Shown: piece by piece, positions 1-64,000 of the stretch
Position numbering within the stretch: the stretch's first letter is position 1
Layout: every line of letters begins with the position of its first letter
Sequence record: KT184313.1
DNA: 64,000 bases
Origin: Enterobacteria phage KhF1
Strand: one strand, 5' to 3'
The notes under the pieces: model-generated
What the model was told of the DNA's origin: nothing
The model's input: the letters and a program-made list of their open reading frames with translations, nothing else
Database searches by the model: none
Made by a program: the position numbers and the translations under genes

Positions 1-528
1 ATCTGGATGAATTACATCATAGTTCTTGTCATCTTCATGTTTATCAGATGCTTGAGCTTTGATTTTCTTCATCGGCTGTTTAACAGCTACACGTTTACCA
101 TTTACTTCTTCAATCAGCATTACAGGGAATGACTGTTTAGCTGTCCACACAGCACCATCTTTATAAGCTGCTGCACGACTTACTTTCAAGATGTAGTAAG
201 TGTCTGCTTCAAAAGGTGGTTTACAACCAAACTTCTCTTCGAAGTCGTCTGCATCAACTGCTTCAGTAGTAACTTTATCCCATCCTTCTGGATTTTTCTT
301 AGACTTAGTAAACTCTTTAAACAGTTTGTTACCGTCTTCTGCCAGAATTGATACGCTGTAGTTACAATCTTTTCCTGGGAATTTCTTATCAATAGACTTA
401 CCTTTTCCCGGACGTGGTGAAGTATTCAGGTAATAAAACCAGACATCTTTCAGCAGGTAACGCAGAGTTTGACGTTCAGTACCGTTGTACTTCTCTACCG
501 GAGCTTTCATTTTAACAACTTTAGACAT
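1..528 (-). CDS. hypothetical protein, truncated at window edge (N-terminus MSKVVKMKAPVEKYNG...)
   Basis: Open minus-strand frame from ATG at 526-528 to position 1 with no stop; absent from ORF track because it lacks a stop inside the window. Confidence 0.5.
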   Translation of the reverse strand, partial: MSKVVKMKAPVEKYNGTERQTLRYLLKDVWFYYLNTSPRPGKGKSIDKKFPGKDCNYSVSILAEDGNKLFKEFTKSKKNPEGWDKVTTEAVDADDFEEKFGCKPPFEADTYYILKVSRAAAYKDGAVWTAKQSFPVMLIEEVNGKRVAVKQPMKKIKAQASDKHEDDKNYDVIHPD

Positions 529-601
529 TATTTTAAACCTCTATCTCAATTTATGAAGAGTACCAATTCTAATTTGTTGATACTCTATTGTCAAACATTA
601 A

Positions 602-751
602 TTACTGGAAGTTGTGCTTATCTTTAGAAGCTGCTTTACGTGCAGTTTTTCCAGTTCTTACACGTTTTTCTTCATAGTATTTTGCTGGTTTTCCAACAGT
701 GGCTTTTAAAGAGTCCCCAAAAACTTTTTCAAATGCTTTAGAGTGTTTCAT
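602..751 (-). CDS. small basic protein, 49 aa (MKHSKAFEKVFGDSLKATVGKPAKYYEEKRVRTGKTARKAASKDKHNFQ)
   Basis: Hand-translated minus-strand ORF; ATG overlaps stop of upstream ORF (ATGA coupling); below ORF-track size cutoff. Confidence 0.4.
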   Translation of the reverse strand: MKHSKAFEKVFGDSLKATVGKPAKYYEEKRVRTGKTARKAASKDKHNFQ

Positions 752-1041
752 GATATTCTCCGATATACTTGATATTCAAACACATTTTCTTTCATTATAA
801 ACAGCCAACCAATATTATGTTCAGGTATAGTAATAGTGACTGTGATAATACTGTGATGGAACTTTTCTTCTACCTCAACACCCCCATCACATTTCATGTA
901 GAGCATTCTATAGAACCTATCAATCTTTGTCAAACACTCTTCCTGAAATTTATTTAAACTTTTTTCTTCAAAGAAGGGTGTGAACCCCTCTCTTTTATAA
1001 CTATCACTCAGTTTCAAACGGGCAGTCATCTGCATCCTCAC
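748..1041 (-). CDS. hypothetical protein (true start probably ATG near 1029-1035)
   Basis: ORF track; GAGGA Shine-Dalgarno ahead of internal ATG; overlaps end of primase-helicase gene. Confidence 0.45.
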   Translation of the reverse strand: MRMQMTARLKLSDSYKREGFTPFFEEKSLNKFQEECLTKIDRFYRMLYMKCDGGVEVEEKFHHSIITVTITIPEHNIGWLFIMKENVFEYQVYRRIS

Positions 1042-2989
1042 TTAATACAGGTGGAATCGTTGAGCTTTGACGTTGTTCTTCAGTATAGACTTCACCAGTC
1101 TCACGGTCAAACACTTCATCCTCATAATGAGGCAAAGAGTCATCATAATGGTCTTCAGCTTCACCAATACCAAACTGTTGACGAATATTTTCTGCTGCGC
1201 CATCAATGTCAACACCACATCCAGAAGCTTTAATAAGACGTCCTGTATCTGGATTATACCAAGTATGACCAGCAATACCTGTTGACTTACCATGACGACG
1301 ACACTTAGTTAACTTGATTTTTGTCAAGTTTTTCTTAACTGGGTCTGGGTCAACCTTGTTACGCATTAACAGAATGTTATTCATAGAAATCTGAAAATAC
1401 GCACCAGAACCTTTGATATCCTCTTCAGAGATATCTCCACCTTCAGAGTTAGCTTTCTGACCACCTGCACTCTTACGAACGTGACATACGTTTACCTGCG
1501 CATACTGGTAGCGTTTGCAACGACGCAATAGCTCAGACAAAACTTCTTCTTCATCCGTATCAGAACGTGACAGGGCTAACGTGATAGGGTCAAGAATGAT
1601 AATCTTACAGTCTAAACTGTTAACAAGATAGTCAACAAACTCTAGCAGGTTATCTTGGTCAATTGCCCCTTGATGGTCAACGATATGGATACGACGGCCT
1701 TTAGATAGTTCTGCGTGTGCTCCTTTTAATTCATCCCAATCCCGTTCATCATAAGGAATCTCAGAAATCTGCTTGCTCAGGTGGATTGCACAGAGCATCT
1801 CCATCAACTCTTCATAGGTATCTTCTACAGGAATTACACCGATATTATAATCAGTTTCTTTCCAAGCTGAGTAAATCATCTCACGAGTGTAAGCTGACTT
1901 ACCTACTGAAGATGGTGCTGCAATAGTTGTAATCTCACCTAAACCGTAACCACCATAAGTCAGCCTGTTCAAATCTCCGAAAGATTCTGGGAAAGGAATC
2001 AATGGAATCTGACCACGATTCTTCATTGCCTCAAAACCATCTGCGAAGTTCTTGATACCAGCAGGGCAGTAACGGGGTGCATTGTAGATACGCTGCTTAA
2101 ATCCTTCCAGAACTGTATCTTTTTCTTTATAGAACTTTGTCCACCATTCGTTAAGGTCTTTTACACCTTCTGGATACTGGAATAAACGAACCTTCTCAAT
2201 AGGTAGGATACCAGCAGCCTCTTTAGTGGCTTTAGCACCTGCTTCATCGTTATCAAAGCACAAGTAAATCTCATCAAATGATGTAATGTACTGATAGTTA
2301 TCCTTGATAGACTTGATGTTTGCACCTGATGGAACAGATACGTGACAGTAATTCTTACGACGAGATTTGTCCTTAATCGCAAGAGAAGTCATATAGATTG
2401 CTGTCGCACATTCCATCTCACCTTCCCAGATGAATAGACGGTTACCACCTTCTGGAGCAATCCATGAACCGAACATTGCCAGTTCACCTTTAATGTCTCC
2501 AACACCACCAGAAAAGTCTTTTAACTTACCTCGTAGGTGCTCTTTTGGATGGTCTTCTGGGTAACGGTGACGAACACGATATCCAACATGCTCTAGCTTG
2601 CCATCTTCATTGCGTTTGTAAGTTGGGTAGAAATGCGCGTCAATTTCACCATCACTGTCAATGTCAACCTTGATACCCAAACGCTCAAGAACTTTTGCAG
2701 GAATCTTCCTGTCTTTCAAGTCCATCGCTTCAAGGTTTTCTTTCACATCGTCTAAATCCATTCCACGGAAAGTACGGTTTTTATTGTCTGAACCAGTAGA
2801 ATAAGTGCTCACGATTTGTCCTTTATCAAAATCCCACTCTGGGAAACCTTTGTTACAACTAAAGCAAGTCATTGAATAAGAACCATCGTCATGATGATAG
2901 ATTGAACCAGCATCTGATGAACCACAACGTGGACATGCGCAATGACCAACAAACTGACCAGCCTCTTTCAATTTACGACCTTTAGACAT
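1004..2989 (-). CDS. DNA primase/helicase (T7 gp4-like: zinc-binding domain, Toprim, DnaB-like helicase)
   Basis: N-terminal CPRCGSS...CFSCNKGF zinc ribbon; Toprim motif FDNDEAG; Walker A APSSVGKSAY; start set to ATG at 2989 with GAGGTG SD. Confidence 0.85.
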   Translation of the reverse strand: MSKGRKLKEAGQFVGHCACPRCGSSDAGSIYHHDDGSYSMTCFSCNKGFPEWDFDKGQIVSTYSTGSDNKNRTFRGMDLDDVKENLEAMDLKDRKIPAKVLERLGIKVDIDSDGEIDAHFYPTYKRNEDGKLEHVGYRVRHRYPEDHPKEHLRGKLKDFSGGVGDIKGELAMFGSWIAPEGGNRLFIWEGEMECATAIYMTSLAIKDKSRRKNYCHVSVPSGANIKSIKDNYQYITSFDEIYLCFDNDEAGAKATKEAAGILPIEKVRLFQYPEGVKDLNEWWTKFYKEKDTVLEGFKQRIYNAPRYCPAGIKNFADGFEAMKNRGQIPLIPFPESFGDLNRLTYGGYGLGEITTIAAPSSVGKSAYTREMIYSAWKETDYNIGVIPVEDTYEELMEMLCAIHLSKQISEIPYDERDWDELKGAHAELSKGRRIHIVDHQGAIDQDNLLEFVDYLVNSLDCKIIILDPITLALSRSDTDEEEVLSELLRRCKRYQYAQVNVCHVRKSAGGQKANSEGGDISEEDIKGSGAYFQISMNNILLMRNKVDPDPVKKNLTKIKLTKCRRHGKSTGIAGHTWYNPDTGRLIKASGCGVDIDGAAENIRQQFGIGEAEDHYDDSLPHYEDEVFDRETGEVYTEEQRQSSTIPPVLSEDADDCPFETE

Positions 2990-3182
2990 TAGCACCTCTT
3001 CGTTGTAGTTCTTCCTTCAATCCATTTTCAATCTTGTCCAGTTCATGAATTTCATCTGCAATCTCTTTCCTTCGTGATTCAACTCTCTTAAGACGTTCAA
3101 TCATTACCTCATTGGAAAGAGATGAGAGTTCCACTAAACGGTGGTCAATAACTTTAAAATTGTCTTTTACTCTCATCTTCAT
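2982..3182 (-). CDS. hypothetical small coiled-coil protein
   Basis: ORF track; charged, helical-looking sequence; compact operon spacing. Confidence 0.4.
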   Translation of the reverse strand: MKMRVKDNFKVIDHRLVELSSLSNEVMIERLKRVESRRKEIADEIHELDKIENGLKEELQRRGANV

Positions 3183-3190
3183 TCTCTCTT

Positions 3191-3934
3191 TTAAACTTTA
3201 ATGATGGCTCTTAGCTTGTTCTCAAGGTCTGCAAGAGTACCATTATTATGAATAATGTCACGCTCATATTTTGTAGAAATCCCATTTTCTGAAACATGTG
3301 ATGAAACTTTGTCCACATTGTCTCTTTTTACTTCAATAGTTTGGTGTGCAAATCTACTCAGCCATTCAGCTTCAGAGTCAAATCTTAAATCACTGATTAA
3401 GACAAAACCATATTGGTTTCTAAGTGAGCACATTTCATGGAATCTAACCATTCTTTTTTCAAGGTCTTTAGACCAGAACTTGTCGCCCATTACTTTACGG
3501 ACAACTTCAGTACCCCAAACCTGTTGAATTTGTCTTGATGAGAATTTATACTTTTTACTAAACCCCAGACGTGTTAATAGGGTAGGTTTAGCAACCTTCT
3601 TAAGTTCCATGATTAAGCGTCCTGTCAATTCTGACATAAGTTTAAAGTCCATATGGTAACGTTCATCTCTGAAGGTGAACTCCATAGCTTCCGTAACTTT
3701 AAACATCAGTTCAGAGTATGATAAGTCAAAAACCTGTGGAGTCTCTTTAGTTTCACCGTACAGGTCATTCCAAGTCAAGTCAAATATCTTTGATGCAGAT
3801 AGTTTAAGGTTGTCTGCAAAGGCCATTACAGCAACATTGTAGCCATACTCATCCTCTAAGATGTTCTTCACAATAGAACATGAGGTGTCTTTTCCAGAAC
3901 GTGCCTTTCCAGTAAATGCGATAATATTACTCAT
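3191..3934 (-). CDS. P-loop kinase, putative deoxynucleoside monophosphate kinase
   Basis: N-terminal Walker A AFTGKARSGKDT; strong SD AAGGGAGA before ATG; location in nucleotide-metabolism context. Confidence 0.55.
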   Translation of the reverse strand: MSNIIAFTGKARSGKDTSCSIVKNILEDEYGYNVAVMAFADNLKLSASKIFDLTWNDLYGETKETPQVFDLSYSELMFKVTEAMEFTFRDERYHMDFKLMSELTGRLIMELKKVAKPTLLTRLGFSKKYKFSSRQIQQVWGTEVVRKVMGDKFWSKDLEKRMVRFHEMCSLRNQYGFVLISDLRFDSEAEWLSRFAHQTIEVKRDNVDKVSSHVSENGISTKYERDIIHNNGTLADLENKLRAIIKV

Positions 3935-3995
3935 TTTATCTCCCTTAATTACTAAAAAGCCCCCAACTAAGGAGGCTTGTAAGATTTATAAAGAC

Positions 3996-4796
3996 TTAGT
4001 GCAGTTGCTCAGCAGACTCTTTTTCAGCCATAGCTGAGATTTGCTTCACAAAATCATCACCGAAGTTAATGCGTAGTTTCTCTTCAATGATTGAAGCACC
4101 AATATTCACCAAAACATCATTGATTGCTTGCATACTAACGCCACCAGTCATTTCCTCAATGAACTCAATACTCACACCCATCATCTGTGACAGTTGGATT
4201 AGTGCAACGATATTCATCATCGTAGAGATAGCTGGAATCATCAGTGCAACTTTCACCTGAAGTGGTTCAATGTCAGCTACAGAGTCATTTTCAACAGCTT
4301 CTTCCAAAGACTCTTTAGTTTGCTGGATAATCTCTTTGATTCGTGGGTTTAATTCTTCTACGCCCCAATCAAGTTTTTCATATCGTGAAAGTTTCTCTTC
4401 CATACGCTTCTCAAGAACAGCCATAACAGCACTCGTTGATGAGATAAGCGTATCAATAATGAAATCAGTGTCCTTAGTCAGCAACAGTTCCTTATCTTCG
4501 TCTGACATCCTGATATAGTCATTCTTTTGCATTTCATAAAAAATGAACTCAGCAAGTGCATCAACACCAACCGCAATAGATGCCAGAGCAAGTGTAGTGT
4601 CTGTTAACATCATGTTGACCTGTTCTGCAAAAGCACCGTTATCAGACTTGTCTTCAGGCAAGTTATAGCTTGCAGGCATAAACTGTTCTGTGTAGTTGTT
4701 ACCACGAAGAATCATAGCCATGCTTTCTACGGCATTGATTAAAAATGCTTCGTCAATACCTTTTTCTTCAAGCATCTTTTCTACATCGGTATTCAT
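3996..4796 (-). CDS. hypothetical acidic protein
   Basis: ORF track, 266 aa, Asp/Glu-rich; rho-independent terminator downstream. Confidence 0.5.
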   Translation of the reverse strand: MNTDVEKMLEEKGIDEAFLINAVESMAMILRGNNYTEQFMPASYNLPEDKSDNGAFAEQVNMMLTDTTLALASIAVGVDALAEFIFYEMQKNDYIRMSDEDKELLLTKDTDFIIDTLISSTSAVMAVLEKRMEEKLSRYEKLDWGVEELNPRIKEIIQQTKESLEEAVENDSVADIEPLQVKVALMIPAISTMMNIVALIQLSQMMGVSIEFIEEMTGGVSMQAINDVLVNIGASIIEEKLRINFGDDFVKQISAMAEKESAEQLH

Positions 4797-4797
4797 A

Positions 4798-5220
4798 TTA
4801 TTTCTCTCTCAGTTGGTTAAGTTTCTTTCTAGAACATTTTAAGTTTTCGGATGAAGAAAAGTCAAGTGTCTTTTCAGAACGTGGATAATAGTGTCTATCC
4901 CAAGAAGTTTCAACATCGTTAATCAGTGACGCTAGATTACACAGGTCTGTACCACTTTGCAATCTCTTTTTAAGAGAATCTAGTAAAGCAACTGTGTCTT
5001 TAGCTTTACGTCTCGCTGTAGCAACATCTTTCATATGCTCAAATACAGAGCATTTTAAGTCATCTTCATAGTTTTCAGACAACTCTATTTCATGTTGTAT
5101 ATCAACCATTCTCCTGTGATGGTGAGCATATTCCCGTTGAGCAGCAATGTCAAGTTCTTCCAACTTCTGCAAAGCTCTAACAAAGTCAGCTATGTCTGGG
5201 TGAACAAACATTTTCTGCAT
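4798..5220 (-). CDS. hypothetical protein
   Basis: ORF track, 140 aa; first gene of minus-strand operon diverging from the polymerase gene. Confidence 0.5.
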   Translation of the reverse strand: MQKMFVHPDIADFVRALQKLEELDIAAQREYAHHHRRMVDIQHEIELSENYEDDLKCSVFEHMKDVATARRKAKDTVALLDSLKKRLQSGTDLCNLASLINDVETSWDRHYYPRSEKTLDFSSSENLKCSRKKLNQLREK

Positions 5221-5477
5221 GTAAGCCTCTTTTAAGTAACTATTAAGTTTTAATCTTTTATCTTAACGTATTCTATACGTTATACTTTAAAGCTTTTTAA
5301 AAGCTATTAAATAATCTTTTAAGAATTTTAAAGTATCTGTATAGTTAAACTGTTAAGTAACCTTTTAAGTAAAAACCCACTTCGCAAAGATTAACACCTT
5401 GTCAAGTGCATTGTCAACTTGCTTTTTATAATTTTTTGCAGTAATGTATGAGGTTAATGATTTTAGAGGGAGTAAAA

Positions 5478-8177
5478 ATGGAAAACGTAGATTTTAAAAA
5501 CTTACATTTAGTTGGTGATACAGAAACTGATGGTTTACTCCTTGAGTTCACTAAAGTGCACGTAATGGCCTTTGCAGACTATAAATCTGACGATGAAGAG
5601 CCACCTGTATGGGTCTTTACAGATGAACCTATTCTCGGTCACAAGTACACCAAGTACATCAAGGGTGGCTTACGTGAAGGTATTGAGTTTGCGTTAAAGG
5701 CAAAACGTCTTTGCATCCATAATGGTCTCGGTTATGACTGGTGGGTTTTCAATCACATTGCACCTGATTTATGGAACTTTGATAATCCAAAGTGTAAACC
5801 GTGGAGTAATTTCTTTCAGGATTCTCTTATCCAGTCTCGTGTTCAGTGGATGGATAGACCAACTCCAAAGGGTTATAAAGGTGCTCATGGTTTGGCTGCA
5901 TGGGGTGCTCGTGTTGGTGTTCGTAAACCAGAGATTGAACACTGGGGTGTGTGGAATGCAGAAATCTTCACTCGTGTTGTAGAAGATATCCGTATTAACG
6001 CCAAAACTAAACGGGCACTTGATAACGAGTATCTCAAGCTTAAGAAGTGTGGCATAGACACTTATGAAACTTACATGAGAGCTAAAGAGACATCTTTCTG
6101 GATGAGCCAACAAGCTATCAATGGTTGGAAAGCTGATAAAGAGCTTATGGAGTTTCATGTAAAGGAACTTGACAAGTTGACTAATGAGCTTGCTTCAGAG
6201 GTTGAACCACATCTACCTCCAACTATTAAGACCAAAGGTAAAGTCACTGGAGAAGAGTTTGCAAAAGCTTGGAATGAGTATGTTGAAGCATTTGGTCATG
6301 CAGATGGACTGAAAAGAATTACCAAGTACCCTAAGACGAAGTATCGTCAGCAGGTTCGTAATGGTGAGATGCAGACTTACGCTATCAAACCTTTTGGTAA
6401 ACCAACTACCAAGATTTTCAACATTGAGAAGCGGAACTGCTACACTCCAACTAACACAGTTACTGGAGAAGAGTACAAAGAAGGCTTTGTAGCAATGAAG
6501 GATGCTCGTGCAATTTGCAATGAGTTGAATGCAAAGATTGGTAAGAAATGCAAAGACTGGAAGCCAGTAAAAACAGTCAAAACTGTGAAGTACTATAACA
6601 GCCACGTTGTTAACCACTTTGAACTTGAGTCAAGTCGCTACACAGGATTGATTGATGCACCATATACACCAATTGAGTTTGAAGTTTCTCGTATGACTCA
6701 GGTAGCAGTTGTAAAAGACTACTTGAAATCAGTTGGTTGGATTCCAGATGACTGGAACTACAAGAAAGACTCAGACGGTCGCCCTGTCAAAGTTTGTCGT
6801 TTCAAAGACAATAAAAAGATGATTACAAAACATCCTAAGTGGCAGGAGATGGTAGAACGGTGTGGATTGAGTTATGTCGAGCATGAAGGCGTCCAGTACA
6901 TCGAGCATAACTGGTCTGTGAAGAAGTACACAGATTTGCTTGAACCTTGCTTAATCCGTACTTCACCAAAACTTACGGAATCATCTTATGATACGATTGA
7001 AGGTGAGCTTGGACAGAAGATTGCTAAGTACTATACTTTGATGCACAGACGCAGAACTATTGAGAACTCAAAGGATGATGAAAAAGGTTGGTTGAACCAG
7101 ATTCGTCCTGATGGTCGCCTTAGTGCTGGCGCAATGGTGTTTGGTACTTCAACTGGACGTATGACACAATATGGTATTGTAAACGTACCGTCTGGTGCTG
7201 CTGTCTATGGGGAACCAATGAGGGCAGTGTGGATTTGTGAGGAAGGTACTAACGTTGTCTCTGTAGATATGAACTCAGCCCAGCTAGTTCTTCTTTGTAA
7301 CTTTATGGGTGATAAAGAGTTCACCAAAGCGGTAACGCAAGGTAAAGAAGAGATTGAGTTTATTCGTCAAGAAGATGGACGCTATTACTGCAAACATTTT
7401 GATGAGTACCTCAACCCAGAGATTGATAAGTACCTTCGCTATGACTCTGAGAATGACCTGTACGTTGTCTATTCAGGGACTGATGCACATACACTGAACA
7501 GTATTTACTTTAGCTTGAATGATGAGCAGGACATCTTGACTTGTCGAGCTACTCAGGATGAGAATCTTCTTCATGAGATTAGTAAAGGTCGTAAGAAAGC
7601 TAAGAATGGTATCTATGCACTGCTGTTCGGTGCAGGGGATGAGAAGTTTGCTAAGACGATTAAAGCTGCAACTACTCAGGAAGGTGCACTGACTAAACAA
7701 ACTTACTTTATTCGTTTGCCTAAAATTAAGAAGCTACTAGATGACTTGGAAGCTGACTACAAAGCAACTAAAAAGGCACTTGAAGAGGTGTTTGGTAAGA
7801 CTGCTGCAATCTCTAAAGGGGGTTTTGTAAAGGTTGCTGGAGCTTGGTTGTGGTGTAAATCTCCACACAAACTGTTGAACTACCTTTTGATGGGTTCAGA
7901 GGCCCAGATTCAAAATGAGGCAATTAACCTTGCTTGTCGTCGCATGATTGACGAAGGGTTGATGAAGCTAAATGGGCGTAAACCAGCTATAGGTGCTCGC
8001 TTATTGTGCGCATATCACGATGAGACTAGCTGGGAATGTCCAGAGAGTATGACGGCAGAAGTAAAAGCAGTTACTGATTGGTATTACGGGCAAGCTTCTA
8101 AGAACTTAGGTCTTAAGAAAGAAACACTTGTAACTGGTACAGGTAAGGTTGGAAAGAGTTGGCTTGAGGTTCACTGA
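5478..8177 (+). CDS. DNA polymerase, family A, with 3'-5' exonuclease domain
   Basis: Exo motif VGDTETDGL; Pol A motif B RKKAKNGIYALLFGAG; motif C YHDE; start set to ATG at 5478 after GAGGGAG SD. Confidence 0.9.
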   Translation: MENVDFKNLHLVGDTETDGLLLEFTKVHVMAFADYKSDDEEPPVWVFTDEPILGHKYTKYIKGGLREGIEFALKAKRLCIHNGLGYDWWVFNHIAPDLWNFDNPKCKPWSNFFQDSLIQSRVQWMDRPTPKGYKGAHGLAAWGARVGVRKPEIEHWGVWNAEIFTRVVEDIRINAKTKRALDNEYLKLKKCGIDTYETYMRAKETSFWMSQQAINGWKADKELMEFHVKELDKLTNELASEVEPHLPPTIKTKGKVTGEEFAKAWNEYVEAFGHADGLKRITKYPKTKYRQQVRNGEMQTYAIKPFGKPTTKIFNIEKRNCYTPTNTVTGEEYKEGFVAMKDARAICNELNAKIGKKCKDWKPVKTVKTVKYYNSHVVNHFELESSRYTGLIDAPYTPIEFEVSRMTQVAVVKDYLKSVGWIPDDWNYKKDSDGRPVKVCRFKDNKKMITKHPKWQEMVERCGLSYVEHEGVQYIEHNWSVKKYTDLLEPCLIRTSPKLTESSYDTIEGELGQKIAKYYTLMHRRRTIENSKDDEKGWLNQIRPDGRLSAGAMVFGTSTGRMTQYGIVNVPSGAAVYGEPMRAVWICEEGTNVVSVDMNSAQLVLLCNFMGDKEFTKAVTQGKEEIEFIRQEDGRYYCKHFDEYLNPEIDKYLRYDSENDLYVVYSGTDAHTLNSIYFSLNDEQDILTCRATQDENLLHEISKGRKKAKNGIYALLFGAGDEKFAKTIKAATTQEGALTKQTYFIRLPKIKKLLDDLEADYKATKKALEEVFGKTAAISKGGFVKVAGAWLWCKSPHKLLNYLLMGSEAQIQNEAINLACRRMIDEGLMKLNGRKPAIGARLLCAYHDETSWECPESMTAEVKAVTDWYYGQASKNLGLKKETLVTGTGKVGKSWLEVH

Positions 8178-8238
8178 TTAGTATTGACAAGGTTCTCATG
8201 GAAGAGTACCTTATACTGTATCTTATATAGGAGGGCTT

Positions 8239-8448
8239 ATGAGCCACCGTGGAAGAACTCATGCAGCAATGATGAAAGGTGCTTCAAAGGAGACTATCAA
8301 GAATCGTAAGCAAAAGTTGTTTGAGAGAATGAACAGACTCATTGATAACACTCCCCTGTCTGGTGGTGAGAAAGTTTTCCTTAAAAGTAACCTTAAAAGC
8401 ATTGCACAAGAACTTATAGACATTGAATATTGGAGATATCAAAAATGA
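8239..8448 (+). CDS. hypothetical protein
   Basis: ORF track, 69 aa. Confidence 0.4.
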   Translation: MSHRGRTHAAMMKGASKETIKNRKQKLFERMNRLIDNTPLSGGEKVFLKSNLKSIAQELIDIEYWRYQK

Positions 8449-8663
8449 CACTTGCAGACGTTATTCAGCAACTTCATGATAACTGCTATACTCCAGAGCT
8501 GATTCAGGAGATGTGCATTGTAGTCATGCCTAGTAGGTTCGTAAAAACCTTTAACAGTGACACTTTAAGGTCTGCACACATTCTTATTGTTGAAGGTAAG
8601 ATTGCAAAAGACCGTACTGGAGTACTCAAAGGTGAACGTATTGATATTCTGGAGTTGCTATGA
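8445..8663 (+). CDS. hypothetical protein
   Basis: ORF track; start moved to ATG at 8445 overlapping previous stop. Confidence 0.4.
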   Translation: MTLADVIQQLHDNCYTPELIQEMCIVVMPSRFVKTFNSDTLRSAHILIVEGKIAKDRTGVLKGERIDILELL

Positions 8664-8795
8664 AGAAAATGTACAGTCTCTGGGGGAGGGTTGGTAAAGG
8701 TTTTGACTGGACACTTCTTCGTTCAAACGTTAAACGTAGTGAATTACCAGAACTCATCACTCACTATTTAAAAACATACAGAGAGGTAGATTATC

Positions 8796-9056
8796 GTGAA
8801 CAATAAGGTTAAGAGTTGTGTGAAAGCAATGGTTGCACTTGGAGTAATTTTTCTGGCTGGCTGTAACCCATCTTATGAAAACAAAGATGCCTCTTACAGC
8901 CTCCCTCCAGAGATGCAAGACTGCAAAATCTACAAACTCAATGGGGATGCTATAAGCAGGGATATTGTTGTTGTCAGATGCCCAAACTCTCAAACAACAA
9001 CATCTTATAGATATGGCAAAAATGGTCAATCACACACTACTGTTATTGATGGATGA
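8796..9056 (+). CDS. putative lipoprotein
   Basis: Signal peptide with lipobox-like LAGC (MVALGVIFLAGCNPS). Confidence 0.5.
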   Translation: MNNKVKSCVKAMVALGVIFLAGCNPSYENKDASYSLPPEMQDCKIYKLNGDAISRDIVVVRCPNSQTTTSYRYGKNGQSHTTVIDG

Positions 9057-9063
9057 GACTAAT

Positions 9064-9270
9064 ATGCAAGTTTTAGTACACTATATCTACTGCTACGATG
9101 TTGTTTATTCCACTGCAACCGTGGCCCAACGTAACCCAATCGTACCGCGAGAAGGTGAATTGGTTCGCATTGAGGGTTGGACTTACACTGTGGAAAACAT
9201 CATTCATAAGTTTGATGTTGCTGGTGATGTTCAAGTTATTGACGTAGAGATTGTTGGTAAGAGAAAATGA
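9064..9270 (+). CDS. hypothetical protein
   Basis: ORF track; start moved to first ATG after upstream stop. Confidence 0.4.
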   Translation: MQVLVHYIYCYDVVYSTATVAQRNPIVPREGELVRIEGWTYTVENIIHKFDVAGDVQVIDVEIVGKRK

Positions 9271-9458
9271 ACAAAGAAGATAAGCATAAAAATGCTGTAC
9301 GGACTCCTGATGGAAAGGTTCAATCCTTCATCCTGACAGTTGGTGGAAAGCCGTTTCGTTGCCACTGCGGAGCAAACTGTTTTCATAAACCAGATAAAAA
9401 TGACTTAGAGCTTTACGCATGTAATGCTTGCAATACTTGGTATCACTCAGAGGATTGA
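9267..9458 (+). CDS. small zinc-finger-like protein
   Basis: CHCGANCFHK...CNACNTWYH cysteine/histidine cluster. Confidence 0.4.
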   Translation: MNKEDKHKNAVRTPDGKVQSFILTVGGKPFRCHCGANCFHKPDKNDLELYACNACNTWYHSED

Positions 9459-9460
9459 TT

Positions 9461-9985
9461 ATGATTGACAATAGGCGCAGAAATATAATCATCAAAAACT
9501 TCCGCGAAGTGTCTCAAAATTTAAGGCTAGATGATGTCAGACTTAGGAAATCTTGGTATGACATGAAGGTATTAGAATATTCTAAAAATCAGCCAATTAA
9601 GTTATCTATCTTAGAACATTGGTATACAAACTTTGCAACACCTGAAAATCATAATAAATTATACAAAAACTATGTAGATGTTTGTAAAAAGCTTGGTGTA
9701 GCAATAGTCGACGACAGTATTGGATTGCTTTATGACCTGTACACAAGGTTCTCTGAATATGCTTTTAATGTTCAGTTCAAGAACTACTTAAAGTATGATG
9801 ATGGTTCATTAAAGTTGTACAACTATGGTTATGGAAAACTAGCCTGCAAACAAGATGATGGTTCTTTTATAGACTTCTACACAGGGGTTTTTGTGTACTT
9901 ACCTGAACAGTGTATGTCACTATCTGATTTAGCAGTCTCACAATTTGGTATCTTTATTCCAGTAAAATCACACATGCTAAGGTAA
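9461..9985 (+). CDS. hypothetical protein
   Basis: ORF track; start moved to ATG at 9461. Confidence 0.45.
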   Translation: MIDNRRRNIIIKNFREVSQNLRLDDVRLRKSWYDMKVLEYSKNQPIKLSILEHWYTNFATPENHNKLYKNYVDVCKKLGVAIVDDSIGLLYDLYTRFSEYAFNVQFKNYLKYDDGSLKLYNYGYGKLACKQDDGSFIDFYTGVFVYLPEQCMSLSDLAVSQFGIFIPVKSHMLR

Positions 9986-9990
9986 TTTGA

Positions 9991-11091
9991 ATGACAATTC
10001 TATACAAACAAAATAAAGATGGCTCTTTTAACGTCTGGTCATGTGTCGCTGTAGGTGACAAAGTTGTTACCACGTATGGCAAAGAAAATGGCAAGATGAT
10101 GTTTGAAGAGTATACAGCAGAACCTAAAAACATCGGTAAAAAGAATGAGCGTAACGCTGAACAGCAAGCTCTCTTTGAAGTTGCTGCTAAGTATAAAAAG
10201 CAGGTTGACCGCAAAGGCTATGCTTACACAAAAGAGTCTGCACAGAATACTGAGAAGGTAGGTGTGCAGCTTGCTCATGATGCTGCAAAGGTTAGTCATG
10301 CAAAGTATCTGAAGTTCCCTGCTGATGCTCAACCAAAACTTGATGGTGTCCGTTGTAGAATTTCAAGAGATGCTGATTCAGTCAGTTTCACAGCTTATTC
10401 TCGTGAGAATACTGTTTACAACGTTCCAATAGAACTAATCCCAGATTTGCTTTTGTTGCTTAAATTACATCCGCAAGTTGAAGACTTTGACGGAGAGATT
10501 TATGCTCATGGTTGGGACTTAGAAGATATTGTATCTATGATTAAGAATGCTGACAATCCAGACCGTCACCTTCTTAAATTCTACTGGTATGATATCTGTG
10601 ACAATTCAAAATCTTGGCCTGAGCGTCGTGAAGTTATTGATAACTCACCTATTGTTGAGCTTGGGGATACCTGTAGAGTTGTTCCTGTACAGACTATCCG
10701 TGTAAATTCTTGGGAAGAGTTTGATGAAGCTCATGATAAGTGGGTTGAAGCTAAGTTTGAAGGTGCAATGTACCGTTCAATCTCTGAAGAATCTTTCTAT
10801 GAGTGTGGTCACCGTTCATACTTCTTGATTAAGCACAAGAAGATGCACACTGAAGAGTTTAAAGTGACTGGTGTAAAGACTGATAAGCGTGGTCATGGTA
10901 AGTTCGTTGTAGAGACTCTTCCTAACGTCTTTGTAGATGTTTCATGGAAAACTACACACGAGAAGAAACAGTATCTTGCTGAACATCCTGAAGAGTTTAT
11001 CGGGAAACCTTTAACGGTTCAGTTCCAGAAGATGACTCGTAAGGGGTCTTTACAGTTCCCTGTTGGGCTAGTTATACGAGATTACGAATAA
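9991..11091 (+). CDS. ATP-dependent DNA ligase
   Basis: Motif I KLDGVRCR (KxDG adenylation lysine), DGEIY, EGAMYR; size about 366 aa like T7-type ligases. Confidence 0.8.
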   Translation: MTILYKQNKDGSFNVWSCVAVGDKVVTTYGKENGKMMFEEYTAEPKNIGKKNERNAEQQALFEVAAKYKKQVDRKGYAYTKESAQNTEKVGVQLAHDAAKVSHAKYLKFPADAQPKLDGVRCRISRDADSVSFTAYSRENTVYNVPIELIPDLLLLLKLHPQVEDFDGEIYAHGWDLEDIVSMIKNADNPDRHLLKFYWYDICDNSKSWPERREVIDNSPIVELGDTCRVVPVQTIRVNSWEEFDEAHDKWVEAKFEGAMYRSISEESFYECGHRSYFLIKHKKMHTEEFKVTGVKTDKRGHGKFVVETLPNVFVDVSWKTTHEKKQYLAEHPEEFIGKPLTVQFQKMTRKGSLQFPVGLVIRDYE

Positions 11092-11098
11092 AAAGTTG

Positions 11099-11126
11099 TT
11101 GACATAAAAAATTTGGTGAGTATACT
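11099..11126 (+). promoter_or_regulatory. sigma70-like promoter (TTGACA, 16 nt, TATACT)
   Basis: Near-consensus -35 and -10 hexamers seen directly. Confidence 0.55.
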
Positions 11127-11468
11127 GAGCAGCATAAACCAACGGGTACTCACCAGCATCACTTAAGAGTCTTTTAAAAGGGTTTTTAAGTGATGTTTGG
11201 TAAAGTATGGTTCTGTCCGGTAATGCGATGTATGCTATGGTTTGGTGTGGGTAGTTAGTCTCAGCTACATTAAAATGAGACTTACCTTTTTAAAAGGTCT
11301 TTAAACAGGGTCTTTTAATAAGGTCTGGTCGTGTCCGGTTCGGTAGTGTTGGGCTTGGCTTGGTCTGGTCTGGTAAGGGTGGATGGTAGTAGCCACGTTA
11401 AAAATCTACCAAGTTTCTAAAGAGTCTTCTGTTGAGGGTTCTTTACAAACAACTTAACAATCAACTAA

Positions 11469-12074
<606 letters not shown>

Positions 12075-12076
12075 TT

Positions 12077-12517
12077 ATGAATACGAAAGCATTAGCAGCA
12101 AAGTTTAGTTACGGTGACACTGTATCACATTCTGAGATGGACACCTTCTTAGGTATTGTGAAACCAACTTATCAAGGTGACATTGTTAAGTACGAAGATG
12201 AAATGAAGGCTTATGCGCTTACACGTCTAAACCGACTTGAGAAGTTTATTGAGAAGCTTCTTAAAGAAGAGAAGATTTATCTGGTTGCTTCAATGGGTGT
12301 TGGTTATCGTGTGGTTGAACCTAAGCATCAAGCAACTATTGCAAAACGTAAAATGTCTGGTAAGATTGGTCGTGCTTTAAAGCAAGCCACTCAAGCAATT
12401 GAGAATGTGAACACTATGGCACTTAGTCATCAAGAACGTTCACGGTTGATTGAACAGCAAAACCATTTAGCTGCTATGAAAGCTAACATTAACAAGCAAC
12501 GCAGAAAACCTTTCTAA
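12077..12517 (+). CDS. hypothetical protein
   Basis: ORF track, 146 aa, basic C-terminus. Confidence 0.5.
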   Translation: MNTKALAAKFSYGDTVSHSEMDTFLGIVKPTYQGDIVKYEDEMKAYALTRLNRLEKFIEKLLKEEKIYLVASMGVGYRVVEPKHQATIAKRKMSGKIGRALKQATQAIENVNTMALSHQERSRLIEQQNHLAAMKANINKQRRKPF

Positions 12518-12528
12518 GTTGACTAGGT

Positions 12529-12551
12529 AGCCTCTTCGGAGGCTCCTTTTT
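12529..12551 (+). terminator. rho-independent terminator
   Basis: AGCCTC-TTCG-GAGGCT hairpin followed by CCTTTTT. Confidence 0.7.
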
Positions 12552-12756
12552 AAAAGGTCTTTAAGAGGGTCTTTTAATGAGGTACGGCGCGGTTAGGTAA
12601 GGTCTGGTAGGGTAGGGTGAGGTTTGGTATGGAAGGATGGCAGTAGCCTTATAAAAAATCTGCCAAATAAGCTATAAAATCTGTTGACAAGTCAGGTGTT
12701 ATAGCTTATTTTTATACTCAATGTAATACAAAATTTAATATAACTTTGAGGTCATT

Positions 12757-13140
12757 ATGAAAAAGATTTTATTAGCTGCTGCAATGGTTATGGTAATGAA
12801 TTTACCAGTCAATGCAACAGAACTTCCAAATGTGGACTTATCAGGTGTTCCAGAAGACACTTGCCAGATTGTTAAAGGTGTTGCCCTATCTAAAGGTGAA
12901 CTACTTAAACCAATCTCTGAAGAGTCTTTAACAGAGATGACTGATAAGGTAACTGACTATCAGTATCGTGTTCTTGCAGAGTATTTCCTGCAATCTGCAA
13001 ATATTAAAGAGAAGCACCCTGATGATATTGATGTACAGGCTATGCTCAATCATCGTATCCAGTTTAAAGAAGATTTGATGCAAAAAGCTATGTATGGTGT
13101 TGAGTATTTCTTAGAAAACAGAAGCTGCACAGGTATTTGA
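12757..13140 (+). CDS. putative secreted protein
   Basis: N-terminal signal peptide MKKILLAAAMVMVMNLPVNA. Confidence 0.5.
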   Translation: MKKILLAAAMVMVMNLPVNATELPNVDLSGVPEDTCQIVKGVALSKGELLKPISEESLTEMTDKVTDYQYRVLAEYFLQSANIKEKHPDDIDVQAMLNHRIQFKEDLMQKAMYGVEYFLENRSCTGI

Positions 13141-13141
13141 T

Positions 13142-13354
13142 ATGGCTCTTAAAAAGTTACATCCCAGAAGCGGTTATGGTAAGATAATTGACGATACAGA
13201 CGGCTTTACAGTCTTTACAGTCATCTGTCAGGATGATTCACAGATTGAAAAGGCTCTTGACGATTATCTTAATGATGAACGTGAAAAGGTCAGAGCTACA
13301 AACATAGACTCATTAATTGATACTTCACGTAAACGGAAGAAGAAAGATGAATGA
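13142..13354 (+). CDS. hypothetical protein
   Basis: ORF track, 70 aa. Confidence 0.4.
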   Translation: MALKKLHPRSGYGKIIDDTDGFTVFTVICQDDSQIEKALDDYLNDEREKVRATNIDSLIDTSRKRKKKDE

Positions 13355-13646
13355 GGTTTTTGACCCTTATGCTCCACAAGATGATTGGGAGGCTGATAGA
13401 GAGGCTGAAATGGAGAGTTATATTTGTCCAATGGATGTAGACGAGATGAGGGATTTCGTTGCACATCGTTTTAAGAGAGAGATTAAATCCAGAGGTCTTT
13501 CTCAAGAGCAAGTTGCTAAAATTTGTGGTATCTCTCAAGCTCGTGTATCCAACATAATCCACCTCACTGGGAATGTCTCTCTTGAGTATATGTTGGGTGT
13601 CTGTGAAAAATTTGGTGTTAATTTTAATTTAAGGTTGGCAGATTAA
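13347..13646 (+). CDS. helix-turn-helix DNA-binding protein
   Basis: HTH-like segment SQEQVAKICGISQARVSNIIH; start moved to ATG at 13347 (ATGA overlap). Confidence 0.55.
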   Translation: MNEVFDPYAPQDDWEADREAEMESYICPMDVDEMRDFVAHRFKREIKSRGLSQEQVAKICGISQARVSNIIHLTGNVSLEYMLGVCEKFGVNFNLRLAD

Positions 13647-13647
13647 T

Positions 13648-14007
13648 ATGAAACGTGAAAACATTATCCACTCTGAAAACTTTGCATTAGGCTTTTATGG
13701 TGTACCTACTCACCTTGAAAAGTATTATGGTGTGAAGATTCTCTCCAATCTCATTATGGCTTACAAAGATGGTAAGATTAAGCATACTGAGAAGAAACGT
13801 GTCATGGGCTATATGGCTGTAGGTTCAGCAATCTCAAACATTAAGCTGGAAACAACTAGCAGCCAGATTGTAAAAGACCACTTCATCAAAGAGCTTTACC
13901 ACAACCTTGATGGTGTAGATGTTCAGGCTGTTTGGCTGGATGTTGATGGTCATAACTACACAAGTTTTGTTTTCAAAAATGATGACATTAAGTGCTTGTT
14001 CCCATAA
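13648..14007 (+). CDS. hypothetical protein
   Basis: ORF track. Confidence 0.45.
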   Translation: MKRENIIHSENFALGFYGVPTHLEKYYGVKILSNLIMAYKDGKIKHTEKKRVMGYMAVGSAISNIKLETTSSQIVKDHFIKELYHNLDGVDVQAVWLDVDGHNYTSFVFKNDDIKCLFP

Positions 14008-14020
14008 TAGGTGATTAACT

Positions 14021-14536
14021 ATGATTGATATCTACTTACAAGATGCTCATGCAGATTTCCTTAAAGAAATGCTTAAAAAGTTTATGGCTTCACAGTATGA
14101 GAATGAAGCATCTTTTAAAATAGTTACATGTGGCGACGAAGCTGGTTTTGTTGAGATTGAACATGAAGGTACTGGAAAGACTGTTTGTAAGCTACCTGAT
14201 AGCATGTTCTCTAAAACGTTCTTAACAAAGACTAGTATAAATGTTAAGCTTGTTCCTCAGATTGAAACATACTCTGGTACAGGTTACCCTAAAGGCTTCA
14301 AGTCACTGATGAAACACTTCTTAGATGACTTTGTGAGTAATCTTCTAAGTGAGGTAACAGAAAGCCGTACAATATTAACTGTAGAGAATATAGGGAACAC
14401 TATCAGGGTTACTTCTGACCGATATTCTATGAGCCTCTTCGACTTTGTACCTAAGAACTTTGATGGTATTCTGGATGAAGAAGATGTCTGTGTAGACTTT
14501 ATATTGGTTCTTGAACCAGTTTTTGAGGTTAAATAG
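14021..14536 (+). CDS. hypothetical protein
   Basis: ORF track. Confidence 0.45.
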   Translation: MIDIYLQDAHADFLKEMLKKFMASQYENEASFKIVTCGDEAGFVEIEHEGTGKTVCKLPDSMFSKTFLTKTSINVKLVPQIETYSGTGYPKGFKSLMKHFLDDFVSNLLSEVTESRTILTVENIGNTIRVTSDRYSMSLFDFVPKNFDGILDEEDVCVDFILVLEPVFEVK

Positions 14537-14797
14537 ATGAAAATTGAACACTGCTATGAGTCTGATGGGACACCTATCCGATGTCCACATTGTGGGTGTA
14601 CAGACTTACAAGGTGAAGTTCATGTGATTGTTAATGGTCATATAGCTGAAGAAAGTACTACATGTGTTGGTTGTGGTGAGCATCTATCATTCTGGGCTTA
14701 TGGTTCATACCAACCTACACCACACCTAATATACCATAGCAATAAAGCCGTGAAGAATGTTATCAACTGGTTCATTAAGAAAGGATTTACAAAATGA
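14537..14797 (+). CDS. zinc-ribbon protein
   Basis: CPHCGC...CVGCGEH paired cysteine motifs. Confidence 0.45.
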   Translation: MKIEHCYESDGTPIRCPHCGCTDLQGEVHVIVNGHIAEESTTCVGCGEHLSFWAYGSYQPTPHLIYHSNKAVKNVINWFIKKGFTK

Positions 14798-15339
14798 TTA
14801 AATTAATCTTTGCAAGTGGTGAAAATGGGGAGTTTGGTACTCCAACTGGTATGCCGTGGCCTCGACATAAACAGGACATGCAAGAGTTTAAGAGACTCAC
14901 TAAAAATAACTTAGTAGTCATGGGTAATGAGACTTTTAAGACTCTGGGTAGTAAACCTTTACCAGAACGTGCAAACCTCATCTTAACAAATTCTGTACCA
15001 TACTTAGGTATAGACTTTGGCAAAGATGATGTAATGTATGCTAAAGCCAGTAAAGAGTCATTTGGAGCATTTTTGAAGTATCTTGATAGCTCTATTGATG
15101 AAGATGTCTTTGTAATTGGTGGTGCAGGTGTCCTTGTCAATGCTTTACCGTATGCTGGTGTGGTGTTCCATACAGTCTTCCATAAAGTTACTGAAGAGGC
15201 CACTGTGCATTTACCTTTTGAAAACTTCTTTGAGAAGCTGTATGATAACCGTGTATTTACAAAGGTACAGTCAAAACCATCAGAGGATGGTAAAGCAACC
15301 TTTGAAATTTATGTTCCACAAGTAAAAGGACACTTTTGA
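14794..15339 (+). CDS. frd: dihydrofolate reductase
   Basis: DHFR signatures IFASGENGEFG..MPW and VVMGNETFKTLG; directly upstream of thymidylate synthase. Confidence 0.8.
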   Translation: MIKLIFASGENGEFGTPTGMPWPRHKQDMQEFKRLTKNNLVVMGNETFKTLGSKPLPERANLILTNSVPYLGIDFGKDDVMYAKASKESFGAFLKYLDSSIDEDVFVIGGAGVLVNALPYAGVVFHTVFHKVTEEATVHLPFENFFEKLYDNRVFTKVQSKPSEDGKATFEIYVPQVKGHF

Positions 15340-15340
15340 T

Positions 15341-16240
15341 ATGTCACAAGCAGATTCAAGTTATAAAAATATCCTGAACCATGTTTTATCAGTCGGTGAA
15401 CTGCGTACTACACGAACTGGAGATGTTATCTCTGCATTCGCTCCACCTCAGTTTCGTTTTGATATGAGGACTGGTTTTCCACTATTGACATCTAAACAGG
15501 TGTTTACACGGCAAGTTATTGGGGAAGCTTTATGGTTCCTGAACGGTGAGAATAAGCTTGGTGAACTCCGTTACCGTACTTGGGGTGAAAATGATGGAGA
15601 ACGCTGGACTATCTGGTCTGATGATTTTAAGCGCTGGTTAAGCTCTAATTATTCTTCTGAACAAGATTGGTTAGAAGATGCAGGTGGAAGAATCTATGGG
15701 GTTCAGTGGAGAAACTTTGAAGGTCATAATGGTTGTGTTGTAGACCAGTTAGAAACCCTAGTAACAAAGATGAAAGGTGATATCACAGACCGTTACATGC
15801 TTGTTAATGCTTGGAATGCAGCAGATATTGCAGCAAACTCAATGGCTTTAGCACCTTGTCATGTCCTGTTTCAGATTTATATTACTAATGAAGGTGAAGT
15901 AGATTTGCAATGGTATCAGCGTTCTGTAGACACCTTTTTAGGACTTCCGTTTAACATTGCGTCTTATGGTTTTATTCTGGAAGTTCTTTGCAAGATGACT
16001 GGATATACTCCACGATACTTGATAGGTGTCTTTGGAGATACCCAGATTTATCAGAATCATATGAAGCAGGTTTATGAACTGATGAACAATGAAGAGTTTC
16101 ATGCACCTACTTTTGAGATTGGTATACCACTTAATAATTTAAGTGACTTAAAACATCTTACTGCAAGCGACTTTATTGGTGGCATTAACAACTACCAACA
16201 TGCAGGGAAGATTGAAGCACCTCTGTCAGTAGGCAAGTAA
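15341..16240 (+). CDS. thyA: thymidylate synthase
   Basis: Active-site region LAPCHVLFQIY and overall ThyA-like length. Confidence 0.85.
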   Translation: MSQADSSYKNILNHVLSVGELRTTRTGDVISAFAPPQFRFDMRTGFPLLTSKQVFTRQVIGEALWFLNGENKLGELRYRTWGENDGERWTIWSDDFKRWLSSNYSSEQDWLEDAGGRIYGVQWRNFEGHNGCVVDQLETLVTKMKGDITDRYMLVNAWNAADIAANSMALAPCHVLFQIYITNEGEVDLQWYQRSVDTFLGLPFNIASYGFILEVLCKMTGYTPRYLIGVFGDTQIYQNHMKQVYELMNNEEFHAPTFEIGIPLNNLSDLKHLTASDFIGGINNYQHAGKIEAPLSVGK

Positions 16241-16242
16241 AA

Positions 16243-16278
16243 CAAAAAAGGCTCCCGTAAAAAGGAGCCTTAAATTTT
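16243..16278. terminator. bidirectional rho-independent terminator between convergent genes
   Basis: GGCTCC-cgtaaaaa-GGAGCC hairpin flanked by A-run and T-run. Confidence 0.7.
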
Positions 16279-16648
16279 ATCTTTCAGTATTCTTTGTGTT
16301 CTTTTCAGTAATAGCTTGGAGGGCTGATACTGATTGAGCCAGATTGTTCACACTGTCAGAGAATTTATCAAGAGTTTTGGTAAGTTTTGCGTTTTCACCC
16401 TTAACATTCTCTAACTGAACTTTCTGGTTCTCCATCCCTAGCTGAATCAGTCTCATGTCAGACTGTAAATCACGAATAGCTGAATAGTTACTTTTGGAAT
16501 AATTATCTAGCTGCTGTAACTTTGTTGTGACAGACACTTCTTGTTTACCACTTGAAACCTGCATCGTGGTATACATCCCAATAACACTAAAAATACCAAC
16601 TACAATTGCACCAATATTATTTTTAAAAGCTTCCTCTAGCCACTTCAT
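16277..16648 (-). CDS. membrane-anchored coiled-coil protein (possible i-spanin-like or tail-fibre accessory)
   Basis: N-terminal TM segment IGAIVVGIFSVIGMYTT then long coiled-coil-like region. Confidence 0.4.
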   Translation of the reverse strand: MKWLEEAFKNNIGAIVVGIFSVIGMYTTMQVSSGKQEVSVTTKLQQLDNYSKSNYSAIRDLQSDMRLIQLGMENQKVQLENVKGENAKLTKTLDKFSDSVNNLAQSVSALQAITEKNTKNTER

Positions 16649-16843
16649 TTATTTCTCCCCCTTAAAAGCTTTTTCTAAGTTATCTACGAACTCATCATCA
16701 ATAGGTGTGTCTGTTTTACTCGCAAGGTATCTTGCAAGCTTAAAGAACACTTTCTCAATCATGTATTCACTTAGAAGGGATAAAATGAGTTTCCAGAAGA
16801 AGCTACCTAGATTTTTTAGAAGAATTGCTAGGATTGTAGGCAT
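16649..16843 (-). CDS. small hydrophobic protein (possible holin-like)
   Basis: 64 aa with hydrophobic N-terminal half. Confidence 0.35.
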   Translation of the reverse strand: MPTILAILLKNLGSFFWKLILSLLSEYMIEKVFFKLARYLASKTDTPIDDEFVDNLEKAFKGEK

Positions 16844-16922
16844 TTAATCACCTCATCAGCCAAGATGGTGAGAATACCCATAAAAAATATTAACACCATC
16901 TCAACAATCAGTCAACAAGGGA

Positions 16923-19307
16923 TTAAGCAGTTCTTACCCAAGCCATTAACTTGTAGAACTGGTTAGTAACACTAAATGCTGAACCAGAACCTGTACCACC
17001 AGTGTTACCACTAACTGTATGAGTGTGAGCACCGATACCTACAGAGTGGGTGTGAGCACCAGTGTTACTTGTAGTACCAGACCATGTGTGTGTATGGTTA
17101 CCAGTCGTGTTAGTGTTAGGGAATTTGTTATCAGTTCTGTCAAGCCAGTCAAGAGTTCTTGTCTTATTGTTACCAATAGTGGTATATCCGTACTGAGCAT
17201 CACCACCATTAACCAATAGCAGACCTAAGTGGTGAGCGTGGTTACCAGCAGCACTTGTTGTACCACTTACAGAGTGAGTATGACCACCAGTGCTATTAGT
17301 GTTCTTCGTACCATAATCAAAAGAGGAAGTGGTAGCAGAGAAACTATGGGTGTGTGATGGTAAGTTACCAACAGCTAACGTCACAGAATCTGAACCACCT
17401 GTTGTAGCAACATCTGAACCGTTTGCTGCTGCAATTCTGATAGTTCTACCAACACCATTGTTCAGGTACGTCCAAGTTAGACCAGGAAGTGCTGTATTAG
17501 GGTTAACGTTGCTGTTAAACCACGTTACAATACCTACTGGATAGATTTTATTAAGGTCTGTAGAGTCACTAATTGCTTCTGCAATCTTCTGGTCAGTCTC
17601 TGCTTTAGTGTATGCACCGATATCTGAAGGGGTTGGTTTAAAATCAGTTGTGTAAAGCTGTGCCTCTCCGGCATAGTCACCATTTTTGTCATAGGCATAG
17701 GTAAATGTTGCCAGTCCATTTGAGCCATACACAAAAGAGATTCCTCTTGCATGTGCAGCAGTCTTATTAGAGTGAGCAACATGAATTGCCAATTCTCTCA
17801 GTCCACTAGCAACCTGATTGTTTCTGACAAAACCTGAATATCCAAGATTAAAACCTGAAGGGTTTTCAAGGTTATCTACAGAAACAGTCATTAAGGATTG
17901 GTTTAATAACTGAGTTTTAACAAAATATCTAGCATCTAAGTTAGACCAATCAGAAGGTTGAACTTGACCAGTAATGGTTAGGTTCTTATTAGCCTTAATC
18001 GCTGAAGGCATAAGAGTAATTTGAGTCCCAGAGTAGCTGTTGTTTAATGCCACATCAGTAGAATTTGTGCCACCCACACCTACCCACCACCTAGATACAT
18101 TCTGGGTATCAACACCACGGATATATTGTGGCTGCCCCTGTGTTAAGTTTCTTAATACTACGCCTTCATTATTTGATACAATAGTTTGCACATTCACAAA
18201 TGTGTTAGCAACATTAAGCTTAGGTAGGTTACTCAAAGTTGCTGCCGGAATATATCTAGAGTCAATATTAGTCCAATCCGAAGGTTGAACTTGACCAGTG
18301 ATTCTGAAGTTCTGGTTGACTGAGATATAGCCATTATCAAGTCTGATATTTGAACCGTGTACATAGTTGTGTAGCAGCACAGAGGCTGTGTTATCCCCGT
18401 TCCCTACATACCACCTGTTAGTGTTCTGAGAGTCAACACCCTGAATGAATAGTGAGCTAGTTGTTGCATTTTTCAACCTTAAAGCAGCACTGTCACTGAT
18501 AATAAGTAGGTTTCTGCTAAACGTGTTAGTGCCAGTGAAATTGTTATTCGCAGCTAACTGTGCAAATCTCTGATTAGCAACTGTCTGAGTAAAGTATCTA
18601 GCATCTAAGTTAGAGAAATCTGAAGGTTGAACTTGACCAGTGATTGCTAAAGACTTATTAACAGAGACATTACTTGCAACAGTCAAGGCTGAGTTGTATT
18701 TGTTATTGTACAGCTTTACTTCGTCAGAGCCATTACTACCAATACCAACCCACCATCTAGCCGAACCATCTAGGTTTACACCTTCGATATATTGTGCATT
18801 ATTTGCATTTTGGTTTCTAAGGCGAAGTAAGCTAGCATCACCTTGAATATTTTGAGTTCCAGAGAATGTGTTTGTGATAGCTAGTCTTGCATACCTTGCA
18901 TCATTCTCTTCATTAGTTCTCATCCCAAGTTCATTAGGGCTTGGCTTATTCAGAGTATGATAAACAGTTGCCGACCTTGAAGTGTCTGCAATAGTCAGTT
19001 TAAGGCCATTTGCGTTGATTTTAAAAGTCTTTAAAACATCCCCAATATTAATCTCAGAAGAGCCTGTTGGGTTAAATACTACCTTACCACCATAAAGTAA
19101 CTTAACAATCCCTAAGTCACCCGCCATAGTGCTGCCAGCAATCTGAACAAATCTTTCAAGTTTAAAAGATGCTAAGAAATCTTGATAGGTCATTCGACGG
19201 TCTTCATCGCCAAGCATTTCAGGTCTCTTTTTAACTCTGACATGAAGAAGGTCATCTGAACGGATTGTATCGATTGAGTTTAATTCACTCAACTTGTAAT
19301 CTGCCAT
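16923..19307 (-). CDS. tail fibre protein with internal repeats and C-terminal His-x-His repeats
   Basis: Four copies of ...ITGQVQPSDWSNLDARYF...; C-terminal HTHSVSG/NHTHTWSG/AHTHSVGIGAHTHTVSG repeats. Confidence 0.75.
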   Translation of the reverse strand: MADYKLSELNSIDTIRSDDLLHVRVKKRPEMLGDEDRRMTYQDFLASFKLERFVQIAGSTMAGDLGIVKLLYGGKVVFNPTGSSEINIGDVLKTFKINANGLKLTIADTSRSATVYHTLNKPSPNELGMRTNEENDARYARLAITNTFSGTQNIQGDASLLRLRNQNANNAQYIEGVNLDGSARWWVGIGSNGSDEVKLYNNKYNSALTVASNVSVNKSLAITGQVQPSDFSNLDARYFTQTVANQRFAQLAANNNFTGTNTFSRNLLIISDSAALRLKNATTSSLFIQGVDSQNTNRWYVGNGDNTASVLLHNYVHGSNIRLDNGYISVNQNFRITGQVQPSDWTNIDSRYIPAATLSNLPKLNVANTFVNVQTIVSNNEGVVLRNLTQGQPQYIRGVDTQNVSRWWVGVGGTNSTDVALNNSYSGTQITLMPSAIKANKNLTITGQVQPSDWSNLDARYFVKTQLLNQSLMTVSVDNLENPSGFNLGYSGFVRNNQVASGLRELAIHVAHSNKTAAHARGISFVYGSNGLATFTYAYDKNGDYAGEAQLYTTDFKPTPSDIGAYTKAETDQKIAEAISDSTDLNKIYPVGIVTWFNSNVNPNTALPGLTWTYLNNGVGRTIRIAAANGSDVATTGGSDSVTLAVGNLPSHTHSFSATTSSFDYGTKNTNSTGGHTHSVSGTTSAAGNHAHHLGLLLVNGGDAQYGYTTIGNNKTRTLDWLDRTDNKFPNTNTTGNHTHTWSGTTSNTGAHTHSVGIGAHTHTVSGNTGGTGSGSAFSVTNQFYKLMAWVRTA

Positions 19308-19321
19308 TATAAATTTTCCTC

Positions 19322-19345
19322 TTAAAAGGGGCTATCAAGCCCCTG
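19322..19345 (-). terminator. rho-independent terminator between the two fibre genes
   Basis: GGGGCT-tgat-AGCCCC hairpin followed by TTTT on minus strand. Confidence 0.55.
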
Positions 19346-19353
19346 TAAAGAAA

Positions 19354-20541
19354 TTAAGCTGTTCTCTGCCATACATACAGTACGAAGGATGGCTGCTCAA
19401 TGTTAAAAGCTTGTCCACCACCAACACTGTTAGTGTTCCCGCTATGCGTATGCTCAGAAGAAGAAACTGTTACAGTACCATTGTGTGTATGTGAACCAAT
19501 ACCAACCGTATGGCTGTGAGCACCAATACCAACCGTGTGGTTGTGGTTACCAGTCGTGTTAGTGGTCACACTGAAAGAGTGGGTGTGTGAACCAGCAACT
19601 TCACAGACAGCATCTGCTGAGTACCATGATTGGTCATTCCTTGAAGACCAAACCATTGCAGGTCTTTCCGATAGACCACCACCTGATTCATAGGTCAATC
19701 TGTGGTTATGAGCACCAGCAGAACTTGTTGACCCACTACCAACATGGTTATGGTTACCAGTCGTGTTAGTGGTCTTAGTTCCATAGTCAAAAGAGTTAGT
19801 AGTCTTAGTTCCATAATCAAAAGTTGAAATTGACACCGTTGCATTATGAGTATGACCACCACCACTAAGAGACACAGAGTGTGAGTGTTGTGGCATGTTA
19901 TTAACTGACAAAGTGACAGTTGAAGCACCAAATACAGAGCCTGCTGGTCTTGTATCAGAGTCATAACCAACCAATGCTCTACCTTTTGAAACTAACTCCC
20001 AAGTTCCTCCACAAATTAAATACGTAGAAGGGTTTGCAGAGTTCATGGAAAGATGGATAGTACCTACTGGATAAGAAGCCTGAACAGCCTTGTACAAGTT
20101 ATTTACTGCTCTTGCTGTAGCATACTTATCTGCATCTTCGTTATAAAGGTTAGATGTTGTCCAGTTCTGAACATTACTCAATCCTACCTGTGCCTTAGTT
20201 GTATTATGTGGGTTGCTCTTGTCCTGAATATGCTGTTGAACAAGATTATTAACCTCTTCTGAAGACATAATCTGTAGATTTGCTCTTGCCTGAGCTACAT
20301 TAACAATATCTGATAAGTTATTTGCAGCAACTAACTGAAGAGCATTAATAACGTTATCTAAACCAATTTGTGTTTTAGTCACACCATGAGGGTTATTTCT
20401 TAGGCTTGAGTGTGGAGCAAGTAATTGCTCAAGAGTACATCTCTTATCCTCAATACCCTGCTTAAGATGGAAGATATCACTAAGGTCAATTGGTAAGGCT
20501 GCTTGAGGCAAGGCACTAATTTGAATTTCACCTACCGCCAT
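19354..20541 (-). CDS. tail fibre protein (second, HxH-repeat type)
   Basis: HxH repeats (GSHTHSFS, GNHNHTVGIGAHSHTVGIGSHTHNG); C-terminus ...YVWQRTA resembles ...MAWVRTA of the 794-aa fibre. Confidence 0.7.
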   Translation of the reverse strand: MAVGEIQISALPQAALPIDLSDIFHLKQGIEDKRCTLEQLLAPHSSLRNNPHGVTKTQIGLDNVINALQLVAANNLSDIVNVAQARANLQIMSSEEVNNLVQQHIQDKSNPHNTTKAQVGLSNVQNWTTSNLYNEDADKYATARAVNNLYKAVQASYPVGTIHLSMNSANPSTYLICGGTWELVSKGRALVGYDSDTRPAGSVFGASTVTLSVNNMPQHSHSVSLSGGGHTHNATVSISTFDYGTKTTNSFDYGTKTTNTTGNHNHVGSGSTSSAGAHNHRLTYESGGGLSERPAMVWSSRNDQSWYSADAVCEVAGSHTHSFSVTTNTTGNHNHTVGIGAHSHTVGIGSHTHNGTVTVSSSEHTHSGNTNSVGGGQAFNIEQPSFVLYVWQRTA

Positions 20542-20543
20542 TA

Positions 20544-28565
<8,022 letters not shown>

Positions 28566-28566
<1 letters not shown>

Positions 28567-28805
28567 TACATTTTTCCTGCTCTTCTAAGTTCGTTGTAAG
28601 CAATTTCCTCTTTATACGACCTCTGAATCTCAAGAAATTGTCTCAATGATAATAAATCAGAGAATGTCATAGCAAAGAGTTGGTCAAGTGTTTCTTTACA
28701 CCCTTCCATACCATAAATAGCAAGCACAAATTTCATCTCGTCTGCTTCTTCATAGGTTGCCTCTACAGCAGCATCAGTTAGTGGTGTCTGTAGAGTGTTA
28801 CCCAT
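28566..28805 (-). CDS. tail assembly chaperone (downstream member)
   Basis: Small ORF between chaperone and tape measure. Confidence 0.4.
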
Positions 28806-28807
28806 GT

Positions 28808-29206
28808 TTACTGAGAAGTTAGGCTTTTGAAAATGCTTGCTTCGAAAAAACTTCCGAAGTTTGCCTCCAGCGCAAATGCTAAGTAATCAATAAACTCACC
28901 GTAGTTTGCTTGGAAGTACGTATCAATATTAAGTGGGAAGTCGTCAACAGTTGCCCCTTGAAATAATAAGGTAGCCATCTCTTCAAGGTTAATTTCTTCA
29001 ATTCTGTCAAAACAAGCTTCAACAAGCTCTTTAAATGGAACCATTGGAGCTTCCTTCTTACCCTTGTCAGTCAGACTTGATAGCATCTGTGCAAAGGTTG
29101 GAACAACAATTTTACCCAACTTCATAGACATCTTAATACCATCTCTTGCCCCAAGCAGAACGATATTTACTTTCTTACCATTAATTACTCTAGATTCTGT
29201 TTTCAT
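28808..29206 (-). CDS. tail assembly chaperone
   Basis: Position between tube and tape measure. Confidence 0.45.
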   Translation of the reverse strand: MKTESRVINGKKVNIVLLGARDGIKMSMKLGKIVVPTFAQMLSSLTDKGKKEAPMVPFKELVEACFDRIEEINLEEMATLLFQGATVDDFPLNIDTYFQANYGEFIDYLAFALEANFGSFFEASIFKSLTSQ

Positions 29207-29227
29207 TGTGATTCCTTAATACTTTTA

Positions 29228-29270
29228 AAAGAAACAAAAAAGGGGAAGACCTTTTAAAGTCTCCCCCTTA
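29228..29270 (-). terminator. rho-independent terminator after tail tube gene
   Basis: GGGGAGAC...GTCTTCCCC hairpin followed by TTTTTTGTTTCTTTT on minus strand. Confidence 0.55.
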
Positions 29271-29279
29271 TAGGATTTA

Positions 29280-29726
29280 TTAAACACTTGACGCTGGAAT
29301 TGTAGAAGTGTAGTCTAGCTTCTCACAACCAAAAATCCAAGTTTTAGAGTTCTGGTCACGACCAAGTTCAATCTGTGGTAATTCCTGCAACCAAGCATTA
29401 ATACCAGTTGCCAGAACAGAGCCTGATGGGTCGTAGATTACGAAGTTAGAAGAGATATCTTCTTCAAGTTCCATATTGTCTTGTTTAGCTTGAATTGCAG
29501 AAAGCATCTGGTTAGAGAGAGAAGTCTGCATTAACTCAATCTCAATAGTACCTGTCTTGTCTGCATTTCTTGTCAGAGCAACCTGACCACCTGCACCAAC
29601 AACTGGTGTCACAAGTGGTGATGTTCTCTGTAGACGCAAGAATGAGTCTGGGGCAAAGCCTTCAATGGCAATACCATTCCAGCTACATACAACGTCTTTA
29701 GGGGAATATTGCTGATACATAGCCAT
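29280..29726 (-). CDS. tail tube protein
   Basis: 148 aa directly downstream of sheath gene. Confidence 0.6.
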   Translation of the reverse strand: MAMYQQYSPKDVVCSWNGIAIEGFAPDSFLRLQRTSPLVTPVVGAGGQVALTRNADKTGTIEIELMQTSLSNQMLSAIQAKQDNMELEEDISSNFVIYDPSGSVLATGINAWLQELPQIELGRDQNSKTWIFGCEKLDYTSTIPASSV

Positions 29727-29741
29727 TCCAATTTACCTCTA

Positions 29742-31094
29742 TTATTCGTAAGCCACTGTACCTTTCAAGTCAACAGCCAAGATAGCCCCTGCTAAGATAC
29801 CTGCGAAGGTAACGTCTTTCAGGATACGTGCTTTCTTGTCTGCCAAAGCAACTTGAGAGGCTTTAGGAACATTAACTGTGTAAGATGACAGGAAGTTTCT
29901 GTTGACTGCTCTTTGCAGAGAGGTTTCAATGACTTGACGAATACGGGTAATACCAGTATCATCATAAGTAATCTTACCACCCTTCTGGTTAATTAGCAAG
30001 TCTCTCAGAGAAGTTTTCAGGTCTGATTCTAACCAGTCAACACCACGGACGATATCAATCCATTCCCCACCAGAAGTAATCCCTCTACGAACCACTGGAA
30101 CACCACCATCAAGGTCAATAAAGTTACAGTGACGTACATCTAAAGCAGACTTCTGAATACTTGTCAGAGGTCTCTGATTAGATGGTTGTAGAGAAGCTGC
30201 TACGCCAGTTAGCTGAGCATTACCCCAAGCAATTGAGCCTGCATCATATGGAGCACCATAAGCAATGTATGCCATCTCTGGATAATCTTCTGCTGCTGCG
30301 TGATGCCACAAGCAAACTGTACGAGTGTACATATTCTTAGCAAGCTGTGCTGGAACATCATTTGCACTGGCTAATTCTGTACCTTGTAGGGCTGTTACAT
30401 CGGAGTTAGCCGTAAAGAAGATTTTCTTACGAGCCTGAATCTCAGAAGCCATTGCTAAGACAAACTGTTGCGTTCTGTCTTCTGCTGCAATGAAATACCA
30501 GTCAGTAGAGTAAGCTTCGATAGCTGCCAGAGCAGTTGCTGCTGTATCGGCAGTTGTACTTGCAATATATACAGTCTGTGCTGTGGTTGTTACTTTCACA
30601 AAGTCATTATCACCAGCTTTGGTAATAATCATTGTGGCAGAGCCATTGCTACCAGTTACATTCACAGAAACCTTATCTTTGATTGTTGGGTCAGCTTCAA
30701 TCTGTGTTTTAAACTGTTGCAACACTACCTCAGCAGTGTCTGAATCTTGTGCTGTGTACTGGTATGGTTGAGAAATTCCACCGCCAGCAGCTACAGTAAT
30801 TGAGTAGTCTGTACTTTCGGTAACGGCATCAGGAATTGATACAGTGTACTGCATAGCACGTCTACCAATATAAAGCTGAGTTACTTTAGGAGTCTGACTC
30901 CAAAGTTGTTTAGCAGCCTTATATGCAGCAGAGTTTTCATCGAAATCTTCAGCAACTTCAGTTAAGGAAGTGTAACCACGTACTCTTTCTTCAAAATTAT
31001 CTGTTGAAGCTAAGAATAGTGGCAAACCAAAACCTTCTCTTGTAGTTCCTGCGGTGTTCAATGTAATATCTACATTAACAATTGGATTCCACAT
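29742..31094 (-). CDS. tail sheath protein
   Basis: 450 aa upstream of tube; implies contractile tail. Confidence 0.65.
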   Translation of the reverse strand: MWNPIVNVDITLNTAGTTREGFGLPLFLASTDNFEERVRGYTSLTEVAEDFDENSAAYKAAKQLWSQTPKVTQLYIGRRAMQYTVSIPDAVTESTDYSITVAAGGGISQPYQYTAQDSDTAEVVLQQFKTQIEADPTIKDKVSVNVTGSNGSATMIITKAGDNDFVKVTTTAQTVYIASTTADTAATALAAIEAYSTDWYFIAAEDRTQQFVLAMASEIQARKKIFFTANSDVTALQGTELASANDVPAQLAKNMYTRTVCLWHHAAAEDYPEMAYIAYGAPYDAGSIAWGNAQLTGVAASLQPSNQRPLTSIQKSALDVRHCNFIDLDGGVPVVRRGITSGGEWIDIVRGVDWLESDLKTSLRDLLINQKGGKITYDDTGITRIRQVIETSLQRAVNRNFLSSYTVNVPKASQVALADKKARILKDVTFAGILAGAILAVDLKGTVAYE

Positions 31095-31694
31095 TTATTT
31101 TACCCCTTTGGAGTCTACATCTAGATGGATAGTATATTCTGGTGGCTCTTGTCCTTCTTCATAAACCAACTCACCATCAACAATGACACGCTCAATAATA
31201 CTTCCACGTTCATCCTTCAGGACTGAGTTTTTTACAAGAGTTACAACAAGAGGTGCAGAATTTTCGAAATCTGTATTGAGATAAGTATAGTCATTCGGGA
31301 TAGCTCCAGTGTCCAGTACTGTAGCTCCTGTTTCTTCAAGGATTAAATCTCTGACTGAACTCATCTCTAGTCGTTGTTTAAGCTCAAGCATAATACTGTG
31401 AGCACCTTTACCATTCACCGTAATTAATACAGGAATCTGAAAAGCAATTCTGTAGCAAACTACATCATCCTCAACAAACTTATCAAGAACCCAACCATAA
31501 GGTGTTGCAGCATCTTGACAATATACGGTAATAAATGGCTGGTCAGGTTTTAAACCTTTGTCATTTGAGTTATCAGAAGGGTAAGCTCTAATTACATTTG
31601 GTCTATTATTCTTATCACGAGCTAGTCTGTGACCAATAACATCCACTAAGGTTCTAACTAGACCTTTTTCAAGTTCTGCTGTTTCTAACTGCAT
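31095..31694 (-). CDS. head-tail joining or tail completion protein
   Basis: Synteny between capsid and sheath. Confidence 0.35.
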   Translation of the reverse strand: MQLETAELEKGLVRTLVDVIGHRLARDKNNRPNVIRAYPSDNSNDKGLKPDQPFITVYCQDAATPYGWVLDKFVEDDVVCYRIAFQIPVLITVNGKGAHSIMLELKQRLEMSSVRDLILEETGATVLDTGAIPNDYTYLNTDFENSAPLVVTLVKNSVLKDERGSIIERVIVDGELVYEEGQEPPEYTIHLDVDSKGVK

Positions 31695-32070
31695 TCATTT
31701 TATCCCTTCTAATAATGATATATTCATAATGGGACGTATGGGCTAATTGCTGTGACCAATCCATAGTCATAAATACTTCATACTCATGACCATCAATCAT
31801 AACAATGTCAGACTCATTCCACTCTACATCATCTGAAGTTCTAAGTTTATATGTGGTATACAGGATTCTTGTATCGGTAAGCCTAATACCTTCCGGTAAA
31901 GCAATCTGTGTACCATTCTTTACAGAACCTTTGATATATGGCTGGATATTACCTTTACAGTTAACCTCTACAACATCTTGTGAAGCTACCCAATCACCAT
32001 CATCATTATAATAACCGTCTTCAGAGACTTTACGCTTTACTACAAAGCTGTGTCTGTTTAAGAGTCTCAT
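31669..32070 (-). CDS. head-tail joining protein
   Basis: Synteny. Confidence 0.35.
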   Translation of the reverse strand: MRLLNRHSFVVKRKVSEDGYYNDDGDWVASQDVVEVNCKGNIQPYIKGSVKNGTQIALPEGIRLTDTRILYTTYKLRTSDDVEWNESDIVMIDGHEYEVFMTMDWSQQLAHTSHYEYIIIRRDKMNAVRNSRT

Positions 32071-32549
32071 TTCTTAATACCCTTCTTAGTAGAAATTTTA
32101 TAAGCAAGGTTATCTCTTAAGTCACCTGTCTCAACAAGAGGTGCATTAAAGCCTTTTTTCTTGACTGTGGAAGGTGCGTTAGGAGGGAGGATAGCAGAAT
32201 TACCAAAACCCCTTTTAATTGCCTTTTGAGCATTCTTTGCAAATGCTTCTAAGGTATTTGAAGGGTCTGTGTTGAGACTGCTAAGTTGCTTATATAGATT
32301 CTTCTTAGTCTGCTCTAACAAGGTCTGTTTGTTTAGCATCATAGTGATTTCAAACAACCTACGATATACTTTACCAGAAGCTGAAGGAACCCCAATAACT
32401 TCTTGTAAATACATTAAAGCAGGATAAGAAAAACCAGAGCTATGTTGACCTTGTTCTTGAAAATACCCAACTTGAGCATTAGCCGTTTGCAAGTTCTTCA
32501 TAGCCCCGACTAATTTTGCTCTAGCGGGGTGAATAACCCTTTTAACCAT
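32067..32549 (-). CDS. head-tail joining protein
   Basis: Synteny. Confidence 0.35.
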   Translation of the reverse strand: MVKRVIHPARAKLVGAMKNLQTANAQVGYFQEQGQHSSGFSYPALMYLQEVIGVPSASGKVYRRLFEITMMLNKQTLLEQTKKNLYKQLSSLNTDPSNTLEAFAKNAQKAIKRGFGNSAILPPNAPSTVKKKGFNAPLVETGDLRDNLAYKISTKKGIKK

Positions 32550-32998
32550 TATTCATCTCGCTCGATAATAAATACGCCATTAACACGGTTGCAGTAATCT
32601 CTGCCTTCGTATCTGGCAGCATCACCATATTCTGTGTATTTCTTGACAGAGCAAGGATTATGACGACGCATGTCAATATCACACTGATTAATACCACCTG
32701 CATAGGGTAGTCCTGAAACAGAGCTTTTAACAAGGTCGTCATAAACAGCTTTCAGAGATTTGAATCTGGAAGAGTTACGTAAGTAAACACCACCAACTTT
32801 CTCATCTCCCATCTTGGCTACTTGAAAGAGTAAATATTTAAGAGCTTTGATGGCTGCTTTCTTTTCATCCTTTCCAGATTCTAGGTAGAACCACTCTAGC
32901 ACAGACTGTTCAATAAGAATTTCGTCATTATTGGTGTCTGTGCAGAGGATTCTTACTCTATCAAGAGGGTTATTGGCTGGGTCGCCTGTATAACACAT
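32549..32998 (-). CDS. head completion / connector protein
   Basis: Synteny. Confidence 0.35.
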   Translation of the reverse strand: MCYTGDPANNPLDRVRILCTDTNNDEILIEQSVLEWFYLESGKDEKKAAIKALKYLLFQVAKMGDEKVGGVYLRNSSRFKSLKAVYDDLVKSSVSGLPYAGGINQCDIDMRRHNPCSVKKYTEYGDAARYEGRDYCNRVNGVFIIERDE

Positions 32999-33019
32999 TC
33001 ATAACCCTCCTTAAGAATA

Positions 33020-34126
33020 TTATTCGCCTTTAGCGTCAGCACGAACATCTACCAGCAACTGAGGACGAGTACAGTATGGCAGCATGTAAGAGTGGGCTTC
33101 GAAGTCAATACCTTCGTCACGGTCTTTTTCGTATTCAAATACGTACAGTTCCTGACCAAGTGTATTTGCATAACCCATCTTAGGACATGGGCCATATGCC
33201 ACTTCGAAGATGTTGTTAGCTTCACCCAGCATAGATACGTTAGGGAAAGCATGACCAACACCAACGGTGTCTGCTACGCTGTCAATGCTCACCAGAGTGT
33301 GAACCTTACCACGCTTGTCTTTGAACTTGCCGTTGTACTGGACAAACTTCACACCACCGTAGTAGAAAGTGTTCATGTGAGCCTGAACTCCGTCAGTACC
33401 ACCAGTTCTCAGAGAACCAGTAATCTGTTGCCAAGCCAGTGGAGTCTGCTGTGCAAGATAAGCGTCACGAATCTTAGGATGCTTGGTCAGTTTGCTGAAG
33501 AATACACGGTCAACAACTACGTGAATTTCTTCACCGTTGATTACAGTGCCAGTCTTAGCTTCGTCTTCCATGTGCATACGCAGTTCTTCAATAGAAGCGT
33601 CAATGTCAGCATTAGGGTTGTCAAGGTCGAAGTAAACAGTCTTCTTCTCAACGTCGAACTGCTTGTACAGGTCAGCATACAGAGTACCACGAGCATCAAC
33701 AACTTTACCCTTCAGAGCTTGCATAAACAAGAACTCACGAGTAATATCGAACTTGGTACGAATCTTCATCAGCTTCTTAGCACGTACTACAGCTTCAGTA
33801 GTCAGTTCGTTTGCAGTGCCTGGCTGACGTACACCCTGAATCTCATCAGGAGTAATGCTTTCAACTTCTTTGAAGTACATCATTGGGAAGCTGATTTGAC
33901 GAACACGCTCAGGTGCGCTAGTCTCTGCTTTACGGCTATCACGGTCTACCGCATCAAGCAAGCTAACATCCCAATCAGTCAAGTCCATAAGGAAAGTAGT
34001 TTGGGTGATTGGTGCTGAACGGAACAGACCTAAGTTGGAAATATACCCATAAGTATTTGGGATAGACTGGACTTCACCAGTCAGGTCAGCAAGGAAAAAT
34101 CTGCTTTTTTCAGAATTAGTCAACAT
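33020..34126 (-). CDS. major capsid protein (lambda gpE-like size class)
   Basis: 368 aa, follows decoration and protease genes; strong SD. Confidence 0.75.
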   Translation of the reverse strand: MLTNSEKSRFFLADLTGEVQSIPNTYGYISNLGLFRSAPITQTTFLMDLTDWDVSLLDAVDRDSRKAETSAPERVRQISFPMMYFKEVESITPDEIQGVRQPGTANELTTEAVVRAKKLMKIRTKFDITREFLFMQALKGKVVDARGTLYADLYKQFDVEKKTVYFDLDNPNADIDASIEELRMHMEDEAKTGTVINGEEIHVVVDRVFFSKLTKHPKIRDAYLAQQTPLAWQQITGSLRTGGTDGVQAHMNTFYYGGVKFVQYNGKFKDKRGKVHTLVSIDSVADTVGVGHAFPNVSMLGEANNIFEVAYGPCPKMGYANTLGQELYVFEYEKDRDEGIDFEAHSYMLPYCTRPQLLVDVRADAKGE

Positions 34127-34159
34127 TGTAAAATTCTCCAGAATGTCTTATTATTGTTA

Positions 34160-34537
34160 TTACAGGCCAGTTGGTACGAAATCAATACCTTTAGCAGCCA
34201 GAGCTGTCTTGACTGCATCAGCATCAACACCTGATTCAAGAGTAAGCAGGTCTTTTAGTTCTGCGTCACGGGAAATACCAACCACTTTCAACTGACCGTG
34301 GTAAGACAGTTGCAGGTCTGCATAAAAGTTAACGATACATACAGAATCAGCCTGAGCTTCTTCTCCTGCTGCAACTTTAGTACCATCTGCTTTCAGAACT
34401 TCACCTACACGGTATTCTGTTGAAGCAACTGGGGTGTACTCTTTACGAGAGTGGCCTGTTGGGGTAACCTGTTCCCAAAGAATGATATCATTCAGAGGTT
34501 CTCTTTTACCTAACTTAGTAAAACCTTGATATGCCAT
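34160..34537 (-). CDS. head decoration protein (lambda gpD-like position)
   Basis: 125 aa between protease and capsid genes. Confidence 0.5.
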   Translation of the reverse strand: MAYQGFTKLGKREPLNDIILWEQVTPTGHSRKEYTPVASTEYRVGEVLKADGTKVAAGEEAQADSVCIVNFYADLQLSYHGQLKVVGISRDAELKDLLTLESGVDADAVKTALAAKGIDFVPTGL

Positions 34538-34548
34538 TATTGTGTTCC

Positions 34549-35895
34549 TTATTTGATAAGAGATTTTAGAGCATTCTGGAGAGCCAGTTTGCGTTGTTCA
34601 GCGGTGTCTTCGGAAGCATTCTTAGCTGGTTCTTTTTCTTCTTCAACCAAATCAGCTTCGCCGTCATTACCCATTTCTTCCATAGCATTAGAATGTTCAA
34701 GAACAGCACCAGCAGTTTCTTTCAGCTTGGTAATTTCTGATTCTTTTTCTTCCATTGCAGAAGCATGGGACGCGATAGTTTCATTAAGTTTCTGGTTAGC
34801 ACCTTCCATAGCATTCATAAACAGAACGCTCAGAGGGTTATCAAGACCAGCACCTAAAATAGTCGTTGCAGCTTCTTTTGCATCAAACCCAAAAGCTTCA
34901 GCAGAAGCAGAAATCTTATTAGTCAAATCTGACAAAGCAGCTTCCTGTTCTTTAGCTTTCATTTGAGCAACCTGAAGACGCAAAGCTTCTAGTTCTTGCT
35001 TTTCTTGTTCAGTCATTTCTTCACCTGAATTGTTAACGTTTAAACTTACAGGAGCCTCTTCAGAACCTTGTAAGTAATTTAAGAAATCATCTTGAGACAT
35101 GATTGAGTTAATTAAACCAAGTTCAAGAGCTTCCTGAGCAGAATAAACATTCGCCTCAGTATTCTTTACAGCTTCTTCAGAGAGATTACGAGATTCTGCT
35201 ACAAAACCTGTAAAGGTTGCGTAGGTATCATTAATTCTCTTTTGAAGTCTTTCTTTGCTTTCTTCTGAGAGTGCTTGGAATGGTGAACCCATCCCTTTAA
35301 ATTCACCAGCTTTAATGACGTTAATTGTTACGCCATTCTTTTCAAATGCCTTAGTTAATTCCTGATGAACCATAATTACACCAATAGAACCAACATCTGC
35401 ATCTGGTGATGCAATAATTTCTTCAGCAGAAGATGCAAGAGCGTATGCAGCGGAACAAGCGAACTCATCTACATAAGCAATAATTTTCTTTTGGCCTCTT
35501 GAAGCCATAATGTGACGTGCTAATTCAAAGCAACCTGAAGCTTCACCACCACCAGAATCGATGTGCAGAACAATAGTCTTGATTGACTCATCTGCTAAAG
35601 CTTCGTCAAAGCCTCTACGCAAACCTTCATAAGAGCTTAATCCACCTGTACACATTGCATCAATGAATGTCATACGATGGGTTAAACCACCCATAATAGG
35701 AATAATAGCAATGTCATCTTTTACTTTTAAAAGACTTCTTGCTTCACCTTTGGGTTTATCAAAGTTTACTGCTGCTTGGACATCACCCAGCAATCTGTTA
35801 TTCACATAAGTTGCTGCTGAGTGAGCTAATGATTCAGTGGCTAGTAAAGGTTGGTTGAATAATCTATCAGCAAGTCTGAAGATATTCGAACTCAT
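34549..35895 (-). CDS. prohead protease (S49/ClpP-like) fused to scaffold-like coiled-coil domain
   Basis: S49 peptidase-like N-terminal half (VLHIDSGGGEASG, DEFACSAAYALAS); acidic coiled-coil C-terminal half. Confidence 0.75.
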   Translation of the reverse strand: MSSNIFRLADRLFNQPLLATESLAHSAATYVNNRLLGDVQAAVNFDKPKGEARSLLKVKDDIAIIPIMGGLTHRMTFIDAMCTGGLSSYEGLRRGFDEALADESIKTIVLHIDSGGGEASGCFELARHIMASRGQKKIIAYVDEFACSAAYALASSAEEIIASPDADVGSIGVIMVHQELTKAFEKNGVTINVIKAGEFKGMGSPFQALSEESKERLQKRINDTYATFTGFVAESRNLSEEAVKNTEANVYSAQEALELGLINSIMSQDDFLNYLQGSEEAPVSLNVNNSGEEMTEQEKQELEALRLQVAQMKAKEQEAALSDLTNKISASAEAFGFDAKEAATTILGAGLDNPLSVLFMNAMEGANQKLNETIASHASAMEEKESEITKLKETAGAVLEHSNAMEEMGNDGEADLVEEEKEPAKNASEDTAEQRKLALQNALKSLIK

Positions 35896-35906
35896 TTTTA
35901 CTCACC

Positions 35907-36239
35907 CTATTTGTTTAAATCTACAGAGACTGAAGAGATAACATAGATACCTTCTTCAGCGAAGAATTGAGGTTTGCTAAGAGCACCAGTTGCCACGCAT
36001 TTATCGTTAGCATCCCACAAGCTATAGTGTGAGACCGTTGCAGAAGCTGGGACAGTAATATTAACTGTGTCTTCTGAGGCAATTAAGCCATTATCCGGTT
36101 CAGAAAAATAAATAGCCACTGGCTGAGTAACCTTATTTGCTGTAGGGTCTGCCGTTGGGTCTACATTGTGTAAAATAATAGTCGTTGGGGTTAGCGTGGC
36201 GAGGATTTTATTCTTACCATCAATAGTTAATGTTCCCAT
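35907..36239 (-). CDS. hypothetical protein
   Basis: ORF track, 110 aa. Confidence 0.4.
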   Translation of the reverse strand: MGTLTIDGKNKILATLTPTTIILHNVDPTADPTANKVTQPVAIYFSEPDNGLIASEDTVNITVPASATVSHYSLWDANDKCVATGALSKPQFFAEEGIYVISSVSVDLNK

Positions 36240-36739
36240 TAATTAAACCTTACTTTTTGTTTAAGGACTGTTGAATGGTTACCAGATTCATCTACCACAT
36301 TTACAATCATATCATATACTTTGCCTTTGACAAGTACTTTGTAATCATTTTGTGAAAAAATGTATTCAAGTCTGTTTGTTTCTTTATTAACTGTCATTGG
36401 AGATTGAAATGCAGTGTCGAGGGTAATGAAAGCGGCTTCAATGCTATTAACATTGATACGTTTATTCTCGCAGTTATATAACTTTACACCCAAAAGGCAT
36501 GAACTGTCAAATGGAATTTTAACAATTTCACTACAATTTCCTAAAATAAACGGTTTTCCACTCATTGGTGCATCAAGTAACCTGCAAATAGTGAAAACGT
36601 CAGAGGTTCCACCATCACTTACATAACCTGAAAGGCTGACCCTTGAGCCAGCCTCTACAGATAATTTGTCAGTGATAATAAGAACACCTCTATACGAATG
36701 CACTCGTGTAGCATTTGAAATAGAGATAACTTCAGCCAT
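36239..36739 (-). CDS. hypothetical protein
   Basis: ORF track, 166 aa. Confidence 0.4.
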   Translation of the reverse strand: MAEVISISNATRVHSYRGVLIITDKLSVEAGSRVSLSGYVSDGGTSDVFTICRLLDAPMSGKPFILGNCSEIVKIPFDSSCLLGVKLYNCENKRINVNSIEAAFITLDTAFQSPMTVNKETNRLEYIFSQNDYKVLVKGKVYDMIVNVVDESGNHSTVLKQKVRFN

Positions 36740-38214
36740 TATTTATTTGCCTTATTTGCTGTGCTTGGGTCTTTCGCTGAAGGTGTCTTTGCAGTGCCTT
36801 CCCCAGCGGTCTTATAACCATCTCCTGAACGGCTTTGGCTATTTGGAGAAAGCTTTTCAGATACTGGTTGAGACTCATCAGCAGGAGGAAGACCAATATG
36901 CTCTCTAAGCTTGTTAGATAGCTCTTTGTCAACTTCCAAAGCACCTACTGCAACAGTCTTCTGGATATAAGAACCAATTGCTTCAAGGTCTGGAGTTTCG
37001 ATATCATCATATGTGATTTGTACATGTTCTTCATCATCCCACATATTAAGAGCATAAGTCTGTGCAACTAAATCACGGTTAATTACGTTCTTAATTTGCT
37101 TCAGCAGAATATCTACTGACATTGCTAGTAAGCTTGTCTTAGAATCTGCAAGAGAGAATGAACCATATTTTGACTGACCCATAGCAAGAACATCTGACAT
37201 AAATGCCATCATAATCTGCTTGGAATATCTGTCAATAATAGAACCTGTATCGTATGCTTTAGCACCCTGTCTAGAAACTAATGAGAACTCGAAAATATCC
37301 TCTTTAGTATCTGGGTCGATATATCTAGGCCAGATTAAACCTGCTCTATCATTAGCAATCATATCGTTAACAACAGTTTTGCAGTATTGTACGAAAGCTT
37401 TCTTTTCAGGTTCTGCATTTTCATCCAGATAATCTGGTGGTAAACCAATCTTTGGCATACCTACCAAGTCTCTTGAAACACCAACAGCTTCGTACTCTTC
37501 AATCTGAACTTTATACTTCCACGGTACATAGGCATTAAGTAATGGTGAACGACCTTCTGGGTTTCCATATTCATCATCATACTTAAACAGCATGAATTTA
37601 GCTCGTGGAAGTTTTCTTGTTAGCGGTCTTTCTCCAAGATTAATTGCTCCAGCAATATGTGAAACATTTCTCAGATTCTGTCTGACACCAGTAACTTTTC
37701 TAAAGTCTTCGTCAAAATACCACTTATCAAGTGTTGATTGGTTTCTGATTGGTAATTTAGCCCATCCAATTAGACCATCATCAAATTTTGACTGGTACTT
37801 TCCTTTTTTACCCTGTCGCTTCTTATAAACTTTCTCGTTAACACAGAACCCATAAGTGCAGAATGACATTACAGAATTAATAAAATCTGCCCAATCATGC
37901 TCCATGTCATCCATTAAAGAATTAAAGAAGTCTGCTCTTTCAAGCATTTTAGGGTCTTGCTCTTTTCCCTTTGGAGGTACGAATCTCCAGTTGACTTTTC
38001 TGACAAACATCTTAATAATATTTACAGATGCTGCTACAGCAGGGTCACGCATCATTAATTGGAAAGTTTTAATACTTTCAGGGAACCTTAGTGCCTGACG
38101 AGGTTCTTCATAGATTCTTCCATTCTTAACCTTCAGACCCAAAGAACCTACTTCACCCATTCTAAATGGTGGTAAGCTTTCTTGTGTTTCTGTAATATCT
38201 GCCATTCTTCTCAC
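36739..38214 (-). CDS. portal protein
   Basis: 491 aa directly downstream of large terminase. Confidence 0.7.
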   Translation of the reverse strand: MRRMADITETQESLPPFRMGEVGSLGLKVKNGRIYEEPRQALRFPESIKTFQLMMRDPAVAASVNIIKMFVRKVNWRFVPPKGKEQDPKMLERADFFNSLMDDMEHDWADFINSVMSFCTYGFCVNEKVYKKRQGKKGKYQSKFDDGLIGWAKLPIRNQSTLDKWYFDEDFRKVTGVRQNLRNVSHIAGAINLGERPLTRKLPRAKFMLFKYDDEYGNPEGRSPLLNAYVPWKYKVQIEEYEAVGVSRDLVGMPKIGLPPDYLDENAEPEKKAFVQYCKTVVNDMIANDRAGLIWPRYIDPDTKEDIFEFSLVSRQGAKAYDTGSIIDRYSKQIMMAFMSDVLAMGQSKYGSFSLADSKTSLLAMSVDILLKQIKNVINRDLVAQTYALNMWDDEEHVQITYDDIETPDLEAIGSYIQKTVAVGALEVDKELSNKLREHIGLPPADESQPVSEKLSPNSQSRSGDGYKTAGEGTAKTPSAKDPSTANKANK

Positions 38215-38221
38215 CTAGCTA

Positions 38222-39838
38222 TCAACGTCTAAGCCCCTCATATGGGTTTCCTCTCACTAAGTCTGTGTGAGCACCCATTGATGGTGGCTTGAATAATTTA
38301 ACTTCGTTCAGACTGTTGAAAGCATCACTGGTAGCATCCACTTGGTCATCTTTAGTTTTGCCGTCACCACAAAAGCCTTCAAGTTCTTGAAAATAAGCTT
38401 CGTTCCAACTACCTCTCAAGACTTTTACAAGTCCAGCTTCAGAAGCAGCAGAAAATCCCGCAAAGCGGGTAACTTTATCTTTATTTGTTGGTTTGGCCCT
38501 TGCTCGATAACCTTTCTCGGCAAGTTTCCTGATGAGGGATGTTGCGTAGGATTTACCAGCAGCGCCTGGGTCTTGAGGGATAAAAATACCAGTTCGCTTA
38601 CCGTCACTTTCAGCAGTCAAATTAATTTGTGTTTCGACTCCAGAGGGTCTATCTCTAAATCTTACTACATCAATGATATAATAGCAACCGTCTTTTTTAG
38701 ATTTACCCATCTTAACACCTGCTGTCCAGTCTGGATTAGGGTTAACCTCAGATGGTAAAGTTGCTGCTAAGTCCCATGCTCTAACATCAAACACATCTTC
38801 TGGGAGTGAATCAACAATCTCACACCATTGTCTTTGCCAATAGTTTGAACCTTCTGCACGAGCCTTCCAGTTACCGAAACGAAGTCTTGCAACGTTTACA
38901 GGAGTGTTGTTTTCAAGCTTACCGCGATACTTTGGTTCTAAGAAGTCAAGAATTGGATTATCATCAATTGTACCAGAGATGAAGGTGTATGTTTGAGGAA
39001 TCTCAAGAGGGAACATTTCAAGAATCTTGTCTCTCTCCCAATCAGAAACCATCACACCATCATTCATTACATACCAACGAATACGACCACACTTTTCAGG
39101 GTCTGGGTAACCTTCTTCATCTAAGAATGGTTCTACCCAATCGTAAATAAAGTGGTCTCTATCTGGGTTCATGGAAATCTTCATGTATGAATCACCTTCA
39201 GCACCAGAACGTAGACGGGTTTGTAGGTATGAAATCTGTGAAGCAGAGAAGTGTGTACCTTCGTCAAAGTAAATAGCTGAGTATTCAATCCCCTGATGAC
39301 CTTCAGCGTGCTTTTCAAGTTCTAGGTAGGTAAACTTGATAGTTGCCCCAGAAGGGAATGTGATAGTCATTTTCTGCTCGTGAGGAATCCCACCAAACTT
39401 ACCAAATAGTTTCTTTGCAGCAGGCCATAAACCACCTTGTAACTGTGTTGTATTTCGACGGAAATATACAGCATTATAGTTAGGGTCTTCAATAAATCTT
39501 AAAGAGTCCATTAACAATGCAGCAGTTTTACCAGCACCAGCAGCACCACCATAAAGAACCAAGTCAGCATTAGTATTTAAAAAGACCTCTTGAGAACCCG
39601 GCTGAGGGGCTACATAGTTCTTATCAGTCATCAATTTGAAGATAAGTCTAACTTGGTCTGGTGTGTATCTTAATAAAGTCAGAATTTGAGTTGGAAGGAA
39701 TTTAGAGGGGTCTTTACCGAATGATTTGATAATTTCTTTTACTTCATCAGAAAGCCCCAACTCTCCAGCTAGGACTTTCCTAACATCTTCCACTCGCTTC
39801 TGCTTAACAGCATTTAAGTCCATTAAGCACCTCCGCAA
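38222..39838 (-). CDS. terminase large subunit
   Basis: Walker A VLYGGAAGAGKTAALL; ATPase then nuclease-like C-terminal half. Confidence 0.85.
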   Translation of the reverse strand: MRRCLMDLNAVKQKRVEDVRKVLAGELGLSDEVKEIIKSFGKDPSKFLPTQILTLLRYTPDQVRLIFKLMTDKNYVAPQPGSQEVFLNTNADLVLYGGAAGAGKTAALLMDSLRFIEDPNYNAVYFRRNTTQLQGGLWPAAKKLFGKFGGIPHEQKMTITFPSGATIKFTYLELEKHAEGHQGIEYSAIYFDEGTHFSASQISYLQTRLRSGAEGDSYMKISMNPDRDHFIYDWVEPFLDEEGYPDPEKCGRIRWYVMNDGVMVSDWERDKILEMFPLEIPQTYTFISGTIDDNPILDFLEPKYRGKLENNTPVNVARLRFGNWKARAEGSNYWQRQWCEIVDSLPEDVFDVRAWDLAATLPSEVNPNPDWTAGVKMGKSKKDGCYYIIDVVRFRDRPSGVETQINLTAESDGKRTGIFIPQDPGAAGKSYATSLIRKLAEKGYRARAKPTNKDKVTRFAGFSAASEAGLVKVLRGSWNEAYFQELEGFCGDGKTKDDQVDATSDAFNSLNEVKLFKPPSMGAHTDLVRGNPYEGLRR

Positions 39839-39844
39839 ATAGAA

Positions 39845-40045
39845 TTATTCAGAGTCTGTAGCAGTCTCTTCTTTCTTAACTTCGAACTTTGCATCAACAA
39901 CATCAAGAAGTGCATCCATAGATGCTTCTTTAATATCAATACCTGTTGCTACAGATAATCTGTCTGCAATTGCCATGATAGTGTTCTGCATAAATTCTAG
40001 CTTCTTATTAGCTTCATAAAGTTCTTTATAAACGGTCTCGCTCAT
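39845..40045 (-). CDS. hypothetical small protein upstream of terminase
   Basis: ORF track, 66 aa. Confidence 0.4.
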   Translation of the reverse strand: MSETVYKELYEANKKLEFMQNTIMAIADRLSVATGIDIKEASMDALLDVVDAKFEVKKEETATDSE

Positions 40046-40079
40046 TATGTTTTCTCCAAATAGTTAACCATGTTTCCCC

Positions 40080-40106
40080 TTAAAAAAGACGGTACAGAGA
40101 CCGTCA
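40080..40106 (-). terminator. rho-independent terminator downstream of tRNA cluster
   Basis: GACGGT-ctctgt-ACCGTC hairpin followed by TTTTTT on minus strand. Confidence 0.6.
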
Positions 40107-40267
40107 AGGAGAAACCACAATGTACGTCAGAGACATACTGTATAAGCCTTCTTATAAAGTATAACTCTGTAAAAAAGCCCTGTCTAAAAATACTCTTCGG
40201 TAGCGAAAGGAAGAATACTTATAGCAGGGCATTATTATTATTTTAATTGAGAGAGAGTAAAATAACT

Positions 40268-40343
40268 TGGAGAATCCGAAGGGACTCGAACCCTTATAAA
40301 CCTGTTTTGCAGACAGGCACATAGCCATTTCTGTCACGGATTC
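40268..40343 (-). tRNA. tRNA-Cys (anticodon GCA)
   Basis: Acceptor GAATCCG/CGGATTC, T-arm AAGGG-TTCGAGT-CCCTT, anticodon loop CTGCAAA, CCA encoded. Confidence 0.7.
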
Positions 40344-40347
40344 AAAT

Positions 40348-40440
40348 TGGAGGAAGATACCAGACTTGAACTGGTACACCGATTTCTCAGCTACTGGCAG
40401 TTTAGCAAACTGCTCCCTTACCTTTTAGGGTTAATCTTCC
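40348..40440 (-). tRNA. tRNA-Ser (anticodon GCT), long variable arm
   Basis: T-arm ACCAG-TTCAAGT-CTGGT, anticodon loop TTGCTAA, about 90 nt. Confidence 0.6.
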
Positions 40441-40441
40441 A

Positions 40442-41176
40442 TTATTTCTGTAATGCGTTCTTCATTTCTGGTGTTGCAATAGTGTCAATCACACCAGTTT
40501 TACAAGCATCATCAAACCAGTCTGGTAAGATACCTGCTAAGAACCCATTGATATTCGTTTTAAGGTACTCTGCAATAAGGGCAGCTTCTTCTTCAATCAT
40601 CTGCACAACTTCATCTGCATAAGCTGTAATCTTTGAGATACCTTCATTAATCTTACTGACAGCTTGGTTAGCTAAATCAGAAACAGTATCAAGACCCTTA
40701 TCAATAGCATCTTGTAAGTCACTTAACACACCATTAACACTATCTAGTGTACTGTTCATCATGTCAATAGCTTTTTGACCATACTCTGTAGCAACACCCA
40801 TAATACCACTGAATGGTGTACAACCAACTTGTTCTCCTGCTGCACCCATAACATTGGAGTATCCCTTTGCTACCTGCATACGTGATGAAAACTCATCAAT
40901 AGACTTTTGACCGTAGTCTGTTAGGGTCTTAGTAGTTGCTGTAGTGCTTGTAAGGCTTGTTGTAAAGCTGTTTAGAAGGACTGTTGTAAGTCCAGCAGCA
41001 ACAAGTTTCTCCTTCATTGTAGGGTCTGTTACAGAGCTAATAGAGCTTACAAGTGATGTAGAAGCAGCTACGGTTCCACCGAGAACTGCTGCACCAGTAA
41101 TAAGTGGGTTAGAGAACCCTTTACCGGTTTTTAAGAGATTAAAAATCTCCTTACCTTGTTCTGTCATCTCTTTCAT
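40442..41176 (-). CDS. hypothetical Ala/Thr/Ser-rich protein inside tRNA cluster
   Basis: ORF track; start moved to internal ATG at 41176 because the annotated start would overlap tRNA-Phe. Confidence 0.45.
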   Translation of the reverse strand: MKEMTEQGKEIFNLLKTGKGFSNPLITGAAVLGGTVAASTSLVSSISSVTDPTMKEKLVAAGLTTVLLNSFTTSLTSTTATTKTLTDYGQKSIDEFSSRMQVAKGYSNVMGAAGEQVGCTPFSGIMGVATEYGQKAIDMMNSTLDSVNGVLSDLQDAIDKGLDTVSDLANQAVSKINEGISKITAYADEVVQMIEEEAALIAEYLKTNINGFLAGILPDWFDDACKTGVIDTIATPEMKNALQK

Positions 41177-41192
41177 TAAGCACCTTTGAAAT

Positions 41193-41269
41193 TGGTAGTC
41201 CAGTGGGATTTGAACCCTCTTCTCATGTTTTTCAGACACGCGCTTTAACCATATAAGCTACTTGGACTA
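41193..41269 (-). tRNA. tRNA-Phe (anticodon GAA)
   Basis: Acceptor pairing, GGGTTCAAATCCC T-arm, anticodon loop CTGAAAA. Confidence 0.6.
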
Positions 41270-41274
41270 TAAAT

Positions 41275-41350
41275 TGGGGTGACCTACGGGATTTGAACCC
41301 GTATAGACCATGTTCACAGCATGGGTCATTACCATTTATGATAAGGCCAC
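41275..41350 (-). tRNA. tRNA-His (anticodon GTG)
   Basis: Acceptor GTGGCCT/AGGTCAC, anticodon stem CCATG/CATGG, loop CTGTGAA. Confidence 0.7.
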
Positions 41351-41381
41351 ATTTAAGGACTCTCGTAAGAATCCTTAGAAG

Positions 41382-41457
41382 TGGCAGCGGCATAAGGATT
41401 TGAACCTTAATAGGACAGCTTCAGAGACTGTTGCATTGCCAGTTATGCTATACCGCT
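41382..41457 (-). tRNA. tRNA-Gln (anticodon CTG)
   Basis: Acceptor AGCGGTA/TGCCGCT, T-loop TTCAAAT, anticodon loop CTCTGAA. Confidence 0.6.
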
Positions 41458-41462
41458 AAATT

Positions 41463-41534
41463 TGGTACTCCATATCGGATTCGAACCGATACATAACACA
41501 GATTTTAAGTCTGGCCTCTCTGCCAATTGGAGTA
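41463..41534 (-). tRNA. tRNA, short and atypical, isotype undetermined (anticodon possibly TAA)
   Basis: Acceptor ACTCCAA/TGGAGT, T-arm ATCGG-TTCGAAT-CCGAT; anticodon arm does not parse cleanly. Confidence 0.45.
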
Positions 41535-41543
41535 ATGGAGCAT

Positions 41544-41618
41544 TGGCGGGGGATGTTGGAATTGAACCAACTTCTTCGATTTCAAAGACCGAGGTTTTAA
41601 CCTTGTAAACTAATCCCC
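41544..41618 (-). tRNA. tRNA-Gln (anticodon TTG), tentative
   Basis: T-arm GTTGG-TTCAATT-CCAAC, anticodon loop CTTTGAA; acceptor pairing imperfect. Confidence 0.5.
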
Positions 41619-41627
41619 TTTAAATCT

Positions 41628-42185
41628 TTACTTTCTCAGTGGATGAATAAAGAATGCCAACATAACTCTTTCCCTTGAGAATGCTCTTTCTTCTGGGACA
41701 ACACTTTTTAGTTTCCATCCAATATAAATTCTCCAGTAAAACTGTTTACCAAAGACTTTAATTGATGGGATAAAGGCGAATAATCCCCAAGCATTACTGT
41801 TCCACATTAGGAGATAACCAGTCTGATTATCTTCAGGGTCAGAACTTACGTTGATATTACCTTTCCACTTAGTAACATCTTTTACATCTCTTCCTAATAC
41901 ATGGTAAGAGAAGTTATAAGCTTTGTTTCTCCAGAGCCATCCGACTCTTTGCATGTAGACGCCTAGTTTACCAATCCATCTAATATTAGCCCATCTTTTA
42001 ACGTGACCTTCATCACCATCAATTGGGTTGTCATATGTCTCCATCCATCTGAACCCGAAAGGTAAGTGTCCTTTCTTCTCACTGTAGAATGGAACTACAA
42101 AAGGTGCTAAGATAACTGCTAAGATTGCTGCAAATGGCTCTAACAAAGCTAAGAAAATCCATGAAACATATTTTAAGTATCTCAT
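41628..42185 (-). CDS. integral membrane protein
   Basis: N-terminal hydrophobic helices WIFLALLEPFAAILAVILAPFVVPF; Trp-rich. Confidence 0.5.
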   Translation of the reverse strand: MRYLKYVSWIFLALLEPFAAILAVILAPFVVPFYSEKKGHLPFGFRWMETYDNPIDGDEGHVKRWANIRWIGKLGVYMQRVGWLWRNKAYNFSYHVLGRDVKDVTKWKGNINVSSDPEDNQTGYLLMWNSNAWGLFAFIPSIKVFGKQFYWRIYIGWKLKSVVPEERAFSRERVMLAFFIHPLRK

Positions 42186-42424
42186 TGTCTAACCCTCGTA
42201 AGGAGGTAAGCATTATTATTTGTTTCTGAGCTTTCTGGTAACATTGTCTCAAAATTGACGCTTTTAAGTTGTCTTCCACCAAAGCAATGACCAATAAATC
42301 TTTCTACTTTTATTGGGTCGCATTCCCATCCGACTTTCAAGAAAATGTGGGTATCTATAGTGGGAACCCTTACAAACTCAATACTATTGGGATTTTCATG
42401 TTCAACGACGATTAATGTTTGCAT
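42182..42424 (-). CDS. hypothetical protein
   Basis: ORF track; ATGA overlap with downstream membrane-protein gene. Confidence 0.45.
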   Translation of the reverse strand: MQTLIVVEHENPNSIEFVRVPTIDTHIFLKVGWECDPIKVERFIGHCFGGRQLKSVNFETMLPESSETNNNAYLLTRVRQ

Positions 42425-42441
42425 AAATTCCTCTTGCTTAT

Positions 42442-42517
42442 CTGGCGCAGGATAAGGGATTCGAACCCCTATTAACAGCTTCGTAGACTGTTGCTCTATC
42501 CATTTGAACTAATCCTG
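42442..42517 (-). tRNA. tRNA-Arg (anticodon ACG)
   Basis: Acceptor GCAGGAT/ATCCTGC, T-arm GGGGTTCGAATCCC, anticodon loop CTACGAA. Confidence 0.7.
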
Positions 42518-42522
42518 CAAAA

Positions 42523-42600
42523 TTGGTGTTCCAAGACGGATTCGAACCGTCACTAGTACAAGGTTTGAGCTTGCATCCTCTGCCAATTGGGATACTGGAA
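42523..42600 (-). tRNA. tRNA with anticodon CAA (Leu-type anticodon on a short-variable-arm body)
   Basis: Acceptor GTTCCAG/TTGGAAC, T-arm GACGG-TTCGAAT-CCGTC, anticodon loop CTCAAAC. Confidence 0.5.
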
Positions 42601-42601
42601 C

Positions 42602-42677
42602 ATGGTACTCACTAAAGGACTTGAACCTTTTTCTTCATCTTGTAAGGGTGATGTTTTACCATATAAACTAAGCGAGT
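42602..42677 (-). tRNA. tRNA-Val (anticodon TAC)
   Basis: Acceptor TACTCGC/GTGAGTA, T-loop TTCAAGT, anticodon loop CTTACAA. Confidence 0.55.
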
Positions 42678-42681
42678 ATGA

Positions 42682-42768
42682 AAGAGGTCTGGAGTTGTGC
42701 CGCTAACTCAACTCCGTGGAATTTGTTACGGTCTTCAGTTGACTCAAAGCGGTCTTTCACTTGACCTC
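42682..42768 (-). ncRNA. tRNA-sized structured element, not a canonical tRNA
   Basis: 7-bp terminal pairing AGAGGTC/GACCTCT encloses a 7-bp hairpin GGAGTTG/CAACTCC; no TTCGA T-loop. Confidence 0.35.
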
Positions 42769-42772
42769 TGAA

Positions 42773-42848
42773 TTGGTGCTCCCACAAGGATTCGAACCCT
42801 GATAAGTTGCTTACAAGGCAACCGTAATAGCCAATTATACGATAGGAG
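42773..42848 (-). tRNA. tRNA-Thr (anticodon TGT)
   Basis: Acceptor GCTCCTA/TGGGAGC, anticodon stem GTTGC/GCAAC, loop CTTGTAA. Confidence 0.7.
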
Positions 42849-42855
42849 CATTAAT

Positions 42856-42931
42856 TTGGAGCATCCAGAGGGAATCGAACCCTCAACCTCAGTTTGGAAG
42901 ACTGTAATTTTCCCGTTTAAACTATGGATGC
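42856..42931 (-). tRNA. tRNA-Gly (anticodon TCC)
   Basis: Acceptor GCATCCA/TGGATGC, T-loop TTCGATT, anticodon loop CTTCCAA. Confidence 0.65.
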
Positions 42932-42936
42932 ACTAA

Positions 42937-43012
42937 TTGGTGGAGTCACTGAGAATTGAACTCAGTTCCCAAGTTTGCAAAACTCGAATTTTAACCATAT
43001 AAACTATGACCC
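42937..43012 (-). tRNA. tRNA-Ala (anticodon TGC)
   Basis: Acceptor GGGGTCA/TGACTCC (G3-T70 wobble), anticodon loop TTTGCAA. Confidence 0.65.
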
Positions 43013-43018
43013 CAATGT

Positions 43019-43095
43019 TTGGTACAGGTGGAGGGAATTGAACCCATCGTCTTACTGATTAAGAGTCAGCCGCATAACCATTTTGCTACACCTGC
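43019..43095 (-). tRNA. tRNA-Lys (anticodon CTT)
   Basis: Acceptor GCAGGTG/CACCTGT, anticodon stem GCTGA/TCAGT, loop CTCTTAA. Confidence 0.55.
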
Positions 43096-43101
43096 ATTAA
43101 T

Positions 43102-43180
43102 TTGGTGGGAGACAAGGGATTCGAACCCTCAAACACCAACTTCTAAGGATGGTAGGTTTACCAATTACCGTCAATCTCCC
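43102..43180 (-). tRNA. tRNA with anticodon TAG (Leu-type anticodon on a short-variable-arm body), tentative
   Basis: Acceptor GGGAGAT/GTCTCCC, T-arm GAGGG-TTCGAAT-CCCTT, anticodon loop CTTAGAA. Confidence 0.45.
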
Positions 43181-43438
43181 ATTAAATCTTTTTAGAGAAC
43201 TTCTAAGAACCTAAGCAACAAGGTTCCACAACAAGCTGTAATAACCTTAGAAGCCCTCTAAAAAGACCTAAAAAGGTCTTTGCATAGTCTTGTTTAATCC
43301 GGTGACTAGAACCTTTGGAGAGCTTGATATTATCTCTTCTCCGTGACACCTACTAGGTGCTTTACTGTGCGTGTACGACAATACACGAGGGATACCAAAG
43401 CAACATCCGAATGAAGCTTGGCTTTAAAATCTTATTAG

Positions 43439-43526
43439 GCGGTAAGTAAAGGAGTCGAACCCTCACCGTATCTCTACAGTGGCAACAGTTTTCAAGACTG
43501 TTTGGCTGCCATTAGCCGCTACCTAC
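43439..43526 (-). tRNA. tRNA-Ser (anticodon TGA), long variable arm
   Basis: Acceptor GGTAGGT/ACTTACC, anticodon stem ACAGT/ACTGT, loop CTTGAAA, about 88 nt. Confidence 0.6.
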
Positions 43527-43539
43527 CCCTAATAAGACT

Positions 43540-43622
43540 TTGGCATGGGACGGAGGAGTTGAACCCCTTTGAAACGGTTTTGGAGGCCGTTGCTCATGCC
43601 TTAGAGTCTTAACATCGTCCCA
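43540..43622 (-). tRNA. tRNA, atypical; possibly tRNA-Trp (anticodon CCA) with extended D region
   Basis: Acceptor GTGGGAC/GTCCCAT, T-loop TTCAACT, candidate anticodon loop CTCCAAA; about 8 extra nt in D region. Confidence 0.45.
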
Positions 43623-43774
43623 CACTATAATTCGAAGCTTACCCTATTATCTCAACACTGTAAAGCCCCTTCTCAGATTATTTACATGTTCTGGAAAACA
43701 TGAGATACAGACCACCTCCCTACAGGAAGACCCGCTTAGGTCGTATAAGTAATCTGCTAACTATTTGGCACACC

Positions 43775-43842
43775 CTACAGGATTCGAACCTGTAACTAAC
43801 GATTTAGAAGACCGTTGCTCTATCCAATTGAACTAAGGGTGC
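43775..43842 (-). tRNA. tRNA-Arg (anticodon TCT)
   Basis: Acceptor GCACCCT/AGGGTGT, T-arm ACAGG-TTCGAAT-CCTGT, anticodon loop CTTCTAA. Confidence 0.65.
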
Positions 43843-44088
43843 ATTAATCTTTAAAGACTCTCTTAGAAAGCCCTTAAAGATGCCCACCTTATTAATCATA
43901 CCGTGGGCGAGTACGCCAAATTCTTTGATGAGGGATTGGAAGACCTCACTGGTGTTTAGCCTATCAAGCTACTGCCAGAAAAACATTGTCGTTTGCATTT
44001 ATTTTAAATTTGCAAAATAGACGCTACGCAACGAAAACTAAGGTTACTATAAAGTGGTCACATCTCAATGTCAACAACTTTATTGAAA

Positions 44089-44164
44089 TTGGTACTGGTA
44101 GGTGGAATCGAACCACCGATGTTCCCTTATCAGGGGAGTGTTATAACCTTCTTAACTATACCAG
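44089..44164 (-). tRNA. tRNA-Ile (anticodon GAT)
   Basis: Acceptor GCTGGTA/TACCAGT, T-arm GGTGG-TTCGATT-CCACC, anticodon loop CTGATAA. Confidence 0.7.
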
Positions 44165-44165
44165 C

Positions 44166-44243
44166 TTGGAGGTTCAGATGGGAATCGAACCCACATTCAT
44201 AGGGCTTATGAGACCCTTGCATTACCTTATCTGCGACTGAACC
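44166..44243 (-). tRNA. tRNA-Met (anticodon CAT), copy 1
   Basis: Acceptor GGTTCAG/CTGAACC, anticodon stem AGGGT/GCCCT, loop CTCATAA. Confidence 0.65.
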
Positions 44244-44246
44244 ATT

Positions 44247-44322
44247 TTGGTAGAAGTGGAGGGATTCGAACCCATCGCCTGTCAGATTAAAAGTCTGCCG
44301 CATCACCATTCTGCTACACTTC
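44247..44322 (-). tRNA. tRNA-Lys (anticodon TTT)
   Basis: Acceptor GGAAGTG/CACTTCT, T-loop TTCGAAT, anticodon loop CTTTTAA. Confidence 0.6.
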
Positions 44323-44325
44323 CAT

Positions 44326-44469
44326 TAAATTATCTTTGTAGATAAGCTACCCAGACTTGCTTAAGGTCTGTAGCGATGTGCCTTGTTGGGTTTAAATCTA
44401 GAATTTACCCTTTCACCCTTTGTGGTCGCATACTCACAGGTAAGCTTAATAACTTATCTACAAAGATAA
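44326..44469. repeat. 19-bp perfect inverted repeat pair (AATTATCTTTGTAGATAAG) enclosing about 106 nt
   Basis: Arms at about 44326-44344 and 44451-44469 are exact reverse complements. Confidence 0.6.
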
Positions 44470-44470
44470 T

Positions 44471-44602
44471 TACCAGACCGTTGTTTATCATCTTAAGTGC
44501 TACCATTACACCAACTCGACATCTGCCGAGTGAAGGAATCGAACCTTCGCCTTTTCTTTACCGAGAAATAGATTGTTTAAGTTTTGCTGTAAACGGTCTT
44601 CT
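44471..44602 (-). ncRNA. tRNA-like domain in permuted (Y RNA-like / YrlA-like) arrangement inside a long closing stem
   Basis: On minus strand: T-arm GAAGG-TTCGATT-CCTTC, acceptor-like 7-bp helix ACTCGGC/GTCGAGT capped by a 4-nt loop, D-arm GTGT-AATGGTA-GCAC, CTTAA/TTAAG helix, outer stem AGACCGTT/AACGGTCT. Confidence 0.45.
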
Positions 44603-44615
44603 GTAAATTTGTTGA

Positions 44616-44691
44616 GCCAGACCAAGTTTTAAATTTTTCAAAATTAAATTGGCTTGAAATTTTCATACGTTCTTGCTGTATTTGGTCTTCT
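44616..44691 (-). repeat. spacer hairpin element, family member 2 (CCAGACCAA ... TTGGTCTTCTG)
   Basis: Same conserved arms and TTGCTGTA block as 44471..44602 but AT-rich interior. Confidence 0.5.
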
Positions 44692-44752
44692 GCTCCTTTA
44701 AAGGATACTCGTAAGAACCCTTTAAGGGAGGGGCTAAATAGCCCTCTCAAAA

Positions 44753-44829
44753 TTGGCGGCTACGATGAGACTTGAACTCACATCATCTCCCGTGACAGGG
44801 GAGTATTTTCTCCAGTTAAACTACATAGC
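44753..44829 (-). tRNA. tRNA-Asp (anticodon GTC)
   Basis: Acceptor GGCTATG/CGTAGCC, T-loop TTCAAGT, anticodon stem CTCCC/GGGAG, loop CTGTCAC. Confidence 0.7.
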
Positions 44830-44834
44830 CTTTA

Positions 44835-44922
44835 TTGGTGTGCCGTGTAGGAGTCGAACCTACCGAGTCTCAATGACAAGGGATTTACAGTCCCCACCGC
44901 TACCATCTACGGGATAACGACA
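44835..44922 (-). tRNA. tRNA-Tyr (anticodon GTA), long variable arm
   Basis: Acceptor GTGTCGT/ACGGCAC, T-arm GTAGG-TTCGACT-CCTAC, anticodon loop CTGTAAA. Confidence 0.65.
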
Positions 44923-44930
44923 CATTTAAT

Positions 44931-45007
44931 TTGGCGGTTAGTCAGGGATTCGAACCCTGTGCCATTCGCTTAACAGGCGACCGCACATACCTTATGTGCT
45001 TCCTAAC
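44931..45007 (-). tRNA. tRNA-Asn (anticodon GTT)
   Basis: T-arm CAGGG-TTCGAAT-CCCTG, anticodon loop CTGTTAA. Confidence 0.65.
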
Positions 45008-45020
45008 CATGTTTAGTATT

Positions 45021-45085
45021 ACCAGACCGTATATTTCAATTTTTTCCGCTAAAAATTTAATAAATATTGCTGTAAACGGTCTTCT
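45021..45085 (-). repeat. spacer hairpin element, family member 3 (CCAGACCGT ... AACGGTCTTCTG)
   Basis: Conserved arms and TTGCTGTAAACGGTCTTCTGTAAA block. Confidence 0.5.
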
Positions 45086-45091
45086 GTAAAT

Positions 45092-45167
45092 TTGGAGGCG
45101 GGTGCAGGAGTCGAACCTGCCGATACCATGCTAATGAGACATGTGAGACGCCCTTTCTCTATACCCG
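45092..45167 (-). tRNA. tRNA with anticodon CAT, copy 2 (initiator, elongator Met or Ile2 undetermined)
   Basis: T-arm GCAGG-TTCGACT-CCTGC, anticodon stem CATGT/GCATG, loop CTCATTA. Confidence 0.6.
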
Positions 45168-45179
45168 CAATTCTTAATG

Positions 45180-45251
45180 ACCAGACCAAATATCTTCTTT
45201 GTCCGATTAACTTTCAGATGAGTAGATTAAGTTTGCTGTAATTGGTCTTCT
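45180..45251 (-). repeat. spacer hairpin element, family member 4 (CCAGACCAA ... TTGGTCTTCTG)
   Basis: Conserved arms and TTGCTGTAATTGGTCTTCTG block. Confidence 0.5.
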
Positions 45252-45258
45252 GTCAAAA

Positions 45259-45336
45259 CTGGCGTTCCAGAAGGGATTTGAACCCTCAAATATCCACTTT
45301 GAAAGAGTGGTGACTTTACCATTTTGTCTACTGGAA
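45259..45336 (-). tRNA. tRNA-Glu (anticodon TTC)
   Basis: Acceptor GTTCCAG/CTGGAAC, anticodon stem CCACT/AGTGG, loop CTTTCAA. Confidence 0.7.
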
Positions 45337-45343
45337 CATTAAT

Positions 45344-45423
45344 TTGGTCTCCGTTGAAGGATTTGAACCCTCGACCCCTTGCTCCCAAAGCAAGTGCTGC
45401 TAAACCAAACTGAGCTAAACGGA
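45344..45423 (-). tRNA. tRNA-Pro (anticodon TGG)
   Basis: Acceptor CTCCGTT/AACGGAG, anticodon stem CTTGC/GCAAG, loop TTTGGGA. Confidence 0.7.
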
Positions 45424-45542
45424 GATAAACTTTTCAAACTCTATGTAACCACTTTAACATTATTTTTTAGTGATTGTCAAGAACTTTTTTAAAATATTTT
45501 TCAGTATCTTAGAAAAGCTCTCATTTCGTTTCTATGTAGAAC

Positions 45543-45571
45543 ATATTAAAGGGTATTAAACACATTGTCAA
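45543..45571 (-). promoter_or_regulatory. sigma70-like promoter reading into the tRNA cluster (TTGACA, 17 nt, TAATAT)
   Basis: Reverse complement reads GGTA-TTGACA-atgtgtttaataccctt-TAATAT; sits inside inverted repeat GGGTATT...AATACCC. Confidence 0.6.
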
Positions 45572-45589
45572 TACCCTTTTTAAAACTTT

Positions 45590-47005
45590 TTACCAGATAT
45601 AACGGTCAATCATTACTGCTTTGAGCATTACACTGATTGGGTCAAACTTCTCACCACCAAGCAGAGCTTTTAAAGTGGCTGGAGAGAACCCTGATACCAT
45701 TGCTACACCGTTATCCTTAACAGATACTTCGCAAGTACCATTACGGTTTGCTAAGTACCAGAATACCAGTTGTGGCATCTCATATCCAGCTTTTTTGTAC
45801 TTACTCTGAATTGCTTCAAAGTTTGTACGTCCGTTAGCTCCATCAACCTGATTGAACTCCATATCGGAGAAGATGATAAGCTTACTTGGCATATCTTTCT
45901 GAGTCAAGTTGTTTCTTTTACCTGTTTCAAGAATGCGGTCAAAAGCTGCTTGTAAGTTAGTTGAGCCATATTCAACGTGTCGCATCACCTGACGATGACG
46001 GTTTCGTAAATCACCACTCAATTCGATGAAATGAGGGTTTGTTGAATAAACCATTAACTCGTTCTTAAAGCAACCTGTATTGCGTTCTGCTACATACAAG
46101 GCAAGGGATACACCAATATCAAGGGCAGTGATTGAACCAAGATTCACCCAAGACATTGAGCTTGAAACATCAGTCATACACAGGATGTTTTCACCTTCTG
46201 CCATCCAGTTTGGTAGTGCTTTCCACTGCTCATTAGCAACATCTGCATTACCATACTTGATAGATTTAATCACATCGTATGGATAAACAGCACCAGCATT
46301 AATCTTAGTCTCGCCCTTTGATAAGGACTCAATGTAAGATTTGTAGCGTTCTCCATCTTTACGGTTAAAGAGTTTTTGGTAACGTGCAGCAGCAAGTGAA
46401 GGAATCTTACTGTAGTCGATATTACCAAACTCATTAGCAGAGATTTTTTGTTCAACTGTATCAGATAGTGCAGACAGCAGTGTGCGGTACTCTTTCTCAC
46501 TCAAGTTTGCAAACTTGCAGAAACGTTTTACAAACTGTTTGTGACGTGGTTTTACTCGTGGTAACCACTTAGCTGCTAAACCTGCTGTTGCAGGGTCTAG
46601 TAATGCTGCTTCTAAATGTTTGAAGGCATCTGTCTCGAAACGAGTACCTACAAAGATTTTGAAGTCATCAAAGCGACCAAGCTCTGCAATCTTATCCATA
46701 ATGCGAAGAACCTGCGTAGGTTCTAAAACTTTATCTTCAATCGCTTGAAGTAAAACAGTTCGGAAAGCTTTACGCTCACCCATACCTTCTCGTACATCTC
46801 GCATATGCAGTAAAATACGAACTGCAACATCAACATCCTCATGCAAAGCTTTGTATAACAAGTCTGGTAAGATTTCTACATTGCTACGGCTGGAACCAGC
46901 AGCTTTGTAAAAGTCCACAAGAGCAGACATTGATGAAGTATGGTTTACAGCACCATTTTCAGTTCGACCTGCATGAAGGTGCGCATGTTTAAATAATTCG
47001 CTCAT
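45590..47005 (-). CDS. von Willebrand factor A (MIDAS) domain protein with N-terminal helical domain
   Basis: MIDAS-like DVSSSM (DxSxS) at about residue 275 and downstream IIFSDMEF; N-terminal 270 aa unassigned. Confidence 0.65.
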   Translation of the reverse strand: MSELFKHAHLHAGRTENGAVNHTSSMSALVDFYKAAGSSRSNVEILPDLLYKALHEDVDVAVRILLHMRDVREGMGERKAFRTVLLQAIEDKVLEPTQVLRIMDKIAELGRFDDFKIFVGTRFETDAFKHLEAALLDPATAGLAAKWLPRVKPRHKQFVKRFCKFANLSEKEYRTLLSALSDTVEQKISANEFGNIDYSKIPSLAAARYQKLFNRKDGERYKSYIESLSKGETKINAGAVYPYDVIKSIKYGNADVANEQWKALPNWMAEGENILCMTDVSSSMSWVNLGSITALDIGVSLALYVAERNTGCFKNELMVYSTNPHFIELSGDLRNRHRQVMRHVEYGSTNLQAAFDRILETGKRNNLTQKDMPSKLIIFSDMEFNQVDGANGRTNFEAIQSKYKKAGYEMPQLVFWYLANRNGTCEVSVKDNGVAMVSGFSPATLKALLGGEKFDPISVMLKAVMIDRYIW

Positions 47006-47086
47006 ATTTTACTCTCTTCTCTCATTTGTTGTTTGATGTGACAGACTTTAGAGCAACCTTGTAGAGTCTGTCAACACCTTTTAAAA

Positions 47087-47458
47087 TTATTTTTTAAGAG
47101 TCGCTACAGCAGAGAACGTTGGTTTGTTATCTGTCTGAGGTTGACCACCGTTATCAGGGGTCTTCTTAGTGTCTGCTGCAATTGCTTTCATCTCACCTGC
47201 TGAGTGAGTCATGATAGTTTTACCAACTTCAATCATGCTCTTGATGGTTACGTCATCTGTGTTTAACCCGAACTCTGCAAGCTTAGCAGCATCCCTTGTA
47301 ACAATCGCTTCAAATAACTTTGCAGCAAACTCAGCAGAATTGTCAATGGTCAGTTGAGCTTTTACAAGTGAGCTTTTGTTGCGAGAGCCTTTTGGTCTTC
47401 CAGATGGGTTTCCAGATTGGCCTTTTTTAAACTGGCCTTTGTTTGTTCTGTTTTTCAT
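47087..47458 (-). CDS. small basic protein
   Basis: N-terminus GQFKKGQSGNPSGRPKGSRNKSS; first gene of minus operon that includes the vWA protein. Confidence 0.5.
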   Translation of the reverse strand: MKNRTNKGQFKKGQSGNPSGRPKGSRNKSSLVKAQLTIDNSAEFAAKLFEAIVTRDAAKLAEFGLNTDDVTIKSMIEVGKTIMTHSAGEMKAIAADTKKTPDNGGQPQTDNKPTFSAVATLKK

Positions 47459-48077
47459 TGGTATGCCTCTTATAAGACCTCTTAAAAGGCTTTTAAGATA
47501 AAAGATAGATATCCAGAAAGATATCTGTTTAAATAGCCTTTTTAGAGGAACCTTTTAAGTTATCTTCTAAGTATTTATAAGCCTACACCTTGTCAAGTAC
47601 TTTGTCAACAACTTTTTTAACTTGCAATAGTTCTTGACTTGTTGTATGGATTACTGTACCATCTTACTTAAAGCTGTAGGTCTGCCTTGTTCTACAAAGG
47701 AGACTTAATGAGAAAATCAAATAACCCGAAGAAAGGTAAAAATACCAATCACTGTAAGGAATCAAAAAGGGTAGAGTTACTCTACTATTCATCCTCTGAA
47801 ATTGGTCTGTACCTGTTCTTTCAAAATTACAGAAGACAAGAGGATTATCTATGTGTAGTTCCCAATTAGAAATCGCAGATATTATAGATTTATATAAAAC
47901 TGCAAAGAGTCATGGCTATATAACCTCAATTGGAAAGAATAGTCACTACGATGCTTTGACTGGAATGTATTTCAGGGCAATGGCTCAATCTAGTGAACAA
48001 CACTTAATGGTTTCTTCCAGTGAGTTTACTTCGTTTCTCTATTGCAGCAAAATCATAAATCGCAGGAGAACTGAAAA

Positions 48078-48668
48078 ATGTTAACAGTAAGTTTTAATTA
48101 CAATAGTGATGGCTCTGTATCAATTAATTCACCATATGCAAATGACCTGCTTAAAGAGCTAGTCAATCAGTGTGATAGAGGTCTTCACTATGTTCAAAAT
48201 TCTTTTAAACAGAAGACTATTGCTAATAACTTGATGCGTGTAACAGTGACGCCATCGAATCCAAATTATGACTTTGATAGTGAAAGTCCGTACTCATTAG
48301 TTGCGCTTGGAGAGAGCAGCCAATTCAAACTTGTTTGCCACGACTCAGAAACATTTCTTAAGGTATTTTCCAACCTTATCCATAATAATAAGTACAGCTA
48401 CGTTGATGGTAGTGTAAACTTCTATCCAGCAAACTATACATGTTTGTTGGTTGATAATATGAGAAAAAGTAAGCAAGAACCTACAGAAATTTCATTTGAT
48501 GTGAACTCTAGTCCAGACGCAGAAACAAGTAAGAACTTCGATATGAGTTACGCATTGTCACTCAGTAAGAAATCCGAGTTCATTGATTATGTCAATGGAT
48601 TTGGTTTTAAGTTTGATGAGAGTATGAATCTTAAAAAACTTAAGAACCTACTTAAGACCAAAGCTTAA
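48078..48668 (+). CDS. hypothetical protein
   Basis: ORF track, 196 aa; terminator-like hairpin downstream. Confidence 0.45.
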   Translation: MLTVSFNYNSDGSVSINSPYANDLLKELVNQCDRGLHYVQNSFKQKTIANNLMRVTVTPSNPNYDFDSESPYSLVALGESSQFKLVCHDSETFLKVFSNLIHNNKYSYVDGSVNFYPANYTCLLVDNMRKSKQEPTEISFDVNSSPDAETSKNFDMSYALSLSKKSEFIDYVNGFGFKFDESMNLKKLKNLLKTKA

Positions 48669-48677
48669 GTGTGAATA

Positions 48678-48700
48678 GGGGCTGATGCCCCTTTAACTAT
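48678..48700 (+). terminator. rho-independent terminator (weak)
   Basis: GGGGC-tgat-GCCCC hairpin then TTTAACTATTT. Confidence 0.45.
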
Positions 48701-48715
48701 TTATAAGGATATTTA

Positions 48716-49087
48716 ATGAAAGCTAAGAGTGCAAAAGACTTTTATTGCTTCCTACAATCCTATATCAATTCCGTGCAAAATGGTGAAAGGTACAACCTTA
48801 ATGATGTTATCCCGACACCTTTGACATGGAGACTAAGTAAATGGCCTGAAGAAGATATTACACCAACAATCGAACAACGCACCTACAAACCCGAAATCAA
48901 TATTCCAGACTCTGAGAATCTATTATATCCAATGTTCCATATTGTTGGTCTTGGAAGATTCCTTATGGATATTCAGTATGTAATTGGTAAAGGTTATAAG
49001 GTTAAAGGTATTGTTGTTGGTGATGTATCTCCGCATCACAAAGGTTATTTTAGACTAAACGCACATTTAGAGGCTAAAAAGAAATGA
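48716..49087 (+). CDS. hypothetical protein, paralogous to N-terminal domain of the next gene
   Basis: Shares conserved positions with 49084..49968 product (KAK..DF, RY, WPE.DI, YKP, LLY, FMDLQY.I..GK). Confidence 0.5.
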   Translation: MKAKSAKDFYCFLQSYINSVQNGERYNLNDVIPTPLTWRLSKWPEEDITPTIEQRTYKPEINIPDSENLLYPMFHIVGLGRFLMDIQYVIGKGYKVKGIVVGDVSPHHKGYFRLNAHLEAKKK

Positions 49088-49968
49088 TTAAAGCAAAGAC
49101 TTACCCAGACTTCAAAGAGTTTGTGAAGGGCTTCATTGCAAACGTAAAGGCTGGTAAGAGGTATGATTTTAGAACATATCAAGAGGCTATTTTACCACTT
49201 ACCTATAGCTCGTATTGGCCTGAAGCTGATATTGCAGAAGTTGAGAAGTTTGACTATAAACCAGACTATAAAGTTCCTTTTAGTGATGAACTCCTTTACA
49301 GTGTTGGTGCACAGATGAGAACTGCTGATTTCTTCATGGATTTGCAGTATGCAATCATCAATGGTAAAGATGTTGACACTATTTACTGTGAATGGTTGGC
49401 AAGAGTTAAGCCGTTCTCAATGTTGAATGCTAAGCTGAAGGATGCTATCAAGCCACCAGCAATTACTCAGCAACCAACAGGTCAAACAGTCAATGAGGGT
49501 GGCACACTTACCCTAAGCATTCTAGCAACTAACGCCACTGGATATCAGTGGAAGAAGGATGGTGAGGATATCCCTAGTGCCAATTCTGCAACTTACACAA
49601 AACAGTCAGTAGCACCTTCTGATGCTGGTTCATACACTTGTGTTGTATCTGGAGAGGGTGGAACAAGTGTTACCTCAGATGCAGCAACAGTGACTGTGAA
49701 TGCACTTCCAGTAATCACTCAACAGCCAACCAATCAAGAAATCACTGAAGGTGAAACCTTAACGCTGAATGTTGTGGCAACAGGTGCGACAGGTTACCAG
49801 TGGAAGAAAGGTGAGGAAGACATCCTCGATGCAACTACTGCAACTTACACCAAAGAAGGTGCAACCGCTGCTGATTCAGGAAGCTACACCTGTGTAGTGA
49901 CTGGTGCAGGTGGTTCTGTAACGTCTAATGCTGCAACAGTTACTGTTAACCCAGCAGGGGAGGCATAA
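49084..49968 (+). CDS. protein with N-terminal paralogous domain and two tandem Ig-like domains
   Basis: Two ~85-aa repeats each with GYQWKK...ATYT...GSYTCVV (Ig I-set-like strand pattern). Confidence 0.6.
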   Translation: MIKAKTYPDFKEFVKGFIANVKAGKRYDFRTYQEAILPLTYSSYWPEADIAEVEKFDYKPDYKVPFSDELLYSVGAQMRTADFFMDLQYAIINGKDVDTIYCEWLARVKPFSMLNAKLKDAIKPPAITQQPTGQTVNEGGTLTLSILATNATGYQWKKDGEDIPSANSATYTKQSVAPSDAGSYTCVVSGEGGTSVTSDAATVTVNALPVITQQPTNQEITEGETLTLNVVATGATGYQWKKGEEDILDATTATYTKEGATAADSGSYTCVVTGAGGSVTSNAATVTVNPAGEA

Positions 49969-50432
49969 TGCAACTCTCAAGAAAAGGTTTAGAAGCTATT
50001 AAGTTCTTCGAAGGTCTTGAGTTAGAGGCTTACGAAGACTCTGCCGGAATCCCAACAATCGGGTATGGTACAATTCGTATTGACGGAAAACCTGTTAAGA
50101 TGGGAATGAAAATCACCGCTGAACAAGCTGAACAGTATCTTCTCGCGGATGTTGAGAAGTTTGTTGCAGCAGTGAACAAAGCTATCAAGGTTCCAACTAC
50201 TCAGAATGAGTTCGATGCACTTGTAAGTGAAACATACAACATCGGTATCACAGCTATGCAGGATTCCACATTTATCAAGCGCCACAATGCTGGTAATAAG
50301 GTAGGTTGTGCAGAAGCTATGCAGTGGTGGAACAAGGTTACAGTCAAAGGTAAGAAGGTCACTTCAAACGGTCTTAAAAACAGACGTAGGATGGAAGCTG
50401 ACATTTATCTTGACAGTGTATACCCAAAGTAA
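49968..50432 (+). CDS. endolysin, T4 lysozyme family (GH24)
   Basis: N-terminal FEGLELEAYEDSAGIPTIGYGT catalytic Glu/Asp/Thr signature; about 154 aa. Confidence 0.8.
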   Translation: MQLSRKGLEAIKFFEGLELEAYEDSAGIPTIGYGTIRIDGKPVKMGMKITAEQAEQYLLADVEKFVAAVNKAIKVPTTQNEFDALVSETYNIGITAMQDSTFIKRHNAGNKVGCAEAMQWWNKVTVKGKKVTSNGLKNRRRMEADIYLDSVYPK

Positions 50433-50442
50433 TATCTTCATA

Positions 50443-50470
50443 GGCTCCTTCGGGAGCCTTTTTTATTTTC
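50443..50470 (+). terminator. rho-independent terminator after endolysin
   Basis: GGCTCC-TTCG-GGAGCC hairpin followed by TTTTTTATTTT. Confidence 0.75.
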
Positions 50471-50483
50471 TAAGGAGAAAACT

Positions 50484-50882
50484 ATGAAACTTTGGGCTAG
50501 TGACTTTGGAACTTTTAAGTACACTCGTAATGGCTCGCTTGTACGCATTGTAGGAAACAATGTGGTTTCAAGAGGCGACAAGGTATATACACGGTTTACT
50601 GTAGAACTTGTTGAATTGTCACCTATTGAGTCTGTGAACAATGGCCTGTTCAAGTTTGAGACTTACAATGTCAACGAACATGGACAATTCAACCCTCTTG
50701 GTGAAAGTGGACTTGATATTATTTCAGAGCACCCATTGACAAAAGAGCAACTCGCAAGTTATTATAAAACTGTTCTGGAAAGGCAGTTAGCAACACATGA
50801 ACAAGAAGCTAACTATCATTTACAACATTGCGAAGCTTTAAGAGCAAAAATAGAACAAGCAGAGAGAGGTTTTTATGAATAA
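50484..50882 (+). CDS. hypothetical protein
   Basis: ORF track; AGGAGA SD. Confidence 0.45.
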   Translation: MKLWASDFGTFKYTRNGSLVRIVGNNVVSRGDKVYTRFTVELVELSPIESVNNGLFKFETYNVNEHGQFNPLGESGLDIISEHPLTKEQLASYYKTVLERQLATHEQEANYHLQHCEALRAKIEQAERGFYE

Positions 50883-51264
50883 AGAGATTCAAGTAAAAGT
50901 TGACACCTTTGGCCATGATGGTCGAGAAGATGCTGGACTTGCTGACGCAGTGATTTTTGAGTGTAATGGAAATATTAGTCTTCGCTTTACAGGCTCAGGT
51001 AGCACCCTTCGCAGAATGCGAGATGATGCAGATGGTTGCCCTGTATTTGGTTGGTATGACATGGAGTTTCCTCTTTACGCCATCCATTATCCAGATGGTG
51101 GAGAAGACTGGACAACTCAATCAATCCGCGATGAGCTTAATGGCATTCCAGTTGAGCAAGAAGAGCAAGAGCCTGTTGAACTCACATTCACTTTTATCAA
51201 AGAAGAGAAAGTTGGTGATTTGTCTGTAACTGAAGCAATTCAAGTCTCACAGGTTATTCGTTAA
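50875..51264 (+). CDS. hypothetical protein
   Basis: ORF track; overlapping start. Confidence 0.45.
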   Translation: MNKEIQVKVDTFGHDGREDAGLADAVIFECNGNISLRFTGSGSTLRRMRDDADGCPVFGWYDMEFPLYAIHYPDGGEDWTTQSIRDELNGIPVEQEEQEPVELTFTFIKEEKVGDLSVTEAIQVSQVIR

Positions 51265-51557
51265 TGAGTAAAGTACAGGTTGTTTTCCCTATTTGTGACT
51301 TCTCACTAGAGCGTGAACTTGACCTGTACGAAGAAATTACTGACGAAATTATCTGGTCTGTTGTAGAAGAGGCTATCAAGAAGCTGTATGGTGGCCTCTT
51401 AAATCCATCAAGTAAGAAGTTAAGCACTAAGCAAGTAGCTGACCCATATGTTTCATACGATGCCTACAACAAGCCTTTTGAAAATACCTGCTTTGACCTT
51501 ATGGTAGGTAATAACAAAGTCAACTATTTCTTCGTCAGAGAGTTTAACGATGAGTAA
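51264..51557 (+). CDS. hypothetical protein
   Basis: ORF track. Confidence 0.45.
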   Translation: MSKVQVVFPICDFSLERELDLYEEITDEIIWSVVEEAIKKLYGGLLNPSSKKLSTKQVADPYVSYDAYNKPFENTCFDLMVGNNKVNYFFVREFNDE

Positions 51558-51894
51558 GCTCCATGTCACAGTTTACAAAAACTTCTCAGATATCAAAGAG
51601 TCTTTAACAAATAAGCTTGACTTACAACGTAAAAGACTCTTTTTAATGTATGACATAGACAACTACAACCATCCTAAAGAGTTTAACTACAAAGATGGTA
51701 CAAAGGTTGTTGAGTTTGAAGATTCTGTGACGGTGTATGTCAAGCATGACTTACCAGCAAAGTATATAGGGATGTTAGAGTACTACATATTCAAACACAC
51801 TGGTATGCGTGGTGAGTCTGTCAAGATATCTTCTATAGAAGTTTTTGAGAAACCTAACACACAACTTAAAAAGTATTTAATGAGGAAACTGTAA
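51550..51894 (+). CDS. hypothetical protein
   Basis: ORF track. Confidence 0.45.
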   Translation: MSKLHVTVYKNFSDIKESLTNKLDLQRKRLFLMYDIDNYNHPKEFNYKDGTKVVEFEDSVTVYVKHDLPAKYIGMLEYYIFKHTGMRGESVKISSIEVFEKPNTQLKKYLMRKL

Positions 51895-52484
51895 TGTCCG
51901 AAGAGCAACAGAATATTACCCCACAAGTAACACTAGTCCAACATTTTGGGAACATTGAAGGTTGTGTTGCACTTTTTCAACCAAATATCAATTCTCCTGC
52001 AAAAGTCTGTAAGTTGACTATGAATGTCAACAATATCAGTGTTTGCCTTGTTGACGAAGTACAATACTTCAAATTCAATGACAGAGAAGTTGATGCTGCA
52101 CTATTGAAGTATCGAGCAAGCCTCGAAAAAGATATTGACCACAAAGAACTTGTAACACTGTTTGGTGACCTTCACAAGCTTCTTGAAAAGGTTATTAAGC
52201 GTACATACTACATGAACAATGGTTCAATCATCACAACTTTGATTTCTCCATGTATCTCAGAGCCAATTCTGACTGATGAAGGTGGATACTACGTAGTGGC
52301 ATCAGCAGATTCTGATTGGTGGATGAAAAATACAGCACTTAAGACAGTTATTGAGGCTATTCGTGAGCATATCCCTTCATTCAGCCCGTGGAAAGGTAAA
52401 GGTGATGACTTTATCGCACTATTGAGTGAAGAAAGTAGCAAACGCAGTGCATTAATGCCTAAGAAGTACTCTTGCCGAGTATAA
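51894..52484 (+). CDS. hypothetical protein
   Basis: ORF track. Confidence 0.45.
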   Translation: MSEEQQNITPQVTLVQHFGNIEGCVALFQPNINSPAKVCKLTMNVNNISVCLVDEVQYFKFNDREVDAALLKYRASLEKDIDHKELVTLFGDLHKLLEKVIKRTYYMNNGSIITTLISPCISEPILTDEGGYYVVASADSDWWMKNTALKTVIEAIREHIPSFSPWKGKGDDFIALLSEESSKRSALMPKKYSCRV

Positions 52485-52556
52485 AATATTGACTATAATG
52501 GGAGCTATCGAGAGGTAGTTCCCTTTTTAGCTTCTTAAGAAGATGCGTGGTGAAAA

Positions 52557-52775
52557 ATGAAAAAACTAACTACAGTTGAAGATTACTACAAACTGTCCCT
52601 ATTAGAACAATATCGTAGGAGTCAGAATATCAGAAAATGCTATGGTAAACACGCTGAAGGTGACTTTTACCGTTGCTACGATGCAGATTTAAAAGGTGTA
52701 ACACCTAGAGGGAAAGTCCTGCAAAGACTTGTTGACCTTGAGTGGAATAAACGATTGAGAGGGATTGGAAAATGA
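52557..52775 (+). CDS. hypothetical protein
   Basis: ORF track. Confidence 0.4.
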   Translation: MKKLTTVEDYYKLSLLEQYRRSQNIRKCYGKHAEGDFYRCYDADLKGVTPRGKVLQRLVDLEWNKRLRGIGK

Positions 52776-53275
52776 TTTATGAAGAAAGATACAAAATAGA
52801 CTATCAAGATACTCGTCATCACACCTCTTTGAGAGTAACCAAACCAAATGGGGATACTGGTATCATAGCGCATTTTGGTGGTGATTATTGGTATGGTACA
52901 GGTTGCTTTGAAGGCTACACTCAAGAATACTTGAAAGCTTTCTACAGAGACTTTACAAATGACTACAACAGGGTTGTTGAAGAGAAGAATAAGTGCATTA
53001 AGCATGAATACCATGCCAGAGGTTGTCTGAATATTGCTATGATACTGGTTTTCTTCTTAGCAACATTACTAGCTGTATCAGCAATCAGCTACATAGCTCA
53101 AGACTTGACCATTACACAGATTACTGCAAAGTTGCATGATGTCTGGTACTTGTATGCTGTTCCTTTAGCTGGTATCATAATCTCACTACTAAGATTCAGA
53201 GTTCATAAGAAACGGCTTAAGGACTCTGAGGTTAAACTTGAAGAGGTAAGTAAAGAATGCAACCTACAATTATAG
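52772..53275 (+). CDS. membrane protein
   Basis: Two C-terminal hydrophobic helices (IAMILVFFLATLLAVSAI, YLYAVPLAGIIISLL). Confidence 0.45.
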   Translation: MIYEERYKIDYQDTRHHTSLRVTKPNGDTGIIAHFGGDYWYGTGCFEGYTQEYLKAFYRDFTNDYNRVVEEKNKCIKHEYHARGCLNIAMILVFFLATLLAVSAISYIAQDLTITQITAKLHDVWYLYAVPLAGIIISLLRFRVHKKRLKDSEVKLEEVSKECNLQL

Positions 53276-53351
53276 CTGTATGTGTTCGTTTTGCAATCGC
53301 TGAAATGATTAACAAGGCAATCTTAAAAGATGCCTATGGAGAGACTAAGTA

Positions 53352-53576
53352 ATGATTAAGACACCTGTACCAATTTTTGGATTTCCTTCTATAGAAGAGT
53401 TCAAAGTTTATCTTGACAAAAACTTCTACAACGAGCAGCCTGTTACTTTGCTGAAGAGTGACTTATCAGAGCTTCTTGATATGGTTATCAAGGCAACTTC
53501 TGAGAAGGAACCTGAGCAGAAAGCTGAGAAGAAGACTAGTAAGAAATCTGATAAGAAGACTGAAAAGTCTGAGTAG
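53352..53576 (+). CDS. hypothetical protein with lysine-rich C-terminus
   Basis: ORF track. Confidence 0.4.
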   Translation: MIKTPVPIFGFPSIEEFKVYLDKNFYNEQPVTLLKSDLSELLDMVIKATSEKEPEQKAEKKTSKKSDKKTEKSE

Positions 53577-53629
53577 TAACTTGAGGGGTTACTTGATAGC
53601 CCCTTTGTAGAAACTTAGAAGGTAGCGAA

Positions 53630-54052
53630 ATGAAAGAGCTTATTGGTAAAAGATTGACAGTTTACTGCTCTAAAACAAAGAAACCACTCACTTCTGTGAA
53701 GGTTTTTGATGTTGACACCACTGGTGTAGAGTACCCAATCCAATGCACAATAATTACTCCATTCAATGCAGATGATATGGATTTTAAAGAGTGTGAAGTG
53801 ATATCTTTTAATGCTGATGGGTATTGGAGAGGTAAGTTAAACAAGCAATCAAAAGATTTTGATATGCAAATCCTTATCAATGAAGGCTATATCTGTGTAA
53901 AAGATATCCTCGTAGAAGCCTATGAAGAAGGTATAATTGATATTGTGCATGATGTTGAAAAAGCTTTAAAGCTTGTTATGCCGCATTTAGAATCTGGAAA
54001 GCTGACTTTAGAGATGCTTAATAGGGTTATTCGGAGAGCTTATGAAAATTAA
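53630..54052 (+). CDS. hypothetical protein
   Basis: ORF track; GGTAGCGAA SD. Confidence 0.45.
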   Translation: MKELIGKRLTVYCSKTKKPLTSVKVFDVDTTGVEYPIQCTIITPFNADDMDFKECEVISFNADGYWRGKLNKQSKDFDMQILINEGYICVKDILVEAYEEGIIDIVHDVEKALKLVMPHLESGKLTLEMLNRVIRRAYEN

Positions 54053-54506
54053 AGAAGTAGTGCAAAGAGCAATGCTTGACAATTCTACTAAAGATGAGAT
54101 GTACACAGAAATTTGTGATAAGTTGAACTGCTCAAGACATGCTGCTAAGGTTCTTGTACATTGTTTTATTTGGGAATGCTCAGAAGCCTATATGAAACAC
54201 GTAGCTTTTGAGAGTTCTCATTTACTCGGTGATGCAAAAATAGGTGTAGCACTAAAAGAGCCTGAGATGAAAACAGTACCTAAAGTTGGTAATGTGTATA
54301 AACTAAAAAATTTTATTACAGGCGAGATTGTTGCAGAAGGTGAAGTGCAACAGGTTTATCATGATGGTAAATATCTGTTTAAGATATTCGAGTATGATAG
54401 TCGTTACAGACACTTATGTGGTATTACATTTTTAGTTTCAGAGGATGACCTCATCAAGAACAATAGTAATAAATTCGCAGTACCAGAATATCAAGTTTTA
54501 CGATAA
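54042..54506 (+). CDS. hypothetical protein
   Basis: ORF track. Confidence 0.45.
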   Translation: MKIKEVVQRAMLDNSTKDEMYTEICDKLNCSRHAAKVLVHCFIWECSEAYMKHVAFESSHLLGDAKIGVALKEPEMKTVPKVGNVYKLKNFITGEIVAEGEVQQVYHDGKYLFKIFEYDSRYRHLCGITFLVSEDDLIKNNSNKFAVPEYQVLR

Positions 54507-54519
54507 TGGTGTGATAGAT

Positions 54520-55068
54520 ATGGAAAAAGATAACTTAAAAGAAGTTGAAGGTAACTACTTAGTACTTGACTGGAAGGATGTTCGGGAAGCACTCTCCGAA
54601 GAAAATCTTGACTGGTTCGAACAAATTATCTTTGCAGTACGGCATAACAGAGAAGTTGAAAATGGTAAAGAGCCACTTGAAGGAATCTTTGTAGAAAGGT
54701 CTTATCCGTTCTATGAAGACACTTTGCAGAAAGTTAAGATGTACTTTAAACAGAAGAACCGTAAAGTGGTCACTATGGTATCTCTTGGTGGACAGAGTAT
54801 GTCTGTGATGGAAGATATCAACCCTAAGAGACCGAGTAAAGGTGTTTGTATAAAAATCACAGGTCATGAAGAGTACATCTCAGTGGATGATTTTAGTATG
54901 TTCTGTAATGGTTCTGCTGTCTTTAATGGGTTTCACTATGATATCCGAGTGTATCCAATCAAGGGAGATGCTGTTATGATGCAGATGTTCGATAACAATA
55001 ATGGATTTACTCATTTTTATCAGACAACCAAGTCATCATTAAAAACAGTTCTGGAAACACTGATTTAA
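54520..55068 (+). CDS. hypothetical protein
   Basis: ORF track; start moved to ATG at 54520 after upstream stop. Confidence 0.45.
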   Translation: MEKDNLKEVEGNYLVLDWKDVREALSEENLDWFEQIIFAVRHNREVENGKEPLEGIFVERSYPFYEDTLQKVKMYFKQKNRKVVTMVSLGGQSMSVMEDINPKRPSKGVCIKITGHEEYISVDDFSMFCNGSAVFNGFHYDIRVYPIKGDAVMMQMFDNNNGFTHFYQTTKSSLKTVLETLI

Positions 55069-55087
55069 AATATCTTAAGAGCCTCCT

Positions 55088-55116
55088 TAATTGGGGGCTT
55101 TTTATTGAGTAAAATT
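55088..55116 (+). terminator. rho-independent terminator closing the plus-strand operon
   Basis: GAGCCTCC...GGGGGCT hairpin followed by TTTTTATT. Confidence 0.6.
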
Positions 55117-55119
55117 TAC

Positions 55120-56600
55120 GAAATTTATATTTTTTATAAAATTTTATCGGTTGTCCCAACCCCTGGGTCACCATTATATGTGAACAAAATATCTACCCTT
55201 CTTAACAACCTTCTTAAGCTTACTCTCTATATATAGTTATATAGTACTATATAGTATCTTAGTATCTATCTAGTGGTCTTAATAGCCCTCTGTATAACCC
55301 TTCTAACTAGCCTTCTAACAAGCCTTCTTAACAACCTATACAATCACCTTAACCATCTCTCTATACGCTCTTAGAAGCCTCTATACACCTCTTAATCTCT
55401 AGGTAAGCTATGTGACTCTCTATAGGTGTTCACTAGGTATTACTAAGCCTCTATATAGACTGTTTTAACAAACTTAACAGGAATATCTTTACAGACCTTA
55501 TCTCACAAGGTCTAACACGGTACTAACAAGGTATCTTATAAGCCTGTTATTACCTGTATTTTTAAAAGGCTGTATAGGTAATTATTCAGAATCTTAAAAT
55601 TTTTATAAAATAGGACTATCAAGTCATTTTTTAGGGTCTTTGAAGGAACTGAAAAATATCTGTAGAAGATGTATATCTGCTTGGTAGCCCTTAACAACTC
55701 CCTTACAAGTACTTTGCAAAATTTTAAAATATCATTAACAATTCCTTAACAACTCTCTCAAGTTCTTAACATCTCTTCAGAGGTCTTAACAGATTCTTAA
55801 CAGAACTAACAAGGTTGTAACAAGTTCTTAACAGTTGATACATAGGCTTTACAGAATCTTAACAGATGACTAACAAGAGCTAACAAGTTAATTTTTAAGA
55901 GTTATTTTGTTAAGATAATTAACAAGTCTCTAATAAGTGTTTAATCTTTTTAACAAGCTATTAACATGGTCACTACTCTTTTCTTATCGTTCCCTTTCCT
56001 TTCTTAGTGATTCTTTAAACATACCTCTTAAAAGCTCTCTATAGCCCCTTGTAAGCTCTTTTAAGCCTCTTCCTAGTAATTACACCCCAACTGTACAGAT
56101 ACCTCTTTATAAGGCTTTACAGGGGCTTTAAAGGCTATGTCAAAGACTCTTACAAGGTTTTTACGTGGTCTTAACAGAGATTTAACAAGGGGCTAACAAG
56201 TTGCTAACAAGTGCCTTAAAAGCATAACTATGTAGGGATTGTTAAGAAATTGTTAAGAGAATGTTAAGGGGGCTAGCATTTACGTAACTTTTAAGCAACT
56301 TCAAAGTAACTTTATAGCCCCTATAACATACTTTTAAGACACTAACAAGCCCTTTTTAGATATTCACAAGAATACTAATGAGATGATAAAGCTTACACCC
56401 TTATAAGATTCTTTTAAGTCTCTGGGAAGCTTTATAAAGGGCTTTTAAGGGTGAGGTAATGCAATCCCTTAAGTTAGGTTGATAAGGCTGTTATAGAGCT
56501 TTATAGAGCGTTTAAATGGGCCATCCCCTTTCTGGGGTTATTGGCTTTTATTTAAGTTGATTTGATAAGAGGTTATAGAGTAGACTATAGAGTTATTGTT
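55120..56600. repeat. 1.5 kb non-coding tract dense in degenerate short repeats (CTTAACAA, CTAACAAG, TATAGAG and relatives)
   Basis: No ORF over 60 aa; dozens of TTAACA-containing 8-10-mers seen directly. Confidence 0.7.
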
Positions 56601-56727
56601 TTTAAGGTCTGATAAGATTCTGGAAAGGAAAGGAAAAGGATTGTATAGAGGCTATTACATAGACGTAAAAAGCCCCATTTTAAGGGGCTGTTCAGGTATC
56701 TGGGGCTATTTAGCCCCGTTGCGTCGA

Positions 56728-56976
56728 TTAGTTATAATCTTGTTTGTTGTAGTACAGGGAGACGATTTTTTCTCCCCAATAGTGATAAGTATAACCATCC
56801 TTGAGAACTTCTTGTTTTGTTTCCTCCCAGAACTCATCCGAAGGATTATAATCTTTGATGGTCTGACTGATAAGACATTTCACCATTTCAAAGGCGTTAT
56901 CAGTGCCTGCAATGTCAAATTTAACATCCAGAGAGGAAAAACCGAACTCGTTAACAGTAGCGCGGATAGTTGCCAT
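56728..56976 (-). CDS. small early-type hypothetical protein
   Basis: Preceded by conserved type A leader (hairpin + GGAG SD). Confidence 0.55.
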   Translation of the reverse strand: MATIRATVNEFGFSSLDVKFDIAGTDNAFEMVKCLISQTIKDYNPSDEFWEETKQEVLKDGYTYHYWGEKIVSLYYNKQDYN

Positions 56977-57042
56977 TTTTGAATCTCCTAGTTTAAGGGT
57001 TTTATTTAGTGGGGAGGTTATCGCCTCCCGTTGATTAGTAAT
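56977..57042 (-). promoter_or_regulatory. conserved intergenic leader, type A (GGGGAGG hairpin + SD)
   Basis: catttttgaatctcctagtttaagg...tttagtggggaggttatcgcctcccgttgat; contains stop of upstream gene. Confidence 0.6.
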
Positions 57043-57306
57043 TTACTGCATATTGGCGTATGTTGCAAGCCTTTTTTCGTTGTATTTTGTAAGAATCTCA
57101 CAAGATACAACATCATACTTTGTAACAGCGTTGCCTTTATCGAGGTCAAAAAAGCCAAACGCTTTACCATCTTTGAATCCGACAACTTCGTAAGATTCTT
57201 TGATGATTTCACCATTGAACAAATCACTTTCGATACGGTGAAATAATGCTACATCTTCTTTGTCGGTTGCAATTTGTAAAAGTGTGGTTAATTCTACGTT
57301 TTCCAT
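57043..57306 (-). CDS. small early-type hypothetical protein
   Basis: Preceded by type A leader. Confidence 0.55.
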   Translation of the reverse strand: MENVELTTLLQIATDKEDVALFHRIESDLFNGEIIKESYEVVGFKDGKAFGFFDLDKGNAVTKYDVVSCEILTKYNEKRLATYANMQ

Positions 57307-57372
57307 CTTGATAACTCCAGTTTAGGATTTTATTTAGTGGGAAAGGTCATTCCCTCCCCGTTGATTGACAAT
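57307..57372 (-). promoter_or_regulatory. conserved intergenic leader, type A
   Basis: ccagtttaggattttatttagtgggaaaggtcattccctccccgttgattgacaatttacag. Confidence 0.6.
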
Positions 57373-57903
57373 TTACAGACTTTTGATTGTCTCGTCAATA
57401 TCTTTTTCAATATCTTTTAAAGTTTTTTCTAAGTTCTTGATATTGAACGTTAAACCTTCACCAAGAGTCTTAGAGTAACCACTAGGACGTAAATTATACA
57501 GTTTAATTTCTTCCACTTTAAAGAGGCTAGCTAACTCACCGTTTACATCATAAGCCATTGAAACAGTATTTGCAGGTGCATTGTAAAACTTGTTTAGTGA
57601 CTTGATAGAACGTTCATAAGCCATTTTATAACCGTTTAAAAGGCTTTTAACGTGGTTGTGAACGTTTTTACACTCATCTAGATAAATCTCTAAGAATAAC
57701 GGTAATAATTCCGCTACAGCTTGCATAAAGTGAGAGACTACAACGGTTGAGACATTACGACGATGAACGTAATAAGCCCCGTTTTCTGATTTGGTGATTG
57801 TTGCGAAATGTACCCCATTACAACGAAATTCGTATGTATCTTTTACAGGCTTAGACATTACAGCATTTGAACGAATGAAGTTGATAGCTTGAAATTTGTT
57901 CAT
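57373..57903 (-). CDS. small early-type hypothetical protein
   Basis: Preceded by type A leader. Confidence 0.55.
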   Translation of the reverse strand: MNKFQAINFIRSNAVMSKPVKDTYEFRCNGVHFATITKSENGAYYVHRRNVSTVVVSHFMQAVAELLPLFLEIYLDECKNVHNHVKSLLNGYKMAYERSIKSLNKFYNAPANTVSMAYDVNGELASLFKVEEIKLYNLRPSGYSKTLGEGLTFNIKNLEKTLKDIEKDIDETIKSL

Positions 57904-57975
57904 TTTAGAATCTCCAGTTTAGGACTTTATTTAGTGGGGAGGTCATCCCTCCCGTTGATTAGTAATTTACTTGTT
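57904..57975 (-). promoter_or_regulatory. conserved intergenic leader, type A
   Basis: ccagtttaggactttatttagtggggaggtcatccctcccgttgattagtaatttac; tandem TTGACA -35-like boxes further upstream at about 58060-58095. Confidence 0.55.
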
Positions 57976-58121
57976 TTGATAGCTGATTGCAAGCAATTTT
58001 TTAAGCTTATCTATAAAGAATCTTTTAAGTTAATCCCTTTTAGATAAACCCCCTCGAACAAAGTTACCAATGTCAAGGGGTATTGTCAACACTTTTTTAA
58101 AAGTTTTTTGTAAGTCATTGA

Positions 58122-58463
58122 TTAACTGATGAATATTTTTTCAGGTTTTACATAGCTGATACGCTGACTTTTTAGCAGGTCATCCCAGATTAACGCGGCG
58201 ATATGGGCATAACCGGATTCACGTAAAAGCTTCATTGTTTTACTTCTCGTTTCAAAACGGCTTGCGTAGTACTCACTATTTAAAACCGTTTTATTCCCTT
58301 CGTTATCTGTATGGATGATTTGCATCACTTGAAAGGGGCTGACATCCTCGCCTTTGTTCCACTGCTCAAAGTATTTTAGGCACTGCATAGGTGACATCTT
58401 ATCACTTACTTGAGTTGACCAAGATGAATCTTCTTTATCGGTAATTACAGTTACATAAGCCAT
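58122..58463 (-). CDS. small early-type hypothetical protein
   Basis: Preceded by type A leader. Confidence 0.55.
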   Translation of the reverse strand: MAYVTVITDKEDSSWSTQVSDKMSPMQCLKYFEQWNKGEDVSPFQVMQIIHTDNEGNKTVLNSEYYASRFETRSKTMKLLRESGYAHIAALIWDDLLKSQRISYVKPEKIFIS

Positions 58464-58554
58464 TTTAGAATCTCCTAGTTTAAGGACTTTATTTAGTGGG
58501 GAAGGTCATTCCCTCCCCGTTGATTGACAATTTACAGACTTTTATCAGGCTTGT
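58464..58554 (-). promoter_or_regulatory. conserved intergenic leader, type A
   Basis: cctagtttaaggactttatttagtggggaaggtcattccctccccgttgattgacaatttacagac. Confidence 0.6.
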
Positions 58555-58788
58555 CTAGTCTTTTTCAATGATAATTTCATATTGACCATCGACACTGTCA
58601 AAATAGACGCCGTCTTCATCTTCTGTCTTAAAGTAGCATTGAATATCATCACTGGCGGGATAGTCTTGTCTTGCTATCTGGCAAACTTGAATAGCATTTT
58701 CTTTACTCCCTGTAAACTCCTCAAGCCCTTTAAAATCACATGAATGACCATTACAAATAGAAAGGATAAGATAAACGGTTGTAAGCAT
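58555..58788 (-). CDS. small protein with N-terminal signal-peptide-like segment
   Basis: MLTTVYLILSICNG hydrophobic N-terminus; preceded by variant hairpin AGCCCCT-gtga-GGGGCT. Confidence 0.5.
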   Translation of the reverse strand: MLTTVYLILSICNGHSCDFKGLEEFTGSKENAIQVCQIARQDYPASDDIQCYFKTEDEDGVYFDSVDGQYEIIIEKD

Positions 58789-58854
58789 GATTTAAGCCTC
58801 CTAAAAGCCCCTGTGAGGGGCTAATCAGTGTTTATAAGGTGATTGCATAGGTTT

Positions 58855-59397
58855 TTAGAAAAAACCCTTTAAATCCTCTTCTGCGATGTTTTCTGTCAGT
58901 GTATCCATGATGTCACAAAAAACCTGAATACTGTCCGATTGTTGAACACTTTTAGCAAGTAGTTCTAATGTCTCATCAAGATAGTTCATATTTGGGTTAT
59001 CCAGTGAAGGAAGACAAAAAGGCGAATACATAGCGTTAAACTCTGTTGTATAGACCTTTTTAATCCAATTTATATCAAAATACTCTGTAAAACTTGCTAC
59101 ACTCGACATATTATCACAAGAATAATCGTCGTTTAGTTCAGCCTCTGGAATATCAAGTTCTAGGATAACAATATTTTGTGTCTTCATCTGGAAAGCTGCG
59201 GTGATAGTGGCATTGCCTAAAGCTTGCTGGATACCTTCAGAGATTATTTCTTCCTCATCGTCGCCATAGATTTTATTTTCTGGATACACGTAAAAATTGC
59301 CGTCCATATCCGAACAATTCCATGCGCCTGATGGTTTATCACCGTTATTAATCAGGTTGAGGAAATTTTCTTGAGTAGTTCCGTGATAGCATTTCAT
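58855..59397 (-). CDS. early-type hypothetical acidic protein
   Basis: Preceded by type B leader. Confidence 0.55.
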   Translation of the reverse strand: MKCYHGTTQENFLNLINNGDKPSGAWNCSDMDGNFYVYPENKIYGDDEEEIISEGIQQALGNATITAAFQMKTQNIVILELDIPEAELNDDYSCDNMSSVASFTEYFDINWIKKVYTTEFNAMYSPFCLPSLDNPNMNYLDETLELLAKSVQQSDSIQVFCDIMDTLTENIAEEDLKGFF

Positions 59398-59484
59398 TTT
59401 TGAATCTCCTAGTTTAAGGATTTAGTGGTAAAGCTCTTTATCTGGGGCTTACTTTATCGAACTATAAGCCCCTTGTAAAGTACT
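59398..59484 (-). promoter_or_regulatory. conserved intergenic leader, type B (GGGGCTTA...TAAGCCCC hairpin, TAAAGTACTTTA palindrome, SD)
   Basis: tttagtggtaaagctctttatctggggcttactttatcgaactataagccccttgtaaagtactttattt. Confidence 0.6.
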
Positions 59485-59733
59485 TTATTTAACTTTCTTT
59501 GAGAAAATTAGTTTAACTGCAACCGTAGGAACCTCGTCAGCGATTGTAACCAGCATCACTTTTTGAGTGACCAACTTATAACCGTTCTTTGCAGCGTATG
59601 CGGTAAAACGGTTGACATTGTAACTATAAGTTTTTGGTGTGTTATCTGGCATGTGGTAAATGAAAGGTTTACCCAAATTTTCTTCTTGTGTCAATAATCT
59701 ACAGGTATCGGGAATGTTAAAGTAGTTCATCAT
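59485..59733 (-). CDS. small early-type hypothetical protein
   Basis: Preceded by type B leader. Confidence 0.55.
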   Translation of the reverse strand: MMNYFNIPDTCRLLTQEENLGKPFIYHMPDNTPKTYSYNVNRFTAYAAKNGYKLVTQKVMLVTIADEVPTVAVKLIFSKKVK

Positions 59734-59819
59734 TTTTAGAATCTCCAGTTTAGGATTTAGTGGTAAAGCTCTTTATCTGAGGCTTAAGTTATCAACTTTT
59801 AAGCCCCTTGTAAAGTACT
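59734..59819 (-). promoter_or_regulatory. conserved intergenic leader, type B
   Basis: tttaggatttagtggtaaagctctttatctgaggcttaagttatcaacttttaagccccttgtaaagtactttatttg. Confidence 0.6.
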
Positions 59820-60023
59820 TTATTTGTTATTTTTGACAACTTTTAAAACTGCAAGATAGCCTAAGCAATAAGAATCACCGAAGAGAGTCCTACCCATGAA
59901 AGAATCCTCTTTGATATCCTTTGCAGTGACAGTTTTTTCTACGCCGTGGGAAAGGACTATATCACCAACTTTGATATCTTTGATGTGTGTAGTTTCAATG
60001 GTTAAACCATTAATAATAGCCAT
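59820..60023 (-). CDS. small early-type hypothetical protein
   Basis: Preceded by type A leader. Confidence 0.5.
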   Translation of the reverse strand: MAIINGLTIETTHIKDIKVGDIVLSHGVEKTVTAKDIKEDSFMGRTLFGDSYCLGYLAVLKVVKNNK

Positions 60024-60124
60024 TTTGGAATCTCCAGTTTAGGACTTTATTTAGTGGGGAAGGTCATTCCCTCCCCGTTGATGTGTAATTTAATCTATCT
60101 AAAAACCAGTGTCAACAAAATTTT
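60024..60124 (-). promoter_or_regulatory. conserved intergenic leader, type A, with full promoter (TTGACA, 17 nt, TAAATT)
   Basis: Reverse complement reads TGTTGACA-ctggtttttagatagat-TAAATT-acacatcaacGGGGAGGGAATGACCTTCCCC...GGAGATTCCAAAATG. Confidence 0.65.
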
Positions 60125-60529
60125 TTAGAGTTCTGCATAAATTGCATCACAGATATCGCGGAAGTCATGATTAGTCAAATTACGCTGCAACCAAGTGGCG
60201 AAAAAGTCAGCGATTGCAAAGTTAGCATCATACTCGACAGATAGCCACACTTTAACAGCAAATCGGAACATTTTCAAATCTAACTCTTTATTCATTACCT
60301 TAGATTTGCCTAACATGTCGGACATTTCATATTGCGCACCGTCTAGTGTGATACCTGCTGCAACGTCAGCCAATGAATTTTTTACGTTTCCAACGTCTAA
60401 AATAACGCTTTGAATCTTTCCGATAATGTTGTGCAATGTCTCATCAGGCGCTGATGATGTCATAATGTTGATTCGATTAACGGTCAAACGTGCTTTTAAG
60501 GTTGATAATTCACGGTTATTAATAGCCAT
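60125..60529 (-). CDS. early-type hypothetical protein
   Basis: Start set to ATG at 60529 (MAINNRE...); track start is a non-ATG codon inside the leader. Confidence 0.5.
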   Translation of the reverse strand: MAINNRELSTLKARLTVNRINIMTSSAPDETLHNIIGKIQSVILDVGNVKNSLADVAAGITLDGAQYEMSDMLGKSKVMNKELDLKMFRFAVKVWLSVEYDANFAIADFFATWLQRNLTNHDFRDICDAIYAEL

Positions 60530-60615
60530 TTTTAAGTTCTCCAATTTAGGATTGAGTGGTAAAGCTCTTTATCTGGGGCTTAAGATATCAACTCCCAAGC
60601 CCCATGTAAAGTACT
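60530..60615 (-). promoter_or_regulatory. conserved intergenic leader, type B
   Basis: ttaggattgagtggtaaagctctttatctggggcttaagatatcaactcccaagccccatgtaaagtactttaca. Confidence 0.6.
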
Positions 60616-60888
60616 TTACATTAAATGCAGTTTTTTGCCTTTTACTATAATGTAACTCGATGCGCTATTGCTTTGCACATCCTGATAAATTCTGCGCAAA
60701 CGTCCTTCGTAGTGTACTTTCCAACTGGTTGGAATCTTTTTACCGTATCCCGTAGCAGTTTTTTGGAGTCCTGCTACTTGCCAATCTAAGATATGAGTTT
60801 CAGCCTGTAAATCCTCAAAGTGCATGACACCATCTACATAGTGACGTAGTGTGACATTTAAAGTACGACCGTTGTTAGTAGTATACAT
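60616..60888 (-). CDS. small early-type hypothetical protein
   Basis: Preceded by type A leader. Confidence 0.55.
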   Translation of the reverse strand: MYTTNNGRTLNVTLRHYVDGVMHFEDLQAETHILDWQVAGLQKTATGYGKKIPTSWKVHYEGRLRRIYQDVQSNSASSYIIVKGKKLHLM

Positions 60889-60977
60889 TTTGGAATCTCC
60901 AGTTTAGGACTTTATTTAGTGGGGAAGGTCATTCCCCCCCCCGTTGATGTGTAATTTAATCTATCTAAAAACCAGTG
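60889..60977 (-). promoter_or_regulatory. conserved intergenic leader, type A, with TTGACA/TAAATT promoter
   Basis: Near-identical to element at 60024..60124 (hairpin arm has an extra C run). Confidence 0.65.
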
Positions 60978-61310
60978 TCAACAGTTTTGTTTTCGTTTGC
61001 TCAATTCTTGAACAATTACAGCGTAGTAGTCTTTTAAGTCACTGACATTTAAAGCATTTATCAGAGAATTATAATCATCAACTAACTGAAAATCATCTTT
61101 GAAGATGTCACTTATCTGATAGGTTTTCGCTTTGTATCTGAAGCTCATCTCTAGCCGCTTTATTTGCTCATCACTGAGACGCCCTAGAAAGCTCTCTACA
61201 AGGTTATTGCTGACCTGCTGTGTGATTGCCTTATTTGCTAGATTATAGGCTTTATATGCCTTATATAGCGCGAAAATGGCAATGATTGCAGTGATACCAG
61301 TCATTAACAT
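60978..61310 (-). CDS. small membrane protein
   Basis: N-terminal TM helix MLMTGITAIIAIFALY. Confidence 0.5.
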   Translation of the reverse strand: MLMTGITAIIAIFALYKAYKAYNLANKAITQQVSNNLVESFLGRLSDEQIKRLEMSFRYKAKTYQISDIFKDDFQLVDDYNSLINALNVSDLKDYYAVIVQELSKRKQNC

Positions 61311-61600
61311 GGTGTTTCCTCTTTACGTGATACTTTGCCATTTACAGTTATCTCATAGGATTCTAATAAATCGCTTTTAGACTTTACAGGACTTTTAAAA
61401 GTATCATCATAAATATTAACTTGCAATACAGGTTTTTTATATTCCCTGCAACTATTCCATAAGCAAATCACTACACGACGGCCTTTTATTTTGCCGTGTA
61501 ACCATTCCATAACATCATGACTATTTCTTGATGTCTCGATAAAATCAATTTTGTTGAGTAACTTGCTTAGATTTTCACGAACTTTATTCGATAATTTCAT
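61304..61600 (-). CDS. small early-type hypothetical protein
   Basis: Preceded by type B leader; overlaps downstream gene start. Confidence 0.5.
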   Translation of the reverse strand: MKLSNKVRENLSKLLNKIDFIETSRNSHDVMEWLHGKIKGRRVVICLWNSCREYKKPVLQVNIYDDTFKSPVKSKSDLLESYEITVNGKVSRKEETPC

Positions 61601-61690
61601 TTTAGAATCTCCAGTTTAGGGGTTAATTTGATAAAGCTCTTTATCTGGGGCTATCATATCAGCTTGTTAGCCCCGTGTAAAGAGGTCTAT
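61601..61690 (-). promoter_or_regulatory. conserved intergenic leader, type B variant
   Basis: tttaggggttaatttgataaagctctttatctggggctatcatatcagcttgttagccccgtgtaaag. Confidence 0.55.
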
Positions 61691-62203
61691 TTAGTTCTTA
61701 AAGATATTCATCACTGAGTCTTTTAATGATTCCAAACGTTCTAATACTTCAGATTCTGCGTCTGAGTTGTTCACTTCTTCTTTCAGTCTGTCATCTAAAT
61801 CATCGCCGTCACTATAGCACCAATCGAAAGCGTAACCAATATAAAAACTGTCTAAAATTGTTTGACCATTTGCATCGACAACTTTCGCGGCAAGGTTGTA
61901 TTCTGAAGCCTCTAAATCTCTTTCTAATTCTTTCTGTAAGCTTGTGTAAGCCTCTTTTGATGGATTTTCCCGGCCTTGTTTTGCATAGTCACTTGAAAGC
62001 TGTTTAAGGCTGTAATGTAAAGGGATTGCATATTTAAATTCATTACGCTGACAGTTAGGATTTTTAACAGTCACGCCGCCTTGATGGTCATCTGTAAACT
62101 TCCAATTATCAAGATTATGGCTTGCTTCGTAGCAATTAACAGCTTCGTAAATGATGGAAAATTTTTCTTTTACAACTTCAAAGGTAGCGTCTACAGTTTT
62201 CAT
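61691..62203 (-). CDS. early-type hypothetical acidic protein
   Basis: Preceded by type B leader. Confidence 0.55.
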   Translation of the reverse strand: MKTVDATFEVVKEKFSIIYEAVNCYEASHNLDNWKFTDDHQGGVTVKNPNCQRNEFKYAIPLHYSLKQLSSDYAKQGRENPSKEAYTSLQKELERDLEASEYNLAAKVVDANGQTILDSFYIGYAFDWCYSDGDDLDDRLKEEVNNSDAESEVLERLESLKDSVMNIFKN

Positions 62204-62290
62204 TTTTGAATCTCCTAGTTTAAGGATTTAGTGGTAAAGCTCTTTATCTGGGGCTTACTTTATCGAACTATAAGCCCCTTGTAAAGTACT
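62204..62290 (-). promoter_or_regulatory. conserved intergenic leader, type B
   Basis: Same sequence family as 59398..59484. Confidence 0.6.
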
Positions 62291-62584
62291 TTATTTGTTA
62301 ATTTTCAGCTTTGCATAACTTCTCATTGTACGAATGGGGGATGTTAATGCTACGCGTCTAATGTATGCCTTTTTCGTGTATACAGTTGTCTTCCCGATAG
62401 TGTTTACACATGTAAAAAGGTTTATCGGTGAATTTTTTAACTTCAACTGTTTATCAACCTTCACGCCCCACCTTACAGCAGATTGTTTTCCGTTGTCAAC
62501 CACTTTCCCGCATAACTTTTTAGCCATGATACGAGCGTCATCACGAGTCTTTGCGGTAATTACAACGTTTTTGATAATAGCCAT
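62291..62584 (-). CDS. small early-type hypothetical basic protein
   Basis: Start set to ATG at 62584 (MAIIKNV...). Confidence 0.5.
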   Translation of the reverse strand: MAIIKNVVITAKTRDDARIMAKKLCGKVVDNGKQSAVRWGVKVDKQLKLKNSPINLFTCVNTIGKTTVYTKKAYIRRVALTSPIRTMRSYAKLKINK

Positions 62585-62670
62585 TTTTAAGTTCTCCAAT
62601 TTAGGATTTAGTGGTAAAGCTCTTTATCTGGGGCTTACTTTATCGAACTATAAGCCCCTTGTAAAGTACT
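62585..62670 (-). promoter_or_regulatory. conserved intergenic leader, type B
   Basis: Near-identical to 62204..62290. Confidence 0.6.
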
Positions 62671-63054
62671 TTATTTGTTAATTTTGAAGATAGTTACATA
62701 ACCATCGCTGCCGATTATTTGAGATACTCCAGCTTTTTCCACTGAATAGCCCATATTTTCAAGATGATAAACAGCATCATCATAACCATATGCGCCACCC
62801 TGATAACGTCTCTTATCGCATCTTATCAGGTTTTTACCACGTCCTGCAAGTGCATTCAGTACAGCTTTTTCACTTGATAGTGTACCATCTAACATGGTTG
62901 CCGTGTAATGGTTGATTTTATTCCCGTTAATATCATACTTAAAATTGAATGCGTGAACAACAATCAATTTGCCGTTAAATTTTTCATCAAGTGACTTCTC
63001 CAGTGCGTTGCGGAAGTTGTCTTTGTTGATGAATTTCGGTGCACGATAAGCCAT
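62671..63054 (-). CDS. early-type hypothetical protein
   Basis: Preceded by type B leader. Confidence 0.55.
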   Translation of the reverse strand: MAYRAPKFINKDNFRNALEKSLDEKFNGKLIVVHAFNFKYDINGNKINHYTATMLDGTLSSEKAVLNALAGRGKNLIRCDKRRYQGGAYGYDDAVYHLENMGYSVEKAGVSQIIGSDGYVTIFKINK

Positions 63055-63142
63055 TTTTAAATCTCCTAGTTTAAGGGTTAATTTAGTAAAGCTCTTTATC
63101 TGGGGCTTAAGATATCAGCTTTTAAGCCCCCTGTAAAGTACT
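63055..63142 (-). promoter_or_regulatory. conserved intergenic leader, type B
   Basis: tttaagggttaatttagtaaagctctttatctggggcttaagatatcagcttttaagccccctgtaaagtactttatttg. Confidence 0.6.
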
Positions 63143-63364
63143 TTATTTGTCGTAGTAGTAAATCGCTGTCTGCCTTGTAAATTTCTTAGTGTTTCTTGTA
63201 AGGTAGCAATTAGAATTAATAGCCGTTTCTACATAGTTGCAATAGTCGGCTTCTGATATTCTGGACCATACGCCACAAATTTGCATGTAAAAACGTTTTA
63301 CCTTTGTGTTAACGTTAGTTGTAACCATCAATTCACGACTGTAAAGCATTATTTCGCGCTCCAT
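63143..63364 (-). CDS. small early-type hypothetical protein
   Basis: ORF track; overlaps upstream gene end. Confidence 0.45.
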   Translation of the reverse strand: MEREIMLYSRELMVTTNVNTKVKRFYMQICGVWSRISEADYCNYVETAINSNCYLTRNTKKFTRQTAIYYYDK

Positions 63365-63537
63365 TTCTCAAAGAGTTCAGCAGGGAAACGTTCGCTATAC
63401 CCTTTTAAGGAAAAAGTATTATCTTTGTGGATAGCTTCCACCTGATAAACCTTATAAGAGCGTATAGTTAGCATTTTGTAAGAGTATTCGTGCTTAATGT
63501 TAACCTCATCGCCAACTTTAATTTTTCTTGATGCCAT
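63349..63537 (-). CDS. small early-type hypothetical protein
   Basis: Preceded by type A leader. Confidence 0.5.
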   Translation of the reverse strand: MASRKIKVGDEVNIKHEYSYKMLTIRSYKVYQVEAIHKDNTFSLKGYSERFPAELFEKWSAK

Positions 63538-63605
63538 TTTTGAATCTCCAGTTTAGGATTTTATTTAGTGGGGAAGGTCATTCCCTCCCCGTTGATGTAA
63601 ATATT
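63538..63605 (-). promoter_or_regulatory. conserved intergenic leader, type A (first of the array)
   Basis: ccagtttaggattttatttagtggggaaggtcattccctccccgttgatgtaaatattag. Confidence 0.6.
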
Positions 63606-63750
63606 AGATAACCACGTTCAAAGAGTCAATAAAAATTTTAAAAATATTTTTGGCAAAACTGTAATGAAACGGATGCGCACGACTACCACAAAACAGAACG
63701 CAAATCAAGAATTATTTTTCAATCCGCTACAAATTTTTCTATTGACTTTT

Positions 63751-63786
63751 GGGGAGAGGGGGAGTAAGAGGGGGAGAGGGGTTGGG
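63751..63786. repeat. G-rich tract GGGGAGAGGGGGAGTAAGAGGGGGAGAGGGGTTGGG
   Basis: Four G-runs of at least 4 within 36 nt on plus strand. Confidence 0.6.
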
Positions 63787-63805
63787 CTGGCTGTCTATAA
63801 AAACC

Positions 63806-63983
63806 TACCTGCACAATTCTAAAATGATTTTTCTTGCCCGACCTGAGCGGGGTCTGCACGTTTTGAAAATGAAAAAGCTCTTTGGAGATTACCTGCACAG
63901 TTTGAAAATGAATTTTCTCTTTGGAGTTCAAAATTCTCTCTACAGATTTCTCTACAGAGATATACCTGCACAATTCTGAAATG
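63806..63983. repeat. three copies of 21-bp iteron ACCTGCACA(A/G)TT(C/T)T(A/G)AAATGA plus a degenerate fourth
   Basis: Copies at 63806-63826, 63891-63911, 63963-63983; degenerate copy at about 63853-63873. Confidence 0.65.
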
Positions 63984-64000
63984 AAAAAGCCCTCCTTACC

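Follow-up and report, generated by a model that had tools for sequence, protein, structure and literature searches.

Two genes absent from the ORF track of Enterobacteria phage KhF1 encode a probable divergent T7-type single-stranded DNA-binding protein and a small basic protein

The T7-type SSBs (proteins that bind single-stranded DNA) combine a variant of the OB-fold with a long capping helix after strand β2 and an unstructured acidic tail (PMC5686142). They include T7 gp2.5 (structure 1JE5; Pfam PF21265, SBB_T7) as well as Enc34 ORF6 and the DUF2815 proteins (5ODJ, 5ODK, 5ODL, 4KLK and 4JG2; PF10991, Enc34_ssDNA-bd). Tyr158 of T7 gp2.5 is experimentally required for ssDNA binding, and this conserved base-stacking residue is Trp150 in the Enc34 protein (PMC5686142). 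For the tail of gp2.5, contacts with T7 gp5 and with the helicase have been reported, as has a requirement for it in stimulation of the gp6 exonuclease (PMC4124056). In Felix O1, the polymerase and the primase/helicase have been described as T7-like, and the replication enzymes listed are a ligase, a polymerase and a primase/helicase, with no SSB named (PMC3185647). The phage studied here is unlike T7 in being a myovirus that uses the host RNA polymerase.

The window that we analysed is a stretch of 64,000 nucleotides of phage KhF1 (KT184313.1), whose genome is 88 kb. Its positions 1–3000 match Enterobacteria phage KhF2 (KT184314.1; Felixounavirus, a Felix O1-like myovirus) at 100% identity and about 170 further Felix O1-like phages at 95–99%. 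The original prediction was that two genes at the left edge of the window are missing from the ORF track, and we found both. The larger is a minus-strand frame that runs uninterrupted from the ATG at 526–528 to the edge; on re-translation, positions 528 to 1 make up 176 codons with no stop. Followed leftward in the identical record KT184314.1, this frame completes as a 285-aa gene, whose last OB-fold strands and acidic tail fall left of the window edge. The smaller frame is the predicted 49-aa basic ORF at 602..751 (pI 10.2), which is listed once the minimum length is lowered to 30 aa. Its strand was not given originally; it must be given as minus, because the plus-strand translation of 602..751 contains a stop. 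As had also been claimed, its ATG (751–749) overlaps the TGA (750–748) of an upstream 93/97-aa ORF as ATGA. That adjoining ORF (748..1029/1041) had not been flagged in its own right. Both frames are missing from the track because of edge truncation and the length cutoff: the tool leaves out any ORF that continues past the end of the source, which agrees with the proposal that the larger frame was lost for want of a stop inside the window, and its default minimum is 60 aa. The genes of this region are as follows.

1..528, minus strand: first 176 codons of the 285-aa gene, a stop-free frame (whole gene at KT184314.1 47139..47996; ANZ51976.1, homologue of Felix O1 ORF104)
602..751, minus strand: gene of the 49-aa basic protein, from the ORF list and a PHROG match (ANZ51977.1; homologue of Felix O1 ORF103; phrog_4424)
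748..1029, minus strand: 93-aa ORF from the ORF list, 97 aa if read from the GTG at 1041 (homologue of Felix O1 ORF102; phrog_4982)
1004..2989, minus strand: T7 gp4-like DNA primase/helicase (Pfam Toprim_2 and DnaB_C; phrog_239, E 2e-184)

Both frames at the edge are protein-coding, in line with the original prediction. They correspond to deposited coding sequences of KhF2, ANZ51976.1 (285 aa) and ANZ51977.1 (49 aa), both labelled "hypothetical protein", and to ORF104 and ORF103 of Felix O1. In the Felix O1 reference, ORF103 and ORF104 lie between ORF101 (primase/helicase, "4A") and ORF105 (exodeoxyribonuclease, "6"). By tblastn, 301 phage records match the 285-aa protein, 262 phage records match the 49-aa protein and 257 records match the 97-aa protein. 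We estimated dN/dS among KhF2, Mooglevirus Sf16, Pectobacterium phage Wc4-1 and one Erwinia Kolesnikvirus, in which the gene DNA is 57–82% identical. With synonymous sites often saturated between genera, the values were 0.04–0.43 for the 285-aa gene, 0.06–0.15 for the 49-aa ORF and 0.45–0.58 for the 93-aa ORF. As judged from these comparisons, the 285-aa and 49-aa genes are real, conserved and under purifying selection. The opposite reading, by which the track rightly omitted one or both frames as non-coding ORFs that arose by chance, has next to no probability. The 49-aa ORF is indeed short and finds no family match in Pfam or NCBIfam, but both proteins are kept across genera whose DNA is down to 57–72% identity, at dN/dS well below 1, both match PHROG families with strong scores (E 1e-104 for the 285-aa protein and 3e-35 for the 49-aa protein), and both frames are annotated in hundreds of records. 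An ORF104 transcript was also detected in Felix O1, and for the 285-aa gene this reading is already refuted. Matches in hundreds of phage records together with low dN/dS thus make neither frame a chance ORF.

The 285-aa gene is accompanied by its own set of expression signals, and a further promoter-like site lies upstream of the two smaller ORFs.

538..541, minus strand: Shine-Dalgarno sequence GAGG, 9 nt 5' of the ATG of the 285-aa gene, with a putative role in ribosome binding
566..594, minus strand: predicted sigma-70-type promoter TTGACA-N17-TAGAAT, agreeing with the consensus at 11 of 12 positions
Just 3' of the stop of the 285-aa gene (KT184314.1 47098–47118): intrinsic terminator made up of a 12-bp stem plus a U-run (−18.2 kcal/mol, z −3.1 on folding)
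1082..1110, minus strand: promoter-like site TTGACC-N17-TATACT, agreeing with the consensus at 10 of 12 positions

The predicted promoter at 566..594 sits within the 73-bp gap that separates the 49-aa ORF from the 285-aa gene. Promoters are likewise predicted just 5' of the homologous gene in Sf16 (TTGACA-N17-TAAGAT), in Wc4-1 (TTGACA-N17-TAACAT, with a TG) and in Erwinia phage vEam_PM_6 (ATGACA-N17-TAAAAT), and in two of these three phages, Wc4-1 and vEam_PM_6, a scan detected a terminator after the gene. The terminator of the 285-aa gene itself was missed by a simple scan and recovered by folding; it is annotated in KhF2, and the terminator after ORF104 is given as t104 in the Felix O1 paper. 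Taken together, these signals suggest that the 285-aa gene forms a self-contained unit of strong sigma-70 promoter, Shine-Dalgarno sequence, gene and intrinsic terminator, an arrangement in keeping with a protein required in stoichiometric amounts. RT-PCR of Felix O1 placed ORF104 in one expression class with the polymerase (ORF96) and the primase/helicase (ORF101). The site at 1082..1110, upstream of the 93-aa and 49-aa ORF pair and within the primase/helicase gene at its 3' end, is the counterpart of the one that the Felix O1 genome paper (PMC3185647) lists as 'P102'.

The 285-aa protein belongs to phrog_3877 ("unknown function"; E 1e-104). Searched alone, it matched nothing in Pfam or NCBIfam at E ≤ 10, and phmmer found no match among PDB sequences. 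A word-indexed search gave 14 proteins, 12 of which were aligned with the KhF2 protein into a set of 13. Thirteen close homologues returned only noise from Pfam (TFIIA, MC7), and none of them matched SBB_T7 or Enc34_ssDNA-bd. The Ounavirinae-only alignment matched gp2.5 weakly in hhalign and, by itself, short of significance (E from 9e-4 to 0.07, with a probability no higher than 23%), a comparison used solely as a check of the alignment register; its profiles consistently pair IAVGNGSFGSVILSTHFYTF…LVPYTGG with PIIGGGSKLKVKYSLVPYKW…LATFGGG of gp2.5. The top PDB match of the Ounavirinae-only profile was SIR3 at E 0.2, which we regard as spurious.

The connection to gp2.5 comes from a deeper search. 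A profile of the globular part, run against 1.84 billion representative proteins, gave 55 matches at E ≤ 1e-3, mostly of 200–245 aa, and these relatives have in common the motifs PPFEA, IGNGS·G·V and LVEY and an acidic tail that ends in Trp or Phe. Every one of the 58 sequences in the extended alignment matches phrog_3877, and 35 of the 58 also match phrog_112, the 'Gp2.5-like ssDNA binding protein' family, with a best E of 9.9e-18. Pfam SBB_T7 is matched by nine members and Enc34_ssDNA-bd by six (best E 1e-4 and 2e-5, respectively). Single proteins bridge the two PHROG families over overlapping residues, among them P0142 (9e-21 and 6e-12), P0145 (2e-16 and 4e-13) and P0146 (5e-14 and 1e-17). 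When the extended family was aligned with a 29-sequence gp2.5 family alignment, hhalign gave 96.6% probability and E 6e-10 with the register unchanged, and an hmmsearch of the PDB with the extended family placed 1JE5 (T7 gp2.5) first at E 2e-7 and the DUF2815 structure 4JG2 second. At the level of sequence, the bridging proteins thus establish that the 285-aa protein is homologous to gp2.5, with an alignment that covers the C-terminal half of the fold only. The KhF2 protein lies below the curated thresholds of both PF21265 and PF10991; it therefore stands outside both families, and phrog_3877, to which it belongs, forms a divergent branch of its own within the T7-type SSB superfamily.

The predicted structure leads to the same group. 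AlphaFold2 run on the 58-sequence alignment, which contains gp2.5-like sequences on which the good model rests, gave a mean pLDDT of 84.9. Ten-residue block means are 83–98, nearly all at least 93, in the core to residue 220, and the pLDDT is below 50 over most of the tail, as expected for a disordered segment. A model built from the shallow 13-sequence alignment had a pLDDT of 45 and was discarded. In a Foldseek search of the PDB, the top nine matches were T7-type SSBs (4KLK, 1JE5, 5ODJ/5ODK/5ODL and 4JG2) at probabilities of 0.97–1.00, and the tenth match had a probability of only 0.06; the TM-scores are modest (TMt 0.39–0.56). The named matches in a viral structure library were helix-destabilizing, ssDNA-binding or DUF2815 proteins. 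The model forms a variant OB-fold of one domain, and its superposition is better on gp2.5 and on Enc34 ORF6 than on OB-fold proteins of other kinds. After the strand at 55–62 it has a short helix (66–71), a strand (87–92) and a second helix (93–100), so that two short helices stand where T7 gp2.5 has one long helix, αA, after β2 (the equivalent helix of Enc34 ORF6 is α1). As modelled, the 285-aa protein shares the gp2.5 fold.

The composition of the protein is that of a basic core followed by an acidic tail. The core (approximately residues 1–222) has a pI of 8.78 and is followed by a Gly-rich linker; the 63 residues of the tail (223–285) comprise 32 Asp/Glu and 2 Lys/Arg, with a pI of 4.05. 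The core and tail pI values of T7 gp2.5 are identical to these. The tail ends …DDEEDEDFDTED, and Phe-281, the fifth residue from the end, is invariant among homologues. An aromatic residue occurs within the last six positions in 51 of the 52 full-length relatives, whose last 30 residues have a median net charge of −12. Several distant relatives end …DDIPF, …DDLPF or …DDPF, and ends of the form ...DD(I/L/V/T)PF resemble the bacterial SSB tip DDDIPF. Within the Ounavirinae the tail also keeps the motif ELDEDELAMLGL, in which D232, L234, L237 and G238 are invariant. In the core, Tyr194 aligns with T7 Tyr158 in all four alignments and is invariant in Ounavirinae; across the family this column is aromatic (Tyr, Trp or Phe) in 38 of the 58 members.

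A tail of about 60 residues with 32 Asp/Glu is unusually long, and the Ounavirinae motif ELDEDELAMLGL is one that gp2.5 lacks. Both features could be read as those of an OB-fold scaffold whose acidic tail serves as a DNA mimic or decoy, in an anti-restriction, anti-defence or host-takeover factor and not in an SSB. We consider such a role very improbable: the core is basic and retains an aromatic residue at the position of gp2.5 Tyr158, acidic tails are standard in SSBs (PMC5686142), and homology, fold and replication-module context all favour an SSB.

The 285-aa gene is flanked by genes for the gp4-like primase/helicase and a gp6-like 5'–3' exonuclease, and a family A DNA polymerase is encoded nearby, at 5448..8177. 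Matching neighbours surround one of the distant relatives, P0139, which adjoins a 5'–3' exonuclease, a Toprim primase/helicase and a family A polymerase. We searched the 64-kb window for rival SSBs, and found no other acidic-tail ORF of at least 80 aa and no tblastn match to T7 gp2.5 or to E. coli SSB. On the strength of homology, fold, tail composition and gene context, we conclude that the 285-aa protein is very probably the phage's own SSB, a divergent member of the T7-type group (gp2.5, Enc34 ORF6 and DUF2815). The primase/helicase at 1004..2989 is its presumed partner.

The same neighbourhood can be read with a different weight. The gene lies directly 5' of the exonuclease, which recalls exonuclease/annealase pairs, phrog_112 is described as 'ssDNA binding protein and ssDNA annealing protein', and gp2.5 stimulates T7 gp6 through its tail (PMC4124056). 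A gp2.5-fold protein might on these grounds act mainly in single-strand annealing and recombination, or in recombination-dependent replication together with the adjacent exonuclease, while the host SSB coats the fork. We think this unlikely: the T7-like polymerase and primase/helicase of the phage would call for a partner whose acidic tail matches them, and our search of the 64-kb window turned up no other SSB candidate. It also differs from the assignment as replicative SSB in emphasis and not in kind, because one T7 protein does both jobs.

By analogy with the T7 system, the SSB that we propose would bind ssDNA and contact its partners as follows. The basic OB-fold core would coat ssDNA at the fork, using basic residues and base stacking on Tyr194. 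The acidic, Phe-bearing tail would dock on the T7-like polymerase, the primase/helicase and the 5'–3' exonuclease and recruit or stimulate them. It may also compete with ssDNA for the binding cleft of the core, folding back onto the cleft when DNA is absent.

Compared with its nearest described relatives, the Felix O1-like protein is larger and carries additions of its own. It is about 15% identical to T7 gp2.5 and has 285 residues, against 232 in gp2.5. The differences include an extra stretch of about 22 residues at the N-terminus that contains three short strands, a Lys-rich insertion of about 28–40 residues (approximately 137–176) between the strands equivalent to gp2.5 ~131 and ~141, and a longer tail with the extra conserved ELDEDELAMLGL motif. 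The terminal Phe is also placed differently: in gp2.5 it is the last residue, whereas here the conserved Phe is followed by D/E-T-E/D. Identity to Enc34 ORF6 and the DUF2815 proteins is 11–15%; the 285-aa protein is about 100 residues larger than these and has different neighbouring replication genes, and their family PF10991, although matched by six of its distant relatives, is not matched by the protein itself. The likeness to E. coli-type SSB (PF00436) and T4 gp32 is the generic one, in which an acidic C-terminal tip comes after an OB-fold. The Ounavirinae SSB may thus be more than a plain gp2.5 copy, with the Lys-rich insertion and the ELDEDELAMLGL tail motif added.

The 49-aa protein, with the sequence MKHSKAFEKVFGDSLKATVGKPAKYYEEKRVRTGKTARKAASKDKHNFQ, matches phrog_4424 at E 3e-35. 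A profile search recovered homologues in 35 protein clusters of 30–50 aa, all but one of them 44–50 aa; these were only Ounavirinae-type homologues and bore no informative names. The core common to three genera reads SKAF..VFG.S..AT.GK.A....KR.RTGKTAR. The adjoining 93/97-aa ORF matches phrog_4982 at E 7.5e-50; it is unannotated in the KhF2 record and annotated in warpig, Sf16, Felix O1 and JohannRWettstein. In Pfam, NCBIfam and PHROGs, the 49-aa and 93/97-aa proteins matched only families of unknown function. The overlap of the 93-aa stop with the 49-aa ATG as ATGA suggests translational coupling, and the 49-aa gene is probably coupled to ORF102 in this way.

As for function, our low-confidence guess is that the 49-aa protein serves the replication module as a small accessory that binds nucleic acid or protein. 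A more specific version would have the basic protein bind the acidic tail of the SSB or modulate loading of the primase/helicase, forming a small regulatory module with the lineage-specific additions of the SSB. This is a long shot, and no partnership of that sort between a basic mini-protein and a T7-type SSB is known. Erwinia Kolesnikvirus is without the 49-aa gene, its primase/helicase being followed directly by a 286-aa gene; that the SSB is kept where the 49-aa gene is missing hints weakly against a module of the two proteins.

The 285-aa protein is "hypothetical" in almost every record of some 300 Felix O1-like genomes, including the curated BASEL entry bas63_0055, and in two records its homologue is mislabelled "putative DNA primase/helicase". 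A single UniRef entry, from phage SapYZU01, names the homologue "Single-stranded DNA-binding protein", so the SSB idea is not wholly absent from the databases. In the literature on Felix O1, Felixounavirus or Ounavirinae combined with SSB or gp2.5, we found no paper that assigns the 285-aa gene.

As the outcome of a genome scan, the finding is ordinary, since it was technical rules that kept the genes off the track, and the gain in annotation is useful. Felix O1 and its relatives are classic phages of Salmonella and E. coli typing, biocontrol and therapy, with hundreds of genomes sequenced. The assignment also draws attention to a class of protein that is reportedly sensed by some bacterial defence systems, retron Eco8 being an example. 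The SSB assignment would give PHROG 3877 a function, widen the known sequence range of T7-type SSBs and complete the predicted replisome of these phages, which would then consist of polymerase, primase/helicase, SSB, exonuclease and ligase.

The only gene at this locus that is genuinely absent from the deposited annotation is the 93/97-aa ORF on the minus strand.

748..1029 or 748..1041, minus strand: 93-aa ORF (97 aa with a GTG start at 1041), Felix O1 ORF102 homologue, phrog_4982
905..933, minus strand: promoter-like site TTGACA-N17-TAGAAT, 11 of 12 consensus positions

This ORF has no CDS in the GenBank record of KhF2, a Felixounavirus that matches window 1-3000 at 100% identity, and its counterparts carry one in Felix O1, warpig, Sf16 and JohannRWettstein. 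Matches to it were found by tblastn in 257 records, and its dN/dS is 0.45-0.58. The promoter-like site, a second near-consensus one, lies within the ORF, 96 nt past its start; its Sf16 counterpart is weaker (TTGACT-N17-TAAAGT) and sits at an identical offset (2322-2350 of the Sf16 stretch, L004). The site in the window may serve the 49-aa gene downstream as an internal promoter, or may have arisen by chance.

The homologue of the left-edge gene, an inferred T7-type SSB, is mislabelled "putative DNA primase/helicase" in OK272472.1 (JLBYU28) and MH426725.1 (SunLIRen). In OQ031072.1 (Shigella phage SFPB), it is divided between a 135-aa and a 150-aa CDS, suggesting a frameshift or a sequencing error.

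Two further features of the window concern a label and a gene cluster.

3996..4796, minus strand: ORF98, a 266-aa acidic protein annotated "minor tail protein"
40268..45424, minus strand: cluster of 26 tRNA genes (ARAGORN)

ORF98 is flanked by dNMP kinase and DNA polymerase, and its label looks doubtful because of this position inside the replication and nucleotide-metabolism module. The tRNA cluster is typical of Felix O1-like phages.

The window starts at position 47,469 of the 88,309-bp KhF2 record, which leaves only ~40.8 kb of that record for a 64-kb window; from ~40841 onward, the window therefore either wraps around the record or represents a differently permuted copy. For window 39500-42500, the six matches listed are other Felixounaviruses at ~97% identity. 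Felixounavirus DNA at ~97% identity is also carried by GU169904.1, "Staphylococcus phage SA1" (61066-64066), and by "Campylobacter"-named records among the matches, whose host names are unrelated; their assemblies are probably contaminated or mixed.

Homing endonucleases adjoin the 5'-3' exonuclease gene, the neighbour of the putative SSB gene, in three relatives (coordinates local to each locus stretch).

L002 1081-1578, warpig: GIY-YIG homing endonuclease
L004 4671-5102, Sf16: HNH homing endonuclease
L009 3421-3780, Felix O1: HNH homing endonuclease

At the corresponding spot KhF2 has an unannotated gap of ~500 bp (L001 2060-2567). The type of endonuclease beside the exonuclease gene varies between relatives, and the site appears to be a hotspot of mobile endonucleases.

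Follow-up and report, generated by a model that had tools for sequence, protein, structure and literature searches.

We found that two small adjacent genes downstream of the tail fibre genes of Enterobacteria phage KhF1 probably have a role in lysis. Our analysis covered a 64,000-nucleotide stretch of the genome (KT184313.1, hereafter the window). We favor, with moderate confidence, the explanation that the pair is a lysis cassette, in which a 123-aa protein with one transmembrane domain (TMD) is the best holin candidate and a 64-aa homologue of the PM2 protein P18 is an accessory lysis factor. For the 123-aa protein, the case for being the holin specifically is roughly evenly balanced. The lysis cassette is supported by the coupling of the two genes, their shared terminator, the homology of the small protein to P18, and the recurrent location of P18-like genes near holin and endolysin genes.

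To describe the locus, we compared a 6.1-kb stretch around the pair with sequenced phages, and found 96-97% identity to Felixounavirus genomes (e.g. LF82P3, XTG1 and KhF3); for the window, the identity to sequenced phages was 96-99%. A total of 265 phage records matched, and nearly all of them were Felix O1-like phages of Escherichia, Salmonella, Shigella and Citrobacter. Therefore, the window belongs to the genome of a Felix O1-like myophage (Felixounavirus). Both small genes are located on the minus strand and start with ATG. The gene encoding the 64-aa protein (16649..16843) matches phrog_402 (E=1.4e-22) and is the equivalent of Felix O1 ORF78. The gene encoding the 123-aa protein (16277..16648) matches phrog_4038 (E=1.3e-71) and is the equivalent of Felix O1 ORF79, encoding gp79. 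Two tail fibre genes make up the block directly upstream (19354..20541 and 16923..19307), the latter directly before the 64-aa gene. They were recognized by matches to PHROG tail fibre (E=0 and 1e-137) and to the Pfam family gp37_trimer (1.6e-78). The ORF positions and these matches confirm the preliminary description of this DNA, which had placed both small ORFs downstream of the tail fibres.

The stop codon of the 64-aa gene abuts the start codon of the 123-aa gene (TAAATG), and the pair is translationally coupled. We also identified a strong Shine-Dalgarno sequence before each gene (GAGGTGAT and GGGGGAG). A strong bidirectional intrinsic terminator was found at 16248..16271, with a 9-bp GC-rich stem and a T-run on the minus strand. 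The pair converges with thyA (15341..16240) and frd, and the terminator separates the two-gene unit from thyA and closes both of them. Terminators t79/t80 are annotated at the matching site in Felix O1 (PMC3185647). The XTG1 record also annotates a terminator at the position equivalent to 16248..16271.

Homologues of both genes were detected in about 260 phage genomes. We found the pair at the equivalent place in Mooglevirus, in Kolesnikvirus (phiEa21-4 gp73/gp74), and in Hafnia phage Zyzzx. Across distant Ounavirinae, the small proteins were 48-52% identical and the larger ones 25-27%. Thus, both ORFs are real, conserved genes.

The 64-aa protein belongs to the family PF26925 (Phage_PM2_Gpl), since it matches the family and its founder, PM2 gp l, in profile and sequence comparisons. 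This family is precomputed on all 23 close homologues of the protein in a large protein database. The Pfam version that we scanned did not include the PF26925 model and gave no Pfam match for the 64-aa protein. The name Phage_PM2_Gpl is given to PF26925 in metagenomic contig annotations. When a 42-sequence family alignment was compared with PM2 gp l, hhalign returned a probability of 90.5% (E=1.4e-6, 38% identity over 42 columns). Pairwise BLASTP with PM2 gp l itself (51 aa, translated from the PM2 genome) gave E=2e-6. On the basis of these comparisons, the assignment of the 64-aa protein as a homologue of PM2 P18/gp l is well supported.

The 64-aa protein carries the motif FFxLAxxxAxxTxTxxDDEF, in which the family core FFxxAxxxxxxTxTxxDDEF is present, and residues F34, T44, D49 and D50 are conserved at 90% or more in the 42-sequence alignment. 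A profile search of 1.84 billion representatives identified at least 238 family clusters, whose members are 51-92 aa long and are encoded by myophages, podophages, T7-like phages, cyanophages and corticoviruses. One match (P0153, 4303 aa) was rejected as a false positive, a repetitive adhesin matched via the 'TDDEF' motif alone. The AlphaFold2 model of the 64-aa protein (pLDDT 89) consists of three helices, at residues 2-23, 26-43 and 47-63. It is thus a small all-helical protein with the conserved family core. A fold search of this model against BFVD and PDB retrieved only uncharacterised family members, and none of the hits was a solved structure.

The preliminary description called this product a hydrophobic protein. 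The protein exists, but its hydrophobicity was overstated and is in fact marginal: the N-terminal helix contains two lysines and has a mean Kyte-Doolittle value of 1.56, below our TMD cut-off of 1.6. Across the P18-like family, the mean value of this helix is 1.3-2.1 and the lysines are conserved. PM2 gp l is reportedly without a TMD. Neither a signal peptide nor a lipobox was found in the P18-like protein.

Homologues of P18 in PaP3, Felix O1, RB49 and three cyanomyoviruses were reported by Krupovic and Bamford (PMC1950889). Two later publications (PMC9502842, PMC6356626) give a summary of the 2007 study of PM2, in which P18 (gp l) is a lysis factor needed to disrupt the outer membrane, and P17 (gp k) is a holin of a distinct class by which the cytoplasmic membrane is made permeable. 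The link between P18 and Felix O1 was already published in 2007, and the GenBank label is still 'hypothetical'. This name is given to the gene in all of the approximately 400 phage records with a 64-aa homologue that we inspected.

We compared the window pair with its PM2 counterpart. In both phages, the P18-type gene has a neighbor on the same strand that encodes a small protein, in which a single N-terminal TMD is followed by a short or long helical tail. The two loci differ in gene order, which is P17 then P18 in PM2, whereas the P18-like gene precedes the TMD protein in the window. Furthermore, the 64-aa protein has about 13 extra N-terminal residues, which complete the weakly hydrophobic helix, and the 123-aa protein is more than twice the length of P17, with no detectable sequence similarity (hhalign 0.3%, so that homology to P17 was rejected). 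The phages also differ in that a spanin pair is present in Felix O1-like phages but is not annotated in PM2. Because spanins already exist in Felix O1-like as well as RB49-like phages, the outer membrane role of the PM2 protein may not be transferable to them.

To put the P18 homology into context, we examined the neighbors of P18-like genes in other phages, and found lysis genes beside them in PM2, Krischvirus, Vibrio phages phiV141, 1.036.O and 381E49-1, and two metagenomic contigs (L011 and L012). In PM2, the gene for gp k/P17 is followed by that for gp l. In the RB49-like Krischvirus phages RB49 and Ec_Makalu_001, gp37 is followed by the P18-like gene (RB49p252/Dc5), the T holin gene (phrog_860, 5e-88) and a terminator. 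This order of distal fibre gene, P18-like gene, single-TMD protein gene and terminator is identical to that of the window, where the neighbor of the P18-like gene encodes a predicted holin. In Vibrio phage phiV141, which is T7-like, the P18-like gene comes after a gene for a holin-like protein (a TMD, then a charged C-terminus), and the location is between the tail fibre and terminase genes. The P18-like gene abuts an endolysin gene in Vibrio phages 1.036.O (phrog_315, 2.7e-47) and 381E49-1, as well as in L011 and L012 (PF00959 and Peptidase_M15_4). P18-like genes are found beside holins of differing classes in independent lineages, and in Felix O1-like and RB49-like phages canonical spanins are encoded as well.

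No lysis neighbor was found for the P18-like genes of Grimontviridae, SU10-like contigs, Lahexavirus, S-CAM9, and contigs L014 and L019. In Grimontviridae, SU10-like contigs, Lahexavirus and one cyanophage, the gene is located amid structural or unknown genes without a membrane protein neighbor. The occurrence of P18-like genes in structural modules of several lineages, with no lysis or TMD neighbor, speaks against the lysis cassette. Thus, the association of P18-like genes with lysis genes is recurrent but not universal.

A further lineage that we count in favor of the lysis cassette is Pseudomonas phage Bjorn. There, the P18-like protein Gp62 (hhalign 93%) is followed by the overlapping 82-aa Gp61, so that the P18-like protein comes first and the TMD protein second, as in the window. 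Gp61 resembles the 123-aa protein in its MKWL start, an acidic residue plus N, a TMD rich in small residues (Gly/Ala/Ser/Thr), and a helical tail. It differs in length (82 aa versus 123 aa), and the Bjorn pair lies inside the podophage structural module. Homology between the two proteins was rejected (hhalign 4.5%), leaving the resemblance in architecture and in the N-terminal 'MKW'.

The 123-aa protein has one N-terminal TMD at about residues 12-30, with a mean Kyte-Doolittle value of 1.62. A single TMD, as in class III holins, is conserved in the homologues from Zyzzx and phiEa21-4. The AlphaFold2 model, which is of low confidence (pLDDT 53), has helices at residues 2-32 and 40-122, and the long helix shows heptad-like hydrophobic periodicity. 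The TMD and the modelled helix 40-122 agree with the preliminary description, which assigned one N-terminal TM helix plus a coiled coil to this protein. The charges flanking the TMD are nearly balanced, with two K/R on the N-terminal side and one or two on the C-terminal side. For the homologue in phage Mushroom, an N-in, C-out topology was stated (PMC4392139).

Searches of PHROGs, Pfam and NCBIfam with the 123-aa protein gave no holin or spanin family above noise. The noise consisted of coiled-coil matches to DivIC, SMC, tape measure and the Rz-like phrog_739 (E=0.009). We found no sequence homology of the 123-aa protein to T (phrog_860 / Pfam Phage_holin_T), the class III holin of T4; in a comparison with the T homologue of Krischvirus phage Ec_Makalu_001, homology was rejected (hhalign 0.5%). 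Unlike the 218-aa T, the protein at the 't' position of the window has 123 aa, is predicted to form one long helix, and lacks sequence similarity to T. The periplasmic domain of T is globular. Another point against the lysis cassette is that the long helix of the 123-aa protein, in its low-confidence model, looks more like an i-spanin than like the T periplasmic domain.

The holin candidacy of this protein has a history in the literature. Felix O1 gp79 was one of five holin candidates in the genome paper (PMC3185647), and the homologues in Moogle, Michonne and Mushroom were annotated as putative class III holins by the Texas A&M Center for Phage Technology (PMC4319497, PMC4591319, PMC4392139). 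The name 'holin' or 'putative holin' is carried by the 123-aa homologue in many records and in UniRef. Other records label it 'hypothetical', including the BASEL annotation of Bas63, in which both genes are so named. As annotation, our finding is therefore largely known, since it repeats the genome announcements and the 2007 paper. Our literature search found no experiments on either Felix O1-type protein.

The endolysin of the window is a T4-type lysozyme encoded on the plus strand at 49968..50432 (PF00959, 4.5e-41; phrog_7 endolysin, about 4e-58). The enzyme lacks a hydrophobic segment at its N-terminus, and its gene is located 33 kb from the pair without any membrane protein neighbor. This is consistent with the preliminary description, which had noted the absence of an obvious holin beside the lysozyme. 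Since the endolysin is soluble, a holin is needed. We searched Pfam, NCBIfam and PHROGs with both proteins of the pair and six other membrane or secreted proteins of the window, and found no holin or spanin family among them. One other protein, of 167 aa with two TMDs and a charged C-terminus, is encoded downstream of the endolysin gene at a distance of 2.3 kb (52772..53275). It is the equivalent of Bas63 gp116, which was reported as conditionally essential in the PhageMaP preprint, where a lysis-related role was speculated (PMC11482910).

Genome papers state that the lysis genes of Felix O1-like phages are split across the genome (PMC4319497, PMC4392139, PMC3185647), and the Texas A&M announcements describe a T4-like system with genes 'scattered around the genome' (PMC4319497, PMC4591319, PMC4392139). 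These papers, together with the lysis links of both genes, support the earlier suggestion that lysis functions are split across the genome. We found further likeness to T4-type phages in the distant soluble lysozyme, the presence of rIIA and rIIB, and the location of the spanin pair by polynucleotide kinase and rIIB. This last location matches that in T4, in which pseT.2 and pseT.3 are beside pseT.

In Moogle and Bas63, an i-/o-spanin pair with overlapping genes is annotated next to polynucleotide kinase and rIIB. Homologues of the Moogle i-spanin were found in 260 Ounavirinae records, equal to the number of records with the 123-aa gene. A comparison of the Moogle i-spanin with the window gave no match. 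Synteny with Bas63 places the spanin pair about 1.5 kb past the right end of the window, and it is absent from the window because this predicted position falls beyond that end.

The 123-aa protein resembles i-spanins of the Rz family in that its N-terminal TMD precedes a long domain predicted to be helical and coiled-coil-like, and the preliminary description had called this architecture i-spanin-like. It differs from them in that no o-spanin gene is conserved in an embedded, overlapping or adjacent position; the terminator and the convergent thyA lie directly downstream. The sole lipobox-like ORF, embedded at 16507..16599 (TTG start, 30 aa, 'LLGC' motif), contains stop codons in Moogle and has no counterpart in Zyzzx and phiEa21-4, and we regard it as a chance ORF. 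The search for an embedded or adjacent o-spanin, proposed in the preliminary description, was therefore negative. Since the protein also has no significant Rz match and relatives encode a canonical spanin pair elsewhere, we rejected the i-spanin interpretation.

A related explanation is that the pair forms a second, non-canonical system for disruption of the outer membrane, composed of the i-spanin-like coiled coil of the 123-aa protein and the P18-like protein, with the holin encoded elsewhere, for example at 52772..53275. The TMD and long helix of the 123-aa protein, its weak match to the Rz-like phrog_739, and the outer membrane action ascribed to PM2 P18 (PMC9502842, PMC6356626) are in favor of such a system, as are the two TMDs and charged C-terminus of the alternative holin candidate and the speculated lysis role of its Bas63 equivalent (PMC11482910). 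However, no stretch of the phrog_739 match passes alone, and next to the tape measure, DivIC and SMC matches it looks like coiled-coil composition noise. Moreover, no lipoprotein partner was found, the embedded lipobox-like ORF not being conserved, and the P18-like protein itself has neither signal peptide nor lipobox. Such a system would also be redundant because relatives have a canonical spanin pair, and in RB49-like phages the P18-like gene is paired with the T holin rather than with a spanin-like protein. We consider this explanation unlikely.

The location of the pair immediately after the tail fibre genes would also fit tail fibre-associated or infection-related membrane proteins, which could help to assemble or mature the fibres at the membrane or could exclude superinfecting phages. 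The P18-like genes located near adaptor, needle or fibre genes in Grimontviridae, SU10-like contigs, Lahexavirus and Bjornvirus point in the same direction. However, lysis genes are common at the ends of late tail fibre operons, as with T4 t after genes 37/38 and T7 17.5 after gene 17. In addition, P18-like genes neighbor endolysin and holin genes in phages whose tails are unrelated, as well as in the tailless PM2, and the 48-52% identity of the small protein across phages with different hosts and fibres is a poor fit to a receptor-specific exclusion factor. PM2 P18 is a lysis factor according to PMC9502842, PMC6356626 and PMC1950889, and gp78 and gp79 are not listed in the Felix O1 virion proteomics (PMC3185647). 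The suggestion of fibre-associated membrane proteins in the preliminary description is thus disfavored by PM2 genetics and by the gene neighborhoods in phages with unrelated tails, and we judge it to be quite improbable.

We consider it very unlikely that the P18-like protein is itself the membrane-permeabilising holin, with the 123-aa protein being an antiholin regulator or unrelated. In 1.036.O, L011 and L012, the P18-like protein is the sole small hydrophobic or amphipathic protein beside the endolysin. On the other hand, its N-terminal helix is only marginally hydrophobic across the family and has conserved lysines. RB49-like phages encode a T-family holin homologue (phrog_860) right beside the P18-like gene, and the holin role in PM2 is assigned to P17, not P18 (PMC9502842).

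For the favored explanation, we propose the following mechanism. The tail fibre block would end distally in a small lysis cassette made up of the two genes. The 123-aa protein is predicted to be a single-pass inner membrane protein, with a short N-terminus ahead of its one TMD and a long helical domain at the C-terminus. As the candidate holin, it would build up late in infection in the inner membrane, which it would then permeabilise. The permeabilised inner membrane would free the cytoplasmic lysozyme encoded 33 kb away. The P18 homologue, probably made together with the holin, would act at or after the holin step as an accessory lysis factor. The overall layout would be T4-like, with endolysin, holin and spanins scattered and the holin gene placed after the tail fibre genes. 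Our data show the two genes and their conservation, the homology to P18, the protein architecture and the recurrent gene neighborhoods; from these, we infer the holin activity, topology and timing, and the role of the P18-like protein alongside spanins.

A wider interpretation, which we put forward tentatively and hold to be rather doubtful, is that the P18-like proteins of PF26925 are a widespread class of holin-coupled lysis factors and not spanin substitutes. The window pair would then be a PM2-type P17/P18 module, in which the small three-helix protein modulates a single-TMD holin or completes its action. This raises the question of what role a PM2-type outer membrane lysis factor has where the phage already has spanins. 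Felix O1-like phages are widely used in diagnostics and biocontrol of Salmonella and E. coli, and their holin is putative. Assigning the holin to gp79 and its P18-like partner would offer a concrete two-gene target for work on lysis timing or for engineering. Spreading the P18 link would also improve the annotation of a family found in very different phages.

Finally, we examined the control of the pair. The intergenic control region between the tail fibre gene and the 64-aa gene (16863..16915, minus strand) contains a promoter-like, sigma-70-like site, TTGACT-17-TAATAT (16915..16887, minus strand), and an inverted repeat of 8-9 bp (16901..16894 and 16870..16863). The fibre gene and the 64-aa gene are separated by a 79-bp spacer whose conservation extends from Felixounavirus to Moogle, and terminator-like hairpins were found at the spacer position in phiEa21-4 and Zyzzx. 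The count of promoter-like sites in the spacer region was no higher than in shuffled sequences. The sequence of the region suggests that the pair may be regulated separately from the fibres. In RT-PCR of Felix O1, ORF79 was assigned to the 5-minute class and ORF78 to the 25-minute class (PMC3185647). These classes are odd, as they do not fit well with a simple late co-transcript of ORF78 and ORF79, and they count against the lysis cassette. The same RT-PCR table also classes the major capsid gene of Felix O1 as early.

We identified an alternative holin candidate on the downstream side of the endolysin gene, at a distance of 2.3 kb. This gene (52772..53275, + strand) encodes a 167-aa protein matching phrog_4343, a family of "unknown function". 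Its soluble N-terminal part is followed by two TMDs, at residues ~88-106 and ~124-142, and the C-terminus is charged. The counterpart in the related Felixounavirus Bas63 is gp116, which was found to be conditionally essential in E. coli S17-1 in the PhageMaP preprint (PMC11482910). The 52772..53275 protein is a possible holin.

The window also encodes an 86-aa predicted lipoprotein (8796..9056, + strand; phrog_902, "unknown function") with a signal sequence and the lipobox "FLAGC". The gene lies within the replication gene region, directly after the DNA polymerase gene. We rejected a role as spanin partner for this protein, because no i-spanin gene was found near it; it could instead be a superinfection-exclusion lipoprotein. 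Three more small membrane or secreted proteins also have no assigned function: 60978..61310 (- strand; phrog_4375) encodes 110 aa with a TMD at the N-terminus, 41628..42185 (- strand; PF24027, 1e-61) a 185-aa DUF7338 membrane protein, and 12757..13140 (+ strand; phrog_4332) 127 aa whose N-terminus resembles a signal peptide.

Upstream of the 64-aa gene, we found a conserved intergenic element (16863..16915, - strand) comprising the promoter-like sequence TTGACT-17-TAATAT and an 8-9 bp inverted repeat, with the -10 hexamer located inside the loop of the repeat. In the distant Ounavirinae phiEa21-4 and Zyzzx, by contrast, the equivalent spacer carries terminator-like hairpins in place of this element. 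RT-PCR of Felix O1 assigned ORF79 to the 5 min class and ORF78 to the 25 min class after infection (PMC3185647). However, their equivalents in the window (16277..16843) abut and have a common terminator. Since the major capsid gene appears in the same expression class of the RT-PCR table (PMC3185647), the table may resolve timing poorly.

The P18-like gene of RB49 (NC_005066, 154699..154938; 2492..2731 of the RB49 locus L021) was annotated twice with alternative starts, as RB49p252 (79 aa) and as "dc5" (65 aa). This double annotation might reflect a dual-start arrangement, by analogy with some holin/antiholin genes.

Both tail-fibre proteins (16923..19307 and 19354..20541, - strand) end in histidine-rich "HTHS/HxH" repeat regions, which match Pfam Phage_fiber and Gp10_C. 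Repeats of this type bind metal in T4 gp37-type fibre tips.

Felix O1-like sequence was also found in GU169904 (Staphylococcus phage SA1; up to 98% amino-acid and 91% nucleotide identity), in OK283618 (Listeria phage LPML1, taxonomically placed in Ounavirinae), and in two "Campylobacter" records. Its occurrence under Gram-positive and Campylobacter host labels suggests that the hosts of these four records are mislabelled or the assemblies chimeric.

Follow-up and report, generated by a model that had tools for sequence, protein, structure and literature searches.

The two genes at positions 16923-20541 of the window (the 64,000-nt stretch of Enterobacteria phage KhF1, sequence record KT184313.1, that was analyzed here) very probably encode the two baseplate fibers of a Felix O1-like (Felixounavirus) myophage, both ending in a tip of the T4 gp37 type. 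This architecture is already known from Bas63 (2025), Sf14 (2025), and VpaE1 (2015), so the finding in KhF1 is real but ordinary. The genome is of the Felixounavirus type, with 97.5% nucleotide identity to LF82P3, XTG1, and KhF3 across the fiber region and a backbone 98% identical to that of KhF2, and its long fiber matches the KhF1 'tail fibers protein' at 100% identity. An earlier note, made from the sequence alone, had read the locus as two adjacent tail-fiber genes, and the profile matches to PHROG 4277 and PHROG 2097, together with two intact ORFs side by side on the minus strand, agree with it. The genes and their neighbors are as follows.

16923..19307, minus strand: long tail fiber gene, 794 aa (PHROG 4277 'tail fiber protein', residues 1-794 against profile positions 1-780 of 780; counterpart of Bas63 gp27 and Sf14 gp53)
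19328..19343, minus strand: hairpin GGGGCT-tgat-AGCCCC followed by TTTT, within the 46-nt spacer 19308-19353
19354..20541, minus strand: short tail fiber gene, 395 aa (PHROG 2097 over residues 1-394, Pfam Gp10_C; counterpart of Bas63 gp26 and Sf14 gp52)
20544..20846, minus strand: 100-aa protein, putative long-fiber platform (counterpart of Bas63 gp25, from position and size only)
20846-21703, minus strand: baseplate wedge 1, 285 aa (PHROG 4017 'baseplate protein')
21706-23175, minus strand: baseplate wedge 2, baseplate J-like, 489 aa (annotated in KhF2 as a baseplate assembly protein)

The minus-strand ORF order of 489, 285, 100, 395, and 794 aa is that of Bas63 gp23-gp27 (wedge 2, wedge 1, platform, STF, LTF); the 100-aa protein matches PHROG 4141, a function-unknown profile, over its full length. 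In Bas63, the short fiber sits on wedge 2A D2 and the platform on wedge 1 D2 (PMC12609058), and by analogy wedge 1 and wedge 2 would be the proteins that carry the KhF1 fibers, with the platform protein in between for the long one. The hairpin lies between the short-fiber stop and the long-fiber RBS and start, at a site equivalent to one annotated as a Rho-independent terminator in the KhF2 record. Its fold has an MFE of -16.8 kcal/mol but a z of only -1.7, and a consensus terminator scan made no call there because just four T follow the stem.

The C-terminal parts of the two proteins carry the argument. Both contain His-x-His (HxH) motifs on either side of a small head, and the features of the two tips are:

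16926..17624, minus strand: long-fiber gp37-type tip, aa 562-794 (2XGF match, T4 gp37 BLASTP)
17019-17354, minus strand: long-fiber needle with 3+3 HxH, aa 652-763 (HxH positions)
17097-17228, minus strand: long-fiber small head, about aa 694-737, within the gp37-type tip; a C-terminal strand to WVRTA follows the needle
19357..20136, minus strand: short-fiber gp37-type tip, aa 136-395 (2XGF match), with a C-terminal strand to WQRTA
about aa 146-215, minus strand: short-fiber collar (Pfam Gp10_C, 2FKK)
19444-19887, minus strand: short-fiber needle with 4+5 HxH, aa 219-366 (HxH positions)
19588-19701, minus strand: short-fiber hypervariable head, aa 281-318 (homologue conservation map)

As judged from sequence, the HxH regions of both fibers share homology with the T4 gp37 needle, which binds metal. 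In phmmer searches of the PDB, residues 650-773 of the long fiber and 146-367 of the short fiber matched the gp37 tip structure 2XGF (E = 1.3e-20 and 1e-26), and BLASTP against full T4 gp37 gave E = 1e-24 for the long fiber (gp37 residues 757-994) and 2.5e-28 for the short; identity in these comparisons was 35-55% over 108-252 aa. A three-way alignment of the tips has FDYGTK, HxH motifs, VGIGAH(T/S)HTV, GNT, AF, and a terminal (V/Q)R(T/L)A in common. The short-fiber collar scores 68.8 bits against Pfam Gp10_C PF21939 (cut-off 27) and matches the T4 gp10 C-terminal domain (2FKK; E = 2e-5); the long-fiber collar, at 23.3 bits, falls under the Gp10_C cut-off of 27, and its residues (about 586-650) align with the short-fiber collar and with gp37 757-860. 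Furthermore, the 74 full-length short-fiber homologues, which are 354-453 aa long and occur throughout Ounavirinae-type phages, are least conserved in the head (0.23-0.33 identity), and across homologues the descending and ascending needle segments co-vary in length (r = 0.84), which is what an antiparallel hairpin needle requires. AF2 monomer models reached a pLDDT of 65 for the short fiber and 42 for the long fiber, and Foldseek searches of these low-confidence models against the PDB returned nothing at E <= 0.001, with gp10 homologues and C24 as the top non-significant matches; support for the fold thus comes from sequence homology and published relatives.

The clusters of HxH repeats that the earlier note had pointed out in both fibers are well beyond expectation. 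The long fiber has six, at 652, 676, 690 (HAHH), 738, 752, and 761, and the short fiber nine, at 219, 230, 264, 278, 319, 333, 342, 351, and 364. Shuffling each whole protein 10,000 times yielded means of 0.5 and 1.4 (maxima 4 and 7; long and short fiber, respectively), and shuffling the His-rich C-terminal segments yielded means of 1.0 and 1.7 (maxima 5 and 8), so that the observed counts were never attained. Nearly every tip histidine belongs to such a motif (12/13 in the long fiber, 18/18 in the short), and the motifs divide into descending and ascending sets at aligned positions (3+3 in the long fiber, 4+5 in the short, 3+4 in T4). The shared C-terminal motif (...WVRTA/...WQRTA) also proved genuine: aligning the two C-terminal regions, as the earlier note had proposed, showed them to be homologous over 282 columns (the C-terminal ~260 residues of the short fiber and ~230 of the long) at 33% identity and E = 4e-23 in composition-adjusted BLASTP, and since the endings close this alignment, the similarity exceeds what composition would give. 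AF...WVRTA and AF...WQRTA align, at the sequence level only, with AFNYIVRLA of gp37; AWVRTA is present in 120/120 long-fiber homologues, and W391 and R393 are invariant across 50 short-fiber homologues.

Two other accounts of the common tip bear on this reading. The HxH clusters and the ending could reflect chance composition in His/Thr/Ser/Gly-rich sequence, or one ORF could be a decaying pseudogene, but this has next to no probability. The tips are indeed low-complexity, with G, T, S, H, and N abundant. Against this reading are the shuffles, His-rich segments included, and the E value of the composition-adjusted alignment. Both ORFs also equal in length their homologues from hundreds of contigs, and the PHROG profiles cover the long fiber end to end and the whole of the short fiber (residues 205-600 of the 644 positions in PHROG 2097 are the part that it matches). 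Alternatively, one fiber gene may have arisen from the other by recent tandem duplication within the lineage, as the earlier note had suggested. Adjacency on one strand, the tip architecture, and the C-terminal motif in common would fit such an origin, but we consider it highly improbable. Identity between the tips is just 33%, and each tip is at least as close to T4 gp37 as to its neighbor (84 bits tip versus tip, 87 and 97 bits for the tips versus gp37). Orthologues of the short-fiber tip occur in phages of Erwinia (139 bits), Hafnia, Pectobacterium, and Yersinia, so the split between long and short tips is older than this phage group. Furthermore, the genes resemble each other in DNA only where motifs are encoded, in stretches no longer than 90 nt (74%), and the N-terminal and shaft regions of the two fibers are unrelated in sequence.

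A T4 gp12 homologue was rejected for both fibers, as PDB sequence searches returned no gp12 chain at E <= 1. The earlier note had linked the HxH repeats to both T4 fiber tips, and the link holds for the gp37 long-fiber tip, through the 2XGF matches, but not for the gp12 short fiber, although gp12 also has a His-x-His metal site, which binds zinc. On these matches the KhF1 short fiber is a truncated gp37-type fiber and not a gp12 homologue.

The long fiber differs from the short in the region that precedes its tip, which contains:

18903..19307, minus strand: N-terminal region, aa 1-135, putative baseplate-binding domain (90-99% conserved in 120 homologues)
17937..18902, minus strand: shaft segment with three beta-domain repeat units in tandem (pairwise alignment, profile, Pfam)
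18606-18902, minus strand: unit R1, aa 136-234 (99 aa)
18264-18605, minus strand: unit R2, aa 235-348 (114 aa)
17937-18263, minus strand: unit R3, aa 349-457 (109 aa)

The 120 long-fiber homologues (79-100% identity) are skewed to close relatives that share the KhF1 tip allele. Residues 1-135 probably serve in baseplate attachment, consistent with the Bas63 cryo-EM structure, in which the long-fiber N-terminal domain sits on the LTF platform (PMC12609058). The three units that follow are 38-44% identical in pairwise comparisons (E = 3e-18 to 7e-24), and a profile of the repeat unit finds R1-R3 in the long fiber at E = 1e-40 to 1e-50, with a fourth match, at aa 458-475, that comprises the first ~15 residues only (the DARYF linker). 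The four repeats (about 70 aa each) that the earlier note had described inside the long fiber thus give way to three units of 99, 114, and 109 aa and a fourth, linker-only copy. Pfam gp37_trimer PF20744 also matches the long fiber in three stretches, one for each unit (259.3 bits, cut-off 21.7), and R2 matches residues 48-117 of the T7 gp17 fiber C-terminal fragment 4A0T (E = 1.2e-6; phmmer, PDB), which we take, in line with the description in the Sf14 paper (PMC11821841), to be the gp17 'pyramid' domain. T7 gp17 has this domain once, before a beta-sandwich tip, whereas the KhF1 long fiber has three copies in its shaft and then a gp37-type tip. The conserved linkers, ITGQVQPSD..D(A/S)RY, coincide with 70-nt DNA repeats at 17922-17991, 18249-18318, and 18591-18660, which are 77-84% identical within the gene. 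Among close relatives, much of the long-fiber variation falls in R1 and R2 and not in the tip, which a model of recognition by the tip alone does not predict.

What was observed here on homology, motif counts, repeats, the order of genes, and variation can be combined with published relatives, from which we infer the trimeric state, the binding of metal, the sites of attachment, and the order of binding, into a proposal for assembly and infection. Baseplate-attached virion fibers were shown by cryo-EM and mass spectrometry in Bas63, Sf14, and VpaE1 (PMC12609058, PMC11821841, PMC4690856), and the KhF1 virion presumably carries its fibers as trimers on the baseplate as well. Each fiber protein would form a homotrimer. 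The N-terminus of the short fiber would bind wedge protein 2, and that of the long fiber the neighboring 100-aa platform protein, itself a trimer. At the C-terminus, ~230-260 residues would form a T4 gp37-type receptor-binding tip, in which each chain may run past the collar domain, descend as one of the six strands of the needle, make a small head at its distal end, and return up to terminate at the collar with WQRTA or WVRTA. One HxH from each of the three chains would place six histidines round one axial metal ion; the metal of the T4 needle is Fe2+. Up to nine such sites in the short fiber and up to six in the long would stiffen the needle, and the variable head would most likely touch LPS sugars. 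The long fiber would add a shaft of repeated beta domains, three of them recognizable as repeats by sequence, with conserved linkers between them. By analogy with T4 and with the cryo-EM classes of Bas63, the long fibers probably come off the sheath and scan the cell, with binding by the short fibers later. As a counterpoint to a T4-like order, the KhF1 short fiber lacks homology to gp12.

Dual receptor use by the KhF1 fibers, which the earlier note had suggested, would be plausible. A stronger form, that each fiber recognizes another LPS structure (e.g., outer core versus inner core or O-antigen), that either starts infection, and that host range is thereby wider, is possible though somewhat unlikely; it contrasts with both fibers acting in sequence on one pathway. 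Both fibers have a full gp37-type tip, each with a separate head, the short-fiber head varies strongly among relatives, VpaE1_ev78 and JH2 carry swapped long-fiber tip alleles, and different receptors were proposed for the two fibers of Sf14 by its authors (PMC11821841). However, Bas63 short fibers were fully occupied and retracted and its long-fiber occupancy was 0-6, which was read as a T4-like division of labor (PMC12609058), and the differing attachment points and lengths (430 Å versus 630 Å) suggest different triggering roles. Specificity may, furthermore, not come from the tip alone: R1 and R2 could be host-recognition or defense-evasion surfaces exchanged as cassettes, a tentative and rather unlikely reading. 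Relative to KhF2, the R1 and R2 cores are only ~45% identical at the nucleotide level, with a 92% linker island between them, while long-fiber identity is 100% between R3 and the beginning of the tip head and 90-100% past there. Among the 120 homologues, a set skewed to this tip allele, R1 and R2 show 0.41-0.56 identity versus 0.82-1.0 for the tip, and the linker DNA repeats offer recombination anchors. Variable host recognition and defense escape are among the possibilities listed for Bas63, but its authors' first option, relaxed constraint on solvent-exposed beta domains, could also explain the pattern (PMC12609058). The more specific proposal, in which R1 and R2 are exchangeable specificity cassettes bounded by linker DNA repeats as possible recombination anchors, seems quite unlikely. 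If true, phages with near-identical backbones and identical tips, such as KhF1 and KhF2, would differ in the surface glycan or defense system engaged by the side of the fiber, and Felixounavirus host range would come partly from the shaft and not from the gp37-type tip alone.

Typing of Salmonella, biocontrol in food, and therapy against E. coli all make use of Felix O1-type phages, whose fibers decide which strains are killed. A gp37-type tip on both fibers tells engineers where specificity can be swapped; this is already published, and KhF1 contributes no more than a further combination of alleles and a clean case of cassette mosaicism in the long-fiber shaft.

The T4 gp37 tip (2XGF, residues 785-1026) likewise has a collar, HxH needle strands, a small head, and a returning chain, keeps FDYGTK and VGIGAHTHTV, and ends in ...VRLA where the KhF1 fibers end in ...VRTA (long) and ...QRTA (short). 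It has seven HxH motifs, as opposed to six and nine in the long and short KhF1 fibers, and the head sequences are unrelated. Gp37 (1026 aa) is the distal half of a four-protein fiber (gp34, gp35, gp36, and gp37) and requires the chaperones gp38 and gp57A, whereas each KhF1 fiber is one polypeptide from baseplate to tip. The short-fiber collar resembles the C-terminal domain of T4 gp10 (2FKK), which is a baseplate wedge protein and not a fiber. Unlike T4 gp12, the KhF1 short fiber is 'short' only by comparison and has a truncated gp37-type build.

The closest parallel is Bas63 (Escherichia phage JohannRWettstein), for which a cryo-EM study gave an STF (gp26) of 430 Å on wedge 2A and an LTF (gp27) of 630 Å on the platform, each with a gp37-like collar, needle, head, and HxH motifs, and with 0-6 LTFs retracted; fiber density was too weak for side-chain modeling (Sci Adv 2025; PMC12609058). 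Compared by published description, Bas63 shares with KhF1 its genus, the gene order (wedge 2, wedge 1, platform, STF, LTF), a gp37-like tip with HxH on both fibers, six HxH in the long fiber, one of them a head-proximal motif with an additional His (HAHH 690-693 in KhF1; H692, H693, and H695 in Bas63), a shaft of repeated beta domains with helical linkers in between, and variability in the tips and beta-repeat domains. It differs in having seven reported HxH in the short fiber, where KhF1 has nine (four descending, five ascending), the commonest count among the 74 homologues, and five structural beta domains, only three of which are detectable as sequence repeats in KhF1.

Shigella phage Sf14 belongs to another genus of the same subfamily (Mooglevirus), yet its fibers gp52 (391 aa) and gp53 (792 aa) (Commun Biol 2025; PMC11821841) are nearly equal in length to those of KhF1 (395 and 794 aa). 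They are retracted and measure 430 Å and 630 Å; the longer fiber has domains like those of T7 gp17 and of gp37, and the shorter one a domain that resembles the gp10 C-terminus. Neither a chaperone nor an adhesin is reported as a separate subunit in Sf14, and its authors state that homologues of Mu-type chaperones are absent (PMC11821841). The Sf14 authors term both 'long tail fibers' and place a C24-like domain mid-fiber, which differs from the Bas63 reading and from the hairpin topology proposed here for KhF1. In VpaE1 (2015), gp74 and gp75 both have gp37 homology, and the receptor is an LPS core carbohydrate (PMC4690856).

The window comes from a Felix O1-like myophage of E. coli; alongside the fibre genes, it encodes a thymidylate synthase paired with a DHFR and includes a baseplate module and a tRNA bank. 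The two adjacent tail-fibre genes proposed in the earlier note lie at exactly the coordinates it gave and were correctly read as fibres. Decay of one ORF into a pseudogene was considered and rejected, both ORFs being intact. The fibre genes and related features are as follows.

16923-19307, minus strand: long-fibre ORF, 794 aa, intact (ORF call)
19354-20541, minus strand: short-fibre ORF, 395 aa, intact (ORF call)
19308-19353, minus strand: 46-nt spacer between the fibre genes, with a GC hairpin (stem 19328-19343), then TTTT, then the long-fibre RBS
17922-17991, 18249-18318 and 18591-18660: linker-coding 70-nt direct repeats, 77-84% identity (DNA self-comparison)
40268-45424, minus strand: 26 tRNA genes including tRNA-His(GUG), typical of Felix O1-like phages

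Genes for a 489-aa wedge 2 protein, a 285-aa wedge 1 protein, a 100-aa protein, the short fibre and the long fibre follow one another in the order of gp23-gp27 in the related phage Bas63. The 3.6-kb fibre region matched 244 phage records in all and shares 97.4-97.6% nucleotide identity with the Felixounavirus genomes LF82P3, XTG1 and KhF3, the surrounding 24-kb stretch (window 8000-32000) is 98% identical to phage KhF2, and the "tail fibers protein" of Enterobacteria phage KhF1 matches the long fibre at 100% identity. With a backbone nearest KhF2, a fibre region (16923-20541) nearest LF82P3, XTG1 and KhF3 (97.5%) and a long fibre identical to that of KhF1, the fibre module therefore has a history different from that of the rest of the genome. 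A literature search on phages KhF1-3 found nothing usable.

Clusters of His-x-His (HxH) motifs, noticed earlier in both fibres, are genuine. The long fibre has six (aa 652, 676, 690, 738, 752 and 761) and the short fibre nine (aa 219, 230, 264, 278, 319, 333, 342, 351 and 364), counts attained in 0 of 10,000 shuffles in every test, whether whole proteins (long fibre, mean 0.5, maximum 4; short fibre, mean 1.4, maximum 7) or C-terminal segments (mean 1.0, maximum 5; mean 1.7, maximum 8) were shuffled. The similarity between the fibre ends, which might have been limited to composition, also held up: the two proteins align over 282 columns at 33% identity (E 4e-23, composition-adjusted BLASTP), with WVRTA (long) and WQRTA (short) as the final residues. 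Since this E-value already includes compositional adjustment, the similarity of the tips reflects homology, and together with the shuffles it rules out a compositional artefact for both the HxH clusters and the shared ending. The ending is also conserved within each family: all 120 long-fibre homologues have AWVRTA, and no substitution of W391 or R393 occurs among 50 aligned short-fibre homologues.

The crystallized T4 gp37 tip (2XGF, residues 785-1026) is matched by the C-terminal regions of both the long fibre (E 1.3e-20) and the short fibre (E 1e-26). In a three-way alignment, the collar motif YP(V/I)G, an FDYGTK box, HxH positions, VGIGAH(T/S)HTV, GNT, AF and a terminal (V/Q)R(T/L)A are common to the long-fibre, short-fibre and T4 gene 37 product tips; T4 gp37 itself ends in ...AFNYIVRLA. 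The number of HxH motifs differs: T4 gp37 has seven (three on the descending strand and four on the ascending strand), whereas the long fibre here has 3+3 and the short fibre has the seven of T4 gp37 plus one more per strand (4+5). Motifs were assigned to strands by an alignment-based split, adopted because a split at the largest gap misplaced many homologues. Descending and ascending needle segments vary in length together (r = 0.84) across 75 short-fibre sequences, the query and 74 homologues, as a hairpin needle requires. The short-fibre collar additionally matches the C-terminal domain of T4 gp10 (Pfam PF21939, 68.8 bits; 2FKK, E 2e-5). PDB sequence searches gave no match to T4 gp12 at E <= 1 for either fibre protein. 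What is called the short fibre here is thus a gp37-type fibre of small size and not a gp12 homologue.

The FDYGTKTTN box is tandemly duplicated in the short fibre's descending needle strand (window 19766-19828, aa 239-259), an arrangement present in degenerate form in T4 gp37 (DLGTKTTSSFDYGTKGTN). This duplication is reminiscent of the His-box duplications that reportedly expand T4 host range (Tetart 1996).

The common tip architecture had been taken to suggest either a recent duplication or dual receptor specificity. A recent duplication is not supported by our data. The long-fibre tip scores 84 bits against the short-fibre tip and 87 bits against the T4 gp37 tip, while the short-fibre tip scores 97 bits against T4 gp37 and 139 bits against the short-fibre tip of Erwinia phage phiEa21-4 (tip-versus-tip BLASTP), and at DNA level the two genes resemble each other only in tracts that code for the motifs, none longer than 90 nt (74% identity). 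The two tips thus represent one fold in two lineages that separated long ago. Dual receptor specificity is a hypothesis already in the literature: different receptors were suggested for the two Sf14 fibres, gp52 (391 aa) and gp53 (792 aa) (PMC11821841).

The long-fibre shaft had been described as four internal repeats of about 70 aa, a count that needs revision. Segment-versus-segment BLASTP resolves three units (R1-R3; aa 136-234, 235-348 and 349-457) of 99-114 aa with 38-44% identity (E 3e-18 to 7e-24), which self-BLASTP of the entire long fibre did not pick up, returning the identity match only. A profile built from the R1-R3 units in 39 homologues recovers all three at E 1e-40 to 1e-50, along with a fourth copy limited to its first ~15 residues, the DARYF linker (aa 458-475); the earlier figure of four was probably a count of linker motifs. 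The repeats match Pfam gp37_trimer (PF20744, 259 bits, in three stretches) and the C-terminal fragment of the T7 gp17 fibre (PDB 4A0T).

Variation is distributed differently in the two fibres. Among 74 short-fibre homologues the head (aa 281-320) is least conserved (identity 0.23-0.33), and the N-terminus, collar and final 15 residues are conserved, whereas among the 120 closest long-fibre homologues variation falls mainly in the R1 (141-220) and R2 (281-340) cores, with a different tip head (here about aa 694-737) in a minority (VpaE1_ev78, JH2). Compared with KhF2, the cores at 18687-18866 and 18327-18506 retain only ~45% nucleotide identity and are separated by a linker island at 92%, while the gene outside both is 80-100% identical. 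Identity is 100% between R3 and the beginning of the tip head, covering most of the gene's downstream two-fifths, and drops to 83-93% for 17007-17186 in the distal tip. The long-fibre tips of the two phages are near-identical, and their short fibres share about 98% identity. This pattern is cassette-type mosaicism, and the linker DNA repeats flanking the two divergent cores suggest that cassettes are exchanged via the linkers.

The genes upstream of the long fibre (wedge 1, the putative 100-aa platform protein and the short fibre) overlap or abut, with an ATGA overlap and a 2-nt gap. The spacer site between the fibre genes is annotated in KhF2 as a Rho-independent terminator; here, a consensus scan called no terminator at the hairpin, and its fold z was only -1.7. 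The hairpin might keep expression of the long fibre below that of the short fibre, which would agree with the partial occupancy of long fibres in Bas63.

Directly downstream of the long fibre are two small ORFs (window 16277-16843, minus strand). One (64 aa) belongs to PHROG 402, to which PHROG gives no function; the other (123 aa; PHROG 4038) has an N-terminal hydrophobic segment, an apparent long coiled coil and a weak Rz-like spanin match. In Sf14, gp55, two genes past the long fibre, is annotated as "holin or lysozyme" and marked "Yes" in the last table column (PMC11821841). Gene numbering alone suggests that gp55 corresponds to the 123-aa ORF; "Yes" presumably denotes virion detection. 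The two ORFs may act in lysis or help in fibre assembly. Between the 123-aa ORF and the convergent thymidylate synthase gene (plus strand) is a strong hairpin resembling a bidirectional terminator (window 16248-16271; AAGGCTCC...GGAGCCTT with T runs).

Elsewhere in the window, the 207-aa central spike protein (23594-24217, minus strand) has one HxH motif, HTH at residues 188-190, exactly where the puncturing apparatus of Bas63 has its iron-binding HxH, and would be a third HxH metal-site protein of the baseplate/fibre module.

AF2 monomer models had low confidence (pLDDT 65 for the short fibre and 42 for the long fibre), as expected of obligate intertwined trimers, and when the short-fibre model was compared with the PDB by Foldseek, no match was significant. 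What our analysis itself established concerns homology, motif statistics, repeat structure, gene order and the variation map; drawing further on Bas63, Sf14 and T4, the best-supported reading is that each fibre protein would trimerize, dock on the baseplate by its N-terminus and form at its C-terminus a collar, a metal-stapled six-stranded needle and a small receptor-binding head, with the chain end packing back at the collar. Long fibres would scan before short fibres engage. For metal binding in T4, we follow the Bas63 paper's account and general background.

This two-fibre architecture is already known from the Bas63, Sf14 and VpaE1 papers. In VpaE1, homology of both fibre proteins to the T4 gp37 adhesin was recognized in 2015, and the receptor is an LPS-core carbohydrate (PMC4690856). 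A PhageMaP preprint yielded nothing usable on the essentiality of the Bas63 fibre genes. Cryo-EM of Bas63 resolved a 430 A short fibre (gp26) on wedge 2A and a 630 A long fibre (gp27) on the gp9-like platform gp25, each with a gp37-like collar, HxH needle and small head, the long fibre having beta-domain repeats that resemble T4 gp34 (PMC12609058). The Bas63 authors placed sequence variability in the tips and also, against expectation, in the beta repeats (PMC12609058); the cassette mosaicism described here is in line with that report and slightly sharpens it.

What the first reader, a model, noticed from the sequence alone, without database searches (positions are those of the whole stretch)
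40160..40235. Long imperfect hairpin with U-run downstream of the last tRNA
On the minus strand GCCCTG...CAGGGC encloses an extended imperfect stem (AGTATTCTTCC / GAAGAGTATT) followed by TTTTTT, immediately after tRNA-Cys and before the GACGGT hairpin terminator at 40080..40106. It may be a tandem terminator or a small structured RNA at the 3' end of the tRNA operon.
Basis: seen in the sequence. Interest (0 to 1): 0.3.

Follow-up and report, generated by a model that had tools for sequence, protein, structure and literature searches.

The report
Tandem terminator block after phage tRNAs
The hairpin is real and most likely the first of two back-to-back transcription stop signals separating the tRNA genes from the DNA-packaging genes in a Felix O1-like phage; it sits in a conserved folded RNA leader, so it is mostly ordinary with some unexplained extras.

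Summary
On the minus strand, 40230-40177 folds into a 20-bp imperfect hairpin (-25.4 kcal/mol, z -5.2) followed by U6 at 40176-40171. It starts 37 nt after tRNA-Cys.

The window is a Felixounavirus. The hairpin (HP1/T1) lies between the 26-tRNA cluster and a small ORF plus the large terminase gene.

HP1 opens a roughly 150-nt conserved noncoding block:
- HP1 with its U6.
- A second long hairpin, HP-M (40169-40128).
- A 15-nt leader antisense to the small ORF's Shine-Dalgarno and AUG.
- A second terminator, T2 (40105-40082).

Felixounavirus, Suspvirus and Mooglevirus keep the block almost unchanged. Kolesnikvirus and Yersinia phage P778 match it with a covariance model. With Kolesnikvirus included, 18 of 43 base pairs changed on both sides yet still pair.

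Every lineage examined has two terminators in this gap, and no sigma-70-type promoter fits after the last one.

Best reading: HP1 is an intrinsic terminator, the upstream half of a tandem pair that throttles entry into the packaging operon. GenBank already annotates the homologue as a terminator in phage Michonne.

Not explained by termination alone: the apical loop motif UCGCUACC is kept, and the Kolesnikvirus homologue has no U-run. An sRNA or regulatory-leader role is not excluded. Interest is modest.

The parts
40268..40343 (-). tRNA-Cys(GCA) with encoded CCA. It is the last of 26 tRNA genes and is included as context.
   Evidence: ARAGORN; Rfam tRNA model, 56.4 bits.
40231..40267 (-). Variable A/U-rich spacer forming the 3' trailer of tRNA-Cys. 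It contains a CT-dinucleotide run whose copy number differs between isolates.
   Evidence: Alignment A3. This is the least conserved part of the gap (0.65-0.85 identity).
40177..40230 (-). HP1, the reported hairpin: 20 bp, two 1-nt bulges, 11-nt loop, and a G+C-rich base GCCCUG/CAGGGC.
   Evidence: Fold gives -25.4 kcal/mol, z -5.2. It ranks 6th of 42,628 windows. Within Felix-type sequences there is a compensatory U-A to C-G change and an A-U to G-U change. With Kolesnikvirus added, 10 of 20 pairs changed on both sides. The homologue is annotated 'terminator' in Michonne.
40199..40209 (-). HP1 apical loop CUUUCGCUACC. The motif UCGCUACC is also kept in Kolesnikvirus.
   Evidence: Invariant in 15 distinct Felix/Susp/Moogle sequences. 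UCGCUACC aligns identically in Ea21-4 and M7.
40171..40176 (-). U6 tract directly 3' of HP1. HP1 plus this tract is called T1.
   Evidence: Sequence. Invariant in Felix/Susp/Moogle. P778 and SarahDanielle have a T1-like hairpin with U6. Kolesnikvirus has none.
40158..40186 (-). Sigma-70-like promoter match TAGACA-17-TATACT. It overlaps the HP1 3' arm, the U-run and the HP-M 5' arm. Its status is uncertain.
   Evidence: 10 of 12 matches. Annotated 'promoter' in phage ASO1A. The region's promoter-like count is not above shuffles (20 against 17 +/- 3.9). No equivalent was found in Ea21-4 or P778.
40128..40169 (-). HP-M, a second long imperfect hairpin: CAGAG.UAUACU.UAUAAG-AAGG-CUUAUA.AGUAUG.CUCUG.
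   Evidence: RNAalifold. There is a compensatory A-U to G-C change, and the fourth loop base takes all four nucleotides. Kolesnikvirus keeps the hairpin with a different apical sequence and a compensated base pair.
40122..40138 (-). HP2 (GUAUGUC-UCU-GACGUAC), a small hairpin mutually exclusive with HP-M.
   Evidence: Found by the scan. All 7 pairs are kept; two vary on one side only. The Ea21-4 equivalent is GUAUGU-UUCG-GCAUAC. HP2 forms in the fold of an RNA that starts at about 40150.
40106..40122 (-). Leader CAUUGUGGUUUCUCCUU. It is antisense to the small ORF's Shine-Dalgarno and AUG, and alternatively pairs with the purine tract after T2.
   Evidence: The duplex with the translation initiation region gives -17.9 kcal/mol, z -4.2, 0 of 300 shuffles. 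It is kept in Susp and Moogle, weaker in P778 (-11.8), and absent in Kolesnikvirus and SarahDanielle. RNAalifold pairs CAUUGUG with CAUAAUG.
40082..40105 (-). T2: the HP3 hairpin GACGGU-CUCUGU-ACCGUC (40105-40088) plus U6 (40087-40082).
   Evidence: Terminator scan. Annotated 'terminator' in Michonne and Mijalis. The stem sequence is replaced in Kolesnikvirus with 4 of 6 pairs compensated, and by other stems in P778 and SarahDanielle.
40072..40081 (-). Purine tract AAGGGGAAAC immediately after T2. It pairs with the leader's GUUUCUCCUU and so extends the T2 helix in read-through RNA.
   Evidence: MFE and RNAalifold structures. Variants AGGAGAACC, AGAGGAACC and AGGAGAGAC keep pairing. The short ORF that begins here in the window is not conserved.
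40043..40057 (-). Translation initiation region GGAGAAAACAUAAUG of the small ORF, the target of the antisense leader.
39845..40045 (-). Small ORF (66 aa, phrog_4397, function unknown). It is the first gene after the block.
   Evidence: the ORF listing; PHROGs; annotated in relatives.
38222..39823 (-). Large terminase subunit gene, followed by the portal gene: the packaging operon gated by T1 and T2.
   Evidence: Annotation of relatives; tblastn.

Best explanation
HP1 plus its U6 tract is a Rho-independent terminator (T1), read as RNA on the minus strand. It is the upstream half of a conserved tandem pair (T1 at 40230-40171, T2 at 40105-40082). The pair closes the tRNA cluster and lies in the only transcriptional path into the small-ORF/terminase operon.

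Inferred mechanism: RNA polymerase coming from the tRNA genes transcribes HP1. The G+C-rich base closes next to the U-tract and most complexes release. Those that escape meet T2 65 nt later. Only a small fraction, or polymerase made terminator-resistant later in infection, reaches the packaging genes. This keeps tRNA output high and terminase output low or delayed.

Shown here: the hairpin, the U-tracts, the strand, conservation, covariation, and the tandem arrangement in all lineages. Inferred: actual termination, its efficiency, and its effect on timing.

HP1 is also the first module of a conserved structured block (HP1, HP-M, antisense leader, T2), so it probably does more than stop transcription.
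For: - The hairpin is far more stable than chance and abuts U6.
- It is on the same strand as, and 37 nt downstream of, the last tRNA, and upstream of the terminase operon.
- The homologous 54-nt hairpin and the second hairpin are annotated 'terminator' in phage Michonne.
- Pairing is kept through a compensatory U-A to C-G change within Felix-type phages. With Kolesnikvirus added, 18 of 43 pairs of the block changed on both sides and 99.7% of cells still pair; slid controls give 2-4 such pairs.
- Model R1, built on Felix-type sequences only, finds full-length syntenic matches in Kolesnikvirus (E about 4e-5) and Yersinia phage P778 (E 1e-4).
- G-U pairs and A-U to G-U changes make the minus-strand RNA fold better than the plus strand (-24.2 against -17.3 kcal/mol for HP1). 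This points to RNA of the tRNA/terminase sense.
- Every lineage has two terminator-like hairpins in this gap.
- Only 36 nt (Felix-type) or about 20 nt (Kolesnikvirus) separate the last U-run from the ATG, and no sigma-70-like site lies there.
- In the RT-PCR table of the Felix O1 paper, ORFs 45-49 of the tRNA region fall in the earliest class and ORF 52 (TerL) in a later one (PMC3185647).
Against: - No 3'-end or transcript data exist for any Ounavirinae phage (literature searches).
- The TransTerm list in the Felix O1 genome paper does not include T1 or T2.
- The Kolesnikvirus homologue of HP1 keeps the hairpin and the loop motif UCGCUACC but has no U-run. The conserved role of HP1 therefore cannot be termination alone.
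- Conservation of HP-M downstream of T1 implies that a useful share of transcripts reads through T1 or starts inside it.
- Sequence invariance between Felixounavirus and Mooglevirus is not special in itself. A control terminator elsewhere in the genome (29240-29269) is equally invariant.
Confidence: 0.62

Rival explanations
1. The block encodes a small stable RNA co-transcribed with the tRNAs. One candidate is a roughly 97-nt 3' trailer RNA (spacer plus HP1, ending at T1). The other is a roughly 89-nt RNA between the two terminators (HP-M, a 22-nt single strand, then T2), made by read-through of T1. Either would act in trans. HP1 would serve mainly as the stabilising 3' hairpin, or as a recognition element through its fixed loop.
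For: - Conservation of 40230-40100 is 0.88-0.97 against Mooglevirus, Suspvirus and L041. That equals the tRNA genes and exceeds the flanking ORFs (0.55-0.85).
- The loop motif is fixed across lineages whose stems diverged.
- The candidate RNAs fold into sRNA-like shapes: z -6.1 for the 97-nt RNA and -3.3 for the 89-nt RNA, which has a 5' hairpin, an open segment and a terminator.
- Precedents exist. E. coli rrn operons with dual terminators encode the sRNAs RrA/B/F between them (PMC8144298). T4 has 'RNA species I and II' in its tRNA region (PMC2330249).
Against: - No expression data exist.
- No Rfam family matches.
- No complement of the loop motif occurs on the sense strand of the window.
- The inter-terminator sequence is not conserved in P778 or SarahDanielle beyond the UUCUCCUU motif.
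- This reading is not exclusive of the terminator reading.
Confidence: 0.22
2. The block is a regulatory leader of the packaging operon. A promoter embedded in T1/HP-M (TAGACA-17-TATACT, start near 40150), or read-through RNA, yields a transcript that mostly stops at T2. The 15-nt leader 40122-40108 pairs with the Shine-Dalgarno and AUG of the small ORF, either in cis or as a terminated short RNA in trans. Expression of the small ORF and TerL would then need antitermination and/or processing, for example RNase III cleavage of the long helices.
For: - The leader-TIR duplex gives -17 to -18 kcal/mol in Felixounavirus, Suspvirus and Mooglevirus, with none of 300 shuffles as good.
- RNAalifold pairs CAUUGUG with the start-codon region, and G-U/G-C swaps keep it.
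- No space exists for a sigma-70 promoter after T2.
- The promoter match is 10 of 12 with a 17-bp spacer, is invariant in Felix-type phages, and is annotated in ASO1A.
- HP2 forms only in RNA that lacks the HP-M 5' arm.
- The Felix O1 paper states that passage of the many terminators and temporal control are unexplained.
Against: - The promoter-like count in the region is not above chance, and no equivalent exists in Kolesnikvirus or P778.
- The leader-TIR pairing is absent in Kolesnikvirus and SarahDanielle.
- The changes that keep the pairing are pyrimidine transitions opposite G, which would be tolerated anyway.
- Any anti-SD-like CUCC will pair with any GGAG.
- No antiterminator protein has been identified.
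Confidence: 0.25
3. The conservation reflects a DNA-level site (packaging site, origin or cruciform) or a protein-coding gene on one of the strands, not an RNA structure.
For: - The site is next to the terminase gene.
- Several public records annotate short ORFs across the region, on different strands: UAB_Phi87 Phi87_146/147, Silverhawkium gp84, Ea21-4 gp44 and P778 ORF035.
Against: - The physical genome ends (the direct terminal repeat of UAB_Phi87) map to window 41419-41960, 1.2 kb away.
- The annotated ORFs disagree in strand and frame.
- Contig L041, which has a 1-nt insertion in the HP-M loop, has no open frame of 45 codons or more in the region.
- Variation sits in loops and in compensating stem positions.
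- G-U pairs favour one RNA strand.
Confidence: 0.03

Closest known systems
Canonical Rho-independent (intrinsic) terminators of enterobacteria and their phages
   Same: A G+C-rich stem base directly followed by U6, on the sense strand, at the end of a stable-RNA transcription unit. The homologue in phage Michonne was picked up by the submitters' terminator annotation.
   Different: HP1 is unusually long (54 nt, 20 bp with bulges, 11-nt loop). Its loop motif is conserved across genera. The Kolesnikvirus homologue lacks the U-tract.
Dual terminators of the E. coli rrnA, rrnB and rrnD operons, with the sRNAs RrA/B/F encoded between them (PMC8144298)
   Same: There are two terminators in tandem at the end of a stable-RNA operon. 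[quoted passage not shown]
   Different: This is a phage tRNA cluster, not an rRNA operon. No sequence relationship has been shown. Here a protein-coding operon follows directly, and the inter-terminator RNA is antisense to its start site.
3' external transcribed spacer RNA of the E. coli glyW-cysT-leuZ tRNA operon (3'ETS-leuZ, an sRNA sponge; from my own knowledge)
   Same: It is an RNA made of the trailer after the last tRNA plus the operon terminator, released by tRNA 3' processing.
   Different: No evidence here for Hfq binding or sponge targets. The trailer sequence is poorly conserved and only the hairpin is kept.
RNA species I and II in the phage T4 tRNA gene region (PMC2330249, Figure 1 legend)
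   Same: They are structured RNAs of unknown function encoded with a phage tRNA cluster.
   Different: No sequence or structure comparison was made here. The T4 RNAs are not described as terminators.
Phage P1/P7 c4 antisense RNA, and lambda PR'-tR' with Q antitermination (from my own knowledge)
   Same: In P1, an upstream RNA segment of the same transcription unit pairs with the ribosome-binding site of a downstream gene. In lambda, a terminator in the leader of a late operon must be overridden.
   Different: No c4-like RNase P processing signal, no Q-like protein and no qut-like site has been identified. The resemblance is in logic only.

Membership tests
Rho-independent terminator | Stable G+C-rich hairpin in the nascent RNA | tested here: met
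   -25.4 kcal/mol, z -5.2. The base is GCCCUG/CAGGGC.
Rho-independent terminator | U-tract of at least 5 directly 3' of the stem | tested here: met
   UUUUUU at 40176-40171, invariant in Felix/Susp/Moogle. Present after the T1-like hairpins of P778 and SarahDanielle. Not present after the Kolesnikvirus homologue.
Rho-independent terminator | Lies downstream of, and on the same strand as, a transcription unit | tested here: met
   It lies 37 nt after tRNA-Cys on the minus strand.
Rho-independent terminator | RNA 3' ends or in vitro termination at the U-tract | not testable with these tools
   No transcript data were found for any Ounavirinae phage.
Tandem (dual) terminator | A second independent terminator a short distance downstream on the same strand | tested here: met
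   T2 at 40105-40082. Both are annotated in Michonne. Two terminator-like hairpins are present in each lineage.
Inter-terminator sRNA of the RrA/B/F type | Conserved primary and secondary structure between the two terminators | tested here: met
   HP-M and the leader are conserved in Felix/Susp/Moogle. HP-M is kept in Kolesnikvirus. P778 and SarahDanielle do not conserve it beyond a short motif.
Inter-terminator sRNA of the RrA/B/F type | A discrete transcript, with Hfq or CsrA binding | not testable with these tools
   By inspection, no conserved GGA loop motif was seen: the window HP-M loop is AAGG.
Any described RNA family (Rfam 15) | Match to a covariance model | tested here: not met
   Between 40045 and 40267 there is no hit at E <= 1. 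Only tRNAs and weak chance hits appear elsewhere.
Sigma-70 promoter between T1 and T2 | -35 and -10 hexamers with 16-18 bp spacing, conserved in relatives | tested here: inconclusive
   TAGACA-17-TATACT matches 10 of 12 and is invariant in Felix-type phages. It overlaps conserved stems, the region's promoter-like count is at chance level, and nothing comparable exists in Ea21-4 or P778.
Cis-antisense translational operator (leader pairs with SD and AUG) | Complementarity beyond chance, kept in relatives | tested here: inconclusive
   -17.9 kcal/mol, 0 of 300 shuffles in Felix/Susp/Moogle. P778 is marginal (14 of 300). Kolesnikvirus and SarahDanielle show none.
Packaging site or genome terminus | Coincides with the physical ends of virion DNA | tested here: not met
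   The direct terminal repeat of UAB_Phi87 maps to window 41419-41960.
Protein-coding gene | Open frame conserved across relatives | tested here: not met
   L041 has no open frame of 45 codons or more. The annotated ORFs differ in strand and frame, and the short ORF at 40070 is not conserved.
T4 RNA species I/II | Sequence or structural homology | not tested
   Only the positional analogy was noted.

The most novel reading that the evidence does not exclude
The block HP1-HP-M-leader-T2 is a riboregulatory gate for the packaging operon of Felix O1-like phages. RNA that passes T1, or starts at the embedded promoter, carries a 15-nt sequence antisense to the Shine-Dalgarno and AUG of the first packaging-operon gene. 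That RNA silences the gene in cis, or in trans when it terminates at T2 as a phage sRNA of about 70-90 nt. The invariant HP1 loop UCGCUACC would be a recognition site for a factor that overrides the terminators or processes the RNA, which would explain why Kolesnikvirus keeps HP1 without a U-run.
Probability: 0.22. Interest if true: 0.55.

Novelty: new member of a known kind. Interest (0 to 1): 0.3.

Why it matters
Felix O1-like phages are widely used for Salmonella and E. coli typing and biocontrol. They encode no RNA polymerase or known sigma factor. The genome paper states that it is unknown how transcription passes the many terminators or how timing is set (PMC3185647).

This block marks the one place where transcription must cross two terminators to reach the packaging genes. 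It therefore gives a concrete, mutable site for testing how these phages separate tRNA expression from late gene expression.

It also shows that several ORFs annotated across this gap in public records are probably spurious.

As a terminator alone, it is an ordinary feature.

Tried and rejected
- **Rfam.** A scan of 39000-46500 at E <= 1 found only tRNAs and chance hits, with nothing in the gap.
- **Packaging site.** The direct terminal repeat of UAB_Phi87 maps 1.2 kb away.
- **Coding explanations.** The short ORF ATGGTT... is not conserved even within Felixounavirus. The longer frames are lost in L041.
- **Partner for the HP1 loop.** GGTAGCGA occurs only as the hairpin's own complement and once more on the plus strand, which is no more than chance.
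- **First IMG/VR pattern.** It had a gap set too tight and returned only Kolesnikvirus contigs. The corrected pattern gave 30 true loci plus two chance ones, L044 and L045.
- **Second IMG/VR pattern** (T1 base plus GTTTCTCCTT). It added 13 loci, none of which matches model R1, so they are chance pairings of a terminator with a reverse-strand ribosome-binding site.
- **E. coli genomes.** The block has no match in 5,426 complete genomes, so it is not host-derived.
- **Weak R1 hit at 25106-25224 (+).** It lies antisense to coding genes and is treated as chance.
- **HP2 3' arm as an antiterminator of T2.** The complementarity in the window is not kept in Mooglevirus (inspection).
- **CsrA-type GGA loop motif.** It is not conserved (inspection).
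- **Sequence invariance as proof of extra function.** A control terminator at 29240-29269 is just as invariant between Felixounavirus and Mooglevirus, so the argument was weakened.
- **Literature.** No transcriptome, small-RNA or 3'-end study of any Ounavirinae phage was found.

Full report
**Observation**

On the minus strand, GCCCUG (40230-40225) and CAGGGC (40182-40177) close a 54-nt hairpin. It has 20 base pairs, two single-base bulges and an 11-nt loop, CUUUCGCUACC. UUUUUU follows directly at 40176-40171.

The fold is -25.4 kcal/mol against -11.1 +/- 2.75 for dinucleotide shuffles (z -5.2). Among 42,628 sixty-nt windows on both strands of the 64-kb window, it is the 6th most stable distinct site.

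tRNA-Cys ends at 40268. The GACGGU/ACCGUC hairpin with U6 lies at 40105-40082.

**Context**

The window is a Felixounavirus, a Felix O1-like myophage, 97-99% identical to many E. coli and Salmonella phages.

On the minus strand the gene order is:
- 26 tRNA genes with a few ORFs among them.
- tRNA-Ser and tRNA-Cys.
- A 222-nt gap.
- A 66-aa ORF of unknown function (phrog_4397).
- The large terminase subunit, then the portal gene.

The hairpin is therefore the first structure after the last tRNA and lies upstream of the packaging genes.

**Public annotation**

The GenBank record of Citrobacter phage Michonne marks the exact homologue of the 54-nt hairpin, and the second hairpin, as terminators. 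Mijalis marks the second one.

Phage ASO1A marks TAGACA-17-TATACT between them as a promoter.

The terminator table of the Felix O1 genome paper lists neither hairpin (PMC3185647).

**Conservation**

The stretch from HP1 to the second U-run (40230-40082) is 97% identical on average across 15 distinct sequences from Felixounavirus, Suspvirus and Mooglevirus.

In 40-nt bins it scores 0.88-0.97 against those genera. That equals the tRNA genes. The spacer after tRNA-Cys scores 0.65-0.85 and the flanking ORFs 0.55-0.85.

As a caution, a control terminator elsewhere in the genome (29240-29269) is equally invariant between Felixounavirus and Mooglevirus. Invariance at this evolutionary distance does not by itself show more than termination.

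**Structure and covariation**

RNAalifold on 26 sequences predicts three hairpins:
- HP1.
- HP-M (40169-40128), a second long imperfect hairpin.
- HP3 (40105-40088).

Within the Felix-type set, variation sits in loops or keeps pairing. In HP1 there is a U-A to C-G change and an A-U to G-U change. In HP-M there is an A-U to G-C change, and the fourth loop base takes all four nucleotides. In total 99.7% of cells pair.

A covariance model built only from these sequences finds full-length syntenic matches in three places:
- Kolesnikvirus phages Ea21-4, M7 and SPARTY: 31-32 bits, E about 4e-5 in 78 kb.
- Yersinia phage P778: 24.9 bits, E 1e-4.
- Hafnia phage SarahDanielle: only a partial match.

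With Kolesnikvirus added, 18 of 43 pairs changed on both sides and still pair: 10 of 20 in HP1, 4 of 17 in HP-M and 4 of 6 in HP3. Slid controls give 2-4.

Two caveats apply. The alignment was fitted to the model. The Kolesnikvirus differences also amount to one divergence event.

The minus-strand RNA folds better than the plus strand (HP1 -24.2 against -17.3 kcal/mol), owing to G-U pairs. This points to RNA of the tRNA/terminase sense rather than a DNA cruciform.

**Not a gene, not a genome end, not host DNA**

- Public records place short ORFs across the gap on different strands. Contig L041, with a 1-nt insertion in the HP-M loop, has no open frame of 45 codons or more there.
- The 8-codon ORF that starts at 40070 is not conserved.
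- The direct terminal repeat determined for UAB_Phi87 (PMC4837284) maps to window 41419-41960, inside the tRNA cluster.
- The block has no match in 5,426 complete E. coli genomes and no Rfam match.

**Lineage comparison**

Every lineage has two terminator-like hairpins in this gap, but not always at the same place.

| Lineage | First terminator | Second terminator |
|---|---|---|
| Felixouna-, Susp- and Mooglevirus | HP1 + U6 | HP3 + U6 |
| Yersinia phage P778 | Shorter hairpin on the same GCCC...GGGC base + U6 (-16.7 kcal/mol) | UGGGGC/GCCCCA + U-run |
| Hafnia phage SarahDanielle | GACCCACA/UGUGGGUC + U6 | 10-12 bp hairpin + U-run |
| Kolesnikvirus | HP3 equivalent | Extra terminator just before the small ORF |

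Kolesnikvirus keeps the HP1 hairpin and the loop motif UCGCUACC, but CAGCUUUCGAG follows it, so there is no U-run.

After the last U-run, only 36 nt (Felix-type) or about 20 nt (Kolesnikvirus) remain before the ATG, and no sigma-70-like site lies there. I infer that any transcript of the small ORF and terminase gene must cross at least T2, unless an unknown promoter type exists.

**Further anatomy**

The 15 nt upstream of T2, CAUUGUGGUUUCUCC (40122-40108), can pair at 14 of 15 positions with GGAGAAAACAUAAUG (40057-40043). That target is the Shine-Dalgarno and start codon of the small ORF.

- The duplex is -17.9 kcal/mol (z -4.2, 0 of 300 shuffles) and is kept at -17.2 to -17.7 in Suspvirus and Mooglevirus.
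- It is weaker in P778 (-11.8; 14 of 300) and absent in Kolesnikvirus and SarahDanielle.
- The changes that keep it are pyrimidine transitions opposite G, which would be tolerated anyway, so this is suggestive only.

The same anti-SD segment can instead pair with a purine tract just after T2 (40081-40072). That pairing extends the T2 helix in read-through RNA.

A small hairpin, HP2 (40138-40122), is mutually exclusive with HP-M and keeps all 7 pairs. It forms in the fold of an RNA that starts near 40150, the start expected from TAGACA-17-TATACT.

That promoter match is 10 of 12 with ideal spacing. However, it overlaps conserved stems, and the region's promoter-like count is at chance level (20 against 17 +/- 3.9). 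No equivalent was found in Kolesnikvirus or P778.

**Most likely mechanism**

HP1 plus U6 is an intrinsic terminator, the upstream half of a tandem pair that ends the tRNA cluster and throttles transcription into the packaging operon.

This fits the RT-PCR classes of the Felix O1 paper: ORFs 45-49 of the tRNA region fall in the earliest class and ORF 52 (TerL) in a later one. It also fits the need for little terminase relative to tRNA.

Strong sigma-70-like sites further downstream, such as TTGACA-16-TATGAT at 37235-37208, could drive the abundant head genes independently. That last point is inference.

Three observations are not explained by termination alone:
- The HP1 loop motif is fixed.
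- Kolesnikvirus keeps HP1 without a U-run.
- HP-M is conserved downstream of T1.

I therefore hold two non-exclusive additions open:
- **A small RNA made with the tRNAs.** Precedents are the RrA/B/F sRNAs between the dual terminators of E. coli rrn operons (PMC8144298) and RNA species I and II of the T4 tRNA region (PMC2330249).
- **A regulatory leader.** It would need antitermination or processing, with the antisense leader controlling translation of the first packaging-operon gene. This is the logic of P1 c4 and lambda PR'-tR', which I cite from my own knowledge.

**Novelty and verdict**

The hairpin is a real, conserved RNA structure of a known kind. Its homologue is already annotated as a terminator in one relative.

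To my knowledge the composite block around it has not been described. It gives a testable handle on the unresolved question of temporal control in Felix O1-like phages.

Interest is modest (0.3). The riboregulatory reading has perhaps a one-in-five chance and would be moderately interesting if true.

Noticed in passing
window 43843-44045 (-): A roughly 200-nt noncoding stretch lies between a strong sigma-70-like promoter (TTGACA-17-TATAGT, 44074-44046) and tRNA-Arg(tct). It folds with z -3.7 and has a 16-bp hairpin next to the tRNA. It is 95% identical to the divergent contig L041, where the flanks are 80-88%. It gives weak tmRNA-model hits (E 0.003). It may be a second structured leader or small RNA.
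   Followed up: partly
window 40250-40258 (-): A CT-dinucleotide run in the trailer of tRNA-Cys varies in copy number between isolates: one extra CT in L010 and three extra in L033. It behaves like a small slippage-prone repeat.
   Followed up: no
window 41419-41960: The direct terminal repeat at the ends of the UAB_Phi87 record (542 bp in the record, 608 bp in the paper) maps here, inside the tRNA cluster. The physical genome ends of this phage group therefore probably fall within the window.
   Followed up: partly
window 40070-40246 (+) and 40152-40379 (-); L006, L008, L010, L047: Public records annotate short hypothetical proteins, one a 'putative membrane protein', across this noncoding block on differing strands, and even across tRNA-Cys. 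These are probably spurious gene calls.
   Followed up: partly
L008 841-918; L014; L015 402-478: ARAGORN does not call the Kolesnikvirus tRNA-Cys homologue upstream of the block, although the SPARTY record annotates it as tRNA-Cys. It may be a degenerate tRNA.
   Followed up: no
window 60560-60619 (-), 56660-56730 (both strands), 61630-61689 (+), 29573-29632 (-), 38230-38290: These are other exceptionally stable 60-nt hairpin windows (-24 to -29 kcal/mol), five of them more stable than HP1. They were not examined.
   Followed up: no
window 25106-25224 (+): Weak match of model R1 (16.5 bits) antisense to two coding genes. It has a long hairpin whose loop, GUUUCACUACC, resembles the HP1 loop. 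It is treated as chance.
   Followed up: partly
window 43547-43621 (-) and 43176-43275 (-): Weak sub-threshold Rfam hits (tRNA-Sec model E 0.53; a microRNA model E 5e-4) fall in gaps of the tRNA cluster where ARAGORN calls nothing. They could be decayed tRNA genes or other hairpins.
   Followed up: no
phages collection hits: Near-identical Felix O1-like sequences are deposited under the names Staphylococcus phage SA1, Listeria phage LPML1 and a Campylobacter phage. These are probably mislabelled or contaminated records.
   Followed up: no
L008 990-1012 compared with window 40191-40215: The apical part of Kolesnikvirus HP-M (GUCUUUCCGAAGAGUUUUUGAG) resembles the upper stem and 3' arm of Felix-type HP1 (UUCUUCC...CCGAAGAGUAUUUUUAGAC). 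This hints that the two long hairpins share ancestry or exchanged modules.
   Followed up: no
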